From a virus, in IMG/VR virus record IMGVR_UViG_3300012982_000018, positions 2,423 to 66,422 of that record: 64,000 bases of DNA; one strand, given 5' to 3'. This document shows positions 1 to 64,000 of the stretch, piece after piece (position 1 is the stretch's first letter; the number at the start of each line of letters is the position of its first letter). The notes under the pieces were generated by a model. That model did not search any database. It worked only from the letters and a program-made list of their open reading frames with translations, and had not been told where the DNA came from. Position numbers and translations under genes: made by a program.

Positions 1-62
1 CCGCCAACCCCTGTTTGCGTGTGGCCCGCGTACTCGCTAGGACCTGAATCAACGGATGCCAT
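1..62 (-). CDS. 5' fragment of a gene running off the left edge (MASVDSGPSEYAGHTQTGVG...)
   Basis: ATG at 62-60 just after the stop of the 71..1510 gene; frame open to the edge. Confidence 0.45.
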   Translation of the reverse strand, partial: MASVDSGPSEYAGHTQTGVG

Positions 63-70
63 GCCTTACC

Positions 71-1510
71 TCAAGGAGTAGGAGTTGTTACTCCATCATA
101 TTTACCCACCACCATCGCCGGTGTCGTCGTGCCCAGAAGTGTCGTGATCTTAAGCCACGTTTTCGTATCACTCGTATCGAGTGAACTACCCATCGGCTCG
201 ACGTTGAACCAACGGAGCGCGCCCTTGCGGATCTTCTTTCCCGTCGTATCGCACCACACACGAATTGGTTCGCGTAGGATGGGAGAACTTGCGCCGTCAG
301 GATGATTGGCGACGCGGGCGATATCCGCGCTGTTCGAGAGGATGCCGGCTTGCCCTCCTACACCGATGCCATTTCCATCAATGTTTCCGTACATGCCTCC
401 AGCAACATCCTTGGTTCCGCCGGTGCCGCGCGCGACGTACGCCGTGAATGGCCACGTCACCGAGGTGCCGCCATTCGGGCTCGGAAAGACCGTACTTGTT
501 CCAAGGACGCTCGGAGTCGTGGTCACACCGTACTGCGAATATGTGGCCGAGCCCCAATTGCAGAAGCACACGTACGGGTCTTGATCGCCTTGCTCGGTAT
601 CGTCGACGATGAAGTAGCCGAGCCCGCTGAATGCCCCTTGCGACGCGTTGTTGTCCTGCAGCGCCCAGAATGTCGCGTCGGCTGAACTGCCGGCCGCGCC
701 TGTAGTTGTGGTCGCATCCATCGCAACGATCTGCGCGTTACCAAGGCCTGAGGAGATCGCGAACCACCCCGATGTATTAGTGACAGTTCCAGCTGCGCCG
801 TTGAGTACGGAGGTGTTGAGCCCCTTCACAACAATGCCGAGCGGTGGAAAGTTGTTCCCGCTGTTGAGTACCCCCTTGGCCCCTGGCGCGATAGTCGCCG
901 AACAATCGGCCGAACCCGCGAGCGTCGAGAAGAGCTGCGCGCTCTCTCCCGACTGATCCGCACAGAGGTAATAGATACTACCTTGCGTCGTGTTCGTGTT
1001 CTTCCAGAAGACGAATTGACGCACATAAATCTTTGGTGTCGCAGACGGAGTGAGCGTCGCGCCGCTTGTTGTCCCTGTAACAGTACCGGTTCCGGTCCAC
1101 GTTGTTTTGGCAGAGCGCAACTTTATGACAGCCCAGCCGCTGTTTCCGGCAGCATTGATCACGTAGCCCTGAAATTCCCCATCGCTGCCGTCCAACTGCG
1201 TCACGCGCTCGCCACGAATAAAGGTGCCTGTTGGCGCAGCCCCAATCGACACACGGACTGTGCCCGGCCCCTCGGCGCACCACCACGCATTGACAGTATC
1301 GAGCGCTGACGGATACGCGTCTAGCGAGGGGTCCACGTTGCCGCCCCATTTGTCGTTCGTCGCTGTTCCCGTCGTGTCCTTGTTCGTGCCGTCGCCGCTA
1401 GCCTTGTAGGTCCAACCGGCTTTCTTCATCGCACGCGTCAGTTTCCAGACGACGGAAAACGGATGCGTGGTCGACTGAGGAGTAAAATTAGCGTAACAGA
1501 CGTTTGCCAT
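71..1510 (-). CDS. Gly/Thr/Ala-rich putative virion fibre or baseplate-associated protein
   Basis: 479-aa ORF, beta-rich composition, downstream of baseplate J and the collagen-repeat fibre; locally GC-rich (line 421-480 is 44/60 GC). Confidence 0.6.
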   Translation of the reverse strand: MANVCYANFTPQSTTHPFSVVWKLTRAMKKAGWTYKASGDGTNKDTTGTATNDKWGGNVDPSLDAYPSALDTVNAWWCAEGPGTVRVSIGAAPTGTFIRGERVTQLDGSDGEFQGYVINAAGNSGWAVIKLRSAKTTWTGTGTVTGTTSGATLTPSATPKIYVRQFVFWKNTNTTQGSIYYLCADQSGESAQLFSTLAGSADCSATIAPGAKGVLNSGNNFPPLGIVVKGLNTSVLNGAAGTVTNTSGWFAISSGLGNAQIVAMDATTTTGAAGSSADATFWALQDNNASQGAFSGLGYFIVDDTEQGDQDPYVCFCNWGSATYSQYGVTTTPSVLGTSTVFPSPNGGTSVTWPFTAYVARGTGGTKDVAGGMYGNIDGNGIGVGGQAGILSNSADIARVANHPDGASSPILREPIRVWCDTTGKKIRKGALRWFNVEPMGSSLDTSDTKTWLKITTLLGTTTPAMVVGKYDGVTTPTP

Positions 1511-1521
1511 TTTGTATTAGC

Positions 1522-2691
1522 TTAAGGGGTAAACTCTAGCCACGCGCCGGAACATGTGGCGAAGTCTTGATTATTGTTAGTGGTAAGATACAACAATACG
1601 ACATAAATTCCAGTAGTAACTGTACCTCCCGGCCTAAAAAAAGTTGAGACATCTACTAACTGTTCTTCCACCGTAGTAGCCGTAGAGCCTGTTGTAGTGG
1701 CAACCACTCTAGGTGCCCCGGAGCCCGTTAGTTGGTAGAGCTGCACATAAGCCGCATTCGCTGCGTTAGTGGTTTCAATCAAAGCATGAAATCTAATCGT
1801 GCTGGTGTTTGACAATCCGAATGTCCACGTAGAATCGTATTTTATCCCTCCTACTCTAAGCGGATTAGACGAAGATTGCTGCGTAGAGCGCACATCAGCG
1901 GCCAGCGCCATAATCGTATTTCCAGTCGGGCCGGCAGGCCCGGTAGCGCCGGTTGCTCCAGTGGTGCCCGTATCCCCTTTTAGACCGGTGGGCGAAACTG
2001 TGGCGCTCCCACTGATAACTGTTGTGGGCGAGGCATTGCCCGCATAACCAAGATTGGTCAATGATACATGAGTACCATCAACAATCGAAGCAATACTATA
2101 AGTTCCCCCTCCACCCCCAACGAATAGATTCTCTCCGGCCACCATCCAAGATGTTGTTCCTACTTGAACTGTTACTGTGGAGTTGGCCGCCGGTTGTGTA
2201 TAGGAAGAGGCTGTAGTGGTATAGGCGTTTACCCCATTAGATCCGGCCGAACCTGTAGCCCCAGTCGGGCCCGTTGCGCCTGTTGCCCCAGTATCCCCTT
2301 TTATGCCTCCCGGAGTAATCGAAGCTCCTCCAGAAATTACAGTGCCTGGGCTGGCGTTTACAGAATACCCTAAGTTAGTAAGAACAACATGTGTTCCATC
2401 TGTTACTGAGCTTATGGTGTAATACCAGCCGGAAGTTACATATACATATTGTCCAACTGCCATCCAAGATGTATCTGCAACGGTAGCGCTCACTGTACCG
2501 CTGACAGTAGGCTGAGTGTAGCCCAATGTAGTAGTAGTAAATGCGTTTGCGCCCCCTGCGCCCGTAACCCAAGTGGGGGCCGCTCCTGTACCATTAGTAG
2601 ATAAAACCTGCCCTATCGTCCCTGCAGGGAGTGTAACCCACCTGAGACCATTGAAGTAGAGGATATCTCCTTGTCTGTTGATTACAGGCAT
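1522..2691 (-). CDS. Tail fibre with collagen-like Gly-X-Y segments and a duplicated ~90-aa beta module
   Basis: GIKGDTGATGATGPTGATGSAG and GLKGDTGTTGATGATGPAGPTG; module NAFTTT...SWM...DGTHVVLTNLGY..NASP occurs twice. Confidence 0.75.
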   Translation of the reverse strand: MPVINRQGDILYFNGLRWVTLPAGTIGQVLSTNGTGAAPTWVTGAGGANAFTTTTLGYTQPTVSGTVSATVADTSWMAVGQYVYVTSGWYYTISSVTDGTHVVLTNLGYSVNASPGTVISGGASITPGGIKGDTGATGATGPTGATGSAGSNGVNAYTTTASSYTQPAANSTVTVQVGTTSWMVAGENLFVGGGGGTYSIASIVDGTHVSLTNLGYAGNASPTTVISGSATVSPTGLKGDTGTTGATGATGPAGPTGNTIMALAADVRSTQQSSSNPLRVGGIKYDSTWTFGLSNTSTIRFHALIETTNAANAAYVQLYQLTGSGAPRVVATTTGSTATTVEEQLVDVSTFFRPGGTVTTGIYVVLLYLTTNNNQDFATCSGAWLEFTP

Positions 2692-2699
2692 AAGTACAA

Positions 2700-4937
2700 T
2701 TAGGAGGCGGTCTCAATCGTTATGGTGATATCAGAACCAAGTACATTTTTGGTAATCACTTCACTATCTGAGATAGTAAGGTTCCCGTTAGCGTCTAGCT
2801 TATCTATGAAAGTCCCCGCAATGTCCGGCCGCGTGTAACCCGTTATGGTCACGTTGCAGAAGACTACTCCAGACACCGCCAGTATGATATTGACAATGTC
2901 AGAAACGAATAAAGTAGCTCCAAATTCTCTATCTCTTAGCAGCCCATCGATAGCCGAGGTTACCGAAGCCAGTACAACAGACTGCGCTGCACTCTTTGCC
3001 GCGCCTACACGCACTGTCATAACAGGGCGAATCAAAAAGTTCTTTCCGCTTACAACGAACACCGTCTGAGTCACTTCCTTGCGAGCATCCAAAAAGCGTT
3101 GAAGCGCCTTCATTAGGGAAAGAGAAGGAGCCACATAGAAGCCATTCGAGTCCTTTGCTAGGATGGGTACATTAACAACATTAGCCTTGCAATCAGCAGA
3201 CACAATCTTATTTACATGGTCGTTTATGTTGGTAAGATTTGTATCTATTGTCGTTATTAGTTCCGTGTTTATCGAGCCAGATATCGCCGCCGTCTGCGCA
3301 TATAAGCCCGTAGGTGCTATTCCGCCTGCACCGAGTACAGCCAAGATCGAAGATCGCTGAGTGGCTGCCGCCGTAAGCTGCGTTCCGGATGTCACCAAAT
3401 CCGCACCTATGTCTGCCGATTTAGCGGATATATCCTCTACATTGGTGATGATACTGTCTAGGTTAGCGCTGATAGTGCTTCCGCTGCTGGATACGTTAGC
3501 AACCATTCCAAGGATGTCAGTAACGATATCCAATAGAGAATTTTTGGTGGTGGTTGTCAGTGTATCCAAACCGCCGCTCGCAACCGCCGCCAGGGCTGAT
3601 TGCAATGTAGTGGCTTGGCTTTGGATCAATGTAGCGTTACCTGTAACATCCGCTGTTCTATTCTTCGTGGTCTTGGCTGTGGCCAGAGCCGCAGTCGCGT
3701 CCGAAGCAATCGCCGCAGAATCTGCTGCAATTGCTGTTAGCGTGGAAAGGAGATTCGATGCGGCCGTGGACAGCGTGGCCACAATAGACGTAAATCCGGA
3801 TTCTAGTGTGGATATCGCCCCCGGCGGTGTCGGAATACCTACTACGGTATTGACACAAGCATTAACAGCATCCTGAATCGTAGTCAGATAGGATTGAAGC
3901 TCTAGGTCAGTAGCCGCACTTCTAGCAGAGAGGGCATGCGCGACAGCAACCCTACCAAACAACGGATCCGCGAAAGAACCCGCTAGCGCCATGTAGTCCT
4001 CAGCGGTAATCGCCACCTGACGCGACTTGAATACCTTCCCTGCAAAAGACTTAGCGTGCTCCAAGTCTTCCGGATCGTCTCCGCCCTCCGAAGATAGAGG
4101 ATTAGTAACAGTAAGCGGAATGGTCGTAAATGACACTACCAAGGGAGTGACTTCGCTTTGAATGGTATCTGCGCTTACCTTTCCAGATTTACCTTTACTC
4201 GCAATGTAAGTAACAACAATGCTCGCCCCCGAGGCAGGAATGTTTCCCGCAATGCCATCGCCAAATCGAATAGTAGTGGGGTCGTCGTTGTATCCGACTT
4301 CAAATTGGTCCGTAGTGTCGAACTCTAAGAAATCCGATTCAGTAAACGTTGCCCCAGCTACAGTTACAATAACCGATCCGGAAACGACAAATGAGCCGTC
4401 CGGCACTCTACGCAACTGGAATACTTGATTGGCCGTGCCGTCAGAAGTAAATGTTTCTGAGAAGGTCTCGCCTTGATACACAGGGACAGTTAGAAAGCTG
4501 GCAATGGCCCATCCAGCCGGGAACGTCACGCTCTCTGCCGCCTCAAAGACCAAGTCATCCGTGGGCCCTTTAAACTGGAAGCCCTTCGGGATAGTGACAT
4601 CGAAAGCGTAGGTCGACTGTAAGAACACATTGAGATCTGCAGATGCGGCGGTAGCAGGCCGCATCTTGTATCCCAATTGCCGAGTAAGCTTCGCAACAGA
4701 CTTTCGTGTTCGTGCTGTGGCTAGAAAGTTATCCGTTGCACGACGATCCAAGTAGAAAGAAAGAGTATCCAAACCAAAAGAAATTACATCCAGTAACATA
4801 ATTCCAAGAGAAGAAAGGGAAAAGTCATTGAATGTAGTAGCAAATTGAATTTGCAAGCGACCGAGTAGATCGTCTTCGATCGTCGAGAAATCCAGTCCAG
4901 AGTATTGAACTCTATTTATTGTAGTTATGTCGGACAT
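2700..4937 (-). CDS. Baseplate wedge protein (gp6 / baseplate J-like) with a long helical insertion
   Basis: N-terminal YSGLDFSTI..DL and TARTRKSVAKLTRQLGYK, RFGDGIAGNIP, GGDDPEDLE..K, AITAEDY motifs; follows gp25. Confidence 0.85.
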   Translation of the reverse strand: MSDITTINRVQYSGLDFSTIEDDLLGRLQIQFATTFNDFSLSSLGIMLLDVISFGLDTLSFYLDRRATDNFLATARTRKSVAKLTRQLGYKMRPATAASADLNVFLQSTYAFDVTIPKGFQFKGPTDDLVFEAAESVTFPAGWAIASFLTVPVYQGETFSETFTSDGTANQVFQLRRVPDGSFVVSGSVIVTVAGATFTESDFLEFDTTDQFEVGYNDDPTTIRFGDGIAGNIPASGASIVVTYIASKGKSGKVSADTIQSEVTPLVVSFTTIPLTVTNPLSSEGGDDPEDLEHAKSFAGKVFKSRQVAITAEDYMALAGSFADPLFGRVAVAHALSARSAATDLELQSYLTTIQDAVNACVNTVVGIPTPPGAISTLESGFTSIVATLSTAASNLLSTLTAIAADSAAIASDATAALATAKTTKNRTADVTGNATLIQSQATTLQSALAAVASGGLDTLTTTTKNSLLDIVTDILGMVANVSSSGSTISANLDSIITNVEDISAKSADIGADLVTSGTQLTAAATQRSSILAVLGAGGIAPTGLYAQTAAISGSINTELITTIDTNLTNINDHVNKIVSADCKANVVNVPILAKDSNGFYVAPSLSLMKALQRFLDARKEVTQTVFVVSGKNFLIRPVMTVRVGAAKSAAQSVVLASVTSAIDGLLRDREFGATLFVSDIVNIILAVSGVVFCNVTITGYTRPDIAGTFIDKLDANGNLTISDSEVITKNVLGSDITITIETAS

Positions 4938-4940
4938 GCA

Positions 4941-6527
4941 CTACTTTGTTCCTAGTGTAATGGATACTGAGCTTGTGCTCTTCGTTAGTATGACTACATA
5001 GTTTATTGTTATTGTTAATGTGGAGCCATCCTGGAATAGTTCGGTACGTTGAACTATTATCCTAGGCTCAAACTTGGCCAATGAGTTTCTTATGTCTAGA
5101 TCTAGTAGTTGCGCTGTGAGGTCTGAATTATTTTCAAATACATAAGTCAGAGCATTAGATCCGAAATCGGGGCGCATACAGTTATGTACAAATACTCCAG
5201 CTTCTAAAGCAAAGTTATGCCAATCTTCCACGTGCAGATCGTACACAGGGACACCTGGGGCAGAGAGGCGCTCAATAGAAACAACCTTATGATTTAGTTT
5301 GTTAAGTTCTGGAATGTATTTAAGCATAGTTGCCCATCTAAATACTGTAGTCCCTCCTTTCTTCGCTCCAGGTACTGTTTTGCTCCATGCCGTCCAGCTC
5401 TTTTCGGACAGATCGATGCCAGGATTGGCCGCTAAAAACATAGGAATAAGTGCCAAAGCCCGGTTCCTTTGAGCCTCTCCGGATTGATTGATTTTTTGGA
5501 GTGTCATAGTCGCTGCTGTTACCCGACGTTCTATCACCCTTTCATCCGCAGTGAGCCACCAATTACGGACTCCTTTACGCAAAGAAGAATTTTCTCCTTT
5601 TGCCAGATCTGCTTTGTAACCGCGAAGTAACGCCTCTCTATTTCGTTGTCTTTGACTTTCCATCTCAGGAGCGGTCCAAAATTTTTTACCCATAGCACGA
5701 GACCATATTTTTAGTCTCTGCTTCTCCTTTGGCCTCTTGTTTGTCTTAGTTCTTAGTCTAGAAAGTCTTTCCTTATGCCTTGCGGCGAATTCCGGATCTT
5801 CCCATCGTTTTCGGATCGACGCCTTAGCCTTCGCTCTGGCACTAGGAGTCTGAAGTTTCTCGCTGTTTCCCAATTCTAAATGGAGTTTATGGTGATCCCA
5901 TGGAGTCATAACTTGTAAGTTTCTAGGATCGTTATCCAGCTTATTGAAATTTTTGTGATGTACGGTCATCCCTTTTAGAGGTACGCCGGACGCTGCCGCT
6001 ACCACCCTATGGGTAAATTCCCATGTGTTGTTTGTTTTTACTATCTCATATCCTCTTGGGTTCTTAGTAGAAGATACTAACCTGTACAAGGGCATAAGTG
6101 ATGTACCTTCTTGCATGTGCTGGGCTTCCACGTACGACCCATCACGCTGCAACCACAAGTGCTCAGGAGTGCAGAGAACAGTTTCTCCGTTATCCAGGGT
6201 TACCTTAAGTAATTCATCTGTAGTCCCTGTCCTATACGCCTTTGCTTTTCCTGGAACAACTGTGCCATTGTCAGGATTTATAGAATAAACATAAAATGCC
6301 TCTTTTGTTCCTGCAAGCTCTTCGAGTGCCTTTACTGCTCCGTTTAATAGTGGAACTCTAGTGTCGCCTGAGAAACATCTACTCCCCTTCGGAGTGAGAA
6401 TGATCTGGATGATCGATTGCTGGATGAGTTCTTCATCCGTCGCGCCGGCTGGAAAAGACGTTCCGCTAATACTGAACGGAAACGCGATACCGTAGAAGAG
6501 TGAAGGAGGGGTCAGGGGAGTAGCCAT
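4941..6527 (-). CDS. gp25/GpW-like baseplate wedge subunit containing an intein (129 aa after splicing)
   Basis: Joined exteins read IQQSIIQIILTPKGSR-CMRPDFGS, matching the gp25 T.pGER..rP.FG motif; adjacent to baseplate J. Confidence 0.85.
   Translation of the reverse strand: MATPLTPPSLFYGIAFPFSISGTSFPAGATDEELIQQSIIQIILTPKGSRCFSGDTRVPLLNGAVKALEELAGTKEAFYVYSINPDNGTVVPGKAKAYRTGTTDELLKVTLDNGETVLCTPEHLWLQRDGSYVEAQHMQEGTSLMPLYRLVSSTKNPRGYEIVKTNNTWEFTHRVVAAASGVPLKGMTVHHKNFNKLDNDPRNLQVMTPWDHHKLHLELGNSEKLQTPSARAKAKASIRKRWEDPEFAARHKERLSRLRTKTNKRPKEKQRLKIWSRAMGKKFWTAPEMESQRQRNREALLRGYKADLAKGENSSLRKGVRNWWLTADERVIERRVTAATMTLQKINQSGEAQRNRALALIPMFLAANPGIDLSEKSWTAWSKTVPGAKKGGTTVFRWATMLKYIPELNKLNHKVVSIERLSAPGVPVYDLHVEDWHNFALEAGVFVHNCMRPDFGSNALTYVFENNSDLTAQLLDLDIRNSLAKFEPRIIVQRTELFQDGSTLTITINYVVILTKSTSSVSITLGTK
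5181..6377 (-). mobile_element. Intein in gp25 (399 aa) with an HNH endonuclease
   Basis: Starts CFSGDTRV, block B TPEH, HNH-type VHHKNFNKLDNDPRNL, ends VFVHN, +1 Cys. Confidence 0.92.
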
Positions 6528-6529
6528 GA

Positions 6530-6895
6530 TTAGATAAGATCAAGGGGACACGGTGGCAATGAGGGTAATTCGGGGATCTCTGGAAAGGGGATTGCGATAT
6601 CTAGAGCCGGGAAGGGGAAAGCAAAGGCCGGCAGTGTTGGTAGTTCTATTCCGGGCAGCGGGGGAAGCGCCGGCAACTTAGGAAGTTCGGGAAGCTCTGG
6701 AAAGGGTTTGGAAATGTCTATTGCTGGGAACGGGATAGCAAACGCCGGTATGGATGGAAGTTCTAAGTTAGGAAGAGGAGGCAGGCTTGGAAGTTTTGGA
6801 ATCTCGGGTAGCTGCGGAAATGGGATAGAAAAATCAGGCGCTCCTGGTATTGGAATTAGAAAGGAAGGTAAAGCTGGGAAGTCACATCTGCTCAT
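6530..6895 (-). CDS. Proline-rich protein built from a 39-aa repeat
   Basis: Two full units (SIPFPQLPEIPKLPSLPPLPNLELPSIPAFAIPFPAIDI / SKPFPELPELPKLPALPPLPGIELPTLPAFAFPFPALDI) plus partial units; abuts neighbours in the operon. Confidence 0.7.
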   Translation of the reverse strand: MSRCDFPALPSFLIPIPGAPDFSIPFPQLPEIPKLPSLPPLPNLELPSIPAFAIPFPAIDISKPFPELPELPKLPALPPLPGIELPTLPAFAFPFPALDIAIPFPEIPELPSLPPCPLDLI

Positions 6896-6898
6896 TCG

Positions 6899-7849
6899 TT
6901 AGCCTAGTTTAACCTTTTTCGACAAAAGCGCCGGAGTAGGCAGAGGAACAGGAGGGCCAGAGGGTCCAGAAGAAGTAGTATGAGTATGGCTTTGAAATAG
7001 AGCCAAAAACGGCTCGCCAAGAATACCTGAAAATGTAGCACCATCTCCTAAGAATATTGTACCACCTTTTAGATTTACTCTCTTACCTATTATATTCACA
7101 TCTTTACTAGAAGTAATAGTTATATTGTTAGTTTTGGAATTTATTTCTATGAAATCTCCGCTAGAGTCATTTATAAGTATCCCATTTTCCCTAAGAGTAA
7201 CCCACTGCGCTTTGCCATCAGATTTCTTCAGTACGAATTGCGCCTGATTTAAGTCCGCATCCAATGCAATAAAGGAACTCTTACTATTAAGGATTTGAAT
7301 GCTTCCTTTTGAGTCTATGCTTACAGTCGCGAATTTCCCCTTGGTCATATCAGGACCGGCCGACCGGTCGTTGAGAGAGGGGTCTCCGCCGTCACGTTGG
7401 TGCCATTGAAGGTTGATTCGCTCCTTACCGGGCTCATCTACGAATATGAGTTCATGTCCTCCCCGCGTAACGATACCGCGACGCTCCGGAAAACCGGAAT
7501 CGCTATACTTGAGATCGGAAGGAAGCTCTTTCTTGCCGAAGTAGCCCCCAATGTAAAACTGAGGATTAGAAGGATCTCCTAGCGCGAAAGATACTCTAAC
7601 AGTATCGCCAACTTCCGGAGGAAAAAATGTTCCATGCCCTGATCCAGCATCCATCGCCGGAGGAACCCAAACGTCTGGAGGATTTTTTTCGTTATGACCT
7701 ACTTTGGGGCACGCGAGCTGAATTCGGCCTCTCTGTTCAGGATCCTTATTAGAGGTGACATTGGCCTCATAAAAGCCATAGTAGCGCTGAACCAAATACT
7801 CTAGGCCGTGCATACGGATGGCCTCAATGAGATCGTGTATATCCGCCAT
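6899..7849 (-). CDS. Central baseplate spike (gp5/VgrG/gpV OB-fold type)
   Basis: DPEQRGRIQL, GTFFPPEVGDTVRVSF..GDP..P.YIGG OB-fold motifs; beta-helix-like C-region; terminal HxH (SHTHT). Confidence 0.85.
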   Translation of the reverse strand: MADIHDLIEAIRMHGLEYLVQRYYGFYEANVTSNKDPEQRGRIQLACPKVGHNEKNPPDVWVPPAMDAGSGHGTFFPPEVGDTVRVSFALGDPSNPQFYIGGYFGKKELPSDLKYSDSGFPERRGIVTRGGHELIFVDEPGKERINLQWHQRDGGDPSLNDRSAGPDMTKGKFATVSIDSKGSIQILNSKSSFIALDADLNQAQFVLKKSDGKAQWVTLRENGILINDSSGDFIEINSKTNNITITSSKDVNIIGKRVNLKGGTIFLGDGATFSGILGEPFLALFQSHTHTTSSGPSGPPVPLPTPALLSKKVKLG

Positions 7850-7859
7850 TTTTATCTTC

Positions 7860-9425
7860 TTACTTACCGTTACTTTTTATAAGCGCTTTTCCTATTATAC
7901 CTCTAAGATCTATACTGTCTTCCAAGGCCGCACTACCATGCTTGGCCTCAGGACTGTCCGCTTCGGGTCCGTCCGCTTCTGGATGACGCATCGTTGTATC
8001 GCTATCCCCCGCATCAGGTTGCTGAGTGTTCACCGGACCCAACGAAGACTTATACGCACTTAGTAGCGCTTGAGTATTGCTTACAAGATGCAATTTCGTG
8101 GTGTACCCTGAAGGCGACAATTCGTGTGTTACCGTGTGCACACAATAATTGTCGCCATCAAAACGTATTCCTAATCCTTTTACCGCTACGGTTTGCGAGG
8201 GAATAATATCAGGAATACCTACAGTAACAATATCTAGATGAATGCCCATCGTGTTTGCTATGTTCTGGAATTCAGATTTAGCCTGAGATTCTCCTGTTGA
8301 GGGGTCCACAGGAAAGAATTCGAATCCTGAACCTGTACTCGGATCTGCTCCTGGAGTCGCCTCATTCTCGGCAGGTTCGGCTGGCGCGTCCCCCTTGGAA
8401 TTAACCAGCCCCGTTCGGGATAGTCTGGCAGAATCATCATTTACAATCTTAGTAACAAACTTACGAGTGCTCGGGTCTATGCCACGAAGAATGAGCCCGC
8501 GCATCCCTCCAATAAACATTGCTTTTGTGGGCGAAGAAACAGATAGAATCGGATATGTACCCACAGCCGGACCAAATTGGCCGGATGGGCTGGATTCTTG
8601 ATCGTAAACTTTCAGAGTAATATAGGGTTTTTGCGCGAAGGCCGTACTGACAGGAAATATGAAGCAAGTACCATTAACCTCCTGCATCCAGCAATTGCCC
8701 TCTCGAACTAATTTCCAAATCATGAACCAATCCGACATCCCGCCCTGCGTAACACTCACGGGTTCCTTGAACCAATAGCGAAAGGCGTCCGTCCCTGGAC
8801 GGACCGCGTCAAAGTTAACGTTAAAGAGCCGAGGGGGACGCGGCTTCGCCTCGATTCCCAGAATGGCAGCTTCAAGCTTCGAAACGCCTCCGGGTCCCAA
8901 CGCAAGATCCTCCACGATTTGCGCTCTTGGACGCAGTGTTGTCGGAATATTCGAACTTTGTTCCCCTGCGAATCCTCCGATACCTTGCGCATGTAGCGTA
9001 ATGGATACATCTGTTCCTATGGTTATATCGGGTTGATAAAGTAATCCGTACAGCCTAGGCGACAACACCGATCCTCCAGGCCCCGTCGCATAGCCAAACT
9101 GTACTTCCAGTCCATTGACTCCGTATTCCATTATAGGACTGTTTAGCAAGTCTATAGCTTCTTTGTACGGAGGCGTAAGTGTTGCTGTTATTTTAGGAAA
9201 AAATGCCAACTGCAGCTCTACTGTCAGAGAACTTAGATAGGGCAGAATATCTGTCGTTGTGAGTTGCGCGACAGCTAATGTTGTAGACGACAAGGCGCCC
9301 TCTGCGTACGCTAGAGGAACCCTCGTGGGCGGATCTTTGACGAGGATCGCAGCAGACATAAACGGCGCGAAAAGGTCATAAAGAGGGTGCGTATCGCTCG
9401 GAGGCGGAGAAGAGTGGAACGGCAT
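7860..9425 (-). CDS. Baseplate hub (gp27 / late control D-like)
   Basis: Between X/LysM and spike; C-terminal GIPDIIPSQTVAVKGLG.RFDG.NYCVHTVTHEL..SGYTTKL typical of gpD/gp44-like hubs. Confidence 0.7.
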   Translation of the reverse strand: MPFHSSPPPSDTHPLYDLFAPFMSAAILVKDPPTRVPLAYAEGALSSTTLAVAQLTTTDILPYLSSLTVELQLAFFPKITATLTPPYKEAIDLLNSPIMEYGVNGLEVQFGYATGPGGSVLSPRLYGLLYQPDITIGTDVSITLHAQGIGGFAGEQSSNIPTTLRPRAQIVEDLALGPGGVSKLEAAILGIEAKPRPPRLFNVNFDAVRPGTDAFRYWFKEPVSVTQGGMSDWFMIWKLVREGNCWMQEVNGTCFIFPVSTAFAQKPYITLKVYDQESSPSGQFGPAVGTYPILSVSSPTKAMFIGGMRGLILRGIDPSTRKFVTKIVNDDSARLSRTGLVNSKGDAPAEPAENEATPGADPSTGSGFEFFPVDPSTGESQAKSEFQNIANTMGIHLDIVTVGIPDIIPSQTVAVKGLGIRFDGDNYCVHTVTHELSPSGYTTKLHLVSNTQALLSAYKSSLGPVNTQQPDAGDSDTTMRHPEADGPEADSPEAKHGSAALEDSIDLRGIIGKALIKSNGK

Positions 9426-9736
9426 TATCGGGCCTGATTGAAGAGTTGAGTACGCACATAGCGCGGAGACGGTATGGTGATCTGGTCTCCTACTTTAAAG
9501 TCCGTAGGGATAATTTCCATATCATTCGCGACCGCGATCACCCACCATAGGATCGGGTCTCCATAGTAAGTATAGGCAAGAAGATCTATACGATCTGTAT
9601 CTTTAATCTGATATCTGATATCGTCACCTTGTGGAACGATTGAAGGAAATTCTACAATGTTCCAAAACTCAAACCCATCCACAACCAAAAGATCGGCAAA
9701 CTGCAGTCTACTATTTTTAGATATGCGTACGCTCAT
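9425..9736 (-). CDS. Tail protein X / LysM-like protein
   Basis: DRIDLLAYTYYGDPILWWVIAVAN motif; directly downstream of the tape measure. Confidence 0.8.
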   Translation of the reverse strand: MSVRISKNSRLQFADLLVVDGFEFWNIVEFPSIVPQGDDIRYQIKDTDRIDLLAYTYYGDPILWWVIAVANDMEIIPTDFKVGDQITIPSPRYVRTQLFNQAR

Positions 9737-9743
9737 CTACAAC

Positions 9744-12700
9744 CTACTTTGGGCCAGCCCCTTTTAGTACCTTCTCTACAGATTTTTTCGTTTCCCCAAT
9801 TGGTGTGCCCTTAGAGGCGGTCGGAATACCGGACACTCTCAGTGCCGCAATACCCTGGGCTATCTGAATTAAATAGCCCTCAGCGCTGTTGTGGTACCAA
9901 TCCGGCCGGTTGATGGCTTCCAGCTCAGCAACTAGTCGAGAATCGGAGGCGTCTACTCCTGGCGGAGGCTTGTACGGCTCAAGAGCAACCTCAGCCCGGG
10001 CTGATGCCTTTGCTTGACGAACAGTTTCGAGTTGAGCTTCAACCCCCTTAAGAGCGCTCAGGGCCTCACTGATTTCAGCCGCTATCGCGTTGAAAGTTAG
10101 TTCTGTTGCATCGAGTATGCTCAGGAAAGCGGTCTTTAGCTTCTCTGCGATCTGCTTGACCAGCGAGTCAAACTCTCCAAGTTCCTTAGGAACGAATACT
10201 TGATTTGTATATTTCCAGATCGAATCTAGAGCCGTAGTATATGTTTTTGGTAGAGTTTTTCCTATCGTTTCCAATACCTTAGGGCTTACATTGAAGTTCT
10301 GCTTGAGGTCGACAGCAGACGTCGCCGCCGTGTCGATATTTTTAGCGAGGTCTGTAAACGTTCCAGCAGTGTCTTTGCTTGTCTGTACTGTGGCATCTCC
10401 TGCCTTAGATAGGTTGTCCGCCATCTTTTGAGAAGCAGTAGAAAGGTCGTCCGTTGCTTGACCCATTGCTTCTGCGACATCTTTTTCGGTGACTTTCCAC
10501 GCGGCTCGCAAGTTGTTGAACTCATCTTTCGCTTCAACCGTCGCGCCTACCGCCAGCTTTTGCTCCTTTACAAGCTTTATGTAGTCTTCATGAGAAACGG
10601 CTCCGCCCTTGACACTGATCGACACATTTCCAGTGTTCTTGAACAGGTTCTCCAGCTTGCTGCCGAGCCAGCCGATCACCTCGCCTGCCTTCTTCTTCAA
10701 GTTGTTCCATAGATTAATCCAGAATTCGCCTGTGAACATGGACTTGAATCCGTTCCACGCGCTCTCTGCGAACTTCTTTATTTCTTCCCACGCATCAATC
10801 AGGTACTGTTTTATACCTGTCCATAGATCAACCCAGAATTGCTTTGTGAATATTTTAGCAACCTTTTCATTCCACCAAATCTTGAACGTATTAATCAGCT
10901 CCGGGAGGAAATTTTTGATCCAGCCCCAAAGTCCCTGCAGGACCGCTATGGGCGTATCCCAAAACAGGAACTTGAATCCTCTGTAGAACAGCTCCCCAGC
11001 GCCCATGAGTAGCCCGGGCAGCTCTAAAAGAGCATCGTAGAAGATGAACTTGATAACTTTGAAGCCAGCGCTGAAAAGAAAGCTGATAATGCTCGTAACG
11101 AGTCCGGGCAGTTTTTCCTTTATCTTGTCATAAGTTTTTGTGGCTAGGTCGACAAGTTGCCCCGGCAACCCCTTGACTACTTCTAGAATCTTAGCAGTAA
11201 CTATGTCGATATACCCTGGAAGCCTATCAACCAGTTTCGTTATCAACGGCACCACAGCATCTATGGCCGTATTGAATGCTGTTGACAGCAGACCCCCTAG
11301 ACTCCCAATAAGTCCAGAAATATCCGCATTACTAAGCCATTTAAAGGCCTTATCGATGATATCTAGTATACCCGCCCCTAGTTTGGATATATCCTCTCCT
11401 AACGAGGAAATGAGCTGCAACAGGAAAAGTCCCAGCGGATTGTCGCCTTGCTTGTTCGATATTCCATCGAAAATGACGGTTATGAGATCGAATAGACGGT
11501 CCACGAGCATAGGAGCGAACTTGGCAGCAAAGTCGACTGCGCCCCCTAGGACGCTAAGCAACACTTTTCCGATGAAGGCTACCAACATCGGCACATTGTC
11601 GATAAACACGGCCAGTATACCTGTCGGCCCCATCAGAAGGTCTCCTAGACCAGAGATAACCTTCTGAAGCCCTCCCCATACCGCACCAAGTAGAGCACCG
11701 AAGTTAAATTGCCGGGCCTCGGCGACCAGAGCCCTTACTGCGAAGCGTAGAAGCAGTCCCACATCCCGCGCGAGCTTGCCGACAAACGTCTGCGCATGAG
11801 GGTCTTTCCCGCTAATGATCGCGAAGATAACTTTAGGAACCTCGAAGAGGTTCTCTTTGATTGCGTTTATAGCGCTGCGGATCCTCTCACGCGAGAAGAA
11901 CTTACCCAAGAATCCGCCAATGCCGCCCTTTCCGCCCTTGCCTGGGTTGACAATGGAATCCGTAAAGTTGTCGAAGACGTCCGTAATCCGCTTCAACGCT
12001 TCAGTCGTCGACTTCCCTTCCGATCGCAATTTAATGAACCAACCCACGATCGCGCCAATGCCGATCACGAGCAAACCCACAGGCGACGTCAACATACGGA
12101 ACCGGAAACCCAAGGCGCCCAGCTGCGCTGCCATCGGCAGAAGCTGATCGGCAATCGTTCCAAACAGTGCTGCCATCGGCCGCAACGTCTTCGGAATGAG
12201 AGCCGTAACACCAAGCTGGTGCATTTCGGAGAGCTTCGTCACAACGGCTGCTAGCGGTCCACCCTTCTTGACAATGTCATGGAGCTGGCCGTTGAACTTG
12301 TTGAACTCTTTACCCGTATCGCGAACGAAGTCCACGGCCTCTTTACGCGCAATTTGACGGAAGTTCGAAATAAAGGAGTTCTTCGTGTCTTCCCAGGCCT
12401 CTTGCAAGGTCTTCGTAGACCTCCAGCCTTCTTTCGCGAACTTACCTAGACTTTCAGAAGTAGTCTTCGTCGCTGTCATCATGGACAGCGTTTCTTCAGT
12501 TGCACTCTGCAGGAAGGTCGTCATCTGGGCGGAGGCTTCCGGACCAATTGCCTGCTCCAACCGGGCATGCAAGAAGGTTAGAGGGCCTGAAACATCCTTG
12601 CCCTGCTTCTTCAGCTGCAAGACCATCTTCGCCAAGCCCTGCATCATTCCTTCAGGGCCTTTCTTCATCAAATCGAAAGCTTCGCTGATATCACCAACAG

Positions 12701-13952
12701 AGATGCCTAGATTCTGCGTGAACTCGCTTAGGTCGTCCGCAGTGCCGGCGAACATGCGCGAAATGTTAGCCTTCGAATCGATAATAGCTTTAGTCAGTGT
12801 AAGAGAGAGCTGGCGCGCCTCATCGGCCCCTTTACCTGTCTCCTTGAAGCCCCTTGCAAGAGCGGCCGTTTGCGCGGCGAACGCTGAAAGCACTTTCGTG
12901 TCCGTCACGCCCCAAGACTTTAGCTCGCCCATCATCTTGAGGACTTCAGGCATGTCCGCAAGAGCGCCAGGAACGTTTCCAATTGCCTTTCCCATAGAAA
13001 GGAAGGATCCGGTAACGAGTTGGATTTCCTTATCGGAAAAGCCTAGTTCCTTACGCGCCTTTAGCAACGACTCTCGCATTGTCGTAGCGCTAATTCCCGT
13101 AAGATCTGAGAACTTCGCAAGGGTTAGAGCGCTATCGATACCGACAGCTGTGAACTCTTTTTGCGCCTTCGAGAACGAGTACAAAGCGTCCGTCGTCGTC
13201 TCTGTGGAGATGTTCATGCCCTTGGCCATCCCGGCCGCCGCGCCGGTCATCTGGTCAAGAGCCTTTCCCGTCACACCGAAGTTTGCGGCACTCTTTCTCG
13301 CTGCAACAGACATCTGCTGCATTTGCGCTTCAAAGCCTGTGGTCAGGTTCATACCGAGGTTACCTATATGAGCAACCTTTTCGGCAATACCGCCTAGCTT
13401 TTCGAAAATAGCGCCTTGAACGAAGGTCTGAATACGTGATAGACCTATGAGCTTATCAAGTCTTTCGACAATAGAGGTTACGTTAGAAAAGCCCTCCGCA
13501 AGCCCCTTAGTGCCTTCCTTTCCGTTCTTAAAGAACTTCAGGAATCCTCCTGCCGCCTTGGTAATGATCGACCCGACCATGCCCGCGCCGGCTCTCGCAA
13601 TGCGCGAAAATCCATCACTGATGTGGTCTAGTTGGGACCGGGCAATGGTTTTGAACTTAGCGAGGCGGACTTCGGCCTTAGAAAATCCCTTAGTAAACGC
13701 TGTCATATCGACAGGCTTGAAAGCGTCCTTAAGCCTGTCCCTATCCTCGTCCATCGACTCCAGGAACTGCTGGAGGGGGTGCTCGTCAAATAGCTCCTTA
13801 ATCCCGGCTACGGCAGGCTTAAGGTCAGACTGCAGCTTAAGGCCACGTTCTGACATGGTCAGAAAGCCATCGTTGATCTTCTCGATGCTGTCTTCTAGGC
13901 CGTCGTCCTTAGCGCTGAGTAAGAACCCCAACCCGAGAAAGTTGCTACTCAT
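9744..13952 (-). CDS. Tape measure protein
   Basis: 1402 aa, helical Ala/Gly/Leu-rich, hydrophobic middle segment and Trp-spaced repeats; between chaperone and baseplate genes. Confidence 0.85.
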   Translation of the reverse strand: MSSNFLGLGFLLSAKDDGLEDSIEKINDGFLTMSERGLKLQSDLKPAVAGIKELFDEHPLQQFLESMDEDRDRLKDAFKPVDMTAFTKGFSKAEVRLAKFKTIARSQLDHISDGFSRIARAGAGMVGSIITKAAGGFLKFFKNGKEGTKGLAEGFSNVTSIVERLDKLIGLSRIQTFVQGAIFEKLGGIAEKVAHIGNLGMNLTTGFEAQMQQMSVAARKSAANFGVTGKALDQMTGAAAGMAKGMNISTETTTDALYSFSKAQKEFTAVGIDSALTLAKFSDLTGISATTMRESLLKARKELGFSDKEIQLVTGSFLSMGKAIGNVPGALADMPEVLKMMGELKSWGVTDTKVLSAFAAQTAALARGFKETGKGADEARQLSLTLTKAIIDSKANISRMFAGTADDLSEFTQNLGISVGDISEAFDLMKKGPEGMMQGLAKMVLQLKKQGKDVSGPLTFLHARLEQAIGPEASAQMTTFLQSATEETLSMMTATKTTSESLGKFAKEGWRSTKTLQEAWEDTKNSFISNFRQIARKEAVDFVRDTGKEFNKFNGQLHDIVKKGGPLAAVVTKLSEMHQLGVTALIPKTLRPMAALFGTIADQLLPMAAQLGALGFRFRMLTSPVGLLVIGIGAIVGWFIKLRSEGKSTTEALKRITDVFDNFTDSIVNPGKGGKGGIGGFLGKFFSRERIRSAINAIKENLFEVPKVIFAIISGKDPHAQTFVGKLARDVGLLLRFAVRALVAEARQFNFGALLGAVWGGLQKVISGLGDLLMGPTGILAVFIDNVPMLVAFIGKVLLSVLGGAVDFAAKFAPMLVDRLFDLITVIFDGISNKQGDNPLGLFLLQLISSLGEDISKLGAGILDIIDKAFKWLSNADISGLIGSLGGLLSTAFNTAIDAVVPLITKLVDRLPGYIDIVTAKILEVVKGLPGQLVDLATKTYDKIKEKLPGLVTSIISFLFSAGFKVIKFIFYDALLELPGLLMGAGELFYRGFKFLFWDTPIAVLQGLWGWIKNFLPELINTFKIWWNEKVAKIFTKQFWVDLWTGIKQYLIDAWEEIKKFAESAWNGFKSMFTGEFWINLWNNLKKKAGEVIGWLGSKLENLFKNTGNVSISVKGGAVSHEDYIKLVKEQKLAVGATVEAKDEFNNLRAAWKVTEKDVAEAMGQATDDLSTASQKMADNLSKAGDATVQTSKDTAGTFTDLAKNIDTAATSAVDLKQNFNVSPKVLETIGKTLPKTYTTALDSIWKYTNQVFVPKELGEFDSLVKQIAEKLKTAFLSILDATELTFNAIAAEISEALSALKGVEAQLETVRQAKASARAEVALEPYKPPPGVDASDSRLVAELEAINRPDWYHNSAEGYLIQIAQGIAALRVSGIPTASKGTPIGETKKSVEKVLKGAGPK

Positions 13953-14358
13953 TTAGACGCCTATGACGACGACGGGTTTCAAGCCTGCTTTCTTCAGAAA
14001 GCAAGAATAGGGCTTGCTTATACTTTCTAGAACACCTAGTTCGATCCGTAGAGTTTTCATAAATTCGTCTAGCTAAAGCTACCGATTCGTCTACGTTCAG
14101 TCCAATAATACTAAGCTGTGATTGCTCTCCTGATTTTTTTACATATCTAACTTCTCGTTCTGAATACGTGCCACCAACAACATTCTGTAATTGCTTGATG
14201 AGTTTAGAGCTGGCTAGGCCAATGCTTGCCTTGCGCTGTTTAGTAGCTGACGTACTTATCCCTATCTTTCCGGCAATACACCGCCCAGAGAGACCTTGTA
14301 GGTGCAAGCTCTCTATGCTTTCTAGTTGACTAGTACTGAGTTTAGTTCCAGTGGCTAT
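13945..14358 (-). pseudogene. Homing endonuclease remnant: HTH joined to a LAGLIDADG-type C-terminal tail, catalytic core absent
   Basis: Frame open from 14367 without ATG (ATA at 14358 after TAAGG); HTH-like KLSTSQLESIESLHLQGLSGRCIAGKIGIS; tail RIYENSTDRTRCSRKYKQA resembles KMYKDSTAEIRLDRKYWRA of the 35280..36356 endonuclease. Confidence 0.6.
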
Positions 14359-14381
14359 AGCAATGCCTTATGATAAGAGGG

Positions 14382-14576
14382 TTACCGTTTCCTCATGCTG
14401 TTTTCTAAGTCTTGTTTTCTCTTTCTTTCTAGTTCTTGTTTCTTATTTATAATTCTCCATCTTCTGCTGGAGGGTATGGACATTATATCAGCATATGCTG
14501 AATTTTCGAAACATTCCATCAGGAAGAAGAGATGGGCTTCGAGTGTTTGCGTAAGGCCGAAGGGGTAAAAAAACCC
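14382..14576 (-). CDS. -1 frame extension of the tail chaperone (G-T-like product)
   Basis: No good start or RBS; entered through G GGT TTT TTT at 14576-14567; adds 61 aa (YPFGLTQTLEAHLFFLME...RKR). Confidence 0.65.
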   Translation of the reverse strand, partial: GFFYPFGLTQTLEAHLFFLMECFENSAYADIMSIPSSRRWRIINKKQELERKRKQDLENSMRKR

Positions 14577-15337
14577 TTGTCTATTGACAACTCCCTCTGG
14601 AATTCGTGCCCGCATGCCGGACACGATACATCTACAGTCGTCTCCATGCCGCCCTCGACCTCATCAAATTGGTCTCGGAGATAGTTTCGATCGCGCATCG
14701 ACAGTTTTTTTACATCCTCCAGCTTTGGCGACTTACCCTCAATGAGGTCTAGACGCGCAAGCAATGCGAGTGAAACAGTATCCATGCTCTTCCTAGGGAC
14801 ATTAGAGAGCTTCTCTTCCTCTCTTCCTGTCATTACATGGAACCGAGCGGCCTTGCCTGAAGGCAGCTTTACATCAAATACCCTCTTTGTGGGGTCAGGC
14901 ATCCCTTTCTTTTCGAGGGTATTTAGATCGATAGTGAACACATTGATTGCTTCGCAATCGGGGCACTTCTGTTCAAATGGATATACGTCCCCGAGCGTTA
15001 CCCTACGAATTGCAAAGAGAAGATAGAGGCGGTCGCCGACCGGAAGGTCCTTGATCATCTCTTCAATGGCGGCTCGATTTGTTTCAGGACCTAGCCGAGT
15101 AGTACAGCGCGCCAGAAGCAAACTAAGCTTGCGAACCGCAGGAATCGTTTGTGATGCGAGAATATCTTCCTCTTCACCGCAGATTTCGCGTACTTCGGCC
15201 TCTTTGTAGACCTCACCCACTTGCGAAAGCCACCCGCATGGCAACTCTATGACCATTAGAGGGCTCTTTTCGTCTTCAATCTGATTAGTAATTATGTTCT
15301 CGATCAGACCTGCTCTTTTCTCAAGATCGTGTTCCAT
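14519..15337 (-). CDS. Tail assembly chaperone / baseplate hub assembly protein (T4 gp26-like)
   Basis: DRLYLLFAIRRVTLGD.Y, two CxxC pairs (CPDC, CPAC), KLSMRDRNYL; upstream of tape measure. Confidence 0.75.
   Translation of the reverse strand: MEHDLEKRAGLIENIITNQIEDEKSPLMVIELPCGWLSQVGEVYKEAEVREICGEEEDILASQTIPAVRKLSLLLARCTTRLGPETNRAAIEEMIKDLPVGDRLYLLFAIRRVTLGDVYPFEQKCPDCEAINVFTIDLNTLEKKGMPDPTKRVFDVKLPSGKAARFHVMTGREEEKLSNVPRKSMDTVSLALLARLDLIEGKSPKLEDVKKLSMRDRNYLRDQFDEVEGGMETTVDVSCPACGHEFQRELSIDKGFFTPSALRKHSKPISSS
14567..14596 (-). promoter_or_regulatory. Putative programmed -1 frameshift signal
   Basis: Slippery G GGT TTT (7 consecutive T) at 14576-14567; internal SD-like AGGGAG at 14596-14591, 14 nt upstream. 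Confidence 0.65.
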
Positions 15338-15339
15338 TA

Positions 15340-15921
15340 TCAGTTGTTCCTTTTCGTATAGTTAGTCTCGGATGCGTACATCATCACTAACGCCTTTATC
15401 GCATTAGTAATCGTCACTCCGCGAGTTCCTAGCAGCTTTTTGAATTGCGCGTAGTCCTTTTCGTCTATCCAAACATTTATCTTTACGTCAGACCCATCAT
15501 CCTGATACTGCTCAAGATCATCAAACCTACTCGTATTGTCTATGTACATACTGATAAGGTAGCGGATCAATGCGCCCATGCTCTTCGGACCCGTCTCATT
15601 GTTAACAAGATTGGTCATAAGATCGTAGAGATAGCGGCTCACTAGAAAGTTAACGGGACGTCGGAATTCACCACCAGAGGCCTGTGAAGCGGCTTCAGAA
15701 ATCATCTCGCAGCGCCGACAGATCACGATTCCATTTGTCGGAACCAATTGCCCTCCAGCAGTCAACGGCACTACCGGCTTCACCGCCAGATTTTTATCAC
15801 TTTCGCAGTTGAAACACTTATTACCATATCTGGCAAAAATGCTTCTCTCCCATAGCTCTAAAGCATCCAAAGAAGGAGCTTGCGGCTGATCATTTTCACT
15901 CATATTTGATACCCCAATCAT
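15340..15921 (-). CDS. Putative regulator: degenerate HNH zinc finger plus two ribbon-helix-helix-like units
   Basis: CFNC...VKPVVPLTAGG...NGIVICRRC (DH motif absent); RRPVNFLVSRYLY..SMGALIR and VKINVWIDEKDY..TITNAIK; likely start MSEND at 15903. Confidence 0.6.
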   Translation of the reverse strand: MIGVSNMSENDQPQAPSLDALELWERSIFARYGNKCFNCESDKNLAVKPVVPLTAGGQLVPTNGIVICRRCEMISEAASQASGGEFRRPVNFLVSRYLYDLMTNLVNNETGPKSMGALIRYLISMYIDNTSRFDDLEQYQDDGSDVKINVWIDEKDYAQFKKLLGTRGVTITNAIKALVMMYASETNYTKRNN

Positions 15922-15937
15922 GATATATCATATTCTC

Positions 15938-15969
15938 AAAAAAAGGGCGTAAGACCTGTACCTTACGCC
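15938..15969 (-). terminator. Rho-independent terminator
   Basis: GGCGTAAG-GTACAGGT-CTTACGCC stem followed by a T7 tract, just after the 15982 stop. Confidence 0.85.
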
Positions 15970-15981
15970 TATATTTTACTA

Positions 15982-16239
15982 TTATTTTTTAGTCCAATCC
16001 CCTTTCAGGTATTTCAGTATTCCAGGATGTACCTTGCCTTCATCTCCAGGAGTCGAAGGTATCTTTTCCGGAGGAGGCTGACGTGTAATAGGCTTTCCTA
16101 GGGGAATTTCGTAGGCCCCCGTATTACCAGTACCAGTAACTCCGCTGGTCTCTTCGTAATGTTTCTCTCTGCGCTTAATAATGCTTTCAATATCAGGCAG
16201 GTCTTCCCAGCTGCTGTCATCCCAGTTCCAGTCACTCAT
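15982..16239 (-). CDS. Small hypothetical protein
   Basis: 85 aa with an upstream TATAAT and a downstream terminator. Confidence 0.65.
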   Translation of the reverse strand: MSDWNWDDSSWEDLPDIESIIKRREKHYEETSGVTGTGNTGAYEIPLGKPITRQPPPEKIPSTPGDEGKVHPGILKYLKGDWTKK

Positions 16240-16264
16240 GTAGCCTATTATACCTCAATAAGTA

Positions 16265-16292
16265 AGTGCTCCTAATTTTAGGGACCAGCACT
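16265..16292 (-). terminator. Possible terminator hairpin after the tailspike-like gene
   Basis: AGTGCT/AGCACT outer stem, CCTA/TAGG inner stem, weak TACTTATT tail. Confidence 0.35.
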
Positions 16293-16300
16293 GCTAAACA

Positions 16301-18862
16301 TTAGGTATCGGCTGTAACGCGCTCTCCCACACCAACCGAATTTATGCGGATAATTGCTGTCTTCCCCGCCGCTACAGTAATCCCCATGAATGTGGTAGTA
16401 GAAGTACCTGTATTATTGTTTCTAAAAGTCCACTGCAGGCCTGGAATCGCATTGGACGCGGTGATCGTCACCGTGCCGGATGCGTTGCCGGACGACTCGA
16501 CCTCGGTCATCTGCATCTGCGTCTGCGTCAGCGCGCCCGTCGCGTTCTGCGTCGCGACACCGGGCAACTGTTGCAGATAGATCGTTGACCCGGCGACAGC
16601 CGTTATCGTACCGATCAAGTCCGCCGTTGTGACAATGAGAATTCCGCCACTCTCGACATAGATGGGGGTGCCGCATCCAGAGAAATCACACCCCGGGCCG
16701 AGGTAGACGGTTACACCAGATCGGACGTAGACGCCAAAAGCACTCGCCGGACCAGTAGCCTTGCAATAGGAGAGATATGTGGTCTCCGTAGTGCAATAAA
16801 ACCCGGTCTGATTGACCCCCGTGGTCATCGTGACGACGGCGTTGGTTACGCGGTTGATTCCGCCGCCTGCACCGCTGAATTGGAAGACGACCGCGCCTGC
16901 TGCTTCGCTAGTGACACGCGCTCCGGTGACAGTGACGATCTTGCCGCTGCCAGCGTTCTTCAGCAGTCCGGCGGCGCCGTCGCTTGCTCCGATGTCCCCG
17001 AGGTAATTCTGAAGATCCAGATCGCACTGGACCACGATGTGTTGACCCGTGCACCCGCTGATCGTGACGTCCTTCAGCCTCGTCCCGGTCGCGCTCTCAT
17101 CGACAAGAAAGGCCGCCGCGCATGCAGAGAACGTTACGCTAGAAACGCGCGTATCCGACGCGTTCCCATGGATATGAACCGCCGTTCCGCCAACGTTTGT
17201 TACTCTCGGAAGATCGCGAATGCGAGTACCAACCGCGCCGTTTCCGACGTCAATCGCGTTGTCGCATCCGTTGATCGAGTGGGAGTCGATATCGGCGCTG
17301 AGGGCGTCGGTGATCAGGATCGCCGTGCCCACCGTGTTGAGCGTGCCGCCTCGGCGAACGAATGGCTCGATGCTACCGAGCGTCGTGCCGTTGTTCTTGG
17401 TGATGCGGATGCCTCCGCGCGTTGTCCCGTAGCTCCAGCAGTCCTCGATCCCGCTCTGATAGCTGTCGTAAATCGCATACGAGTGCGCAACGTTCTTGAC
17501 GAGCCCGGAACGAACGACGGTGCGCTCCGTAGATTGGAAATAGACACCATCACCATCGGCATTGCCGCCTGGCATGTCGATCGTGAATCGATTCAGTTCT
17601 GCATTCCGCGTCGAAACGTCAAACCCGATCGGACTCTCAGTAATGACCCCGTCATCCGGAATGATGTTGACGTCTTCGATGGTGACCCGGTTGCCGCCGG
17701 CGATCTCGATGTACTGCCCGCCCGTGCCGGAGAACTTCATCCCCCGCCCGCGGATCGTGATGTCGTGCGGATAGGTTGCGAGTTCGCGAACGGTATTCGT
17801 CGCAACGAAGGCCCAGACGATCCTGCGGTCGACGACCACCGTGTTCGCGAACGTCGCCACGATGTCGTAGACCGCCTGGCTAGTCCCGTGCTCGACAGAG
17901 ATCGCGTTTCCCACCGTCGGCGGCAGGCTGTCGCCGAACGTGATCGAGAACGAGCGCGGCCCCTGCGCCGCCCACTTATTGTTTGTGCTCGCAGAGCCGG
18001 CCGCGATGTTGAGCGTGAGTCCGGTGCCACCAACGGCGACGGTTGCGGCCGACGTGAAATTCGTCCACGTGACGCCGTCGATGCTGTATTGGCCGGTCCA
18101 CGCCGTGAGCGCGCCGGACGTCAATGCCTGCACCAGCACGCATGCGACAGTCTGATCGGGCTTACCGGTGATAGTGATCGTCGGAGGGGCAGTACCGTAG
18201 GCCTGCACCGAACCGATGCCGGTCGTTACCGCATTGACATCGAGCGTTCCGTGATGTTGCGGGCTAACCTCCGTAACCCCCGTAGTCGCAACAAACGGAC
18301 TATTTGCGGGAGCAACGTTGAGGTCAGTGCTCCTAATCTTGGTACTCGGCGTCCCTTCATAGACAGAGTTCGACGGAATATAGAAACCACTCTCGGCTGC
18401 GAGGAACGTACCAGCAGCAAAGAACAGCGCTACACCAATCGCCGCGCAGTGTGCAGATACGCTTCCGTAGTTAGGCCAATCATCTTGACCGCTCCCAAGA
18501 GGATTAAGCACTACAACAGGAACTTGACCTACAAGGGCTACATCCGTATCCGAAACACCACTTGCTAGATTTATCAGACGTTGAGCATTGAAATCTATCG
18601 ATTGCGTGTTCGCCGCTAACGCTTCCCGAATCAAAAGAGCTTCATCCGCCAGCGCTACCGCCGCCGGATTCGGCACTATCGTCGCCGGAACGGCTGCGTC
18701 TGCAACAGATAAAATTCCAGCATTAATATAGGCTTTTACACTAACTATAGTTGTAATTTCAGCAGCCGAAGGTACAACCGTGATCGAGGATTGCGCATTA
18801 ACAGTCAGATCCAATTCAGTCAGGAATATGGGATTAACTGTTAGATTAGTAATTACAGCCAT
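16301..18862 (-). CDS. Tailspike/depolymerase-like beta-helix protein with the shared N-terminal module
   Basis: GSGQDDW...ALFFAAGTF pectin-lyase-like entry motif, right-handed beta-helix repeats; N-terminus MAVITNLT... Confidence 0.75.
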   Translation of the reverse strand: MAVITNLTVNPIFLTELDLTVNAQSSITVVPSAAEITTIVSVKAYINAGILSVADAAVPATIVPNPAAVALADEALLIREALAANTQSIDFNAQRLINLASGVSDTDVALVGQVPVVVLNPLGSGQDDWPNYGSVSAHCAAIGVALFFAAGTFLAAESGFYIPSNSVYEGTPSTKIRSTDLNVAPANSPFVATTGVTEVSPQHHGTLDVNAVTTGIGSVQAYGTAPPTITITGKPDQTVACVLVQALTSGALTAWTGQYSIDGVTWTNFTSAATVAVGGTGLTLNIAAGSASTNNKWAAQGPRSFSITFGDSLPPTVGNAISVEHGTSQAVYDIVATFANTVVVDRRIVWAFVATNTVRELATYPHDITIRGRGMKFSGTGGQYIEIAGGNRVTIEDVNIIPDDGVITESPIGFDVSTRNAELNRFTIDMPGGNADGDGVYFQSTERTVVRSGLVKNVAHSYAIYDSYQSGIEDCWSYGTTRGGIRITKNNGTTLGSIEPFVRRGGTLNTVGTAILITDALSADIDSHSINGCDNAIDVGNGAVGTRIRDLPRVTNVGGTAVHIHGNASDTRVSSVTFSACAAAFLVDESATGTRLKDVTISGCTGQHIVVQCDLDLQNYLGDIGASDGAAGLLKNAGSGKIVTVTGARVTSEAAGAVVFQFSGAGGGINRVTNAVVTMTTGVNQTGFYCTTETTYLSYCKATGPASAFGVYVRSGVTVYLGPGCDFSGCGTPIYVESGGILIVTTADLIGTITAVAGSTIYLQQLPGVATQNATGALTQTQMQMTEVESSGNASGTVTITASNAIPGLQWTFRNNNTGTSTTTFMGITVAAGKTAIIRINSVGVGERVTADT

Positions 18863-18892
18863 TTAATATGTATACTAGCTCATCCTCCTAAT

Positions 18893-21800
18893 TCATCCAC
18901 ATTTCGAAGCACCGCAAGCTGTGCACTTTACACATCCTTCTTGATAAACAAGGCTATTATCTTGTCCACAAGACCAGCAGGTTTTCTCTCCTGTGGCTTT
19001 AGTACCATCCTCTATATAGCTCTTTATCACTCTAGAAATAACTCTAGAAAATGATTGCATATCCGAGTGTTTGTCCTTCTGCAGCTGTTCGACTAGAAAT
19101 TGCAACGGAATTCCATGGCGCAAAGATAGGGATAGCATCCTAGTAAATGCCCCGTGCACCTTATTCTCAAAAACAGCTACGATGTCTTTAATGAGCAATT
19201 CGTCATCTGCAAGAGGAATGCGGAGGTTGTAGGTGGCTACCCCATCTTTCTTTCCATTCTTGGCAATAACACCTGTTTTAGCTTTTTTAGGAATTTCAAT
19301 GTGTTCGGATAGCCCGCAAAATACCTCATACGGGCGGCCCTCTAGGAGCCCTATGAGAACGACATATGTTTCTCCCTTGACGGTGACCCTATGAATGTCG
19401 CAAGGCAGCTCCTTGGGACGTTTATGGCTATCTGCAACAGGGAGCAACCAAGACTTGACCTCCTCAATATAGGTTAGATACCCTGCGGGTATATGCTGCC
19501 TATGCTTTTCGCTTATTCTAACATTCTCAAGCAGCTCTTCTTTAGGGATTCCTTGTAGTCTAGTATGTAAATCAAATGTAACGTTAGCAGTCGATACCAA
19601 AACTCCCTCTCGCGACCCCTCTCGATAAATAGTAAAGCCCTTACATCCGGATTTCCACGCCTCCAGATAGCATTTTGAAACTACAGCGTGGCTGACATTT
19701 TTAGGCATGTTACACGTACGCGAGATCGAATGGTCGATACTTTCCTGCGCCGCCGCCTGTAGCCTCACAGAGTTCTCCCAATCAATTTCTGCTGATGTGG
19801 CCCCAGCATAAGGCGATACCTCTACATCTGTTGTCCCAGACATACGCGCCCATTCGTTAAACCAATGGTGGTATACGGTAAAATGCGTCCAGGAGTCACC
19901 CAACGCATCGGTATGGTCAACCTTGGCTGTGGTTTCACCTGCATTTATTTTCTTTCGTCTCATGTATGAAAGAGCATACACAGGTTCAATGCCGCTTGTC
20001 GTTTGTGTTAGTGTAGAAACGGACCCAACGGGGGCTGTCGTCGTAAGTGCAATGTTCCTTCTACCGAACTTTAGCCACTTCGACTTCAATCCACGATCTC
20101 CGCCTATTATACTATTTAGATACTTGTGACTCTTTTCCAGTTCGTAATCAAATGCAGGAAATGCGCCTCGTTCCTCTGCCATCTCGATTGAGGCCCGGTG
20201 CGCACCAAGACCAAGAGCCGCATATATCTTCCGTGTCCATTCCACCGACTCGATACTACCATAGCGAACACCCAGCATGGCCAGGGCGTCTCCTAACCCA
20301 GTGATACCTAATCCAGTACGTCTACCCCTTTCACAGGTGGATCGGACCTTAGTCCACCAGTCTAACTCGACCCTCTTTTGAGCAAGAGGCTCGGGGTCGC
20401 TCTCTACTTTGGCAATGATTTTATCCAACGCTTCTAACTCTAGGTCGATGAGGTCGTCCATGAGTCGTTGAGCTTTGCGGACAACACCAGAAAAGGCGTC
20501 AAAATCGAAATACGCTTCTTTGGAAAAATAGTTTTTAACAAAATGCGTAAGATCCACCACCATTAACCGGCAGCTATCTCCAGAATTAAGGGGGATCTCC
20601 CCACATTGTGGTACATATACCCCTGTGTGGGATACTCCTTCGCTTTCTTTGTCTGAGGAACGCGTAATCACTGCCAACGTGTGATTGTCGTCTACAGTCA
20701 GGTTATAGACGGTATGTAGGCCAGGGAGGTCTTCTACACGTCTAACCTTATGATTGTAATTGTTCCCAGCTTCTCGTACTTCTTCGTAATTCTGATACCC
20801 GAACTTAGTTTTTACTCTGTTGGTGAGCCCTTCTTCTCTGCAGCCCTGCTCCCATTCTTGCATCAGTGGTTCACGGCCAAATTTAAACTTCAGCGCTGAA
20901 AAGACCTTCGCCTGATTTCGCTTTAGTTCTATTGAATGTTTTTCATAGGTAGCGACTGTCTTACTAGACCCGGCGCGCTTCAAGTCTTCGTTCGTATTCC
21001 TTTTTTCTAGCGCGCAAGTTAGCGAGCAGAAACCTTGTTCGCGGTGAGCATGATCGATCTCGAAAGACTTTTTACAATGCTCGCACGCCTTCGTAACGAA
21101 AACACAGCCATCAATTATCTTCGGTTCATAACCTTGACCGAGCATGTCTTGAAAGGTCTTCACAACTCTAGGGTCTTCCTCTAGGTTCTCAATACCGAGG
21201 GAGTTCGCTACCTGAACTGCAAGGTCAGTAACAGAACCAAATTCGTCTTTTCTGAACTTGGAGAAGTTCTGCGGAAGCTCATGCTCGGCCGCATAGGCAA
21301 GCCACTCCTTGCTGGAGAAGCGCCTACCTAGAGATTTAGTGAGCGATAGCGCATGTGTACGAATTTCTTCGTGCGTATAACCAGAATACCTACCGTTCTG
21401 CTCTCCGGGGCGTGCGTCTTCCCTCGCATGCAGTTCCTTGTGGTCCTTCCAGGTCATTACCTGCAGATTTTCCGGAGAGTTGTTCAAGCCGTTTCGATCC
21501 TTATGGTGGACTACAAGGCCGCCCGTCTTCGTAAATCCTGTGGATTTACCACGATCGTAAGTTTCTTCCCACAGCTCCGGATAAAAAAACTTAGCTATCA
21601 GCCTATGCTCGAATATCTTGTCTATATCCGGCACGCGCACATCACAATACGCACGATAGTAGAGTTTACCTTCCCCGTTCTTTACGCGGTCTCTGGACTT
21701 CGTGAACCGCGGCAGCGATGTACCAGGTTCAAGGTCTTTGGCCTCAACTTCTGCTCCCTCCAACGTGATAAACTTATGATTTGGAGTCACATCTACAAAG

Positions 21801-22960
21801 GAACCATCGTCTAGGTGCACACGAAGGAGACGCTGGGCATACCCAGTAATTCTTGGATTACGGCCCCACTTGATAGATACTTTCCCTGTCAAAGAGTCCA
21901 CGCTATAGACGGGAACATCTTTACCTTCTTCGGCTAGTTGCCGAATAGGCACCGCATTTCGCCCATCCGCAGTGGCGATGAGTGTTTCCCCTGAAAAACA
22001 AGGATTAGTGCTTACCGACTTATACTCAGGATAAATATCGGCAGGGCCGTTATTCAGTATGTTGTCTTGAAATAGAATTCCGGGTTCGGCGCTGTCCCAC
22101 GCCGAATCTATGATTTGCTCCCAAATGTCACGTGCACGCACTGTTCTCTTTATCTTGGCTTGATCGACAGGAACATCCACCGGCCATTGAAGCGTAAAAT
22201 CACCATCTGCTTCCACAGCGCGCATGAACTCATCAGTCAGCATTATTGAGACGTTAGCACCGGTAACTTTCAGCTTGTCTCGCTTGATGTGAATAAAAGT
22301 CTCAATCTCAGGGTGCTTTACTGAGATTGTCAGCATTAGAGCGCCTCTTCTCGATCCTTGACCTACTTCGCGAGTGGAACGAGAGTAACGCTCCATAAAT
22401 AGAGCTATACCATCGGTAGTTTCTGACGAATTTGCCGTGGCGAGTCCTCGCGGTCTTATGTTCGAAAGATCAATCCCGCAGCCACCGCGGCGCTTGCTTG
22501 TTTCGACAAGTTGCGCATCTACATACATAATAGAACTATAAGCATCTAACGGCTTATCCAGAACAAAACAGTTCGAGGTCGATTGAATCTTAAATGGATT
22601 ACCTACCCCAGACATGGGGCTACCCTGCGGAACTACAGGACCCATACCCAAACGTCCTGGCTTTTTCGCAAGAAGAGTGTAGATCTCTTCTTCAGTCATG
22701 GCATTCGGATACTTTGACTCTATTCTTGCGAACTCTTTTGCCAAACGCCTATGCATATCTGCAGGGGTTTTCTCCAAGTAAGCGCCCTCTGGATTCTTGA
22801 GGGCGTACTTTTTTACCCAGACTGACGCTGCTAACTCATCTCCGTCGAAATACGCAACCGAGGCCTCCATGACCTCTTCATATGTAAAAGTTTTTCGTTT
22901 CGATTTAGCATTCTCAGAAATAGAAATATCCTGCGACGGCAAAGTCACACTACGATCCAT
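18893..22960 (-). CDS. nrdJ: Class II (adenosylcobalamin) ribonucleotide reductase with an intein (890 aa after splicing)
   Basis: PQGSPM, STSNCFV, RRGALM, STNP|CGEIPL, IAxAPVGSVS-like TTAPVGSVS, SGIEP; C-terminal TSCPD-like region and zinc ribbon; no small-subunit gene in the window. Confidence 0.9.
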   Translation of the reverse strand: MDRSVTLPSQDISISENAKSKRKTFTYEEVMEASVAYFDGDELAASVWVKKYALKNPEGAYLEKTPADMHRRLAKEFARIESKYPNAMTEEEIYTLLAKKPGRLGMGPVVPQGSPMSGVGNPFKIQSTSNCFVLDKPLDAYSSIMYVDAQLVETSKRRGGCGIDLSNIRPRGLATANSSETTDGIALFMERYSRSTREVGQGSRRGALMLTISVKHPEIETFIHIKRDKLKVTGANVSIMLTDEFMRAVEADGDFTLQWPVDVPVDQAKIKRTVRARDIWEQIIDSAWDSAEPGILFQDNILNNGPADIYPEYKSVSTNPCFSGETLIATADGRNAVPIRQLAEEGKDVPVYSVDSLTGKVSIKWGRNPRITGYAQRLLRVHLDDGSFVDVTPNHKFITLEGAEVEAKDLEPGTSLPRFTKSRDRVKNGEGKLYYRAYCDVRVPDIDKIFEHRLIAKFFYPELWEETYDRGKSTGFTKTGGLVVHHKDRNGLNNSPENLQVMTWKDHKELHAREDARPGEQNGRYSGYTHEEIRTHALSLTKSLGRRFSSKEWLAYAAEHELPQNFSKFRKDEFGSVTDLAVQVANSLGIENLEEDPRVVKTFQDMLGQGYEPKIIDGCVFVTKACEHCKKSFEIDHAHREQGFCSLTCALEKRNTNEDLKRAGSSKTVATYEKHSIELKRNQAKVFSALKFKFGREPLMQEWEQGCREEGLTNRVKTKFGYQNYEEVREAGNNYNHKVRRVEDLPGLHTVYNLTVDDNHTLAVITRSSDKESEGVSHTGVYVPQCGEIPLNSGDSCRLMVVDLTHFVKNYFSKEAYFDFDAFSGVVRKAQRLMDDLIDLELEALDKIIAKVESDPEPLAQKRVELDWWTKVRSTCERGRRTGLGITGLGDALAMLGVRYGSIESVEWTRKIYAALGLGAHRASIEMAEERGAFPAFDYELEKSHKYLNSIIGGDRGLKSKWLKFGRRNIALTTTAPVGSVSTLTQTTSGIEPVYALSYMRRKKINAGETTAKVDHTDALGDSWTHFTVYHHWFNEWARMSGTTDVEVSPYAGATSAEIDWENSVRLQAAAQESIDHSISRTCNMPKNVSHAVVSKCYLEAWKSGCKGFTIYREGSREGVLVSTANVTFDLHTRLQGIPKEELLENVRISEKHRQHIPAGYLTYIEEVKSWLLPVADSHKRPKELPCDIHRVTVKGETYVVLIGLLEGRPYEVFCGLSEHIEIPKKAKTGVIAKNGKKDGVATYNLRIPLADDELLIKDIVAVFENKVHGAFTRMLSLSLRHGIPLQFLVEQLQKDKHSDMQSFSRVISRVIKSYIEDGTKATGEKTCWSCGQDNSLVYQEGCVKCTACGASKCG
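20606..22000 (-). mobile_element. Gln-terminated intein in the RNR active site (465 aa) with an HNH endonuclease
   Basis: Starts CFSGETLI, block B TPNH, VVHHKDRNGLNNSPENL, ends GVYVPQ, +1 Cys of the NPCGE motif. Confidence 0.9.
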
Positions 22961-22983
22961 TTGTAAATTCCTCGACCCTTAAG

Positions 22984-23691
22984 TTAGGAAGCTAGGCTGA
23001 TTTCCTCAAGCATCTCGTAGTCGAGATCAAGCTCGGCTATGGATACACCAGGACTGGCTGCATCAAAATCTCCCGCAACTTTGTAACGTACGGGTATACA
23101 ACCATGGAGTATGTAAGCCTTCGCAGGAACACGTCCAATTTGATCAAACGGACCGATGCTGAAACCGTCCCCTCCTATTAGCCCAGGGACTTTACCAAGG
23201 AATTGCTGGTTGAACAAACCTATCGCACCGGCGAAATCATTCCCCAGTCCGGCAGAGGCGCCGGCCAACGCTACTGTACCTAGAATTCCTAGGAGGTCGT
23301 CAGTAGTTGTCCTAGAAAAAAAGTGCAACAACATCATCGTCCGCCTCGGAGTTGAACCACCAACTCTTAAAATTGGAAGACCGTTTATTTGAAAACCCTG
23401 AGTATTTCCAGTAATGCCGGCAGTCATCCACCGATCAAAATCAGAATCGAAAAACTTAACTCCCCTCGTAAGAGTTATCCTATTGACCGAAGCATTCTGA
23501 ATTACTTTTTTGCTGAAGTACCAGTTGGCTTCCCTAATCTCTTTTGTGGTAATGGTAATTTCAGGCGCGCGTATAGATTGGAAGCCCAAAGTTGGCAAAA
23601 AAATTGGTAGAGCGAATGCGTCAATAGGCGCAACGTCTACCAACCAGAAAGCATATTGTTGTAAAGGCTCCGAGATCCTAGAATAAGACAT
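22984..23691 (-). CDS. Second gp19-like tail tube / tube initiator
   Basis: GFQSIRAPEITI...IREANW, ITLTRGV, C-terminal DFDAASPGVSIAELDLDYE; Gly-rich insertion. Confidence 0.75.
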   Translation of the reverse strand: MSYSRISEPLQQYAFWLVDVAPIDAFALPIFLPTLGFQSIRAPEITITTKEIREANWYFSKKVIQNASVNRITLTRGVKFFDSDFDRWMTAGITGNTQGFQINGLPILRVGGSTPRRTMMLLHFFSRTTTDDLLGILGTVALAGASAGLGNDFAGAIGLFNQQFLGKVPGLIGGDGFSIGPFDQIGRVPAKAYILHGCIPVRYKVAGDFDAASPGVSIAELDLDYEMLEEISLAS

Positions 23692-23736
23692 ATTGGTCCT
23701 ACAAGGATACCACGGAGCCTCTAAAACTACTAGGTA

Positions 23737-24279
23737 TCAGGGCGTTGTATCTTCGATGTCGAAGTACTCGTATGCAATATCTACTTGCGCAATCGAGACC
23801 TCGGCAGCATTGGCATCCAAGTCCGTAGCTATTTTAACATGCTGCGGTATCGCATTGTACACGTGGTAAATACGAGATGCCTTTACATCGCCCGGATCCT
23901 TGAGCGAATCAATGGTGCCATCCGTTACAGGAAGACCCGCATAGTCCGACTTATGGAAGTGAGAAATATCAAGGTCCACACGGTATTCGTTTGCACCTTG
24001 AATCGCCGACTTCACCCATAGGAAGAAGGCAGTATCTTTCTTAGCCACACCTCGGGAAATCGAGATGTCAGCCATGGTCGGGATTCCAGGAAACTTCCTC
24101 GTGTAGAGGTAGTGGCCCTCACGATACTCAACGGCGCCAACAGTTAGATCGGGCGTCGTGCAAGTCGTAAATCCCGCCTGGAAAGACGGCTGCAACGGGT
24201 CCTTGCCGCCACCTGCTGGGGTGGCGACAATCATGAACCTCATTGAGTGGAAGTAGTCCGCCGAAACTGAACGAGCCAT
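23737..24279 (-). CDS. Tail tube protein (T4 gp19 / Afp1-like)
   Basis: AGFTTCTTP...EYREG...RKFPG..T.ADISISRGV, LDANAAEVSIAQVDIAYE. Confidence 0.9.
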   Translation of the reverse strand: MARSVSADYFHSMRFMIVATPAGGGKDPLQPSFQAGFTTCTTPDLTVGAVEYREGHYLYTRKFPGIPTMADISISRGVAKKDTAFFLWVKSAIQGANEYRVDLDISHFHKSDYAGLPVTDGTIDSLKDPGDVKASRIYHVYNAIPQHVKIATDLDANAAEVSIAQVDIAYEYFDIEDTTP

Positions 24280-24329
24280 CTAATATTTTCCCTATGAAGC
24301 TAAGAATTGCAGGATCATAGTCCTACTAA

Positions 24330-24947
24330 TTAGGACTCGATCCTTGCAAGTACGTAAACTTCGCCTGCGACCCCATTGTCGCTTCTGCGAACGAAGAGCC
24401 CCGCCGAAGCTCCAGGCGTAGCGACCGCAGTCGCTGTAACAGAGACCGCAAGGCCATTGCGTCCCGTTGCCGCGCTCCCAATGCTCGCAAGCAGTGTTCC
24501 GGCACCCGCCGCAGCCGTACGCACCGCCAGGGTAGAGGCGGCAACCGCTGTACCGACAAGCGCCCAAGCGTCGATGACGCGGAACTTGAACGGCAGTGTA
24601 TTTACCGCGTATACCGTGATGTCATCCGCAGCACCACCTGCGCCGGCAGCAAAGGCGGTACGGATGATGACGAGACCCGCCGCGGCATCTGTGCTGGCTA
24701 CAGGCGCCATATCTACGGCTTGAACCGAAGCCGGTGCCTGCTGAAGACCTGAACTTAGCTCGGAGGCCGAATAAACCACCGAGAGGCTTACAGCTGAAGC
24801 AGCCATCTGCGCCTGAAGCGAGGCCATGCGCGGAAGATCCGATGCGGCACGAGTTACCGAAATCGAGTTGCTCGCCGGTACCTTTGCGTAGAGGTCCGAT
24901 AGCCAGATGTCCGAAGTCGTAAGGTTTGTTATCGTAAGAGTTGCCAT
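24330..24947 (-). CDS. Putative virion decoration protein with the shared N-terminal module
   Basis: ITNLTTSDIWLSDLYAKVPASNSISV N-terminus, Ala-rich beta-sandwich-like C-half; between sheath and tube; 19-nt motif upstream. Confidence 0.6.
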   Translation of the reverse strand: MATLTITNLTTSDIWLSDLYAKVPASNSISVTRAASDLPRMASLQAQMAASAVSLSVVYSASELSSGLQQAPASVQAVDMAPVASTDAAAGLVIIRTAFAAGAGGAADDITVYAVNTLPFKFRVIDAWALVGTAVAASTLAVRTAAAGAGTLLASIGSAATGRNGLAVSVTATAVATPGASAGLFVRRSDNGVAGEVYVLARIES

Positions 24948-24985
24948 TAGCTTATTCTATTACCTTTGTAATAAAGTTTATTTGA

Positions 24986-27574
24986 TTATGTTAGAGTCTT
25001 TTGCGACAGAGTGAACACTACGAACTCAGCCGGCCTATTAGGAGCGACTGCTACCTTTATATTCACCACGCCTTGGTTAATGGTATCGGCCGTATTGTTA
25101 GAGTCATCTACAATGACTAGGAAGGCCTGACTTGGGCTATTTCCTGCAAAGTAGTTGTCGTTGAACAACGGTAGCAAGAAGCCGTTGATTTGCGCTTTAA
25201 TACGCGCCCACAACCCCGAGCCGTTGTTCTCGAAAACGATCCAGAAGGTAGCATTGTAAATGCTCTTCTCTAGGAACATAAAGAGACGACGAGCGTTGAC
25301 GTACTTCCAATCCGAATTGGTCGAGATGGTACGAACACCCCAAACCGCTACACCCGTTTGCGGGGAGGAGATCAAGGGATTGATCTTGTTTGGATAAACA
25401 AGGTCGCGCTCTCCCTGCGTCGGAATTATTTCAAGCCCGAGCAAGAAGTTGAGAGCGCCATCAATCGTACCACCAGGCGCCTTTCCTACATTCTTCGTCA
25501 CATCCGTACGAGCATAAACACCCGCAACGTGCCCAAGAGGAGGCATCGTAAGAGGACGGTTGTTGGAGTTGGGATCTGCAACCTTCACCCACGGCCAGTA
25601 GAGCGCCGCAAAGTCCGAGAAACGACCCAAGGTGAATCGGAACCAATCCGAAGCCTGTTGCGCAGTCGATCCCTTCGGAACCGTCAATATGATAAAACGG
25701 TCTCCACCAGACGGAGCCGATGCGCGGCTGGCCGCGTAATCTAGAAGGTCTCCCGTAACCGTCACATCTCCGGCAAAGTCCGGAACGATTACCTGAAGGA
25801 TCTCATCTACACGATTTAGGGCGTAAAGGCCCTTGTATGCCGCAGATAGCGTCGGCGAAGTGAACTGCGAACGGCTAAAGTGCGTGCTGTTGAAAGTACC
25901 ATCGGTACCCGCCGTATAGGCCTTTGTCGAATCTCCTGCAATCTCGCTATGTGTTGCTTCGACCGCCGCCTGGTGATAAGAGGCAACAACAAGCGTACCG
26001 CCCTTGATAGGCTGACTCGCTTTGAAGTTGAAAGCCCCCGTCGTGTAGCTCATCGCGTTACCGTTGAGCGTCACTCCTCCTACCGTCACTGTTGTGACGT
26101 ACGAAGCGTCGACATCCCCGATTAGGTTACCAGCACCATCATCCGTAACCGTACGAGCCGTTCCAGTCGTATCCGTATATGAAATTACGACCGATCGGCT
26201 TGCTAGCGGTCCCCCTGTAAGAACAGTGTTCGTGCTGGCAGCCGCACTGGTTAGAATCTGGTCCGCAACGATCGCATCACCACCGGCAATTACCTTGCTA
26301 CGCGCCACACCGTTAAGCTGCGCCACTACTTCATTCGAGTCAGGAGACGCAATCGAGACCAGGCTCGAAAGCGAATTTACAACATCCGGGAAGTAAAGAG
26401 CATCTGTAGGCGTGTCAAAGTCCAGGCTTTCGTAGTGCTCGACAATCGTGTACGCGCCCGTAGAGTCCTTCATTAGTACGTTGACATCGTACTTCGAATA
26501 GGAACTCGTGGTGGAAACATAGCTGTCGGCATTGCCCTTTACATCGATACGAAGGTTATTTCCCCATGTACCCGCAGAGATGGGGTTGACATCCCAAGCA
26601 TTGATCTTGTACGTGGCTACAATAGGCATCTGGTTTGCGGGCTGGTTTCCCGCAGCCATCGTAAGCGAGTACGCACCAGTAGCATAGGTAATGGTTCCTG
26701 CAGTGACGTCGCCGCTAAGCGTTCCTCCGCCTGTAGGGTCGGAAGCTACTTTGGTCACACTCGCCGGTGTGAAGTCCATCGTAAAGTTCCCAGTGTCAGC
26801 AACACCAGGAACTTTCGCGCCCGTAGTAAGAACGGACAGACGACCCGTACGATGGTCCAAAGTAGCCGTAGTCTGGTCTGGAGCCACTCCAGTCGTAACA
26901 GTAACAATCGAAGAAGTTCCTACCGGGATTGCGACTGTCTGCAATCCACCTACGGTCAGCGTAAACTTAAGGGTGGCCGTACCTCTAACAACAGAGTCTA
27001 GGGCGGGATCGTAGGCAGGAAGCGTCGTAGGATCGATTGTCCCTTCGTAAGCAGCCTGACTCGGCACCATTACAAGGTTCGTTACGCCATCTCGTTTCTT
27101 GAGAATACCCGCAACAACAGGGGTTCCAGCCGCGCGCCAACGGAATGTATTCGTTGAAAGCGCACCGGAAACGATAGGAGAAGCCCCACCGTGAACTTTT
27201 AGGGGGGTCGTTAGGGCGGTTTCGGTGAACGACGTTGTTACACCGTCACCCGTCTCAACAACTTGGTCCGTGATGAGAGACTGAAGCTTAGCGTCTGCCG
27301 CCACAGCATCGTCAGGAACAACACGAACAACATAGCAACGTCGTCCACCGTTGGCGAAGAACGCAGCAACCGATAGACCTACATAGGATAGCTTAGAAAT
27401 TTGTCCGAAGGTTTGAACAAACTGATTGAAGCTCGTAACGAGCGTAGCCTTGTCCGTGGGACCGCTGGCGGTAAAACCCACAATCGCCATGGTCGAGGTC
27501 GAGACCGGACCAACCACCTGTACCTGCGAAGGAGCCTCTTGGATAAATACCCCAGGGCTTAGTAGTTCTGCCAT
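24986..27574 (-). CDS. Contractile tail sheath (gp18-like) with a large insertion
   Basis: SPGVFIQE, AIVGFTASGP, FFANGGRRCYVVRV, PPLGHVAGVYARTD, KAPGG, WGVRT, RRLF, PAEFV. Confidence 0.95.
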   Translation of the reverse strand: MAELLSPGVFIQEAPSQVQVVGPVSTSTMAIVGFTASGPTDKATLVTSFNQFVQTFGQISKLSYVGLSVAAFFANGGRRCYVVRVVPDDAVAADAKLQSLITDQVVETGDGVTTSFTETALTTPLKVHGGASPIVSGALSTNTFRWRAAGTPVVAGILKKRDGVTNLVMVPSQAAYEGTIDPTTLPAYDPALDSVVRGTATLKFTLTVGGLQTVAIPVGTSSIVTVTTGVAPDQTTATLDHRTGRLSVLTTGAKVPGVADTGNFTMDFTPASVTKVASDPTGGGTLSGDVTAGTITYATGAYSLTMAAGNQPANQMPIVATYKINAWDVNPISAGTWGNNLRIDVKGNADSYVSTTSSYSKYDVNVLMKDSTGAYTIVEHYESLDFDTPTDALYFPDVVNSLSSLVSIASPDSNEVVAQLNGVARSKVIAGGDAIVADQILTSAAASTNTVLTGGPLASRSVVISYTDTTGTARTVTDDGAGNLIGDVDASYVTTVTVGGVTLNGNAMSYTTGAFNFKASQPIKGGTLVVASYHQAAVEATHSEIAGDSTKAYTAGTDGTFNSTHFSRSQFTSPTLSAAYKGLYALNRVDEILQVIVPDFAGDVTVTGDLLDYAASRASAPSGGDRFIILTVPKGSTAQQASDWFRFTLGRFSDFAALYWPWVKVADPNSNNRPLTMPPLGHVAGVYARTDVTKNVGKAPGGTIDGALNFLLGLEIIPTQGERDLVYPNKINPLISSPQTGVAVWGVRTISTNSDWKYVNARRLFMFLEKSIYNATFWIVFENNGSGLWARIKAQINGFLLPLFNDNYFAGNSPSQAFLVIVDDSNNTADTINQGVVNIKVAVAPNRPAEFVVFTLSQKTLT

Positions 27575-27670
27575 CGAATTATAATTCTCCGCCTTAAGAA
27601 AGCTCGTGACCGGTTGAGTTTAGAGGGGGTAACTACGCCCTCTATAAGCAATTTCGATTTTAAGAAGGCT

Positions 27671-28018
27671 CTACTTCTTCTTAGTGCTCTTCTGATCCTT
27701 ATCTATAGCTGATGTTTTACTTTCGGGCAAGTCTGTCGAACTCTTAGTTTCGTCCTTCTTTTCTGAGTTATACCCATCAAGACTTATTACAACGGGGGCT
27801 CTTATTGATTTGTTGCTGTCCTCTTCTGCCGCAGCCTCAGGCTTCTCTGCAGTATCTTGCGGAATCAATACCAGAGTCCCACTACGGATATGCTGCATAA
27901 GACTAGCAGTCACCGGTCCGTCTATATCCACATAGAGCCGCGCGCCTACGATTATCGATTCGGTCGCCGAAAGAGTTACCGGAACGGCATGTGCCGTTTT
28001 ATTGTAGAATTTAGCCAT
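27671..28018 (-). CDS. Small hypothetical protein, possibly a distant relative of the shared N-terminal module
   Basis: 115 aa; YNKT...SLMQHIRSGTLVL resembles SVKAYINAGILSV; charged disordered tail. Confidence 0.55.
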   Translation of the reverse strand: MAKFYNKTAHAVPVTLSATESIIVGARLYVDIDGPVTASLMQHIRSGTLVLIPQDTAEKPEAAAEEDSNKSIRAPVVISLDGYNSEKKDETKSSTDLPESKTSAIDKDQKSTKKK

Positions 28019-28032
28019 AAGAATTGTTCCTA

Positions 28033-28797
28033 CTAAGTCTTCTTAACACTCCAGCTATATTTGGGCGGGACCGTAACGGTGTTGGTCTCCTGAGGAGTAT
28101 CGAAGTCCAATTCACCCTCTACTCTAAGAGTCAGTGCAAAACCGATGATTCTCTCTGAAACATTTAAAACATCATCTAGAGGAGCAATACCTTCCATGTA
28201 AGCTTGATAGGATCTTACATCTTGTACGCTGTCATTTACTATGACTAAACAGTAAGGTTGATATATTCTAGATATAGCCGAAAATATCCTACTAGCATGC
28301 AAACGGTCTTGCGCATCTCTACCCGTAGAGTAGATACTAATAGTATAGCCGATATCATAAGGAATGGCTTGTTTAAGACTTTCCGCTTTAGTAAATCCCG
28401 TTAGTACGGTCCCATCTGGTGCCGTAACGCTAAATTTAGAAGCGCTGACCGCTGCAGTCCTATATTGAGTCTGCAAGGGGCCTTGCCATCTGGACATGGC
28501 CGGATTTAGTGAGTCCCGCTGAACAATGACACAAGGAAAACGCTTTTTAGCAAATACATCTTCAGGATGTGAAAAAATGATAGGAACACCAGGATCTCCT
28601 GGAGGTCCGTCTACATCAGATAGCTTTAAAAAGTAATCGACATTGCCGCTAGCGCCCTTATCAACTACTCCACCCATTGTTTGGACAACACCAAGATCGA
28701 AGTCCCGGAGCGTGACTGTACCCGTACGGTCTTCCCCCAACGCTCGTCGTATGAATTGCGCCTTATCTTCCGGCGCGTCGTCAAAAGGATTACCCAC
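28033..28797 (-). CDS. Tail terminator / completion protein (gp15-like)
   Basis: Upstream of sheath; PCVIVQR, IPYDIGYTISIY, FALTLRVEG pattern. Confidence 0.6.
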   Translation of the reverse strand: MGNPFDDAPEDKAQFIRRALGEDRTGTVTLRDFDLGVVQTMGGVVDKGASGNVDYFLKLSDVDGPPGDPGVPIIFSHPEDVFAKKRFPCVIVQRDSLNPAMSRWQGPLQTQYRTAAVSASKFSVTAPDGTVLTGFTKAESLKQAIPYDIGYTISIYSTGRDAQDRLHASRIFSAISRIYQPYCLVIVNDSVQDVRSYQAYMEGIAPLDDVLNVSERIIGFALTLRVEGELDFDTPQETNTVTVPPKYSWSVKKT

Positions 28798-28806
28798 TTA
28801 GAACTC

Positions 28807-29631
28807 CTACTTGCTAACCTTAATTCTAACCTTATCTTCGAAACCTACGAATTTCTTCGCTTCATTCATGGATATAGATTGCTGGGTCTTTTCTGGCCAG
28901 CGCCCCCACAAGGAGAATTGAGGGTCTGTGAGCGTTTTTACTATGTTCTTGTCCTTCTCTAATATGAATTTCAGCTTCTGCTGCACTAGGGCCCTTTGGG
29001 CTGGCCGCCAGTGTGGAACGGGCTTTTGCCCTCCGACACCAAATTCCATACGAACAGCCTGAAGCGCCACGTCCGGCAAGTCCTTGGTCTTCCCTATTGT
29101 CGTATCTTTCTTAGGTATTCGTCTGACACCCACTTCTCTCAGCTCCTTAGTCCACTTATATCGGTCTCTTTGCCTGGCTTTTATGGTCTTATTTACCTCA
29201 GCCGGCGTAGACTTTCGATATGTGAGGATTGCATCGCTATTCTTAGGAAGGAAGGGGATAGAATCCGCCGTCCAAGGACTATAGCGTTCCAAGACCCCCG
29301 CATCTTCTGCGTCCTTTACTCTATTTGCCCGAACTCTTACATAGATAAGCGTTCTAGCTGTATCTACTTTCTTGACCCCCCTGGCGTTAGACCGCACATG
29401 AACGGCAAAGATATCCTCTCCCTTGCCCGCTCCTTGTACCTTAGAGACGGTAAGAGATCTACGATAAGTCTCGAATTCCTTTTTCGTTGGAATATTGGTT
29501 TTTACTAGCTCTAGGAATTGTTGTGAGGCCGAATAGGCTATGTGCCCTCGCAAGTGCTCTACACGTTTTGCTAGGGTTTTTAGGAGCTTCAGCGTCCGCT
29601 CCATCGAGGGGTCGGGTTTAACACTGAACAT
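28807..29631 (-). CDS. Basic hypothetical protein in the neck/tail-completion region
   Basis: 274 aa, RMEFG...HWRPA motif; contiguous in the operon. Confidence 0.6.
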   Translation of the reverse strand: MFSVKPDPSMERTLKLLKTLAKRVEHLRGHIAYSASQQFLELVKTNIPTKKEFETYRRSLTVSKVQGAGKGEDIFAVHVRSNARGVKKVDTARTLIYVRVRANRVKDAEDAGVLERYSPWTADSIPFLPKNSDAILTYRKSTPAEVNKTIKARQRDRYKWTKELREVGVRRIPKKDTTIGKTKDLPDVALQAVRMEFGVGGQKPVPHWRPAQRALVQQKLKFILEKDKNIVKTLTDPQFSLWGRWPEKTQQSISMNEAKKFVGFEDKVRIKVSK

Positions 29632-29632
29632 C

Positions 29633-30004
29633 CTATTTTACTACTCTGTACTTGGTTTTCAGTAGTAGATCCTCTACTTTCAACAGTCTTGTACTCTCAG
29701 CGGGCTCCAGCTCCTCCATCATAGAGACATGCTCGGCGCATAACCCGAATACCCTGGACTTCACCGCAGACCGGACTCTGTGCTCGGATTCACCAGCGCA
29801 GACCCAGCAAAATCTCGAAAAGTCCGTCATCGGGCCTTCGTAATCGTGAAAGTCGTCATTGGCGAATGGAGAACCGCAGCCTGTCTTTGATGTACACGTG
29901 TCCCCGGGTAAACCCAATTCACGACCTTTCCAGTACTTTTTACACGTCGCGCACACGGCAGAAACCCCGCCGTGAATCGCGGCCATCACTTCAAATTCAT
30001 TCAT
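29633..30004 (-). CDS. Cys-rich putative zinc-binding protein
   Basis: CATC, C..C (TCTSKTGC), CWVC, CAEH. Confidence 0.6.
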   Translation of the reverse strand: MNEFEVMAAIHGGVSAVCATCKKYWKGRELGLPGDTCTSKTGCGSPFANDDFHDYEGPMTDFSRFCWVCAGESEHRVRSAVKSRVFGLCAEHVSMMEELEPAESTRLLKVEDLLLKTKYRVVK

Positions 30005-30008
30005 TCAT

Positions 30009-32138
30009 TTAGCCCTGCACAAAGTTGGTTCCGTCCCAATAAACATGCGTGATCCCGACAGGACAGTTGACGCCGGTTCCACTAGCACCAATTGCCACAA
30101 CATTATGAGCCCCAGTAGTCCTGTTGTTTATGGTAAGTATACGACCCTTTCGACGCGGGAGTGTTAGATTTCGATCTGCGGTAAGTGCGCCTGTAGGCTC
30201 AATCGTAGTCGCATTAAAGGCACTTGCCGGAAGGACCTGATTAGCATCGCCCATCGCAATCGTTGCCCACTGCGAGGAGCTTGTGGGCGTCTGCGGCGTG
30301 TCCTCGTCCGAGGCCCACGGAATCTCTCCAGGAGCCATCCACCCCCCGCTCGTAATCGTTCCTGCCGCTCCGCCCACACGACTCGCAACGGTTGTTCCGG
30401 TACCCTCGGTACACGGCAGCGATCCCATTACTCCAGGAATGTCGGCCCCTTCATAGACCCACGCTTCAAACGCATCGCGGAACGTGAACACGCCCGGAAG
30501 GGACGCGCCCTGTGCTAACCAAAGCCCATCAAAGTTTCCAGCAACACCGCTCTGTGCCCCACCGCTACCTGTGCCCACGCCTAGCACCGGATTGGCGGTG
30601 CCTTGCGCCCATACAGTTACTCCCGTGGAAGCGCCAACACATGCACAAACATACGGCGCGCCTGGCGAAGACTGGCTAATGGGCGCAGCAAGCCACAATG
30701 AGACCACTTTAGCCGCAGCATCCGCGTGCACCGCAAAATATACAGGCTGGTCGACTAGAAACGGAGCCTGAAATTGGCCGGCTACAGTTCCCATAATATA
30801 CACTAGGTATTGCCGGGGTGAAAGAGAGTCATCAATGACAAAAGCAAATCCACTGTTCCAGTCTAGTCCTACCGGAAAACCCTCCATAATATAATTGATA
30901 GCCCCTGCCGTATAATCTGTGACTTGCATACGGCCGCCAAAAGCGAACGATCCTGCGGGGATTCTCCATCCATTGTCTGCGCCCGTCTGGAGCTTACTTG
31001 TACCCTTCGTCGGCAAATTCACGCTTGCCTGCTGCACACGCGGTCTAAATACCCGCGGCATGGTTGCCCCATATCGATGGGGATATAGGCGCACAAGCTC
31101 TTGCACCTCTAGCCGGCCCTTTACTGCCTGACCGGCAATATTTAGGTGCATGCCATCTGTATATGCAGAATCAACGGATAAAGAAGCTGCTACATCGATT
31201 GCACTGTAAAGTGCGTTCAACGCTGGCACATTTGCCAGAATCCAGGCGTTATAAGTGGCCACAGTCGCATTAGCTGCAGCAATTCCACCACTGGGTGTGG
31301 ATGGTGAATAGAATCCTGGGATTGTCTCAACAATAATACGAGTCGTCGGACACACAGACGTGATCTGAGCAAGTAGCGCCATTAACTTAGTCACCATCGT
31401 TGCCGCGGAATTACCCAAGCCGGATACATTGTTCGTACCGATCATTAGGCAGATTACATCCGGAGCACCATTAGCTACAATGAAGTTTTTCGTCGCAGCG
31501 ATACTGACGTTGTTTGGTGCGCCTGTAGAAGGACCGCCAAATAGAGCATTGATGTCCTCGATTGAATACCCCGCATTGCCCTCACACCACGGCTCATAGG
31601 GCAACATTAGACCAACGCGGTTCTGCGCCTGCCTACCAAATGCCCTTAGATTGAAACCTCGGGCACGTGCGTCAGTAAAGGCCGCGTTCCGTGATCCGCC
31701 GTACATGGGCGCCGCACCGCCTGTTCCGGTTAAAGAGTCCCCAACCCACATGGCAAGAATGCCCTTCGAATCAGAAGCCAATGAAGGGCCTAGTGTATAG
31801 TTATCCACTCTACTGCCCGTCACGGAAACGTTGCCGAAAAGGCCATTGGTTATGGATTGTCCATTCAGATCCAGGCTCTGCGTGTTCGCCTTCAGCGCTG
31901 CTCTTATCGAAGCCGCCTGTTCTGCCAATTCTACTTCCGCTAGGTTTGTAACCGGAATCGTCGGAACAGGATTGTCCGCAATAGATAGCGAACCAGCGAC
32001 TATATAAGCGCTAACACCTGTAATTGCGCTAATCTGTGCCGCCGTACCCACTACTGTAAGCGCAGTCTTTGCGGGAACAGTAATATCCAGCTCGGCAATA
32101 GCTATAGGAAATACCGTAAGATTGGTTATTACAGCCAT
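30009..32138 (-). CDS. Fibre-like protein: shared N-module, SGNH hydrolase and concanavalin/LamG-like domain
   Basis: SGNH blocks VGDSL, GNAG, IGTNN, DGMH; downstream beta-sandwich; N-terminus MAVITNLT. Confidence 0.75.
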   Translation of the reverse strand: MAVITNLTVFPIAIAELDITVPAKTALTVVGTAAQISAITGVSAYIVAGSLSIADNPVPTIPVTNLAEVELAEQAASIRAALKANTQSLDLNGQSITNGLFGNVSVTGSRVDNYTLGPSLASDSKGILAMWVGDSLTGTGGAAPMYGGSRNAAFTDARARGFNLRAFGRQAQNRVGLMLPYEPWCEGNAGYSIEDINALFGGPSTGAPNNVSIAATKNFIVANGAPDVICLMIGTNNVSGLGNSAATMVTKLMALLAQITSVCPTTRIIVETIPGFYSPSTPSGGIAAANATVATYNAWILANVPALNALYSAIDVAASLSVDSAYTDGMHLNIAGQAVKGRLEVQELVRLYPHRYGATMPRVFRPRVQQASVNLPTKGTSKLQTGADNGWRIPAGSFAFGGRMQVTDYTAGAINYIMEGFPVGLDWNSGFAFVIDDSLSPRQYLVYIMGTVAGQFQAPFLVDQPVYFAVHADAAAKVVSLWLAAPISQSSPGAPYVCACVGASTGVTVWAQGTANPVLGVGTGSGGAQSGVAGNFDGLWLAQGASLPGVFTFRDAFEAWVYEGADIPGVMGSLPCTEGTGTTVASRVGGAAGTITSGGWMAPGEIPWASDEDTPQTPTSSSQWATIAMGDANQVLPASAFNATTIEPTGALTADRNLTLPRRKGRILTINNRTTGAHNVVAIGASGTGVNCPVGITHVYWDGTNFVQG

Positions 32139-32698
32139 TACTTATTTGAAATCCTCCGTTCCGGTGCCATGTCCGTACGACGTCTTAATGTAACCCTAAA
32201 CCCTACAAAAGTGGATGTATCAAAGAGATGCCCGTCCGTGTTCGAGTTCAAGACATTGAAGTAGAATGCGGCACCCGGGATGGTTTCGTCGAACGACGCG
32301 GCATCTTGGAAAAAAGGAATCTTCCATATCCGAATCACATCCCCAGGAGCAGGCGGAGGTGCCTTCTTTTCCTCAATGTCTCTCCGAGAGATCCAAGCAA
32401 TGCAATCCCAGTTAAGAATTGTGCCCTGCGCCTCAACAGTAGGCTGCTGCTCGGGGTACGATACATAAGCCTTCATTCTATATGGACCGATGAATTCTCT
32501 CTCTGAAGCTTCATCGTAAAGAGGGTCCTTTATTGATTTCGCTATATCCAAATGATAGTAGTCGATGTAAGTTCCAGCAATATTTACATGCTCTTGCGCG
32601 ATGTCGCTAAAATACCTTCCTTCCTCTTCATTGAGAGTAAGGTCGGCCGTCCTTTTGAAGTTCAGCTCTTTGAAAGCGAATACCCTTTTGACTGACAT
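32138..32698 (-). CDS. Head closure / neck protein (gp14-like)
   Basis: DPLYDE, PAPGDVIRIW motifs; follows the gp13-like gene. Confidence 0.65.
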   Translation of the reverse strand: MSVKRVFAFKELNFKRTADLTLNEEEGRYFSDIAQEHVNIAGTYIDYYHLDIAKSIKDPLYDEASEREFIGPYRMKAYVSYPEQQPTVEAQGTILNWDCIAWISRRDIEEKKAPPPAPGDVIRIWKIPFFQDAASFDETIPGAAFYFNVLNSNTDGHLFDTSTFVGFRVTLRRRTDMAPERRISNK

Positions 32699-32702
32699 GC
32701 GC

Positions 32703-33434
32703 TTATCCGTGAATGAAAGGAAGCGGGAAACTGCTCATCGCTATTTCCTCATTGAGGGCCTCTAACTCCTGGTTGCCCTCCTGAAGAAGGTTCAACCCGT
32801 CCAATTGAACTTCTCCTTGAGCGCCCGGAAATCCACTCGCATACTTTGAACGAATTCGGCCCAAATCGACCTTGCAACGCGCGAGTGCCCAGCGCTTTAC
32901 CAAGTCATGGTCGCGCTCCGTCAATTGTTCAATTGTAAAGGTATGAGAAGTATACTCAATACGAACTTGCCCGTTTATTCGATTAACAGGGTAGAGAAGA
33001 AGCTTCTTTCCCTCTTGTCTCCACTCGGCTTCTGCACCTAGAACACGCTTAGCCTCGTTCACATATTGAAGCGTTTGCGCAAAGTTCGAGTACACGCCCA
33101 TTGACTGCGGAACAGCCCACACGTTGTACGGGAGCTGCTGATCCGGCAAAAGGAAGGGAGCGAATACCGAACCTATATCCAAAGGCGGTACGTTGAACGC
33201 AACATCTAGAACAATATCCACATCCTCATCCAAATCGTATTCGGATTGACCATCAAAGACGTTGATATACGTTTGGCGTTGAACACCCTTCCGTGCGGCG
33301 AACCAACGACGCGCGTCCTCAATGGCTTCCTCAAGATGAGCTTCATCCAGCTCAACTTTTAAAGTTGGAGATCCGAAGCGCCGTAGAAGCCACGATTTGA
33401 GTTCTTCTGCGTTTAGCAGTGTCGCGTTAGCCAT
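32703..33434 (-). CDS. Neck / head-completion protein (T4 gp13-like)
   Basis: ELKSWLLRRFGSPTLKVELDEAHLEEAI and LGRIRSKY...PGAQGEVQLDG match the gp13 pattern. Confidence 0.85.
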   Translation of the reverse strand: MANATLLNAEELKSWLLRRFGSPTLKVELDEAHLEEAIEDARRWFAARKGVQRQTYINVFDGQSEYDLDEDVDIVLDVAFNVPPLDIGSVFAPFLLPDQQLPYNVWAVPQSMGVYSNFAQTLQYVNEAKRVLGAEAEWRQEGKKLLLYPVNRINGQVRIEYTSHTFTIEQLTERDHDLVKRWALARCKVDLGRIRSKYASGFPGAQGEVQLDGLNLLQEGNQELEALNEEIAMSSFPLPFIHG

Positions 33435-33529
33435 TACTTACCTACCCATCCCTGTATTTGCATTGATATCTACTTATTAGGAGTACACCTGAATTATGAC
33501 GGGTTCGCGGGGGCGGGCCACATCAGGCG

Positions 33530-34040
33530 CTACGGCACGCCATACTTGCGGCACGCGTATTCGTAGAGTTGATCGCGCAGCTCATCGGTCGGGGTCGTGA
33601 ACGCGTGCAACTCGTACAGCTTCGCGTCGAGAAAGTGCTGCGGCGCGCTGAATAGGTCCGCGCCGACGAGCGTATTCGTCGAGAGGTGCCCGCCCGCGGC
33701 GACCGAATAGCCCTGCGTCGCGCCGACCTGCGCGAGCGTGTTTCCCTGGCCGCGATACAGTTTCGACGTTCCGCCGCCCGCTTGCCGCGCGTCGAGGATG
33801 AGTACTTGCAGCCGCTTGCTCCGCCAATTCAGCTACAGCCGGATTCACTACCGGGATGACCGGAACGGCCGGATCATCGCCAACACTCAAAACTCCTGCG
33901 GTCACATATGCACTTACTGCTGTGTACGCCAGAATCGAGGCTGCAGTGCCTGCAGGAGATGCGATTCCATTCGCAGGAACTGAAAGATCGAGATCGGTTA
34001 GAAAAACGGGCCGCGCCGTTAGATTCTTAATTACAGCCAC
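33530..34040 (-). pseudogene. Broken paralogue: shared N-module joined out of frame (+1) to the C-terminal 93 aa of a LamG-like domain
   Basis: Frame 0 matches paralogues up to AEQAA (~33812); +1 frame 33811..33530 reads LQVLILDARQ...FLDAKLYELHAF...LYEYACRKYGVP*. Confidence 0.7.
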
Positions 34041-34104
34041 TAGCTATTCCTCCGCCTTTAGCCGAGTATAGCACTATTTTCTTATATACCTACTTGCAAG
34101 AAGT

Positions 34105-34584
34105 TTATGGCTTTTCCACATTCTTTGAGGATGTCACAATAGACTCCCCAGCCTTGGGGGGCTCTTTCTCGGCTTTCTTAGGCTTGGCGGCCTTTTTCGC
34201 CTCGGCCGCTGCCTTCATTTCATGAAGAATTCTTGCATCCTCTTCTTCACGAATAGACTCTGCTCCTGATTTCTCGGCTTCCTTTTCCGGATCTGCCACG
34301 GAAACCGGCTGAGACACAAGTTCCGGCGTGATCTGCACCAATCCAGGCTTAACCGCGGGTTCCGGTACAGGCTCGGATACTGGAGCTGCAATGGCAGGAG
34401 GCGTCTCCACATATTCGACCAAAAAGTCCGGGTAATACCTGGCAAAGTCGTCCCCAACAAGAATCGTGTTGTCATCCACAAGACCAAAGTCGTGCAGAAG
34501 CAAATCGCCTATTCCTGCCTTCTTCTTCCACTTCTTCTGCTTGTCGAGCCGCGGGCTCGTCCATCGGGTAGAGGGTGTTGCCAT
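34105..34584 (-). CDS. Hypothetical protein with a Pro/Glu/Lys-rich tail
   Basis: 159-aa ORF in the operon. Confidence 0.6.
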   Translation of the reverse strand: MATPSTRWTSPRLDKQKKWKKKAGIGDLLLHDFGLVDDNTILVGDDFARYYPDFLVEYVETPPAIAAPVSEPVPEPAVKPGLVQITPELVSQPVSVADPEKEAEKSGAESIREEEDARILHEMKAAAEAKKAAKPKKAEKEPPKAGESIVTSSKNVEKP

Positions 34585-34923
34585 TTATTCTTCTTCGTCC
34601 TGTGTAAGGTGCCGGATTTGCTTGAAAATCCCTTTAAGGTTGTTCAGAGTCGCAATAAGCTCATCGAATTGGTCTACAGCCCTATCTAGGAGTTGATCGA
34701 GATCCTCCTCTTCGGCCTCATCGTCTCCTACCTCTTCCTCCGCCTCTTCCGGCTCCGCATTGGAGTCCTCAGGCTCCCCTTCGGAATCCACATTGCCTTT
34801 AGGGGGCGGGATCGAAGAGTCTCTAGGAGTACCGGGAGGATCAGAGTCCCGCTTGTCGAAGTCCTCTTTCACTTCAGAGAAAATTTCATGCAGTTCTTTT
34901 TCAAGTTCATCGCGTGTATTCAT
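34585..34923 (-). CDS. Acidic hypothetical protein
   Basis: ATG at 34923; acidic linker between two helical ends. Confidence 0.6.
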   Translation of the reverse strand: MNTRDELEKELHEIFSEVKEDFDKRDSDPPGTPRDSSIPPPKGNVDSEGEPEDSNAEPEEAEEEVGDDEAEEEDLDQLLDRAVDQFDELIATLNNLKGIFKQIRHLTQDEEE

Positions 34924-34944
34924 TGACAATACCCAATATAGATT

Positions 34945-34972
34945 ATTATACTACAGACTGTTACTGACGCAA
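34945..34972 (-). promoter_or_regulatory. Sigma70-like promoter candidate
   Basis: TTGCGT-N16-TATAAT upstream of the 34923 start. Confidence 0.4.
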
Positions 34973-35279
34973 CTCGTAATACTACTTCTTCCAGATGAGA
35001 ATTCGCTCCTTAGACGCGGATTCTTTACTCTTCGAGTAAGCCAAAGCTAGCTCTCTTTCCAGAGTAAATCCCTGTAGCTCTGCAATTGATTTGCAATCTT
35101 GCACTATAGGAAGCACAGCTGCCCCATCACGGGTATCCGCACTGCTTATACAATGCGCTACCCGCAACCATAGAAGTCAAGTAGCGCAATGATACTACTT
35201 TTCGCAGCCGCGACCCTATTCAGGCTCACAAGTAAAAGCAATGCGGCCTGTAGATTAGGTGAAAAGGGCCTGGAAAATC

Positions 35280-36356
35280 CTAAATATCGTCAATATAAAA
35301 CGCGTCAAGTGGTTCCCAATCGCTAAGAAAAGGTTGTTTCACGGCTCTCCAATATTTCCTGTCCAATCGGATCTCGGCGGTGGAGTCTTTGTACATTTTC
35401 CGGATGATGCGTTCTTTAGCCTCTCCGGTGTAGAAAATGGTCTTGGCGCTTATGTATCTATCGCGCGTCTCTGTTTGCCACAGGTGTGTTTGAATATGAC
35501 CAGGAGTACGACCACAATGCTCTAGAAGCCAATCCAAAAAGGCCGGAGAACCTGTGGTAATTGCCACTCTCGAACACGTCTCTGACACGTGACCGTCGCC
35601 ATCAAAGTATCCACGAATAAAATGCCAAATAAGGGAGTCGTCCGTGATATTAGGGGGCACTAGACTTAGCGACTTGTTATTCACAACATTGAAGTTCTTA
35701 TGTAGATCTTTTACCCAATCGATACTGCAAACATTTAGCCATACGTAGGTCCTCCCGGAGTTAATTTCCGTTCGCTCTACAATAGGCTGATCCAGATTAG
35801 CAGCCGCTTTCAAAGCCTCAAGAATACACCGGTCTTGCGGGTGAATACCGAAATTGACGAAACGTCCGTTTTTACCTACATAGCCGTCTGCAGCTATAAA
35901 CCCTGCAAAGTAAGCGGTAGTCGGAGTAATCTTCGAGAAAAAGTCTCTATTACACTTAGAGTACTTCGCATAATCGGCGTCTTCTCTAAATACAATACCA
36001 TAGTTGAACAGCTGATTCCTGACTACGCTATAGGACTTTCCTAGGCGTTTAGCGACCTTTTCGATAGTCATCGCCTTATCATTTAGATATAGTTCGGCCG
36101 CTTCTTCGACATTAAATGTTACAGGATTCGCCTCTTTCCGGCTTCTGGTCTTTACTCTGGCCGACCGTAGAAGCCGGCCAACTGCCGTTTGAGTCACCCC
36201 AAACTCACGACCTAAGGCTTTTTGTGTAAGAAACTCGCCATTAGCTTGCGCGAACTTATATCGCTCTACTAGAGCGACACGCTGGGCCTCGGTTAGGAAC
36301 CGCTTTGCTTTTTTGACATGAGCCGACATGCATCTAAGCATAGCACTCGTTTGCAT
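35280..36356 (-). mobile_element. Free-standing double-motif LAGLIDADG homing endonuclease with N-terminal HTH repeats
   Basis: AYFAGFIAADGYV and FIRGYFDGDGHV; HTH-like TQKALGREFGVTQTAV and TIEKVAKRLGKSYSVV. Confidence 0.85.
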
Positions 36357-36426
36357 TGGACAAGTTTTTCCAGGGTAAACACCTGTAAATTTGATTTAGC
36401 ACCTGCGACTGATACGTTTAAATGCA

Positions 36427-36459
36427 GAAAGCCACCAAGTGGTCAACTTGATGGCTTTC
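36427..36459 (-). terminator. 14-bp hairpin downstream of the capsid gene
   Basis: GAAAGCCATCAAGT-TGACC-ACTTGGTGGCTTTC with one G-U pair; weak TGCATTT tail. Confidence 0.5.
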
Positions 36460-36462
36460 ACA

Positions 36463-36535
36463 GCCCCTGAAGTTCAATGGATGAACAGTCTCTTGACTGG
36501 AAGACAGGTTGTGGGTTCGAATCCCTCCAGAGGCG
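36463..36535 (+). tRNA. Degenerate tRNA-like element (GAC/Val if the bulged stem is accepted), antisense to all genes
   Basis: Acceptor GCCCCTG/CAGAGGC, D-arm GTTC-AATGGAT-GAAC, T-arm GTGGG-TTCGAAT-CCCTC; 18-nt anticodon arm, A at position 8, no CCA. Confidence 0.6.
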
Positions 36536-36598
36536 CGTATCTTACGCCTTCCGTGGCGGATACCCATAGAGCATCCACCACAGAAGATATAAGTATTC

Positions 36599-38101
36599 TT
36601 ATAGATTGAGAATGCGCATTTGTCCAAAGAAGTCTGGACGCGTCAATTTTTTCGCGTATCTTGTACGGATTGCCTTGCGCATCGTGAAGTCATTAGGATC
36701 CATAAACGTGGGCGTAATTTGGAGCGGGATATACGGCGCCCAAACGTAACCCGAGTCGAGGTAGCTCGCGCCCTTGAGACCGATGAGCATTTGATCACGA
36801 GTGAAGAACGGATCCTCGTAGATCATCCACTTGTTCATAAGTGTACCGGTCTTGTAGATACCGAACTGACCGTGCTGCGTGAGCGGCATGGGCATATCGG
36901 CCTGCGTCGTCATGGGAGCGCCGCCGCCAGAGATCCAGAGCGGGCGGAAGTCACCATGAGTCGTGAGCTGGGCAAGGAGTGCCGAGATTTCAGGGCTCGT
37001 CACGATGAAGTTTGCCGGCGCACGAAGCGTCTTCTTGTGGATGGTGTTCGAAACCGTCGCGATCTGAGTAATCATGGCGCGAAGGTGGTCGAGTTCCGCA
37101 ATAGCCGCCGGGGGAACGCGATCGAAGGTCGCCGAGGTACCGGTCGATGCCGCGAAGAGGTCCTGGATGATGTCACGGTCGATTTCGAGCGCGATTTCTT
37201 GCGCAATGACCGAAACCATCTCAGTCTCCGCATCGATACCGTGCAGCGCCTTCAAGTCTTCAGCAGCTTCAGCGGACCAAAGCGCCTTGATCTTGCGGCT
37301 CGTCGGCTCGACGGGGGCCTTCTTCACATCGAGACCTACCTGCGGCAATTGAGCATTGAACTCACTGTCGAAGTAGTAGTAGACCTTGATCGGGTTACTC
37401 AGTGCAGGAGCTACAGTGAACTTGAACGCAGAGAGCGCACCGTTCGAGTAGTTGATGCTACCGGCAGAGACTGCACCAGTGAAACCACCAGAACCGTCGT
37501 CCGTCGCTACCTGGACATCAGCACCAGTTGTGGCGTTGATTTCCTTGATAACAACCTTGTAACCGCGAGTCGCATCAAGAGCGCGAACCGGCTTGAAACC
37601 AAGCGAAGCCGAGAGAGCCGCACCTGCACCACCGTAAGCAGCGCCGGTACCAGTGGCGAGAATTTCGCCATTGATGTACTCCGACGAGTAATCCTTATCG
37701 AAGTCGCGCGGGAAGATGTTTCCGGCGTTCGTTCCGCCCTTGTTCGTCCCATAGATGTAGTCGAGATAGAAAATCGCTCCTACAGGGGCCGTCATCGGCT
37801 GAACAGAGACAATCTCGTTCGCGATGAGGTTCGGGAAAACTCGGCGAAGAACCGGGAATACGAACTTCGTAAACGGTCCTACGTTAACCGCACGGGTCTC
37901 TTCCGTAAGGCTCCTAAGGTGTTGCGCCTGGTTCTCCAAGAGAACCGCAGTGACACTCTTCGTGTACTTCTCCTGGGGCGTACGATCTGCAAGGCCCTCA
38001 AGAAGGGGCTTCCACTTCGCCCTGAGAGCGCTGATCAGCGTTTCGTCCGCAATCGTTCCGACGCGGTCTTCACGCATTAGGTGACGGGTGTCCATACTCA
38101 T
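36599..38101 (-). CDS. Major capsid protein (T4 gp23-like)
   Basis: LLENQ, FPVLRRVFPNLIANEIVSVQPMTAPVGAIFYLDY, WSAEAAEDLKALHGIDAETE, APYIPL, TRYAK. Confidence 0.95.
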   Translation of the reverse strand: MSMDTRHLMREDRVGTIADETLISALRAKWKPLLEGLADRTPQEKYTKSVTAVLLENQAQHLRSLTEETRAVNVGPFTKFVFPVLRRVFPNLIANEIVSVQPMTAPVGAIFYLDYIYGTNKGGTNAGNIFPRDFDKDYSSEYINGEILATGTGAAYGGAGAALSASLGFKPVRALDATRGYKVVIKEINATTGADVQVATDDGSGGFTGAVSAGSINYSNGALSAFKFTVAPALSNPIKVYYYFDSEFNAQLPQVGLDVKKAPVEPTSRKIKALWSAEAAEDLKALHGIDAETEMVSVIAQEIALEIDRDIIQDLFAASTGTSATFDRVPPAAIAELDHLRAMITQIATVSNTIHKKTLRAPANFIVTSPEISALLAQLTTHGDFRPLWISGGGAPMTTQADMPMPLTQHGQFGIYKTGTLMNKWMIYEDPFFTRDQMLIGLKGASYLDSGYVWAPYIPLQITPTFMDPNDFTMRKAIRTRYAKKLTRPDFFGQMRILNL

Positions 38102-38129
38102 TTTAAGAACTTCCTATTTGTAATTAAGT

Positions 38130-40865
38130 TTATTTCTTGATACCGGACAGCTCTTGTAGATCCTTTAGGGGGATGCCAAGGCCGTTGAAATCTTCTGTAA
38201 GCGGCGAGGACTGACCCTCTTCATCGCGTGGAGTGATTCCACGACCGCCATTTACCGCGCGACGAACACGCGCGCGAACTGACCCTAAAGTTTCAGGATC
38301 ACTGTGGACACTATCAAATCTTTCAAGAAGACTATCGATGTCCGACTTAGACTCTACTTTTACAGATTCAAGGACAGGACGCAACTTTTCTGATTTAGGG
38401 TTACCTACAAGCTTTTTCTCAGCATAGAGGCGCAACCCTAGGTCCTTGTTTATTTGAAGCGACTTTTCCAAAGCCTCTTCTAGCTTCGAAATACGCGTCT
38501 CGTATTGCTTCTGCGCCGCAGTTAGCTTTTGCTCGGCAAGCTCGGCAACTCTGGCTTTCTGAGACTCTTCCTTTCTAGAAACTTCCTGCTTCTTAGAAAG
38601 GGTCCCACAAATAGATTCCATCTTGGACTTAAGCTCATCAAGATTCTTGTAGGTATTTACGTCTCCTAGAAGCTTACGAACCAGGTCTCCGTCAGGGTTT
38701 CCTGCTAGATTGCGCTCTAGGAAGAAACGGTAGCCGGCCTCGCGCGCCTTCTGGCTTACAACCTTAAGGTCATCTTGAAGGGTTTGAACTTTAAGCTCTG
38801 ATTCAGCAAGGCTCTTCTTCAAGGAAGAGATTTCTTCATCCTTATGCTTTACTATTTGGGAAGCTTCCTCAGAAAGACCATAGGGCTTCAATAGGGAACA
38901 AATTCCTTCTAGAGCGGTCTTTGCGCCGGCAACAGAGGGGTCGGAAAGAAGTTCGCCGCGAACCTCATCCTTCAATTCCGTCTTAGCCTTGGCTACGGCG
39001 TTTAGAAGGTCAGTCTGGTATTGATCCCGGAGTTTTTCCCGCTCTTCTTTACGGGCGTCCTCGATCTTGCGGGCGACGTCTTCATTAGCAGTAGCGGTTT
39101 CCTTAACAGCCATTACAGGCTTCTCCTTACTTTCAAAAAATACATCCGGATATGCATTACTATCCGCCGGTTCGGCAACGAAGTCAAATGTTACAAGCCG
39201 ATAATCATCTTGTACGACATCTTTGCCGCTCTCGTCTTGTTTAGTAGAGCCGTAACCTCTGGACGAAACCCCTATCGCGCAACCCGATTTTAGAAGTTCC
39301 TTTAGCGTCTTGCCGCGTTCTGTGTCTAGAACTTCAGCTTCGCCTACCACCACGCCATCTTCTATGGTCAAATTCGTAATGACGTGAGACACTCGGGCGA
39401 GAGATGTACGGCCGTCCGAATTACCAGTCCAATACGTTCTACCGTTGTGCTCAACATAAAAGTTACCACCAGTAACTGATAGGCAGTAGATGTTCCCTTT
39501 ATGCGAGACTTCCTCTATTTTCAGGAATCGAGGATCTAGGTAAATGTGGTCGGTCTGAGATATATGGAGTTGATATAGCGGAACCTTATTTTCAACTTTT
39601 ATCGTGTGATCCGCGAACTCGTAATCACGTGGCGATTCTAGTTTAGAAATCGTCCCGTTGCCGCCCGAGCGGATTAGACACTCCTGCAGGCCTTCAATAA
39701 GCACTTTGGAAACCGAAAAAACGTCTTTTCGTGTTCCTGTGAGGTTCTCTTCGCGCAAGAGGGCTGCGGCTACCGCCTTGAACGAGGGGCCCCCCGCTTC
39801 CCAATCCGGATGATCGGAAGGGTCATGGACTTTCACCATGCGACCATCGCCAATACCGTACCAGAATAAAAATTCTCTCAAAGCGGACGGATTAAGCTTC
39901 TTTACTTCCTCAGGAACATACTTGTCATAACAAGTTCCAAAACGCTTCAAGTAGTTGTACAGCCGCGCATCCGATAGATAGAATCCTGACTTATGTTCAG
40001 CCCAGCTTAGTTCCTTAGGAAACTTACTAAGAACTTCTTCATAGATATATTGATGCGACCAGTCATTCTTCTGGGCTATGAAGACTCCATAGCCGTCGCC
40101 CGATTCCGCAGCGCAGTAGCCCTCCGCCAGATAAAGCCCCATAAAAGCGGCAAATAGCGAAGCATCGAGCGCCAACGGTTTGGATTGGTCATTCTTTGCT
40201 CTCGGATGGGCATCCGTAGTAGCCGGTATGCTTACTACCGAGGGCCCCTCCGTAAACCATTCGCTATTTTTAGGAATAGCGCTATGAGAGTACTTGCCTC
40301 TGTTTTGAGCAATCTCTGCAATAGTTACATATATTTCAGGGCTGTCACTTCGATCCGCACGCTGCTTCAGCAAGAGCCTATGACCGGGCGTAAATGTAGA
40401 ATCAATGCCACGGCCTTTGACGTGATAAGCGAGACCTTCATAGGGCTGATTCACAATCCCCGTCACTGTCGACAGGACAGCTTTCCCGTCCTTACGGGAC
40501 CAGACCCTATCGCCTTCCTTTATCTCGGAAAAAGGCTTCCAACCGGAAGAGGTCAGAACCCTGAAGTCGGAATCCGTAAAACACGGATGATCGCATTCCC
40601 CTAATACCTTTTTCTCGGCTAAGTTCTTCGATAGTCTACGAAACTCGCGCTCCCAGAGCTGCTTTGGGTAAACTCGATTGTTCTCCGTCGCCATATTGCA
40701 ACGACCGAATTCGCCTCGAACAACAACCTTTCCTTTTGTTCCCACCCCTTCAATAACTTGAAGCTTGATAGGGCGACAATCAATCAGAAGGCGCGTTCCA
40801 GGAGCCGATTCGACCTTAGGAGGCTCTGTGAGTACCTGCGATGTATTGTCTAGTAGCGTTGCCAC
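38130..40865 (-). CDS. Prohead protease (gp21-like) fused to a scaffold-like coiled coil, with an intein (523 aa after splicing)
   Basis: ENNRVYP, GECDHP|SDG, GEAEVLDT..G, GVSSRGYGS, FDFVAEPA; E/K-rich helical C-half. Confidence 0.9.
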   Translation of the reverse strand: MATLLDNTSQVLTEPPKVESAPGTRLLIDCRPIKLQVIEGVGTKGKVVVRGEFGRCNMATENNRVYPKQLWEREFRRLSKNLAEKKVLGECDHPCFTDSDFRVLTSSGWKPFSEIKEGDRVWSRKDGKAVLSTVTGIVNQPYEGLAYHVKGRGIDSTFTPGHRLLLKQRADRSDSPEIYVTIAEIAQNRGKYSHSAIPKNSEWFTEGPSVVSIPATTDAHPRAKNDQSKPLALDASLFAAFMGLYLAEGYCAAESGDGYGVFIAQKNDWSHQYIYEEVLSKFPKELSWAEHKSGFYLSDARLYNYLKRFGTCYDKYVPEEVKKLNPSALREFLFWYGIGDGRMVKVHDPSDHPDWEAGGPSFKAVAAALLREENLTGTRKDVFSVSKVLIEGLQECLIRSGGNGTISKLESPRDYEFADHTIKVENKVPLYQLHISQTDHIYLDPRFLKIEEVSHKGNIYCLSVTGGNFYVEHNGRTYWTGNSDGRTSLARVSHVITNLTIEDGVVVGEAEVLDTERGKTLKELLKSGCAIGVSSRGYGSTKQDESGKDVVQDDYRLVTFDFVAEPADSNAYPDVFFESKEKPVMAVKETATANEDVARKIEDARKEEREKLRDQYQTDLLNAVAKAKTELKDEVRGELLSDPSVAGAKTALEGICSLLKPYGLSEEASQIVKHKDEEISSLKKSLAESELKVQTLQDDLKVVSQKAREAGYRFFLERNLAGNPDGDLVRKLLGDVNTYKNLDELKSKMESICGTLSKKQEVSRKEESQKARVAELAEQKLTAAQKQYETRISKLEEALEKSLQINKDLGLRLYAEKKLVGNPKSEKLRPVLESVKVESKSDIDSLLERFDSVHSDPETLGSVRARVRRAVNGGRGITPRDEEGQSSPLTEDFNGLGIPLKDLQELSGIKK
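39420..40583 (-). mobile_element. Intein in the prohead protease (388 aa), LAGLIDADG type
   Basis: Starts CFTDSD, block B TPGH, FMGLYLAEG and WYGIGDG, ends YWTGN, +1 Ser. Confidence 0.9.
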
Positions 40866-41016
40866 CGAAATTTCCCTCTTAGGGGGGTACGAGATAGTGT
40901 AGAATCTTTCTTTTTTACAGTTCTCGATTTCCGCTTGAAAGCTTTATCGTGAAAGTTAATCAACTCTTTACGCCCACTAGCATAGGCCGAACGCCTTAAA
41001 CGTGCGGCCTCACTAG

Positions 41017-42402
41017 CTAGCGTCGCGCTTTTCCCTTTTTGGACTGCCCTTTGAAGTTGCGAGATTCGACCTTGCCCTTCTTCATGACACCGTCACCCTT
41101 GACACGAATGGCATCCGCCGAGGAACCGCCGTGTCCGGAATCGTTATCCGTGGCAATTTCACCATTCTCTGCTTCATCGTCCTCATCGCGCTGAGAAACC
41201 TTCTTACCAAGAAGTTTTGCCGACTCGGCCGAGGTATCGACGACGTCTTCTTCAACATCCTCTACGTCCTCATCGTCCTCATCGTCCTCATCGTCCTTAT
41301 CGTCCTTATCGTCCTCATCGCTTTCGTCCGACTCGTAGGCTTCATCGCCTTCTACAGACTCATCGTCTTCATCAGACTCATGGTCCGCGCCCTTCTTGTC
41401 GCGCTTGTGCATGTGCGAAAGGAAGTCGTCATCGTCGTCATCGTCGTCATCGCCATCGCCATCGTCATCGCCGTCATTGTCGCCGTCGTGATCCATATCA
41501 CCATCAGCGTCACCGACTTCTTCATCGCCCATACCAGACATGGCCATTTCGTCCTCTTCACCGGACTCCATGCCATCGTCCTCATCACCTTCGCCGCCTT
41601 CATGGCCTAGCTCATGACGGTGCTTCTTTACAGGCGCGCCATCATCTACGTCATGGCCCCTCTCATGACCCATCTCGTGGTCATCGTCCCCTTCGTGACC
41701 GTCCTCATGATCGCCTTCATGGTCATCGTCGTGACCATCCAACTCGTCGTCATCGTTGCCCTTCATCATGGCATCGAGTTCCTGCATAAGCTCCAGGCCC
41801 TCACAAGCCATCTGCGCGTGCTCGCGGAATTTCGCTTCTACACGGGCATAGTCGATCTGCGGACCACGACCTTCGGAAAGATGGGTCTCAAGCTTCTTCG
41901 CAATACGATCGGCTACTACAGCACGCTCCGAAAGATACCTACCAATGCCCATAAGCTCTCTCGAACCCTGGCTCTCACCAAGAGCCTTGAACTTACGGCC
42001 AAGAGTCTTGTAGATGTAGGCAATATCCGAGAAGCCTTGAACAATGTCAGTATCCGCTTCGGCATTCAGATCGCTTAGAATCCCCTGAACATCTTCAACA
42101 AGATTCGAGATGCGGTCCATTCCGCTTACAAGTGCCGAACCCTTCGAGACAACCGCGCCAAGAGTCGAAGCCGACTGGCGGTTATCACCGTTGAATTCAC
42201 GAGCCGCAGAAAGAAAACGGCTGAGGTCGGTGTCACGACTCTCTTTCTTCGGAGCCTTGCCGATACCCAGCTTGGCGCTCTTCTTGCCCTTCTCCTTAAG
42301 GACTTTCTTGCTCTTTTTCTCTACCTTCTTTCCTTCTGAAAGAGGCTTAAGACCCAGTTGCTTGTAGTCTTCATCAAGGGAAGTGAAAGGCCCTTTGAAC
42401 AT
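41017..42402 (-). CDS. Very acidic, His-rich prohead-core-like protein
   Basis: D/E/H low-complexity C-half; lies between portal and protease as T4 gp67/gp68 do. Confidence 0.65.
   Translation of the reverse strand: MFKGPFTSLDEDYKQLGLKPLSEGKKVEKKSKKVLKEKGKKSAKLGIGKAPKKESRDTDLSRFLSAAREFNGDNRQSASTLGAVVSKGSALVSGMDRISNLVEDVQGILSDLNAEADTDIVQGFSDIAYIYKTLGRKFKALGESQGSRELMGIGRYLSERAVVADRIAKKLETHLSEGRGPQIDYARVEAKFREHAQMACEGLELMQELDAMMKGNDDDELDGHDDDHEGDHEDGHEGDDDHEMGHERGHDVDDGAPVKKHRHELGHEGGEGDEDDGMESGEEDEMAMSGMGDEEVGDADGDMDHDGDNDGDDDGDGDDDDDDDDDFLSHMHKRDKKGADHESDEDDESVEGDEAYESDESDEDDKDDKDDEDDEDDEDVEDVEEDVVDTSAESAKLLGKKVSQRDEDDEAENGEIATDNDSGHGGSSADAIRVKGDGVMKKGKVESRNFKGQSKKGKARR
41272..41320. repeat. 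9-bp tandem repeat (ATCGTCCTC/T) x5 inside the acidic gene
   Basis: Read directly; encodes (D/E/K)DD units. Confidence 0.85.
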
Positions 42403-42416
42403 CTGTTTAGATTCTC

Positions 42417-43337
42417 CTACGATTTTGTTTCCGCAAGACGCCGAGCCGTTTCTTTGAGGAAAGCTCCGGCAAGTTGGTAAGCGAATAAATTCTCTGCAAT
42501 AGCGTCGTACACTATGCCAAGTGACTTAGCGTTAGACAAGTTTTTTCTCGATGTAGTTATACAATCAAGGACTTCATCTATATCTTTAGCTAAGTCTTCG
42601 CTAAATTCAAGAAGAAATATTCCCTGTTCCGCGCCCCCAAGACCCGCATCTTCAGAAAGGTTAGCTTTTATAACTGTAAGGCCTTGTGATATTACGTCAC
42701 GCGCCTCTCTTAGTCTTCCTATAACATCCTTCAAGTCTGAGGTAACTAGCTCCATATAGTTATGAACCTCTTCAGGTTTTATGGATCCATCATACAGTTT
42801 AGAGAATTTGGTGGTAAGTCGTCCTTCATCTATCAGCTTTAAAGTAGGTGACAGAAAAGTACGGATTTTGCCTAGGCGCTCTGTATAAGAGTCCTTCCAA
42901 AACCTAGGATGATTCAATCTATCTACTACAGCCTCTGCTACTAGCTCTTCTTCCGACTTATCGAAATCATCAGGAAGTAGTCTGAATAGCCGCAGTATAT
43001 CTTCTACCTGAATCGAATCGGATTCATTTGAAAATACCTTATTTACTAGTTGTTGCGCCTGGTGCCCGGCAGCAGCCAATCTCGCGTTTCGGCTGAGAGG
43101 ACCTATATCGGCAGGCTCTACGGAGAGGATCTTAGGCTCACCTGATTCGGTGAGTTCGTATTGAGCCCTGAACCCTCTATTGTCTTCAAGTTGAAGTAGG
43201 GCATATCCCGTAAACGTGTTCAGCACTCTAGGCTGGCAGACCTTCCCGAAAAATCGCTCTGAGTGCTTAGCCGCTTCCTCATGAAGACCGGCTATAATAT
43301 ACTCCAAACTACCCTTTTTAAGTTCGTCTTTACTCAT
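42417..43337 (-). CDS. Hypothetical head-module protein
   Basis: 306-aa helical ORF abutting the portal stop. Confidence 0.65.
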   Translation of the reverse strand: MSKDELKKGSLEYIIAGLHEEAAKHSERFFGKVCQPRVLNTFTGYALLQLEDNRGFRAQYELTESGEPKILSVEPADIGPLSRNARLAAAGHQAQQLVNKVFSNESDSIQVEDILRLFRLLPDDFDKSEEELVAEAVVDRLNHPRFWKDSYTERLGKIRTFLSPTLKLIDEGRLTTKFSKLYDGSIKPEEVHNYMELVTSDLKDVIGRLREARDVISQGLTVIKANLSEDAGLGGAEQGIFLLEFSEDLAKDIDEVLDCITTSRKNLSNAKSLGIVYDAIAENLFAYQLAGAFLKETARRLAETKS

Positions 43338-46300
43338 TAGAATTTCCTCGGCATAGCTTGTCTTAGATCTGACAGGAGCAGTGATAACTCCTTCATACGC
43401 CCTGCAAGCTCTAGATCATTTTTTAGTAGTTTCTCTAGCTTAGCTTCTGCTCTCTGTTCTCCAGCTCGCGACCCTTCGAATAGGGCCTTCTCACTTAAAA
43501 ACCGCCCAACAGGACGGCCATTGCCATGAATCCACGCGCCATTCTGTTTGGCGATGGATTGCACTAGGGCCTCTGCTCCAGGGGGAGGCGGAACTTTAGG
43601 AGAGCCAGAAGGACCTTGCGGCCCCTGTGGGGGCGCGGCACCGCCCTGCTCCCCTGGTGGTGGGACTCCATTTTGTTCCATAGAGGCTCCAAGAATTTCC
43701 TGCATCTTGGCTTGAGCCTCGCCTTGATACTCCGCTATGCGAACAGCATCCTCCTTCTTCTGCTGGAAGAGCAGCTCGATGTCATCGTCGCTAAATCCAA
43801 GAATCTTGGAAAGCATCCAGTGATGCGACACAAACTCGCCCAATCGCGCACACAAATCCGCTTTCGCGTTCTCGGCTTCGATTTGCGCTAGTTCGAAAAT
43901 AGACGACGGTACCGTCATCTGGATCTGATAATCTTCAGAGAAAGGATCCAATCCAAGGGCCGACAAATGCACACGCAACACCTTGTCGAAACCCGTCTTC
44001 AACTCCGACTGCAGTCGCAGAATCGTTCGGCAAAACCGAACGTCTTGCGCACTAAGAACAGCGCGAACTACTCCCTCTTCCATTCCCAAGTAGGCTTTAG
44101 GAATCTTGAGCGCGGCAAACATCATTTGCCGGAAATATTCTAGGTCGTCTACACTGTTATGTACGATGACCCCTGCATCGATAGCAAAGTTATGATGCTC
44201 GTCTACCGTAAGGTCGTAAACGGGTATACGCACGTCTAGCTTTCTTACGGAAACTACTTTGTGGTTTTTGAGCGACCTACTCTGTTTTTCTCTGTTACGC
44301 TCGGTTTGGCTCTTGTACACTGGCTTCCTATTTTTGGAAGCGGCGCGACCCTTTGCAACCCATCCAGGTATGTGAACGCGGGCGAATTCGCTCCAGGTGA
44401 TCCCTTCTGCCTTCAAAACCTTTTCGATTACGTTCTGCGAAATGACCTTACGACTTATAAGGTCTCTCATCGATTTAGCCCCTGCAGAACTAACAACTCC
44501 AGCCAATTGCGCGACGTTCATCTCCACCCATCGGGCATTCTTTTTACCGGTCACTCGCTGGATGTGGTCTGCGCTTTGATTCCACGCCGTCAAACGCGCA
44601 CTGGCGGCTTTGTGCTGTTTAGGATCCGACATGTGCGCCACCATTCTTGCTTTGTGTAGCGCCTGTCTAGCGGTGTCAGCCTTCCAGAGTGCTCTTACCT
44701 TTTTCCGATACTGCGGAGTTCGCTTGGCCGCTGCAGCTCTCTCCTTGGCCTCCGGCGTATGCATGTACTTAACGTACTCTGCATGCTCTTTACCGTGCTC
44801 CTTGCGGCTAAGACCTTGTAGATTATCTGGACGATTGTCCAGCTTAGAATGATTCACATGATGAATTATCTTTCCATCTTTCCACAACCTTTCAGGAGAG
44901 CCATGAATACTCTCATAAACAGCATGGTGTGTGTAGACGTACTTATCACGGGAGGGATCGTAGACTTGCTCATACCCGTGCAAGTAGTCTCCTAGCTTCT
45001 TATCGGAAGTCCTCTTATACAGAGGCATCAGCGATGTCCCTGTTGATAGGTTCTCCGCAAGAATCCATTCACCATTTCTACTTAGAAATGGGTGATTTCC
45101 GGTGCATACTATTTTTTCATCATTGTCCAATACTACTTCGTAAACCTCAGCATTTTCGTTTGAGATTCTAGCGGAGTGGGCACGTCCCGGAACGATATGT
45201 CCTTCCTTGTCTACAGAATAGACCCAATACTCTCCTTCTCTTTCCGAAAGTTCCTTAATCGTAGGAGAACTACCATCCAATAGAGGGACTTTAGTTTCCC
45301 CGGCAAGACACTGCCAGCTCGGAGCGCCTAGAACTTCGATCTTGCTGCTGGCTTCGCCTTTCCTTACAGGGATGTAGATATCATCACTAGGAGAAATTAT
45401 GTCGAACTTTAGGTCTATTTTGCCAGTAGCCGGGTTGATGTACTTCTTTTTCCTGTTCTGCTGCCGAACCTTATTTAGGAAACCAAGTGCTTCAGGCGGA
45501 GGCAAATCGCCGATTTCCACATAGTAGGCGAAGCGTTCTGGAGCGCGCTGCAAACGATAGATGAATGCCGCATCCTCCAATAAAGTAAGGCGCTTCCAGA
45601 TCCATCGAGCGGCCTCTAGCTGTGATAGGCCGTAACAAGAGCGCCGTTTGCTGCCTCGGAGTCTAAAGTGAACAACTTCCCAGTCCTCAAGAGCAGAAAC
45701 AAGATCAAAGTCTGAATTTCCAGCATACTGCCCGCCTTCTCCTCCACCATTAGGGTCAAAGCGGCGATCCAGTATCTTCTTGAAGTCATCTTCCGTATAT
45801 CCAATTTTCCCTGTGAAGTCTTGAATAAACCCAAATAGCTCTCCTCTGGGCCCTTCGATGCGCCGCATGGTTTCAGGCGGAAGGTAATTGAGACCTATTA
45901 CACCTTCATTGGTAACTAGTATCTCCTCGTAGTCATTGCCCATATGCGCAGATGTTCGGGCGATCTCCCAAAGCTCCTCATCAATGCGAAGAGTTTTGTG
46001 AAAGAGCTTGTCCCCTATCTCGGCAATACGCTCGTTCTTAGAAGTAATCCACAAGGCACGGCCGGTCCTTATGTCTGTTTGCGAAGCATCGTCCGCGAAC
46101 AAGTCAAGCGCGGCCGAAACTAAGGGGTACTCATTCATTTCCGAGTAATCGACGTATCTAGTAAGGATGTCTTGGTCTTGCTTAAGATATTCGGCTAGCG
46201 CGCTGTGCCCGTAAGACTGAAGAAGATCGAAAGATCCATGAGGCGCGGCAGAGGTGGCGCCCTTGGAAATCTGCATCGCCGCGCGAGACTTATCTCGACG

Positions 46301-46345
46301 GAAAGCACTTCTTATTCTTGAAGAAAGATTGCCTATGAATCCCAT
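43337..46345 (-). CDS. Portal protein (T4 gp20-like) with an intein (617 aa after splicing)
   Basis: YPLVSAALD, VVHFRL, EDAAFIYRLQRAPERFAYY, DDIYIP, DLEYFRQMMFAALKIPKAYLG. Confidence 0.92.
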   Translation of the reverse strand: MGFIGNLSSRIRSAFRRDKSRAAMQISKGATSAAPHGSFDLLQSYGHSALAEYLKQDQDILTRYVDYSEMNEYPLVSAALDLFADDASQTDIRTGRALWITSKNERIAEIGDKLFHKTLRIDEELWEIARTSAHMGNDYEEILVTNEGVIGLNYLPPETMRRIEGPRGELFGFIQDFTGKIGYTEDDFKKILDRRFDPNGGGEGGQYAGNSDFDLVSALEDWEVVHFRLRGSKRRSCYGLSQLEAARWIWKRLTLLEDAAFIYRLQRAPERFAYYVEIGDLPPPEALGFLNKVRQQNRKKKYINPATGKIDLKFDIISPSDDIYIPVRKGEASSKIEVLGAPSWQCLAGETKVPLLDGSSPTIKELSEREGEYWVYSVDKEGHIVPGRAHSARISNENAEVYEVVLDNDEKIVCTGNHPFLSRNGEWILAENLSTGTSLMPLYKRTSDKKLGDYLHGYEQVYDPSRDKYVYTHHAVYESIHGSPERLWKDGKIIHHVNHSKLDNRPDNLQGLSRKEHGKEHAEYVKYMHTPEAKERAAAAKRTPQYRKKVRALWKADTARQALHKARMVAHMSDPKQHKAASARLTAWNQSADHIQRVTGKKNARWVEMNVAQLAGVVSSAGAKSMRDLISRKVISQNVIEKVLKAEGITWSEFARVHIPGWVAKGRAASKNRKPVYKSQTERNREKQSRSLKNHKVVSVRKLDVRIPVYDLTVDEHHNFAIDAGVIVHNSVDDLEYFRQMMFAALKIPKAYLGMEEGVVRAVLSAQDVRFCRTILRLQSELKTGFDKVLRVHLSALGLDPFSEDYQIQMTVPSSIFELAQIEAENAKADLCARLGEFVSHHWMLSKILGFSDDDIELLFQQKKEDAVRIAEYQGEAQAKMQEILGASMEQNGVPPPGEQGGAAPPQGPQGPSGSPKVPPPPGAEALVQSIAKQNGAWIHGNGRPVGRFLSEKALFEGSRAGEQRAEAKLEKLLKNDLELAGRMKELSLLLSDLRQAMPRKF
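44156..45310 (-). mobile_element. Intein in the portal (385 aa), HNH type
   Basis: Starts CLAGETKV, block B TGNH, IHHVNHSKLDNRPDNL, ends VIVHN, +1 Ser. Confidence 0.92.
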
Positions 46346-46373
46346 ATATACGCCTTTTTTGCAGCCTTATGCC

Positions 46374-48458
46374 CTAAAATCCCGATCCGTCTCGTCCATC
46401 GCTACCATCGCCTATCAAGAATGGAGGAAGCACATTATAGCTTGATCTGTTCTTCGCGGCTTGCGGATCTGCCGGTGTTGTAGGGATTATTGTGTTCACT
46501 GATGACGGCGATGATTCCGTATTGCCAGGATAATGCGAGATACTAGACATAATCGGTAGCGGAGTATTCAACTTCATCCCCGATAGTGCATAAACAGCCC
46601 CTGCCAGTGCATCTGCACAGTCCTTGCTCCCGCCTGCTCCCGCAGGGTGGTCAACCTTACCTTTAATCCAATTTACTTGAAGTTTACGTAATTCTTTTAG
46701 TAAAGGAGGATAGTCATAATAGATGACCCTGTTCTCATATAGAGCCATTTTTAGAGTTTCATATGGATCCATTTTTTTATCTATGGACTGGTAGACCGCA
46801 TTGTATCCCTGAGCGGACAGCTGCTGTATTGTATCCGTAGACTGATGCCCATCAATTGTGATAGATGTTATCGTGTAGCCGTGCGCACTAAGGTCATAAA
46901 CTATTTGCCTATTATCGGCCAACACTATTTCTCCTCCAACGGGAGGAACAATCTGAAGAACAAAGTCTACAACATATACAGGCGCCCTTTCCAGGTATTC
47001 TGTGCCGTCCGGTGCTCGCCGCTTTACATCCTTCCATCCGCCGATATGGGCCATGCACACACCAGTGTTATCGTTATTGATAGAAGGATCGAAATGTATT
47101 GCCCGACTTGCCGAAGGATTTAGAATCGGAACCGTCTTTCCAGTGTAGTTCGATAAACCTGTAGACGGCGCCATCGCGGGCCGGACCATTAGGTCCCAAC
47201 GGAACGAACCCCCCTTAGAGGAGTCGTAGGATATAGAGCTGAAAGGATGGATCCTAGTAGAGTCGATAGCATCTACGATCTTCTCACGTCTTTGGATGAA
47301 AGGTGTGACGCTTAAGGTCGACACGCCCCCCAAATCTCTAAGAGATCCCTCAAGATCTCGCTCAAAATCCGCTCTGAACTCCTCAGGGACATCAATGATG
47401 TAGCTACCCTCTGGCAAGTTCGCCTTTACCGAGTAAAGTTCTTCTTCCTTCTCATCTAGAATTCGAGAGAAAGTGGCTTCACTGCCAACTAGGACTTTGA
47501 ATCGCCCATTCGCATAGGCTTCCGGCTTTACGTCCCATAGCGCGAAATCTGCACAGAATATATGAGGATCTCCGGACTCTTTGGCCTCGCGAAGCCTCTT
47601 AGCGGTAAAGTCGTCTTCAGTCTGTTTAGAGGATACAAGAAATAGAATGCCCGGAAGCTTACCGCGGCGCTCGAAACGAGATTTCATACGACGCTTGATC
47701 AGAGTGTATATGGTCTCTGCGCGGTCTACATTCGCATTAGCGCCTTGCCGCGCCGATCCTTTGTTCCTGTTTAAGAAGTTACTTTCGTCGATAATGCCTG
47801 CAATGATGTTCAAACCTAGTGCGGACGTATCTGTAGTAGCCCGCGCAGTTACCCATATGTTGTTAGGAAACTTGATTTCCTTCTTAAGAATTTCAGGTGG
47901 AAAGTTCTCCTTGAAATAAGGGCTACCTGCTAACTTTACGGCTATATTCTCTAGAACTACTTTGATGGCCAAACCTTCGTTAACAGAGAGGCTAGCAATC
48001 GCAATCTGCGATTTATCTGCCAATCCGAAGGACTTTTGCGGATTCTTCATACATGAAAGCTCATAGATTGTTCTAATTAAACCTACCGCCGCACAAAATG
48101 TCTTGCCACTTCCGATGGATCCTGTAAATATAACCTCGTGATATATTCCACCCTCGAATAATTCAGATAAAACTTCTCTCCATTTTTTGTATAGGTCTCC
48201 ACACGTATCTCCGAGATAGTAGGGGTCTTCGAGAAATTGCTGCATGCTCACAAGCGGCGTCTTGTACTCCGCCCTCGTAAGCGCATTGAGAATAGTGGCC
48301 TCCTCCGTAGCGGATTCGGATGTCTGCAGTTCCTCCATCATCAATCTGAGGGTTTCCTGCTCTTCGGGCGTGAGAGTCTTAAGCTCTTTCTCAAGAGCCT
48401 TTCTCATCTCCTTTTCGGTCTGAATAGACCAAACGCGGCCATCCTTCTCGTAGATCAA
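46374..48458 (-). CDS. terL: Terminase large subunit
   Basis: Walker A GSIGSGKT, Walker B IIDE, nuclease HFDPS...and KDCADALAG; directly upstream of portal. Confidence 0.9.
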   Translation of the reverse strand: MIYEKDGRVWSIQTEKEMRKALEKELKTLTPEEQETLRLMMEELQTSESATEEATILNALTRAEYKTPLVSMQQFLEDPYYLGDTCGDLYKKWREVLSELFEGGIYHEVIFTGSIGSGKTFCAAVGLIRTIYELSCMKNPQKSFGLADKSQIAIASLSVNEGLAIKVVLENIAVKLAGSPYFKENFPPEILKKEIKFPNNIWVTARATTDTSALGLNIIAGIIDESNFLNRNKGSARQGANANVDRAETIYTLIKRRMKSRFERRGKLPGILFLVSSKQTEDDFTAKRLREAKESGDPHIFCADFALWDVKPEAYANGRFKVLVGSEATFSRILDEKEEELYSVKANLPEGSYIIDVPEEFRADFERDLEGSLRDLGGVSTLSVTPFIQRREKIVDAIDSTRIHPFSSISYDSSKGGSFRWDLMVRPAMAPSTGLSNYTGKTVPILNPSASRAIHFDPSINNDNTGVCMAHIGGWKDVKRRAPDGTEYLERAPVYVVDFVLQIVPPVGGEIVLADNRQIVYDLSAHGYTITSITIDGHQSTDTIQQLSAQGYNAVYQSIDKKMDPYETLKMALYENRVIYYDYPPLLKELRKLQVNWIKGKVDHPAGAGGSKDCADALAGAVYALSGMKLNTPLPIMSSISHYPGNTESSPSSVNTIIPTTPADPQAAKNRSSYNVLPPFLIGDGSDGRDGSGF

Positions 48459-49186
48459 GAGTCATCCTCTTCGTCTATAGCTTCCGCAGCCATATGTTCA
48501 AGCGAAGGCTCTGCCTCGGTTGAGGCCTCTTCGACGACTTCTTCGGCTTCCACATCAATAGGCTTCTTCGTCAAAGCTAGAAATTGCTGCGCGATCCCCA
48601 GCAGTTTCCTGCGAGACTCTGGATTCTCCATTACTTTGACGACTTCGGTGTTGTTATAGCGATGTTGAACATCCGCCATTACACGAGCATCTACATCGAT
48701 TTGTCCGAGGTGCCGTTTGGATAGACCCAAGTCCATCTTCAGTTGCGCTATGGCCTGCAGGATGTCCTTCGCTTGCTTTATTTCCTGCGGCATCGAAGTA
48801 AGTAGCTTGCCAATCTTTTTCTCATTGTTGAGGTCGATCTCAAGACGCTCCATCTGCTTCACATAGAGCTTCTGCATCTCCTCCAACTCGTCTATGGATT
48901 CTCTGACCTTATTCGCGGCCTTCGCAAATACTGGAGGCATCCGGCGACCAATCAATTCCGCCTTTGGAATCGTTTTACGGTAATCGTCCAACAGCCATAC
49001 CAGGCTTTCACGCTTGATTTCCGTGTACTCTTTTTTGTCTTCCTGAATGAAGTGCGCCACTTCCTTCAGGGGGTAGCCCTCACAAATCATATTGTGAGCC
49101 TCCTGGAAGCACTTCATCGCCCGAAACTTTACGAAGTTAGTTCCTCGGCTTACAGGTCGTACCGGACGCTTTTTGGGCATTTCCAT
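48455..49186 (-). CDS. Probable terminase small subunit
   Basis: HTH-like N-terminus (EGYPLKEVAHFI), helical middle, overlaps the terL start by 4 nt. Confidence 0.6.
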   Translation of the reverse strand: MEMPKKRPVRPVSRGTNFVKFRAMKCFQEAHNMICEGYPLKEVAHFIQEDKKEYTEIKRESLVWLLDDYRKTIPKAELIGRRMPPVFAKAANKVRESIDELEEMQKLYVKQMERLEIDLNNEKKIGKLLTSMPQEIKQAKDILQAIAQLKMDLGLSKRHLGQIDVDARVMADVQHRYNNTEVVKVMENPESRRKLLGIAQQFLALTKKPIDVEAEEVVEEASTEAEPSLEHMAAEAIDEEDDS

Positions 49187-49200
49187 GTATGTCTATTGAC

Positions 49201-49229
49201 AATATACACGGAATATAAAGCCATGTCAC
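49201..49229 (-). promoter_or_regulatory. Sigma70-like promoter candidate for the packaging/head operon
   Basis: GTGACA-N17-TATATT upstream of 49186; overlaps the palindrome TATTGACAATA (49194-49204). Confidence 0.45.
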
Positions 49230-49275
49230 ATTTTCAATAGAAATTACTTCGATGCGAACATATGTCGCTCGCCAT

Positions 49276-52200
49276 TTACTTATCCGCCCACGTAGGTGCA
49301 ATATTTCCATCGCAAACTACCGGAACTTTCTTTAGAAAGGGCTGGATGCCCTCTTTCATGCCCTCTTCCAGGTCATGTTTGACCGCTTGCATTAGTTCCG
49401 GCTCGTCCTGGACTTCGAGAATGATTTCGTCGTGAACCATATGAACCATCTTCGCCTTGCCTTCGTATTTCTTCAATCGCTCATGAACACAATGCAATGA
49501 GCGTTTAAGTCCGTCCGCTCCTGTGCCTTGGACAGGCTGATTGTAGAATTCGTTATAGGCATCCTCGTCCATGAACCGGCGCCTTCCTCCGATCGTTCGC
49601 GTTTCCAATGTTCGCTTTCCATCCCGAAGAGCACGTTCGTGCCAAGCACTAATCGCCGGATAGCCGTCGAAATACCGCTGCCAGAACTTCTTCGCCTGAG
49701 CGAGGGTCATCGAAACGCCATAGTTGGTCTGAGCGTATATAACCAGCTTAGGAGGCATGAGACCGTACATGAGTCCGAAATTTATGCAATTATGCGTAAC
49801 ATAGATATTAGCTATGTACAAGTGGTCTTCTGTCTCAAGAGATAAGTCTATACACTGTGCCTCACCTAAAGGCACCACTTCGAGAATACAGTCTTCCAAT
49901 TGAGGCATAAACACTTTAGGCTCTCTGAGTCTTATGTTCTTACCTGGATGTCTAATGTAAGGTAGAACCTTAAAAGAGTCCGCTATAGTTAGCGATACTC
50001 TATAGTATAACTTTTCGTAAGTTTTGTTGTATGAGGGCTCTACCGAAGGTGAGAACCCACAGCCGTGCAGTAGTGTGCACAGCTGTCCCGCGAAGATAGG
50101 ATCTTTTGTTGTCACACTAAGGGTCCCGCTGCTCACAGTACCGTCCGTATCGCATAGCCCGCCGAAAAAGTGCATGAAAGCTTCCTTTCCAGCAGAAACG
50201 ATCCAACTAGGCACTCTGAATAACTTACTCCCTAAAACCCCCTCAACCAAACCCAAGCCCGCCAAGTAGCGCATGACTGCTCTGCTCCCCAGATAGACCT
50301 GTTCATCCCTGTTTACGGGTGTAAGCCCAATGTCTGTAGACGCCTCGTGCAATATCTGCTGCCAATATTTGTAAGGGACACCTAATTCATCTGTGTTACA
50401 GACGTCTCCATGAGTTAGTGCTACACTATGATCGCTTTGTTTTGCTCCGTCTCCTACAAACAATCCGGCAAAGTAGGCATGTTTGTGCGTAGGAATGCAA
50501 GCTAAGGGCGCTACGTCCTCCGACAATCGTATATACACAGGCTCGTAGCCGTAGTCCCCTAGCTTGAGGTCTGCTGTTTGCGCTGTTTTCAGCTTCTGTC
50601 CTTTCTTCAGATCCTTGGCGGCCACAAGAGAGCCATCTTGCAATTGTAATCTATGGGTCAGCGAACAAGTAATGAGCCCTCGTCGGGTTACAATCGTGAC
50701 TAGGGGTTTGACTCCTCCATTATATAAACTGTGCGCTCGCCCCACTCCTTTAGGAGTGGCAACTACTACATCAATGTCCGAGAACGCATCTTCCGCGCCT
50801 ACACGGCCTAAAGATCCGATAGTTTTCGGACGCCCGTTCACCCACACATAAGTATCCGGATGGACACACTTTGCAACTTGTCTTTCGTCTTTTGTTACAG
50901 CGTCAGGGCTTTTTTCCTGAACAAGTGCTGCAGTTAGTGCGTGGATATCCTTGTTAGCGTTATATGCAGATACTAAAGTAGGATCCCTGGATATTTCAGC
51001 CACTATCCTTAATTCGATCTGAGAGTAGTCCGCAATGACCAGTTTCGTTCCCTGTTCCCCCTTGAAACAATTCCTGAACTTTTTATCTCGTGGCAGCTGT
51101 TGAAGGTTCGGATTGCTCGAATTATGAACGATTATACCGTCGATCATAAAACACTGCGCTTCTTCTACTTCGATATCACAAGTTTCTTCTTCCAGAACAT
51201 ACTCGATACTTGTTACTTCGAAAGAAGTCAGCCCGTAATCATTCGCGTATCGAAGAAAAGCATTCGTCTCGGAATCTTCGTATAGAACGTCCTTCATAAA
51301 GGACAAGGCTTCTGCCGTAAGGTGCTGCGTCGCCTCCCCGCATAAACGCCACGCCTTGGTTTGCTCTTTGGTCGGTCCATGCCAGTCGTGCTTGGTCTTC
51401 AGTTTTTGATAAATCGGACTGAGATCTAACCACTCCGGCTTTCGAATCCCGGAGGCTATACCTCCTGTCTTCTGTATATCGGCAATTCTTGCCATTTTTC
51501 TTGTAGACCAAAATCCTATGTTAGCCATGAATATGCTTACAGATTCGGTACTGACCGTTAGAGTGTGTATTTTCAAGCCAACGTACTTAGATATTTTACC
51601 TTTGACGTTGAACGTGCTGTCGCGTGTAAGTGCGTTCTTTCGGTACTGGATACCAAAAGCGGATAGTAGTGTAGCCACTTCATCAATAAGCCGGGCGCTC
51701 GCCGAGCGTAGAGAAGGCACTCCGCCGCTGCTGGTGCCGTCGCCTTCAAACAATCCGCGTAGAAATGCGGCCTGAACAGATCTAGGGCTTGTAAAGATTT
51801 TAGGAGGGACTCGCTTTTCATGCGAATAGCCTCCACACCCTGAAGAAAGCAACCAAGCGCTGAGGGGCAAACTGTTGAACGAAAGTGTCGCACTAGGCGG
51901 CAAAGAGTACCGACCTCCAAGGCCCGCGCCAAAACACGATTTGTACTCCGCAAGCAGATAATCGCTTAGATCTTTTTCCTCATCACCAAGGGCTAGTATG
52001 ACTTTCGTCGGGACACTAGTTCCAACAGACCTGACAGCTGTCCGCGCGCTACCTTGTCGTTTCGGGCGCTGCTTATTGAAGCCTATACAACCTTCAGCTA
52101 CATAATGGCCAAGTATAAAAGCTACACGTTCATCGAGATACTTGGGAAACCTGATCGGCTTTCTTCCGGTGTCCTCCGCAGCTTCGATCTCAACATAGTC

Positions 52201-53463
52201 AGTGGTGTCCGGCCCTGCTGTAGAAGAGCCGTAGAGACTATCTCCGATCACTATGTCTTTGGCGCGAAGCCATCGGCCATTTACCAAAACCTGGTGCTCT
52301 TTCGTACACAACAACGTACGATCGCTTTTAGTTTTAAAACGAAGTAGTCCCTGCTTACCTTTGTCCCACCAGTTAAGCACCCGTCTTGGCCCTATGGGGG
52401 TTTGAACCGTGTCCCCTCTTATCACTTCACCGATGGGAATAATTCCCCTTCCAGTAACAACCTTTGACTTTTTAGGGATGCACGAATAACGTCCGGATAC
52501 GAGGAACGGATAATAAGAAGTATGTATTCTTCCGGTCTTGGGATTTATGTGTTCAAGATAGTCCATGCCAAAGGATTTTACAGCCTGCGCAACCCCTCTA
52601 TATTCCAGTACGTCTTTAATGACCGGATACTTACCAGCAAGCATCGCTAGCGTGGTTTCTTTTGTGTCGGGAACTTTCATGCCCAACATTTGAAGTGACT
52701 TAAGCAATTGTTCCGGAGAATCCAAGTTGAAGTCAGGTTCGAACCCTGGAAGCGCGATCTGCGGTTTAGGTGCAGGAAGGGCCTGAATGAGCTTCTGCCT
52801 CAATCGCTCTTTTTCGACCATATTCTTCTGAGCCAGCGTCGTCCATTCCTCCTTATCCAGATAGAATCCATTGAGTTCCATTACAGCTTCTGGAATGATC
52901 GCGTTGAACTCAATAAGAGCTGTAGCATTGAGGCCACCTGCCGATAGCTTCGTCTTCAGACTGTCACGCAACCTTGGGATGAAAATAACGTCCTCGGCTG
53001 CATACATGTACTGCTCCTCAGAAAGCGGTCCAGACCAATCGGACCCGCCCAAGTCCGGAGCTTGGGGCCCCATATTCAACTCACGCGCGTACAGGTCGTA
53101 GAGGTTGTTTCCTACTTTTTTTCCATTAGTAATTATTGCACTAGCTCGATACGTATCGAAGATACGTTTGAGTTCCAATCCGTACTTGTAAAGTAGGAAC
53201 TTGGCATCGAATTTTAGGTTCTGCCCAGCTACGATCGCTTTCGTATCCTTGAAAGCCTGTATAATAGGATCAAGTGTTTTAGTATGAAATACGTCTATTA
53301 CATATACGCCCTTACCGGTATTTATCGAGCATATTCTAATCTCGCTATCGAGCGGAGAGAGACCTGTAGTCTCTAAGTCCATCGTAATTAGTTCAGTTTG
53401 CTGCATCTCGGCAGCAATGTGCGACAGCCGGTCGGCCGACCGAACCACTTCATAATCAAGCAT
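49276..53463 (-). CDS. polA: Family A DNA polymerase (3'-5' exonuclease plus polymerase) with two inteins (581 aa after splicing)
   Basis: Exo DLETTGL / QNLKFD / YAAED; SGRYS|SSNPNLQQ, DYSQIELR, AK|CINFGLMYG, VHDEI. Confidence 0.93.
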   Translation of the reverse strand: MLDYEVVRSADRLSHIAAEMQQTELITMDLETTGLSPLDSEIRICSINTGKGVYVIDVFHTKTLDPIIQAFKDTKAIVAGQNLKFDAKFLLYKYGLELKRIFDTYRASAIITNGKKVGNNLYDLYARELNMGPQAPDLGGSDWSGPLSEEQYMYAAEDVIFIPRLRDSLKTKLSAGGLNATALIEFNAIIPEAVMELNGFYLDKEEWTTLAQKNMVEKERLRQKLIQALPAPKPQIALPGFEPDFNLDSPEQLLKSLQMLGMKVPDTKETTLAMLAGKYPVIKDVLEYRGVAQAVKSFGMDYLEHINPKTGRIHTSYYPFLVSGRYSCIPKKSKVVTGRGIIPIGEVIRGDTVQTPIGPRRVLNWWDKGKQGLLRFKTKSDRTLLCTKEHQVLVNGRWLRAKDIVIGDSLYGSSTAGPDTTDYVEIEAAEDTGRKPIRFPKYLDERVAFILGHYVAEGCIGFNKQRPKRQGSARTAVRSVGTSVPTKVILALGDEEKDLSDYLLAEYKSCFGAGLGGRYSLPPSATLSFNSLPLSAWLLSSGCGGYSHEKRVPPKIFTSPRSVQAAFLRGLFEGDGTSSGGVPSLRSASARLIDEVATLLSAFGIQYRKNALTRDSTFNVKGKISKYVGLKIHTLTVSTESVSIFMANIGFWSTRKMARIADIQKTGGIASGIRKPEWLDLSPIYQKLKTKHDWHGPTKEQTKAWRLCGEATQHLTAEALSFMKDVLYEDSETNAFLRYANDYGLTSFEVTSIEYVLEEETCDIEVEEAQCFMIDGIIVHNSSNPNLQQLPRDKKFRNCFKGEQGTKLVIADYSQIELRIVAEISRDPTLVSAYNANKDIHALTAALVQEKSPDAVTKDERQVAKCVHPDTYVWVNGRPKTIGSLGRVGAEDAFSDIDVVVATPKGVGRAHSLYNGGVKPLVTIVTRRGLITCSLTHRLQLQDGSLVAAKDLKKGQKLKTAQTADLKLGDYGYEPVYIRLSEDVAPLACIPTHKHAYFAGLFVGDGAKQSDHSVALTHGDVCNTDELGVPYKYWQQILHEASTDIGLTPVNRDEQVYLGSRAVMRYLAGLGLVEGVLGSKLFRVPSWIVSAGKEAFMHFFGGLCDTDGTVSSGTLSVTTKDPIFAGQLCTLLHGCGFSPSVEPSYNKTYEKLYYRVSLTIADSFKVLPYIRHPGKNIRLREPKVFMPQLEDCILEVVPLGEAQCIDLSLETEDHLYIANIYVTHNCINFGLMYGLMPPKLVIYAQTNYGVSMTLAQAKKFWQRYFDGYPAISAWHERALRDGKRTLETRTIGGRRRFMDEDAYNEFYNQPVQGTGADGLKRSLHCVHERLKKYEGKAKMVHMVHDEIILEVQDEPELMQAVKHDLEEGMKEGIQPFLKKVPVVCDGNIAPTWADK
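49789..50868 (-). mobile_element. Second polymerase intein (360 aa) in motif B
   Basis: Starts CVHPDT, FAGLFVGDG and FFGGLCDTDG, ends VTHN, +1 Cys. Confidence 0.92.
51121..52482 (-). mobile_element. First polymerase intein (454 aa)
   Basis: Starts CIPKKS, block B TKEH, ILGHYVAEG and LRGLFEGDG, ends IVHN, +1 Ser. Confidence 0.92.
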
Positions 53464-53481
53464 TAGGCCCTCAAAGAGGAA

Positions 53482-53790
53482 TTACTTCACTTCAACAACG
53501 GCATTGGTTGTGTGTCGATACAACTTCACACCGAACAAATTCGCAAACTTAGGGATCAAGCTTTCAGATTTAGCACTAACAGCGAAAAAAGTAGCATTGG
53601 GTACTGTCTTTTCTGCTCCAGATGTTCCCCTAATCTTAGCCTCTTGAACGGCAATCCTTCGAACGGGTATGCCGTTCTTCTGGAGCCCCTGCAGAAAGGC
53701 CAACCCCGTTACTCTCTTCGTGGGGAAGACGGCAAAACACAGCTCATTGGCTTTGAGCTGCGATTGCACATTTACGGACGGGGTCGACAT
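53482..53790 (-). CDS. Hypothetical protein
   Basis: 102 aa, co-oriented and closely spaced. Confidence 0.55.
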   Translation of the reverse strand: MSTPSVNVQSQLKANELCFAVFPTKRVTGLAFLQGLQKNGIPVRRIAVQEAKIRGTSGAEKTVPNATFFAVSAKSESLIPKFANLFGVKLYRHTTNAVVEVK

Positions 53791-53833
53791 CTTTGAAGAT
53801 CAGCCTAGCTAAATCTTCGGCATCTGCCAGATT

Positions 53834-54265
53834 TTACACGCCATTTTCGGGGCGCCACTCTACTGTGGGTTCCAGCAAATCCTCTAGATAGAATCTTTGC
53901 AGATCATCTTCGGATCGTAACTCGTGAACCAATCGGTCGTAGTAGGGTATGTGGTCTTTTTGAGCATGCCAGTTCTCTAAGGATAGGACTTCTACCCTGT
54001 ACCGCATGTCTATATCGCCTTCTATTAAAAAGGCATAATCCCTTATGATAACATACTTTTCTTGAGAGTCCGAAATTCTCCCTACTATTTTGAAAATAGG
54101 TCTATCTTCATTCCATGTTACAAACGTGAACTCGGATAGCGGCGAAACACCACTAGGATTCTTGTCAGAGGTTTGTTGCTTGAATCCGACACCCACCATC
54201 GGGTAGACACCCAAGCTGTCTGTTATCGGTATGACCATGTAAGCTGTATTGAAATCTAAGCGCAT
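53834..54265 (-). CDS. Hypothetical protein directly downstream of the giant protein
   Basis: 143 aa, starts 4 nt after the 2409-aa stop. Confidence 0.6.
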   Translation of the reverse strand: MRLDFNTAYMVIPITDSLGVYPMVGVGFKQQTSDKNPSGVSPLSEFTFVTWNEDRPIFKIVGRISDSQEKYVIIRDYAFLIEGDIDMRYRVEVLSLENWHAQKDHIPYYDRLVHELRSEDDLQRFYLEDLLEPTVEWRPENGV

Positions 54266-54269
54266 AAGT

Positions 54270-57200
54270 TTAGTATCCTAAGGGTTTAACATATTTATCG
54301 TACACCTCTGATTGGTCCGTGGCCATAACTACGAAGTCCTCTACTGGGACGTTGTTTACTTCGTCTAGACCCGCCTCCTTAAGTACTTTTATGAGAGTGG
54401 CCCTGTTGCTCTCGGATTGGCAAGTCACACGTAGAATTCTGGACGCTGCGATGCCTTTCCGGAAACAAGTCTCGGACACCGAACTAGACTTACTAAGCAA
54501 TTCTTTAAGAGGCTTTCTCTTGGTCCAGTTGTGACCATATGAAGAAAAGTCATTGGCTGCGCCATAGGCGTCATGCTCGTAACCATAAGTATCCAAGCGA
54601 TCCGCCTCATCCGGCGGAATAATGAATTGATAAGGCCCCCAGTTGGATAGACCTTCTCCCGCCGTCTTTTCCAACGCGGGCTTCGTATAGATGCTATCCG
54701 CGCCGCCAGAACTGATGTCCTGTGCGTTCGAGGTATCCGTTGCCGCGTTCACTCCTGCGAGCGTGCGTTCGTAGATCCCGACCAAACCGTAGCGCAAGAT
54801 ATTTACAATACGGGAAGGAGTACCTGAAGCTTGATAAAAGAAACGTAGCGCCGGTTTCCCTTGTTTAGTTGTAGCAAGCGTTTTCCATCGACCAGGGAGG
54901 ACATGGCTCACATGTCCGGGAAGAACTTCCCTAGTTTCGATGCTGTTCATCTCTTCATCTGTCGTACCGGCATCCTTCAAGTATTCCTTGAGCTTAGTAA
55001 CTGTATAATCCGCCGGTTTGAGCATCCTCGACTTTGTTGGGTTCTTGTCCCAAAGAAGGCGTGCGAGCTTCATTACGGCTTGTTCTTCAGCCGTCGGATC
55101 TCGCATAACCTCTTTGGCCAGCCCCGGAGACATCTTATCCAATAGAGCCTGTAGATGCTCTATTGCTTTGCCCTCTTCAGGAACACGGATTCTTGCTACT
55201 ACAGTGCCTATATACGCGGCGTGGGACTTTTCAGAAGAAGGCACGAAAAATGATTCTGAGCCTTCATGATCCCACTTGATTGCCGAAGTATTGAGGTTGT
55301 GGCCTGGTTGTTCCTGAAACGTGTCTGTTGACGGATTGTAGGTTGCATACGGAAGACGCAATATAGTATTCGTTGCCCCCTTTGGATGAAATTCCGGCCG
55401 TAGTTTGAATGCGAAAAGGAGATAGGGCTTTCCATTGGAGTCTTTGAATTTCTTTGCTTTTACGACCTGCCCTTCGACAGCCGCGCCTCCGATATGGTAG
55501 TGCTTGCCCAAAAAGCCTAGTTGTTCCTCCGGCGCCTTCTTCAATTCAGAAGCGTTAGGTTTGACCGGCGCATGTACAGCCACGCTGGGTTTATACAGCG
55601 GAGTATCCGGAGTAGAAGGTAAGTAGTCGGGGGAGGTAGATTGGGGAATTTCTTTAGTTAGTTTGGCCGCCTCAAATGCCTTCTTGTCCACGAAGGCCAT
55701 CACATATTGGCTTCCCTGTTTGATGGGAACGTTAGGCATTCCCACTTCTTCAAGTACCTTCTTAAGCTTTTCTCCATGCCCCTTCGGGAATTTGATCGTG
55801 AGCTTGTTAGGATCGGTTGCCCCCGACTTATCGGCAAATGGAGAGGTCTTCCCGCCGTTCTGGCCTATGACTTGAATAGCTGTGTATGTCTCCGTCTTGA
55901 CTTTAGGAACTCCGGTGTCCCACCCCGCAGTAAAGGTAAACTTACCGTTTTTCCCTGTTTTCTTCTTGTACAGATCCGTTATGAACTTTTCAAAGTCCTT
56001 CTTGATCGTATTTTTACGATTAATTGCTTTCTGGATGAATAGCGCCTGGTCATGTATGTTGTCCTTGTAGAAGGACTTAGCATAGGGAGTGACCGCCTCT
56101 TCGTAGGTCTTGTTCGGCAGGTCTACGATTTTCTGAATGACGGGGGCAAGCGATGAGGGATCGAACTCGAACTTTCCATCCGCCCAGTCTTTCCAGAACT
56201 TGTTGTAGTAGGGGGCGCTCTCCCCGTACTGCTCGGCGTTCGGCGCATAATCAACACTGAGCTTGTCCGTGTCGATGTACCTAAAAGCCTGGTCCTTATC
56301 GACTCCTACAATGTGCCCGGCCTTCGTCTTGAGAAGGTTCGCTCCGTGCGAGTCGTGTTGTGAAAACAACCAGTCAAGAATGTGTTCGGACGCCACATCA
56401 ACGCGCTCCGCCGCAGTCAGCTCGGCGGGCTCGACATTCGCAAGATTGGCAGGAGATCCCAGATCGAGCATGGGTTGAATCGTCCCAATCTGGCCCTCAA
56501 TATCTACCTTCTTGATAGGTACGTGATGCGGAAGTACAGAAAGCGCTACCTTCGAAAAGGCTTCTGCTGCGTCTGAGGAGAAAGCCTTGCTGTTGCCGCT
56601 TAGCTTTATTGCGGGCTTAAACAGCCACTCGTTTCCTTCCTTATCTGAGTATATTTTCTTTTGGAGAGCGCCACCTAGGAACTTAGCATCCTTCTTGAAT
56701 GTAAAGTCCTTAGTTACATCTGGTATGCTGAGATTCTTGTAGTGAGGCAAACCGCCCGTGGTGGTGGCCAATTCGGCATCTTTTACGAGGTCGCCAGGAA
56801 GGTTTACCGGGCCCTTAGAGTTAATCGCTGCTAAAACCGCAGGGTGCACGTCTACCCAGTCCGGGCCGTAAGCATCCTTCAGCGCAGCCGTAACCTTGTC
56901 CCACTTCGTAGATGAGGGATCTCCGGAGTTCATGGTCTTTAGGAGATTGAACTTATCCGTTAGATCTGCGCCATACTTCTCATGCATGGCGTGCATCATC
57001 TTGACAAAGACTTCAGACCCTTTAACCTCCCCGAATTTCTTCTTTAAGTGCTGCCAAACCGTTGCCCTATTACCCAACAATGCATAGTCTTCGGGAGAAA
57101 AATCTCCTGTCTCCCCAGGCAAAAACGGATTGAAGTCGCTAGGCGTGCTTTTCTTCGCAGAAGGAGGAGTCGTCGCTGACGGTTCTCCAATAGGTTTGGG

Positions 57201-60200
57201 CTTCTCTCCGGCAAGCGCCGCTAGTACTGTTGGATGGTTAGACCACCAGTGCGCTCCCCCCGGATAGGCCTTCTCTACCTCGGCCCTTGCGTTGGCTAAC
57301 TTTGCATCCGCATTACTGTCTTTAGTGACAAAATTACCATACGCAGCCTCCTCCTTAGCATAGGTATCCCCATATTTTTCATCCAAGTAGTATTTTAGCT
57401 TAGCCCAAGTGCTTGGGGATTTAGAAGAGATTTCCCGCCGATAGATCCACAGAAGAAAGTCCTCAGGATGCATCGTGTCTCCGATGTCCGCCTGAGTGAA
57501 GGACTTTATGGTACTGGGAGATCCTATCTGATAGGCGTCGGCACCTTTGCCTCCGGATAGGAACGGGCTAACCGATCCTTTCGTTACCGGCGGAGCCTCT
57601 CCTGCGATCGCCGCTTTGATGACAGGGTGCGTGGTGTACCAATCAGCACCATACGCGTTTTCCATTTCGGATAGGGCCTTCACCAAATCCTTCCCCGGGA
57701 CACCTGGGTTATCTCCCTTGAGAAGCACATTATCGCCGTACTTCTGCTTCATGTACGCCATGAGAGCGTCGTACATTTTATCGGCTTTCTGCTCCCCGAA
57801 CTGAGAGCCCCACTTTCCATAAAGCTGGTGGCGTTGGATGAGTATCGTGTAGTCTTCGGGGTGCATCCCTCCAATCTTGTCTACAGGCAGTGCGGTAACC
57901 TTCGACGGGGCGCCCGGAATGATGTCCTTCGCTGTCGGCGCAGGAAGCTCCTTGCCAACCATATCGGATAGGGCCGCTTGAATCGTCGGATGCTTCAGCT
58001 CCCATTCATGCCCGTACGCCGCCGCAAGCTCCTCGTACCCCTTATCCAAGGTCTTACTGAAAGACGTAGAGCCCATCTTCGAGCCGAGAAAGGCTTGCAT
58101 CGCATCTCGGTCCTCAATCCAGGAGGCCCCGTACTTATGGGCCATAAATGCATGAACCTTTGTAACCATGTCAAAAGACTTAGAGGAACCAAAAGTGTCC
58201 TTCCAAGTCTGCCTAATAAGAGGCAGTTTTGAGATGATGACAAAATCCTCAGGACTGAATTTGCCGGTATCCTTTTGCTTGAATGCTGTAATCTTCGACG
58301 GCTCGGGTATAGAAGTCTCGTTCGATTGCTTTGAGATCTCCGAATCCTTCTCAGCCTTCGCGATCTGATACTTAGCCAGATGCGGAGCTAACATCGGCAG
58401 AAGAGTTGCCCAACCTTCGCCGTATTTTTTCTCTAGAGTTTTTATCGCACTCGCTGCCTTAGCGTAATCAAGGCCTCCTTGCTTAGGATGCACATGGTTA
58501 GCCACAGCATCATAGATCTTTCCCGCCTCATAGTAGTCTATTCCTAAGGCATATAAGAGACTGTTTGGAATACTCGTACTCGCATAGCAAAAGAGAGCTT
58601 CTTCCGGAGAGACGCCCGACACTGTTGGCTTTATCAGTTGCTCGATATCCGCCAAGATTGCGGGCTTGCTCATCTCTGCGGGAGATGAGGCCGCAGCTTT
58701 TGGTGTAGCAGTCGCCGCCTTAGGGTCTTCGCCAGCGTATGCGGCCTTGAGCGTCGGGTGCGTCTCCGCCCATGCTGTTCCATACCCAGAAACTAGCTGA
58801 TCGTATACCTTATTTCTCAGCAAGTAGTAGTGGTGCTTACTTAGCGAAGCGGCCAGCTTCTCATCGATATCTTTCCACTTATCTTGCCAGCCTTCTCCGT
58901 ACTTCTTAGCCATGTACGCAAGAAGCTCTTTCACTCTATGGTTCGCAAACGTAAGCCCAGCTTTCGCTTTGAAGTGTTTGCGAATCATCATTATGTTATC
59001 GACGAGTGCGTAGTCTTCTTGTGAAAACGGTCCTAGATCCTGACCACCTAGCGCTGTTACAGCTGTAGGCTCCCCTTGTGCGGCGGGCTCTTCTGGGGTG
59101 GAGGTTGGTTCCGATTTAGCGGTCTTTAGTGCGTCAATGCCTGCCTTTACTGTAGGAACCTTTATGAACCAATTGGGGTCGCCTTCCGCATTGTACTTCT
59201 TCTTTAACCAATTTTGCCAGTCTTCAATATGCTTATTCCAACCTACAGTATCCAAAAGAGAGGTTAGTGTTTTGTTGTAATAGGAGAGAAGGCCCGCCCC
59301 GTACTTCTTCTTCATGTAGTCCTGAATGGCGGACTTCAACTCAATTTCGCCTACACCGTTCTCATCCGCAGCTTTGTCCAGCCAAGGCCCTGCAATACCA
59401 AGAACCGCATCGTCCATGTCGATCCCATGGTAATCGAAGTCCTTAGGGAAGAAGGGCGGCCATTCAGGATCGAACTTATCCGCAGGTTTCTCCGGAGGGT
59501 AGTGAAACGTAAATGTATCAGAATCGCCGTCCTTACTATTAAGGAATCCTTCTTTTTGGAGAGTATCAAGAATATGGTCTTTTAGACCATCGGACCCTAA
59601 CACTTCCTTGTTAAAGACCTTCGCTATGAAGTCTTTATCTACACTCCCGTGTTCCTCTGCGTGTTGTTTGATCCGCTCAACGGCCTTGGCTATCTCTTCG
59701 TTGCCGAAGTCCACCGCATTTGCGGCGGCAATGGCGGCTCCCGAAGGCTTGACCTCGGGCTCGTCCACAGGCTCTAAGCCGGGCCAATACAATTTGTCGC
59801 CTTTCTTGACAATCAAGTCAGTCGCATTCAACGAATCAAAGATCTTATTCGCTTCTTCGGCGGACATCAGTCCGCTCGACTCTGCCAACTTCACAAACAA
59901 GGCATGATCAACACCCTGCTCTGCATTGGCTTTTATAACTCCAAGTACTATCGCTAGTTTGTATTGCTCGCTAGGCTTAACGTTCAAGCCATCAATTACA
60001 TCCTGAACCTCAGGATCGACTTTGGGCGGAGGAGCGAACTTAACTTCTCCGCCTACTAAATGTATGAAACCCGCGGTCTTGAGCTTATCCAGCGCGCCAG
60101 TTACGGCCTTTTCGAACTCAGGGTGTTCTACCGACTCGGGGCTGGAGAACTTCTTGAAAAGGTCAAGGACCTCTTTTTGAGAAAGAGTCTTGCCAGTTTG

Positions 60201-61499
60201 CTGTAGCACCGTAAGAACCTTCGCTACTGTGCCATCCGGTTTCCAATTTAGTTCTTGAGCTATCGCGGCGGCCAGATCCGTTACTTCTTTTTGTTCAGGA
60301 GGAGCTTCTTTCGGTTCTTCGGAGGGCTTCTTATAGCTCCAACCCAGTGCGCTGCCACTCAACACCCCGGAGGCTGCTAATGCGTCGCCAAGTTCGGTGC
60401 TAATGTAGACAAGCTCCGCATCCGGGTCGACATTCGACGCTATATTAAGGACTTGGTGGATTTCTTTCGTAGAGAGAATCACCTCTGGGTTATCTGACAG
60501 ATATTGCAACAACTTAGAGAATGTACCGCCGGCAACCCAACCGGCAGCTATAGCCGCGATTTTGGTCTTATTCGAAGGCAGGGCTTCCCTTACTTTGGTC
60601 GCTATTTTCTCAAGCTTGCCATCGAGTTCCGAAGGTTCTTCCCCTTTTTCAGGTTCCGGTTCCCCTCCCTTCTTCGGCTCTGCCGTCCAATACTTCCACT
60701 TTTGGCCATCATGGACCAGAACACCTGCCTGCTTTAACTCAGGGTCTAGATCTTTAGGGTCATATGGATTCGTTTGATCGACGGCATAGCCCGAAGCTAA
60801 ATTCAAGATTTTATGCAGTTCGTCCGTGCTAAGAGCCAGTTCCGGGTGCTCCGCCCAGAAATGCATCAATTTTGCAAATGTGCCATGCTTTCCCCAATTT
60901 GCAGCCGCTGCCGCATCTTGGGCTCCAAAGCTAATATCATCCGATTTAATCGCCCCGACCTTACTCGCTATACTCGCCAACGACGCATCTGTGGCACTAG
61001 ATTGCGGTTCTTCTCCCTTTTCAGGTTGTTTCTCAGGCTCAGCTTCAGGCTCTTTTTCCGGCTGCTTCTCAGGTTCTGAAGCCTTTGTCTTCTCCGGCTC
61101 GGGTTCGGCTGCCTGCTTCTTCTTACCAGCGATCTTGTCGCCAGGCTTATGACCATAAGGAGCCGTTTCGCCCTTCTTGGTGACTTCCGACGAGTCCGGT
61201 TCTACCTCGACGTGTTCACTTCCAGCAGGTTCTACGTCTTCGGGCTTACCATAGTCCGGTCCAATGTAGCCAATGACCTTGTAGCCCTTCGGCGGTGTAA
61301 TCAGCTCATGATAGTGCTTATGCACCTCCTGATGGCGGATTTGCACCGGTTGAACCTTGGTGGGGTCCGTCTTTCGCCATTTGTATGCGAATACACGCGT
61401 AGGAGTGATCTTGTATATCGCAGCAGCTTCTGCTAAGTAACCCTCATAAATTGAGGGATCTCCTTCCAATAGCAGCGCTTCTTCGTCTATAGGGGTCAT
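54270..61499 (-). CDS. Giant polyvalent-type protein: wHTH array, helical repeats, kinase-like domain, ADP-ribosyltransferase-like domain
   Basis: 2409 aa; WLFKP...HDSHGANLL...VGVDKDQAF kinase pattern; C-terminal FYQ.S...IL.YGL...IYT...SETCF ART pattern. Confidence 0.8.
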   Translation of the reverse strand: MTPIDEEALLLEGDPSIYEGYLAEAAAIYKITPTRVFAYKWRKTDPTKVQPVQIRHQEVHKHYHELITPPKGYKVIGYIGPDYGKPEDVEPAGSEHVEVEPDSSEVTKKGETAPYGHKPGDKIAGKKKQAAEPEPEKTKASEPEKQPEKEPEAEPEKQPEKGEEPQSSATDASLASIASKVGAIKSDDISFGAQDAAAAANWGKHGTFAKLMHFWAEHPELALSTDELHKILNLASGYAVDQTNPYDPKDLDPELKQAGVLVHDGQKWKYWTAEPKKGGEPEPEKGEEPSELDGKLEKIATKVREALPSNKTKIAAIAAGWVAGGTFSKLLQYLSDNPEVILSTKEIHQVLNIASNVDPDAELVYISTELGDALAASGVLSGSALGWSYKKPSEEPKEAPPEQKEVTDLAAAIAQELNWKPDGTVAKVLTVLQQTGKTLSQKEVLDLFKKFSSPESVEHPEFEKAVTGALDKLKTAGFIHLVGGEVKFAPPPKVDPEVQDVIDGLNVKPSEQYKLAIVLGVIKANAEQGVDHALFVKLAESSGLMSAEEANKIFDSLNATDLIVKKGDKLYWPGLEPVDEPEVKPSGAAIAAANAVDFGNEEIAKAVERIKQHAEEHGSVDKDFIAKVFNKEVLGSDGLKDHILDTLQKEGFLNSKDGDSDTFTFHYPPEKPADKFDPEWPPFFPKDFDYHGIDMDDAVLGIAGPWLDKAADENGVGEIELKSAIQDYMKKKYGAGLLSYYNKTLTSLLDTVGWNKHIEDWQNWLKKKYNAEGDPNWFIKVPTVKAGIDALKTAKSEPTSTPEEPAAQGEPTAVTALGGQDLGPFSQEDYALVDNIMMIRKHFKAKAGLTFANHRVKELLAYMAKKYGEGWQDKWKDIDEKLAASLSKHHYYLLRNKVYDQLVSGYGTAWAETHPTLKAAYAGEDPKAATATPKAAASSPAEMSKPAILADIEQLIKPTVSGVSPEEALFCYASTSIPNSLLYALGIDYYEAGKIYDAVANHVHPKQGGLDYAKAASAIKTLEKKYGEGWATLLPMLAPHLAKYQIAKAEKDSEISKQSNETSIPEPSKITAFKQKDTGKFSPEDFVIISKLPLIRQTWKDTFGSSKSFDMVTKVHAFMAHKYGASWIEDRDAMQAFLGSKMGSTSFSKTLDKGYEELAAAYGHEWELKHPTIQAALSDMVGKELPAPTAKDIIPGAPSKVTALPVDKIGGMHPEDYTILIQRHQLYGKWGSQFGEQKADKMYDALMAYMKQKYGDNVLLKGDNPGVPGKDLVKALSEMENAYGADWYTTHPVIKAAIAGEAPPVTKGSVSPFLSGGKGADAYQIGSPSTIKSFTQADIGDTMHPEDFLLWIYRREISSKSPSTWAKLKYYLDEKYGDTYAKEEAAYGNFVTKDSNADAKLANARAEVEKAYPGGAHWWSNHPTVLAALAGEKPKPIGEPSATTPPSAKKSTPSDFNPFLPGETGDFSPEDYALLGNRATVWQHLKKKFGEVKGSEVFVKMMHAMHEKYGADLTDKFNLLKTMNSGDPSSTKWDKVTAALKDAYGPDWVDVHPAVLAAINSKGPVNLPGDLVKDAELATTTGGLPHYKNLSIPDVTKDFTFKKDAKFLGGALQKKIYSDKEGNEWLFKPAIKLSGNSKAFSSDAAEAFSKVALSVLPHHVPIKKVDIEGQIGTIQPMLDLGSPANLANVEPAELTAAERVDVASEHILDWLFSQHDSHGANLLKTKAGHIVGVDKDQAFRYIDTDKLSVDYAPNAEQYGESAPYYNKFWKDWADGKFEFDPSSLAPVIQKIVDLPNKTYEEAVTPYAKSFYKDNIHDQALFIQKAINRKNTIKKDFEKFITDLYKKKTGKNGKFTFTAGWDTGVPKVKTETYTAIQVIGQNGGKTSPFADKSGATDPNKLTIKFPKGHGEKLKKVLEEVGMPNVPIKQGSQYVMAFVDKKAFEAAKLTKEIPQSTSPDYLPSTPDTPLYKPSVAVHAPVKPNASELKKAPEEQLGFLGKHYHIGGAAVEGQVVKAKKFKDSNGKPYLLFAFKLRPEFHPKGATNTILRLPYATYNPSTDTFQEQPGHNLNTSAIKWDHEGSESFFVPSSEKSHAAYIGTVVARIRVPEEGKAIEHLQALLDKMSPGLAKEVMRDPTAEEQAVMKLARLLWDKNPTKSRMLKPADYTVTKLKEYLKDAGTTDEEMNSIETREVLPGHVSHVLPGRWKTLATTKQGKPALRFFYQASGTPSRIVNILRYGLVGIYERTLAGVNAATDTSNAQDISSGGADSIYTKPALEKTAGEGLSNWGPYQFIIPPDEADRLDTYGYEHDAYGAANDFSSYGHNWTKRKPLKELLSKSSSVSETCFRKGIAASRILRVTCQSESNRATLIKVLKEAGLDEVNNVPVEDFVVMATDQSEVYDKYVKPLGY

Positions 61500-61524
61500 T
61501 CAGATTTCTGAAATCCTAGCAGAC

Positions 61525-63672
61525 TTACTCGTCATCCTCAATGGATGCGGAGTCGATTTCGGAATTTTGAAGACCCCCCTCTTCTGCAGTCTCCGCCATA
61601 CGCTTGAGCCGCGTTTCGGCTGTTCCCATATATGCCTTGGTGATGGGCTCCATAAAGTCATTGATGTCCTCTCCAGATTTTCGGCAATATTCAACTACCT
61701 TTTCCATAGCTTTTTTCATGGAGGGACTCATTGAAATATAGATATGATTTTTCCCTCCATGAGAAAATACCATAAAACTTTGGGATACTGTTTCTCCGTA
61801 GCGTTGAAACAGTGATTGGATTATTTTAGAGAGATCTTCTACTGTTTTTACCTCTTTGGCCGCATCATCGAACGCCGCCTGAAGTTCCTTTGGAAGGGCT
61901 TTCTTCATGCCCTTCTTTACACCAGAAACGAGCTTCTGGAAGGCTTTGCTGTCCGAGTAGCCTAATAGCTGCTGCATGGCCTCAGCGCCGTACTTATCCG
62001 CCAATTCGTTGTACAGGCTCAGGAACTTATCCGGGTCCATATCACCGTGTATGACGTTCGCGCGGACACTAGTGAATTTGCAATTAGATACAGCTATACC
62101 GTTCGCAATATAGGTGTGTTGGGGCTCAGTCTCTAGATTATATACCTTTGTTTTCACTAAGATTTTAGTACTGTTTTTAACAGACCGGGCTACTCCGTCT
62201 GCGGACACTTTTCTCTCACAGTCTTTAGCGTACGACCAGGAAATAGTCCAAACATCATTGCGATTTTCTCCCTTTTTTTCTCCTTTTGTAAAGCCTACTC
62301 CACAAGTAAGCCCTAGTGAACTGATCAACCATCTGAGTTGGTAGGCCAATTCTATTGATGTGGTTGTTATAACATTAGCTCCCTGTGACTCAGAGTGCCC
62401 GTCGCCTTCCGCTAGTCCTTGTAGGGCAGCAAGTCTTACTTCGTAGTTGGAATGGAATAATAATTCCTTAGGAAAATGTTTTTCTTTAGTTCTATGACCT
62501 ATTAGATTGGAAAGCCATTCGGAGACTTTTGCTCCAAAGGCACATACTCTAAAAGTATTTGGAGGCGACTCATATAGACTCGTTCTAATTCCTAGGCTTT
62601 CAAAAAACGCCTGTACTCTATGTAGACGCTCAATAAACCCTACTTGACAAACATCAACATCTGCCTCGCCGCTATGCGCTTCGGCGACCAAAAATCCTAT
62701 GACCCACGCAACCTCTGCGGTTATGTGGGCATCTGGAACACCTCTACACCGTTCGCGATATACGCGTTGCCAATCCTCGCCCCACGCCTTCCTAGCTGCA
62801 GCATGCTTGCTGCATAGGCCTCGTCCGCTAACTTGTAAATTACAATCGCTTACCTCGCACTTGTGCTTTCTGCCAGAAAAATATAGTATTCCTGACTCTA
62901 TTGGTGGAAAATCCTTGTTATTTGAACGTTTCCTGTTGTAGTCTCGCAAATAGCACCTATGACATAAACCATGCGCGTATATATCATCGCGACTACATCC
63001 CTTCACACTACAGTTTCCTTGCGTTCCTTCATCCAACATACGAAAAGCAGGAGATAAGTCATGGACCGCAGGTGGTTCGATATTCCCTCTAATAAGCTCA
63101 TAAGGAAAAAGAGCCGGCAAGGGCGAGATAACAACATCTCCGCGCCTAAGGTCCTTGGCAGGTATGAGTGTTTTTTCCCCGTTCGTAATTGTAAATATTC
63201 TATGGGAAGGTGTAACATGTAGGGGCTCGGGGCCGCTCTCGTAACTTAGTACGATAATTTCTCCTTCATAACTTCTTTCCATGACACCAATAACCGTAGC
63301 TTCCTCTCCATCGGTTCCAATTATTTTATCTCCAGACTTTATATTCTCTATGGGCACCCCTCCATTTAGAGTCTCTATTCGTGTGCCAGCAAGAAAACAA
63401 AGGTCCTCGTCCGCCCAACGCGAATCGCTAAGCACCATGCATGGAATTTCCGACAACCCTACAACCTTGGCCGCCTTCCACCGATGTTCTCCTCCGATAA
63501 TCCGATAACGTCCACTATCCAACGGGACCACTTGGATGGGGGCTATAAACCCCACTTCGGAAATCTCATCTACTAATCTATTGAACGCATCCGCGCTCAT
63601 TACGTTAGTGTTCCAATAGCTGGGTTCAAGTAAGTCTACGGATAAGTACTTTAGGTTATTTTGGTCTGACAT
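61525..63672 (-). CDS. ParB/Srx N-terminal-domain protein with an intein (276 aa after splicing)
   Basis: WNTNVM, GFIAPIQV, YRIIGGEHRWKAA; exteins join as DEDL-CKFTSVRANVIHG. Confidence 0.85.
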   Translation of the reverse strand: MSDQNNLKYLSVDLLEPSYWNTNVMSADAFNRLVDEISEVGFIAPIQVVPLDSGRYRIIGGEHRWKAAKVVGLSEIPCMVLSDSRWADEDLCFLAGTRIETLNGGVPIENIKSGDKIIGTDGEEATVIGVMERSYEGEIIVLSYESGPEPLHVTPSHRIFTITNGEKTLIPAKDLRRGDVVISPLPALFPYELIRGNIEPPAVHDLSPAFRMLDEGTQGNCSVKGCSRDDIYAHGLCHRCYLRDYNRKRSNNKDFPPIESGILYFSGRKHKCEVSDCNLQVSGRGLCSKHAAARKAWGEDWQRVYRERCRGVPDAHITAEVAWVIGFLVAEAHSGEADVDVCQVGFIERLHRVQAFFESLGIRTSLYESPPNTFRVCAFGAKVSEWLSNLIGHRTKEKHFPKELLFHSNYEVRLAALQGLAEGDGHSESQGANVITTTSIELAYQLRWLISSLGLTCGVGFTKGEKKGENRNDVWTISWSYAKDCERKVSADGVARSVKNSTKILVKTKVYNLETEPQHTYIANGIAVSNCKFTSVRANVIHGDMDPDKFLSLYNELADKYGAEAMQQLLGYSDSKAFQKLVSGVKKGMKKALPKELQAAFDDAAKEVKTVEDLSKIIQSLFQRYGETVSQSFMVFSHGGKNHIYISMSPSMKKAMEKVVEYCRKSGEDINDFMEPITKAYMGTAETRLKRMAETAEEGGLQNSEIDSASIEDDE
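62083..63399 (-). mobile_element. Intein in the ParB-like protein (439 aa), LAGLIDADG plus two zinc-finger repeats
   Basis: Starts CFLAGT, block B TPSH, VIGFLVAEA and LQGLAEGDG, ends IAVSN, +1 Cys. Confidence 0.9.
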
Positions 63673-64000
63673 GGTTCTCTACTGAAAAGAATTATGTTTC
63701 CTTCCCCCTTTACTCTAACATTTAGACCTAATTCCACAAGATATCTATAGATATCGTAATTGCCTGGATACTTCTGGTCTTCTGCTCTGGCGAAGTTGCC
63801 GGCCGGCATTCGCTTACTTTGCGCGGACATGTAGGCAAGAAGCTCGTTGAAATCAAATTCATTATCGCCTATGGCGGAGATAGCATCATCGACCAGTTCA
63901 CGAAATGTCGGTCCAATACAATATTGGTGTCCCTGACAAAGGGGCAAAACGCGCGCGCGCAACTCAGTCCAAACCGTATCGTGCCCATATTTTTCTCGAA
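63651..64000 (-). CDS. 3' part of a hypothetical gene entering from the right edge
   Basis: Frame open from 63998 (REKYGHDTVWTELRARV...) to the stop at 63651; overlaps the ParB start by 22 nt. Confidence 0.5.
   Translation of the reverse strand, partial: REKYGHDTVWTELRARVLPLCQGHQYCIGPTFRELVDDAISAIGDNEFDFNELLAYMSAQSKRMPAGNFARAEDQKYPGNYDIYRYLVELGLNVRVKGEGNIILFSREPCQTKIT

Follow-up and report, generated by a model that had tools for sequence, protein, structure and literature searches.

Introduction

Head-packaged ADP-ribosyltransferases (ARTs), such as the injected Alt protein of T4, and effectors of the MuF and polyvalent types are established themes in phage biology. Proteases of the T4 type cleave after glutamate residues, and the capsid-targeting propeptides that they remove include the one on Alt (PMC9026906, PMC5694885). 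Polyvalent proteins have been described as giant multidomain phage proteins that carry macromolecule-modifying enzymes and are predicted to be borne in the virion (Iyer et al. 2017, PMC5512222), and in MuF polymorphic toxins a small ORF after the toxin gene is the usual signature of an immunity gene (Jamet et al. 2017, PMC5576092). In bacteria, DarT of the DarTG defence system is paired with a DarG macrodomain or a NADAR protein, and the roles of its catalytic residues have been described (PMC11543638), while HopAG1 of Pseudomonas syringae is an injected effector with ART-like and NUDIX domains (PMC9963460).

Here, a window of 64,000 nucleotides from an IMG/VR virus record (IMGVR_UViG_3300012982_000018) was analysed, which encodes a giant protein designated P0001. 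P0001 is this phage's version of a gene conserved in a clade of T4-like myoviruses, and consists of a variable N-terminal two thirds and a conserved 820-aa C-terminal cassette. As modelled, the cassette is composed of a PI4K-II/CtkA-type atypical kinase and a DarT-like ART, joined via two smaller domains.

Architecture of P0001

The single ORF reported by a first-pass annotation of the DNA was recovered with exact coordinates as one uninterrupted reading frame of 2409 aa (Table 1). An artefactual fusion of two genes was rejected, since relatives of 959–4395 aa all terminate in the same cassette. Searches with the whole protein against Pfam, NCBIfam, and PHROG returned only sub-threshold matches and one tiny PHROG match (phrog_21045, within the repeat array at residues 894–918); PDB sequence searches with P0001 and with the profiles A1, A2, and A5 gave nothing significant, and megablast of phage genomes gave no match.

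Table 1. Features of the P0001 locus in window coordinates
Feature	Residues	Position	Strand	Basis or remark
Whole ORF P0001	1–2409	54270..61499	(-)	Stop codon included; relatives match across full C-terminus
N-terminal leader	1–25	61425..61499	(-)	Three [LI]-x-E-[AG] sites; candidate capsid-targeting propeptide
Small N-terminal domain	~26–90	61230..61424	(-)	Clade-conserved
Acidic Pro/Glu/Lys-rich linker	~91–167	60999..61229	(-)	Sequence reading and composition
Two homologous ~100-aa units	168–270, 290–389	60333..60998	(-)	Winged-helix-like by pattern only
Possible further wHTH-like units	390–720	59340..60332	(-)	Marginal third unit; sub-threshold Pfam
Seven ~95–105-aa repeats	723–1562	56814..59333	(-)	Spacing ~100–137 aa
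Atypical protein-kinase-like domain	~1590–1860	55920..56732	(-)	Model, structure matches, conserved residues
Small alpha/beta linker domain	~1861–1953	55641..55919	(-)	Model; weak Ig_TgrO1 match, E 8e-4
Beta-rich domain and helical segment	~1983–2185	54945..55553	(-)	Constant companion of ART domain
DarT-like ART fold	~2203–2409	54273..54893	(-)	Model, DarT structure matches, conserved residues
Partner ORF, 143 aa		53834..54265	(-)	Start 4 nt past P0001 stop; candidate immunity, inhibitor, or chaperone protein

The small N-terminal domain begins directly past an L-x-E-[AV] site, carries a D/T-P-P motif at its end, and has no match in Pfam. The acidic linkers noted earlier were placed at about residues 91–167 and 276–291, the second of which is likewise Pro/Glu/Lys-rich as read from the sequence. 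Of about five winged-helix-like units that had been claimed, two are proven repeats of each other (38% identity, E 8e-14), but a third (409–448) is marginal (E 0.45) and the rest are unconfirmed; the region as a whole gave only sub-threshold Pfam matches (HTH_33, E 0.3; MksE, E 0.25). The five to seven helical repeats noted earlier were resolved by a profile built from P0001 itself into seven copies of predicted helical type, starting at residues 723 (weak), 823, 960, 1078, 1209, 1341, and 1464, with pairwise E-values down to 1e-14 and the motif pattern S/H-P-E-D-Y/F ... K-Y-G ... W ... H-P. ESM-Atlas feature searches gave nothing informative for the wHTH region, the helical repeats, or the partner ORF.

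An Atypical Kinase Domain

AlphaFold models cover the C-terminal 820 aa of P0001 and its last 421 aa. Modelling and Foldseek searching, the route suggested in the first-pass annotation, found both a kinase and an ART fold within the 820-aa model (pLDDT 92.0, pTM 0.87). The domain originally recognized by its kinase pattern appears to adopt a PI4K-II/CtkA/HipA-type fold with conserved catalytic motifs: structure comparison returned PI4K-IIalpha with a Z-score of 15.2 (rmsd 3.6, 230 aligned), followed by CtkA (13.2), Fam20 (12.2), and HipA (10.5), and Foldseek gave 79 matches at E<=1e-3, the best 50 of which are all protein kinases or PI3K/PI4K kinases. The key residues comprise a Gly-rich loop (1608–1614), K1628 (conserved in 49/54 relatives), the catalytic loop D1716-x-H1718-x-x-N1721 (D1716 in 50/54, N1721 in 49/54, and the D-x-H-x-x-N loop, with H1718 present in P0001, kept in 49–50/54), and D1734-K1735 (49/54 and 54/54, respectively).

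P0001 itself has no match to the Pfam families PF00454 (PI3_PI4_kinase) and PF07804 (HipA_C); one relative matches PF00454 at 4.4e-5, and the mycobacteriophage protein Onyinye gp16 has a sub-threshold HipA_C match. Some phage proteins are already labelled "PI3K/PI4K catalytic domain" in UniProt, and no functional study of such proteins was found in the literature. Kinase folds are also able to carry out AMPylation or glutamylation. The kinase family occurs in polyvalent-type proteins, and it adjoins at least five ART-type families, namely the DarT-like domain, PF03496 (three times), DUF3626 (three times), ART-PolyVal, and DRAT. In other proteins, it co-occurs with the ADP-ribose-processing domains NUDIX and 2H; the relative P0111, for example, consists of NUDIX, DUF3626, and kinase domains.

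Linker Domains and the DarT-like Domain

The kinase is separated from the ART domain by the two smaller domains. In MuF-type relatives, a Rho_N/SAP-like segment is found where P0001 has the alpha/beta linker domain. Structure comparison of the beta-rich and helical part revealed no clear known fold (best Z-score 4.6), and free-standing proteins composed of this part and the ART domain only (P0104 and P0130) exist.

The C-terminal domain, for which an ART pattern had been noted, was borne out as a predicted ART fold (model of the last 421 aa: pLDDT 95.6, pTM 0.93), with DarT as its nearest structural match. Four DarT structures matched with Z-scores of 10.7, 10.7, 9.4, and 8.8, compared with 6.8 for the next family; Foldseek retrieved DarT1 at E 3.4e-3, the AFDB matches include DarT/DUF4433 proteins, and a DarT cluster of the Atlas superposed with a TM-score of 0.72 (rmsd 3.1 over 181 residues). 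The DarT family model PF14487 matched neither P0001 nor the genome in a six-frame search, and when the ART sub-alignment was compared by hhalign with five DarT sequences from Oscillospiraceae genomes, the register was sensible but the match non-significant (E 0.018, probability 2.6%). In this low-confidence profile alignment, E2343 and R2245, which are conserved in 74/74 and 72/74 sequences, align with the catalytic Glu (E160/E152) and Arg (R51/R52) of DarT; G2265, R2301, and D2310 are invariant as well. The strand-1 position, which in DarT/ARTD enzymes is the His of an H-Y-E type NAD+ site, is Q2223 in P0001 and varies within the family (H in 17, N in 16, and W in 14 of 74 sequences), so that NAD+ binding is not assured.

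This variable NAD+ position, together with the very large size, the repeats, and the acidic linkers, would suit a mainly structural protein, that is, an internal head or DNA-organizing protein in which the enzyme-like domains are inactive relics. Such a role is considered highly improbable. Catalytic-type residues are invariant or nearly so in both domains across 54–74 diverse sequences, and it is the enzyme cassette that is conserved, while the putatively structural part is variable in both length and sequence.

Distribution and Gene Context

An exhaustive protein search recovered cassette matches in 1609 representative clusters (50% identity) at E<=1e-3, and the rarity suggested by a word-index search, which had found a single relative, was rejected. 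Both the kinase and ART domains are present in 118 of the 151 cassette-search proteins retrieved; free-standing ART-only and kinase-only versions also exist. The claim of an undescribed combination holds in so far as no description was found in the literature, but metagenomic phages carry the cassette very commonly, and kinase and ART already stand together in public mycobacteriophage genomes, where the sole annotation is "ADP-ribosyltransferase".

Related loci, gathered with the narrower alignment A3, fall into two settings. In the first, the cassette forms the C-terminus of the 959–4395-aa proteins of the T4-like myovirus clade, where it shows 36–42% identity, the N-terminal part being variable in length and sequence. 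The gene order of this giant clade is fixed (ParB–giant gene–PolA–terminase–portal), and the order helicase, RecA, RuvC, SSB, ParB, giant gene, PolA is constant in about 25 loci. In the second, MuF, kinase, and ART domains are combined in proteins of ~1140 aa from unrelated phages on more than 40 viral contigs; PF04233 (MuF) is present in the cassette relatives L005, L008, L036, and L045, and a Pfam search found no match to it in P0001.

A Small Partner ORF

A partner homologue of ~110–150 aa immediately follows the ART gene in 70/78 loci of both architectures (24/29 giant-clade and 46/49 MuF-type loci), mostly with a 4-nt overlap with the upstream stop. The first-pass annotation had recorded neither this downstream gene nor the fixed position of the giant gene in the replication block. 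The partner ORF has no match in Pfam, PHROG, or the PDB, and its assignment as a macrodomain, NADAR, or ARH hydrolase was rejected, as there was no match to these families and no invariant residues were present. By analogy with MuF toxins, it resembles a candidate immunity or partner gene.

[quoted passage not shown] The MuF fusions fit the MuF polymorphic-toxin pattern (PMC5576092), and the free-standing ART-only and kinase-only versions point in the same direction. A competitive role nevertheless appears quite improbable for P0001, because in the giant clade, whose T4-like myoviruses are apparently lytic, the gene belongs to the fixed core and is no variable cassette, and because its C-terminal cassette is conserved across the clade, not polymorphic; MuF toxins, moreover, have been reported almost only from temperate phages (PMC5576092).

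Packaging Signals and Proposed Mode of Action

The same phage encodes T4-type head machinery (Peptidase_S77, Gp23, and Portal_T4). The leader of P0001 carries the sites LLEG at position 10, IYEG at 17, and LAEA at 22, so that [LI]-x-E-[AG] occurs three times in the first 25 aa versus four times in the other 2384. Across the clade, 24 L-x-E motifs were observed in the first 100 aa versus 3.8 expected, an enrichment that overstates independence because the motif is short and the clade members are related. An L-x-E-[AV] site is conserved at the clade N-termini and fits the cleavage pattern of gp21-type proteases; the leader of P0001 may thus be cleaved at its L-x-E sites. The MuF-fused cassette found elsewhere, the T4-type head, and the leader rich in L-x-E sites make it plausible that P0001 is packaged and injected as an effector.

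Against packaging, the P0001 gene lies in the replication block, between ParB and PolA, and not among the head genes. The alt and internal-protein genes of T4 are also located outside the head gene cluster, and gene position is therefore a weak argument against packaging. The fixed gene order in the replication block could instead indicate an unpackaged enzyme made in the infected cell, where it would ADP-ribosylate DNA, either so that the phage's own genome is protected or so that host replication is stopped; the kinase would then process the adduct or the substrate, and the partner would limit damage to phage replication. ssDNA is the substrate of DarT enzymes (PMC11543638), DNA binding is conceivable for the wHTH-like units, and the co-occurrence of the kinase with NUDIX and 2H would also suit such an enzyme. 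This alternative is regarded as unlikely, since many other phages join this cassette to the head component MuF, and since a conserved leader with protease-type sites would be superfluous for a cytoplasmic enzyme.

The preferred reading, held with somewhat better than even confidence, is that P0001 is a packaged and injected effector in which a kinase and a DarT-like ART are restrained or escorted by the small partner. The N-terminal leader would target P0001 into the T4-type prohead, where a gp21-type protease would trim it at L-x-E sites, and the protein would be ejected along with the DNA. In the host, the kinase would use ATP on some host substrate and the ART would use NAD+; given the resemblance of the ART to DarT, nucleic acid is its most likely substrate. 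The outcome would be a block of host functions or of host defence, while in the producing cell the small partner protein would restrain or escort the enzyme.

A bolder extension, which is possible but on the doubtful side, holds that kinase and ART are an obligate, coupled pair and that, with the partner, they constitute an undescribed, widespread phage-delivered system for nucleic-acid ADP-ribosylation, a phage-side mirror image of DarTG defence. The kinase might prepare the substrate, such as a nucleic-acid end that it phosphorylates before ADP-ribosylation, might alter the ADP-ribose adduct such that host hydrolases are unable to remove it, or might gate the ART.

The analysis adds to the known themes a large unannotated protein family without a Pfam model, a DarT-like ART clade borne by phages rather than host defence systems, and one atypical kinase family repeatedly paired with several ART families and a conserved small protein. 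Should the ART prove to modify DNA or RNA, the chemistry that DarTG directs at phages would here be turned on the host by phages; should its substrate or adduct also be the target of the kinase, a new two-step modification would result. The cassette with its partner is compact, confidently modelled, and easily testable in E. coli, and it provides names for domains that many phage genomes list as "hypothetical", among them mycobacteriophage genomes with annotation of the ART only.

Comparison with Known Systems

P0001 resembles T4 Alt in being an ART-fold enzyme of a phage whose head is T4-type (gp21-type protease, Gp23, and gp20-type portal), in the protease-type sites of its leader, and in the location of its gene outside the head cluster. 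Alt, however, belongs to the R-S-E ARTs of Alt/VIP2 type, has a size of about 70–75 kDa, and lacks a kinase, whereas P0001 has a DarT-like ART without a PF03496 match, is ~3.5 times larger, and carries a kinase and repeat arrays; its packaging, unlike that of Alt, is inferred.

DarT (PF14487; PDB 8baq, 7omu, 7omv, and 7yk3) is the nearest solved fold to the P0001 ART, whose invariant Glu and near-invariant Arg would, according to the low-confidence alignment, correspond to the catalytic Glu and Arg of DarT. In contrast to DarT, the P0001 domain lacks sequence-level family membership, has Gln instead of His on strand 1, follows a kinase and ~200 aa of additional beta and helical domains, and comes from a phage gene instead of a host defence system. 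No DarG macrodomain, NADAR, or ARH match was found in the 98-kb record, which is an estimated 51% complete; instead of such a partner, P0001 adjoins an unrelated small ORF.

In MuF polymorphic toxins (PMC5576092), the toxin gene is succeeded by a small ORF, as P0001 is by the 143-aa ORF; fusions to PF04233 occur among relatives of the cassette, whereas P0001 is without MuF. The mycobacteriophage "minor capsid and ADP-ribosyltransferase fusion" proteins (BK061310 gp56 and Onyinye gp16) share the kinase domain of P0001 (24–29% identity, E down to 1e-20) and likewise end in an ART, which is of the PF03496 (C3/VIP2-like) type, unlike the DarT-like ART of P0001. The kinase is unannotated in these records and unmentioned in PMC5576092.

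As for polyvalent proteins, the kinase family occurs in proteins with the hallmark domains PBECR5, InPase, and ART-PolyVal, while P0001 has two enzyme domains and repeats but no polyvalent hallmark Pfam domain. In PMC5512222, kinases and ARTs are separate components, the ART is of the H-Y-D Tox-ART-HYD2 type, and the kinase is described without a C-terminal lobe, whereas a helical C-lobe was modelled for P0001, a comparison of the two families that is made by description.

The best structural matches to the kinase, PI4K type II alpha, Helicobacter CtkA, and HipA, have in common with it the Gly-rich loop, the Lys, the D-x-H-x-x-N loop, and the metal-binding Asp. HopAG1, a type III effector and not a phage protein, is reminiscent of the relative P0111 in joining an ART-like domain with NUDIX, and may also possess a kinase-like domain in its middle.

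Genomic setting and layout of the giant gene

As the first-pass annotation had claimed, the giant gene is one uninterrupted ORF, whose product is termed P0001 (Table). The source of the window is a single viral contig of 98,187 bp (~51% complete by estimate), with almost every gene on the minus strand. An intein-bearing ParB-N protein is encoded upstream of P0001, and two small ORFs, an intein-bearing family-A DNA polymerase, the large terminase, and a T4-type portal follow downstream; further head and tail genes encode a Peptidase_S77 (gp21-type) prohead protease, a Gp23-type capsid protein, a tail sheath, and a tape measure. These neighbouring genes mark the phage as a T4-like myovirus.

Table. 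Coordinates of features in the window and in P0001
Feature	Position	Strand	Size or remark
P0001 gene	61499 to 54270	minus	2409 aa
Partner ORF	53834-54265		143 aa
Gp23-type capsid protein	36599-38101	
243-aa protein	48455-49186		no known family
Oversized core genes, seemingly interrupted	61525-63672; 49276-53463; 43337-46345; 38130-40865; 18893-22960	minus
P0001, homologous units	residues 168-270; 290-389		~100 aa each
P0001, repeats	residues 723-1562		seven copies
P0001, C-terminal module	residues 1590-2409		820 aa

Intein-splicing and LAGLIDADG or HNH domain matches were found in the ParB and portal genes of the window. Unusual length and split family matches mark the polymerase, the prohead protease, and the ribonucleotide reductase, the last of which also has an HNH match. 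Clade relatives bear inteins in polymerase, terminase, portal, and helicase.

Acidic Pro/Glu/Lys linkers are evident in the translation, and chunked self-BLAST and a profile from P0001 itself delineated the repeats, in agreement with the linkers and the five to seven helical repeats described earlier. About five winged-helix-like units had also been proposed; the same comparison recovered two mutually homologous units and gave no sequence support for others.

Relatives of the C-terminal module

P0001 gave no significant match to Pfam, NCBIfam, PHROGs, or PDB sequences. Matches by tblastn to deposited phages were confined to residues 1608-1844, the targets being mycobacteriophage proteins annotated as "minor capsid protein and ADP-ribosyltransferase fusion" or "ADP-ribosyltransferase", in which the P0001-like region lies upstream of a true C-terminal PF03496 ART. 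A word-index search returned one full-length relative; conservation between P0001 and its relative P0002 is limited to the C-terminal ~850 residues (36% identity). An exhaustive profile-free search with the module retrieved 1609 representative clusters at E ≤ 1e-3, 265 of them at E ≤ 1e-30, with the whole module C-terminal in ~100 proteins of 959-4395 aa. Eighty viral loci, together with five from bacterial or CPR MAGs, encode relatives. Two ART-module contigs (L004 and L007) were binned with Saccharimonadales and Collierbacteria (CPR) MAGs, Saccharimonadota are named in Atlas clusters, and phages of CPR bacteria may be among the carriers.

The module occurs in two settings. At ~25 loci the order ParB, giant gene, variable small genes, PolA, 243-aa protein, terminase, and T4-type portal is kept, which makes the giant gene a core gene of a T4-like myovirus clade. 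The 243-aa protein, conserved at almost every clade locus as the gene just upstream of the large terminase, may by position be a small terminase subunit. At more than 40 other loci, the module belongs to a ~1140-aa protein with MuF (PF04233) at ~residues 200-310, then the kinase, a Rho_N/SAP-like segment, and the beta/helical/ART module. MuF forms part of the head, and domains fused C-terminally to it are regarded as virion-delivered toxins (PMC5576092, PMC9503650).

Predicted kinase and ART folds

A model of the 820 residues, built on a 54-sequence alignment (pLDDT 92.0, pTM 0.87), predicts that the first ~270 adopt a protein-kinase-like fold. All 50 PDB matches listed by Foldseek were protein or PI3K/PI4K kinases, and an exhaustive structure aligner ranked PI4K-IIα first (Z 15.2, rmsd 3.6, 230 aligned), followed by CtkA (13.2), Fam20 (12.2), actin-fragmin kinase and MavQ (11.6), and HipA (10.5). 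The Gly-rich loop, K1628, the D1716-x-H-x-x-N1721 loop, and D1734-K1735 are kept in 49-54 of 54 relatives. One 3639-aa giant ORF (L018/L090, IMGVR_UViG_3300033070_001349) carries the kinase domain twice, at residues 363-640 and at the cassette start.

A small alpha/beta domain and a beta-plus-helical region without clear known fold separate the kinase from the last ~200 residues, which, in a model of the last 421 residues built on 74 sequences (pLDDT 95.6, pTM 0.93), form a predicted ART fold nearest to DarT. Four DarT structures scored Z 8.8-10.7, ahead of CopC/OspC3, Tpt1, and SopF (6.2-6.8); DarT1 was the best Foldseek match (E 3.4e-3); AFDB gave uncharacterised proteins with the whole 400-aa module, then DarT/DUF4433 proteins; and an Atlas DarT cluster aligned with TM 0.72 over 181 residues. 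E2343, G2265, R2301, and D2310 are invariant and R2245 nearly so. A statistically non-significant profile alignment with five DarT sequences pairs Q2223, R2245, and E2343 with the strand-1 His, catalytic Arg, and catalytic Glu, whose roles are given in PMC11543638. Because the domain escapes the DarT Pfam model, it is called DarT-like rather than a DarT family member. Both fold assignments of the first-pass annotation are borne out by models and conserved residues. A purely structural role, with the enzyme domains inactive, is a very improbable reading of P0001.

On its own, the kinase domain is also present in proteins that bear hallmarks of polyvalent proteins (PBECR5, InPase, NUDIX, mCpol), and 25 kinase-only representatives include other ART-type families beside it: PF03496 (three), DUF3626 (three), ART-PolyVal (one), and DRAT (one). 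This recurrence with different ARTs argues for functional coupling of kinase and ART. The Atlas search also shows DUF3626, which accompanies the same kinase in P0111 and others, to be structurally ART/DarT-like (TM 0.56 over 152 residues to the DarT-like domain); it may be an unrecognised ART-fold family.

In the MuF-type version, a Rho_N (SAP-like) nucleic-acid-binding motif lies at ~residues 643-679, between kinase and ART module (L036, L045, L005), a hint that the cassette may meet nucleic acid. The ART substrate is most probably nucleic acid. That P0001 acts unpackaged, as a DNA modifier belonging to the replication gene block, is unlikely in our estimation.

Candidate packaging signals and the small partner

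Three [LI]-x-E-[AG] sites fall within residues 10-25 of P0001 and four in the other 2384 residues. In a set of 20 clade members, the first 100 residues hold 24 such motifs where 3.8 would be expected, a density about six times higher, and an L-x-E-[AV] site lies immediately ahead of a conserved small N-terminal domain. The sole [LI]-x-E-[AGSV] site of the capsid protein, LLEG at residues 33-36, lies in the N-terminal propeptide region upstream of the Gp23 model match (from residue 77) and may be the propeptide cleavage site; the same tetrapeptide forms the first P0001 site (residues 10-13). T4 gp21 and its giant-phage homologues cleave after Glu in short motifs, stripping N-terminal capsid-targeting propeptides off internal or ejected proteins, Alt included (PMC9026906, PMC5694885). 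Because the L-x-E sites match this habit, they support packaging of P0001 in the head, as judged from sequence.

The partner ORF starts 4 nt past the giant gene's stop codon. By iterative search, its homologues lie directly 3' of the ART-bearing gene at 24/29 giant-clade and 46/49 MuF-type loci, most with a 4-nt overlap with the upstream stop. At L089:6449-8029, directly after the giant gene, a 526-aa protein joins the partner domain to a Zeta-toxin/AAA_33 P-loop kinase, a second kinase tied to the cassette and unrelated to the first. Members of this family share no invariant residue, and Pfam, PHROG, and PDB searches gave no match; a role in binding, as an immunity protein, inhibitor, or chaperone, would therefore fit better than one as a hydrolase. 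The 98,187-bp record yielded no Macro, NADAR, or ARH gene. A small ORF following a toxin gene is a standard immunity signature (PMC5576092). A toxin–immunity module for competition or exclusion seems to us a rather improbable account of the pair. On balance, P0001 is probably a head-packaged, ejected two-enzyme effector, in which kinase and ART would both act after ejection and which the partner would restrain or escort.

Comparison with known systems

The domain combination was reported as unrecognised, which is upheld in part: neither a cassette of PI4K-like kinase and DarT-like ART nor such a partner was found in the polyvalent-protein paper (PMC5512222) or the viral NAD+/ADPr survey (PMC9503650), the MuF toxin paper (PMC5576092) does not mention a kinase, and a wider literature search gave nothing closer. 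Kinases, ARTs, and MuF fusions as such are described in PMC5512222 and PMC9503650.
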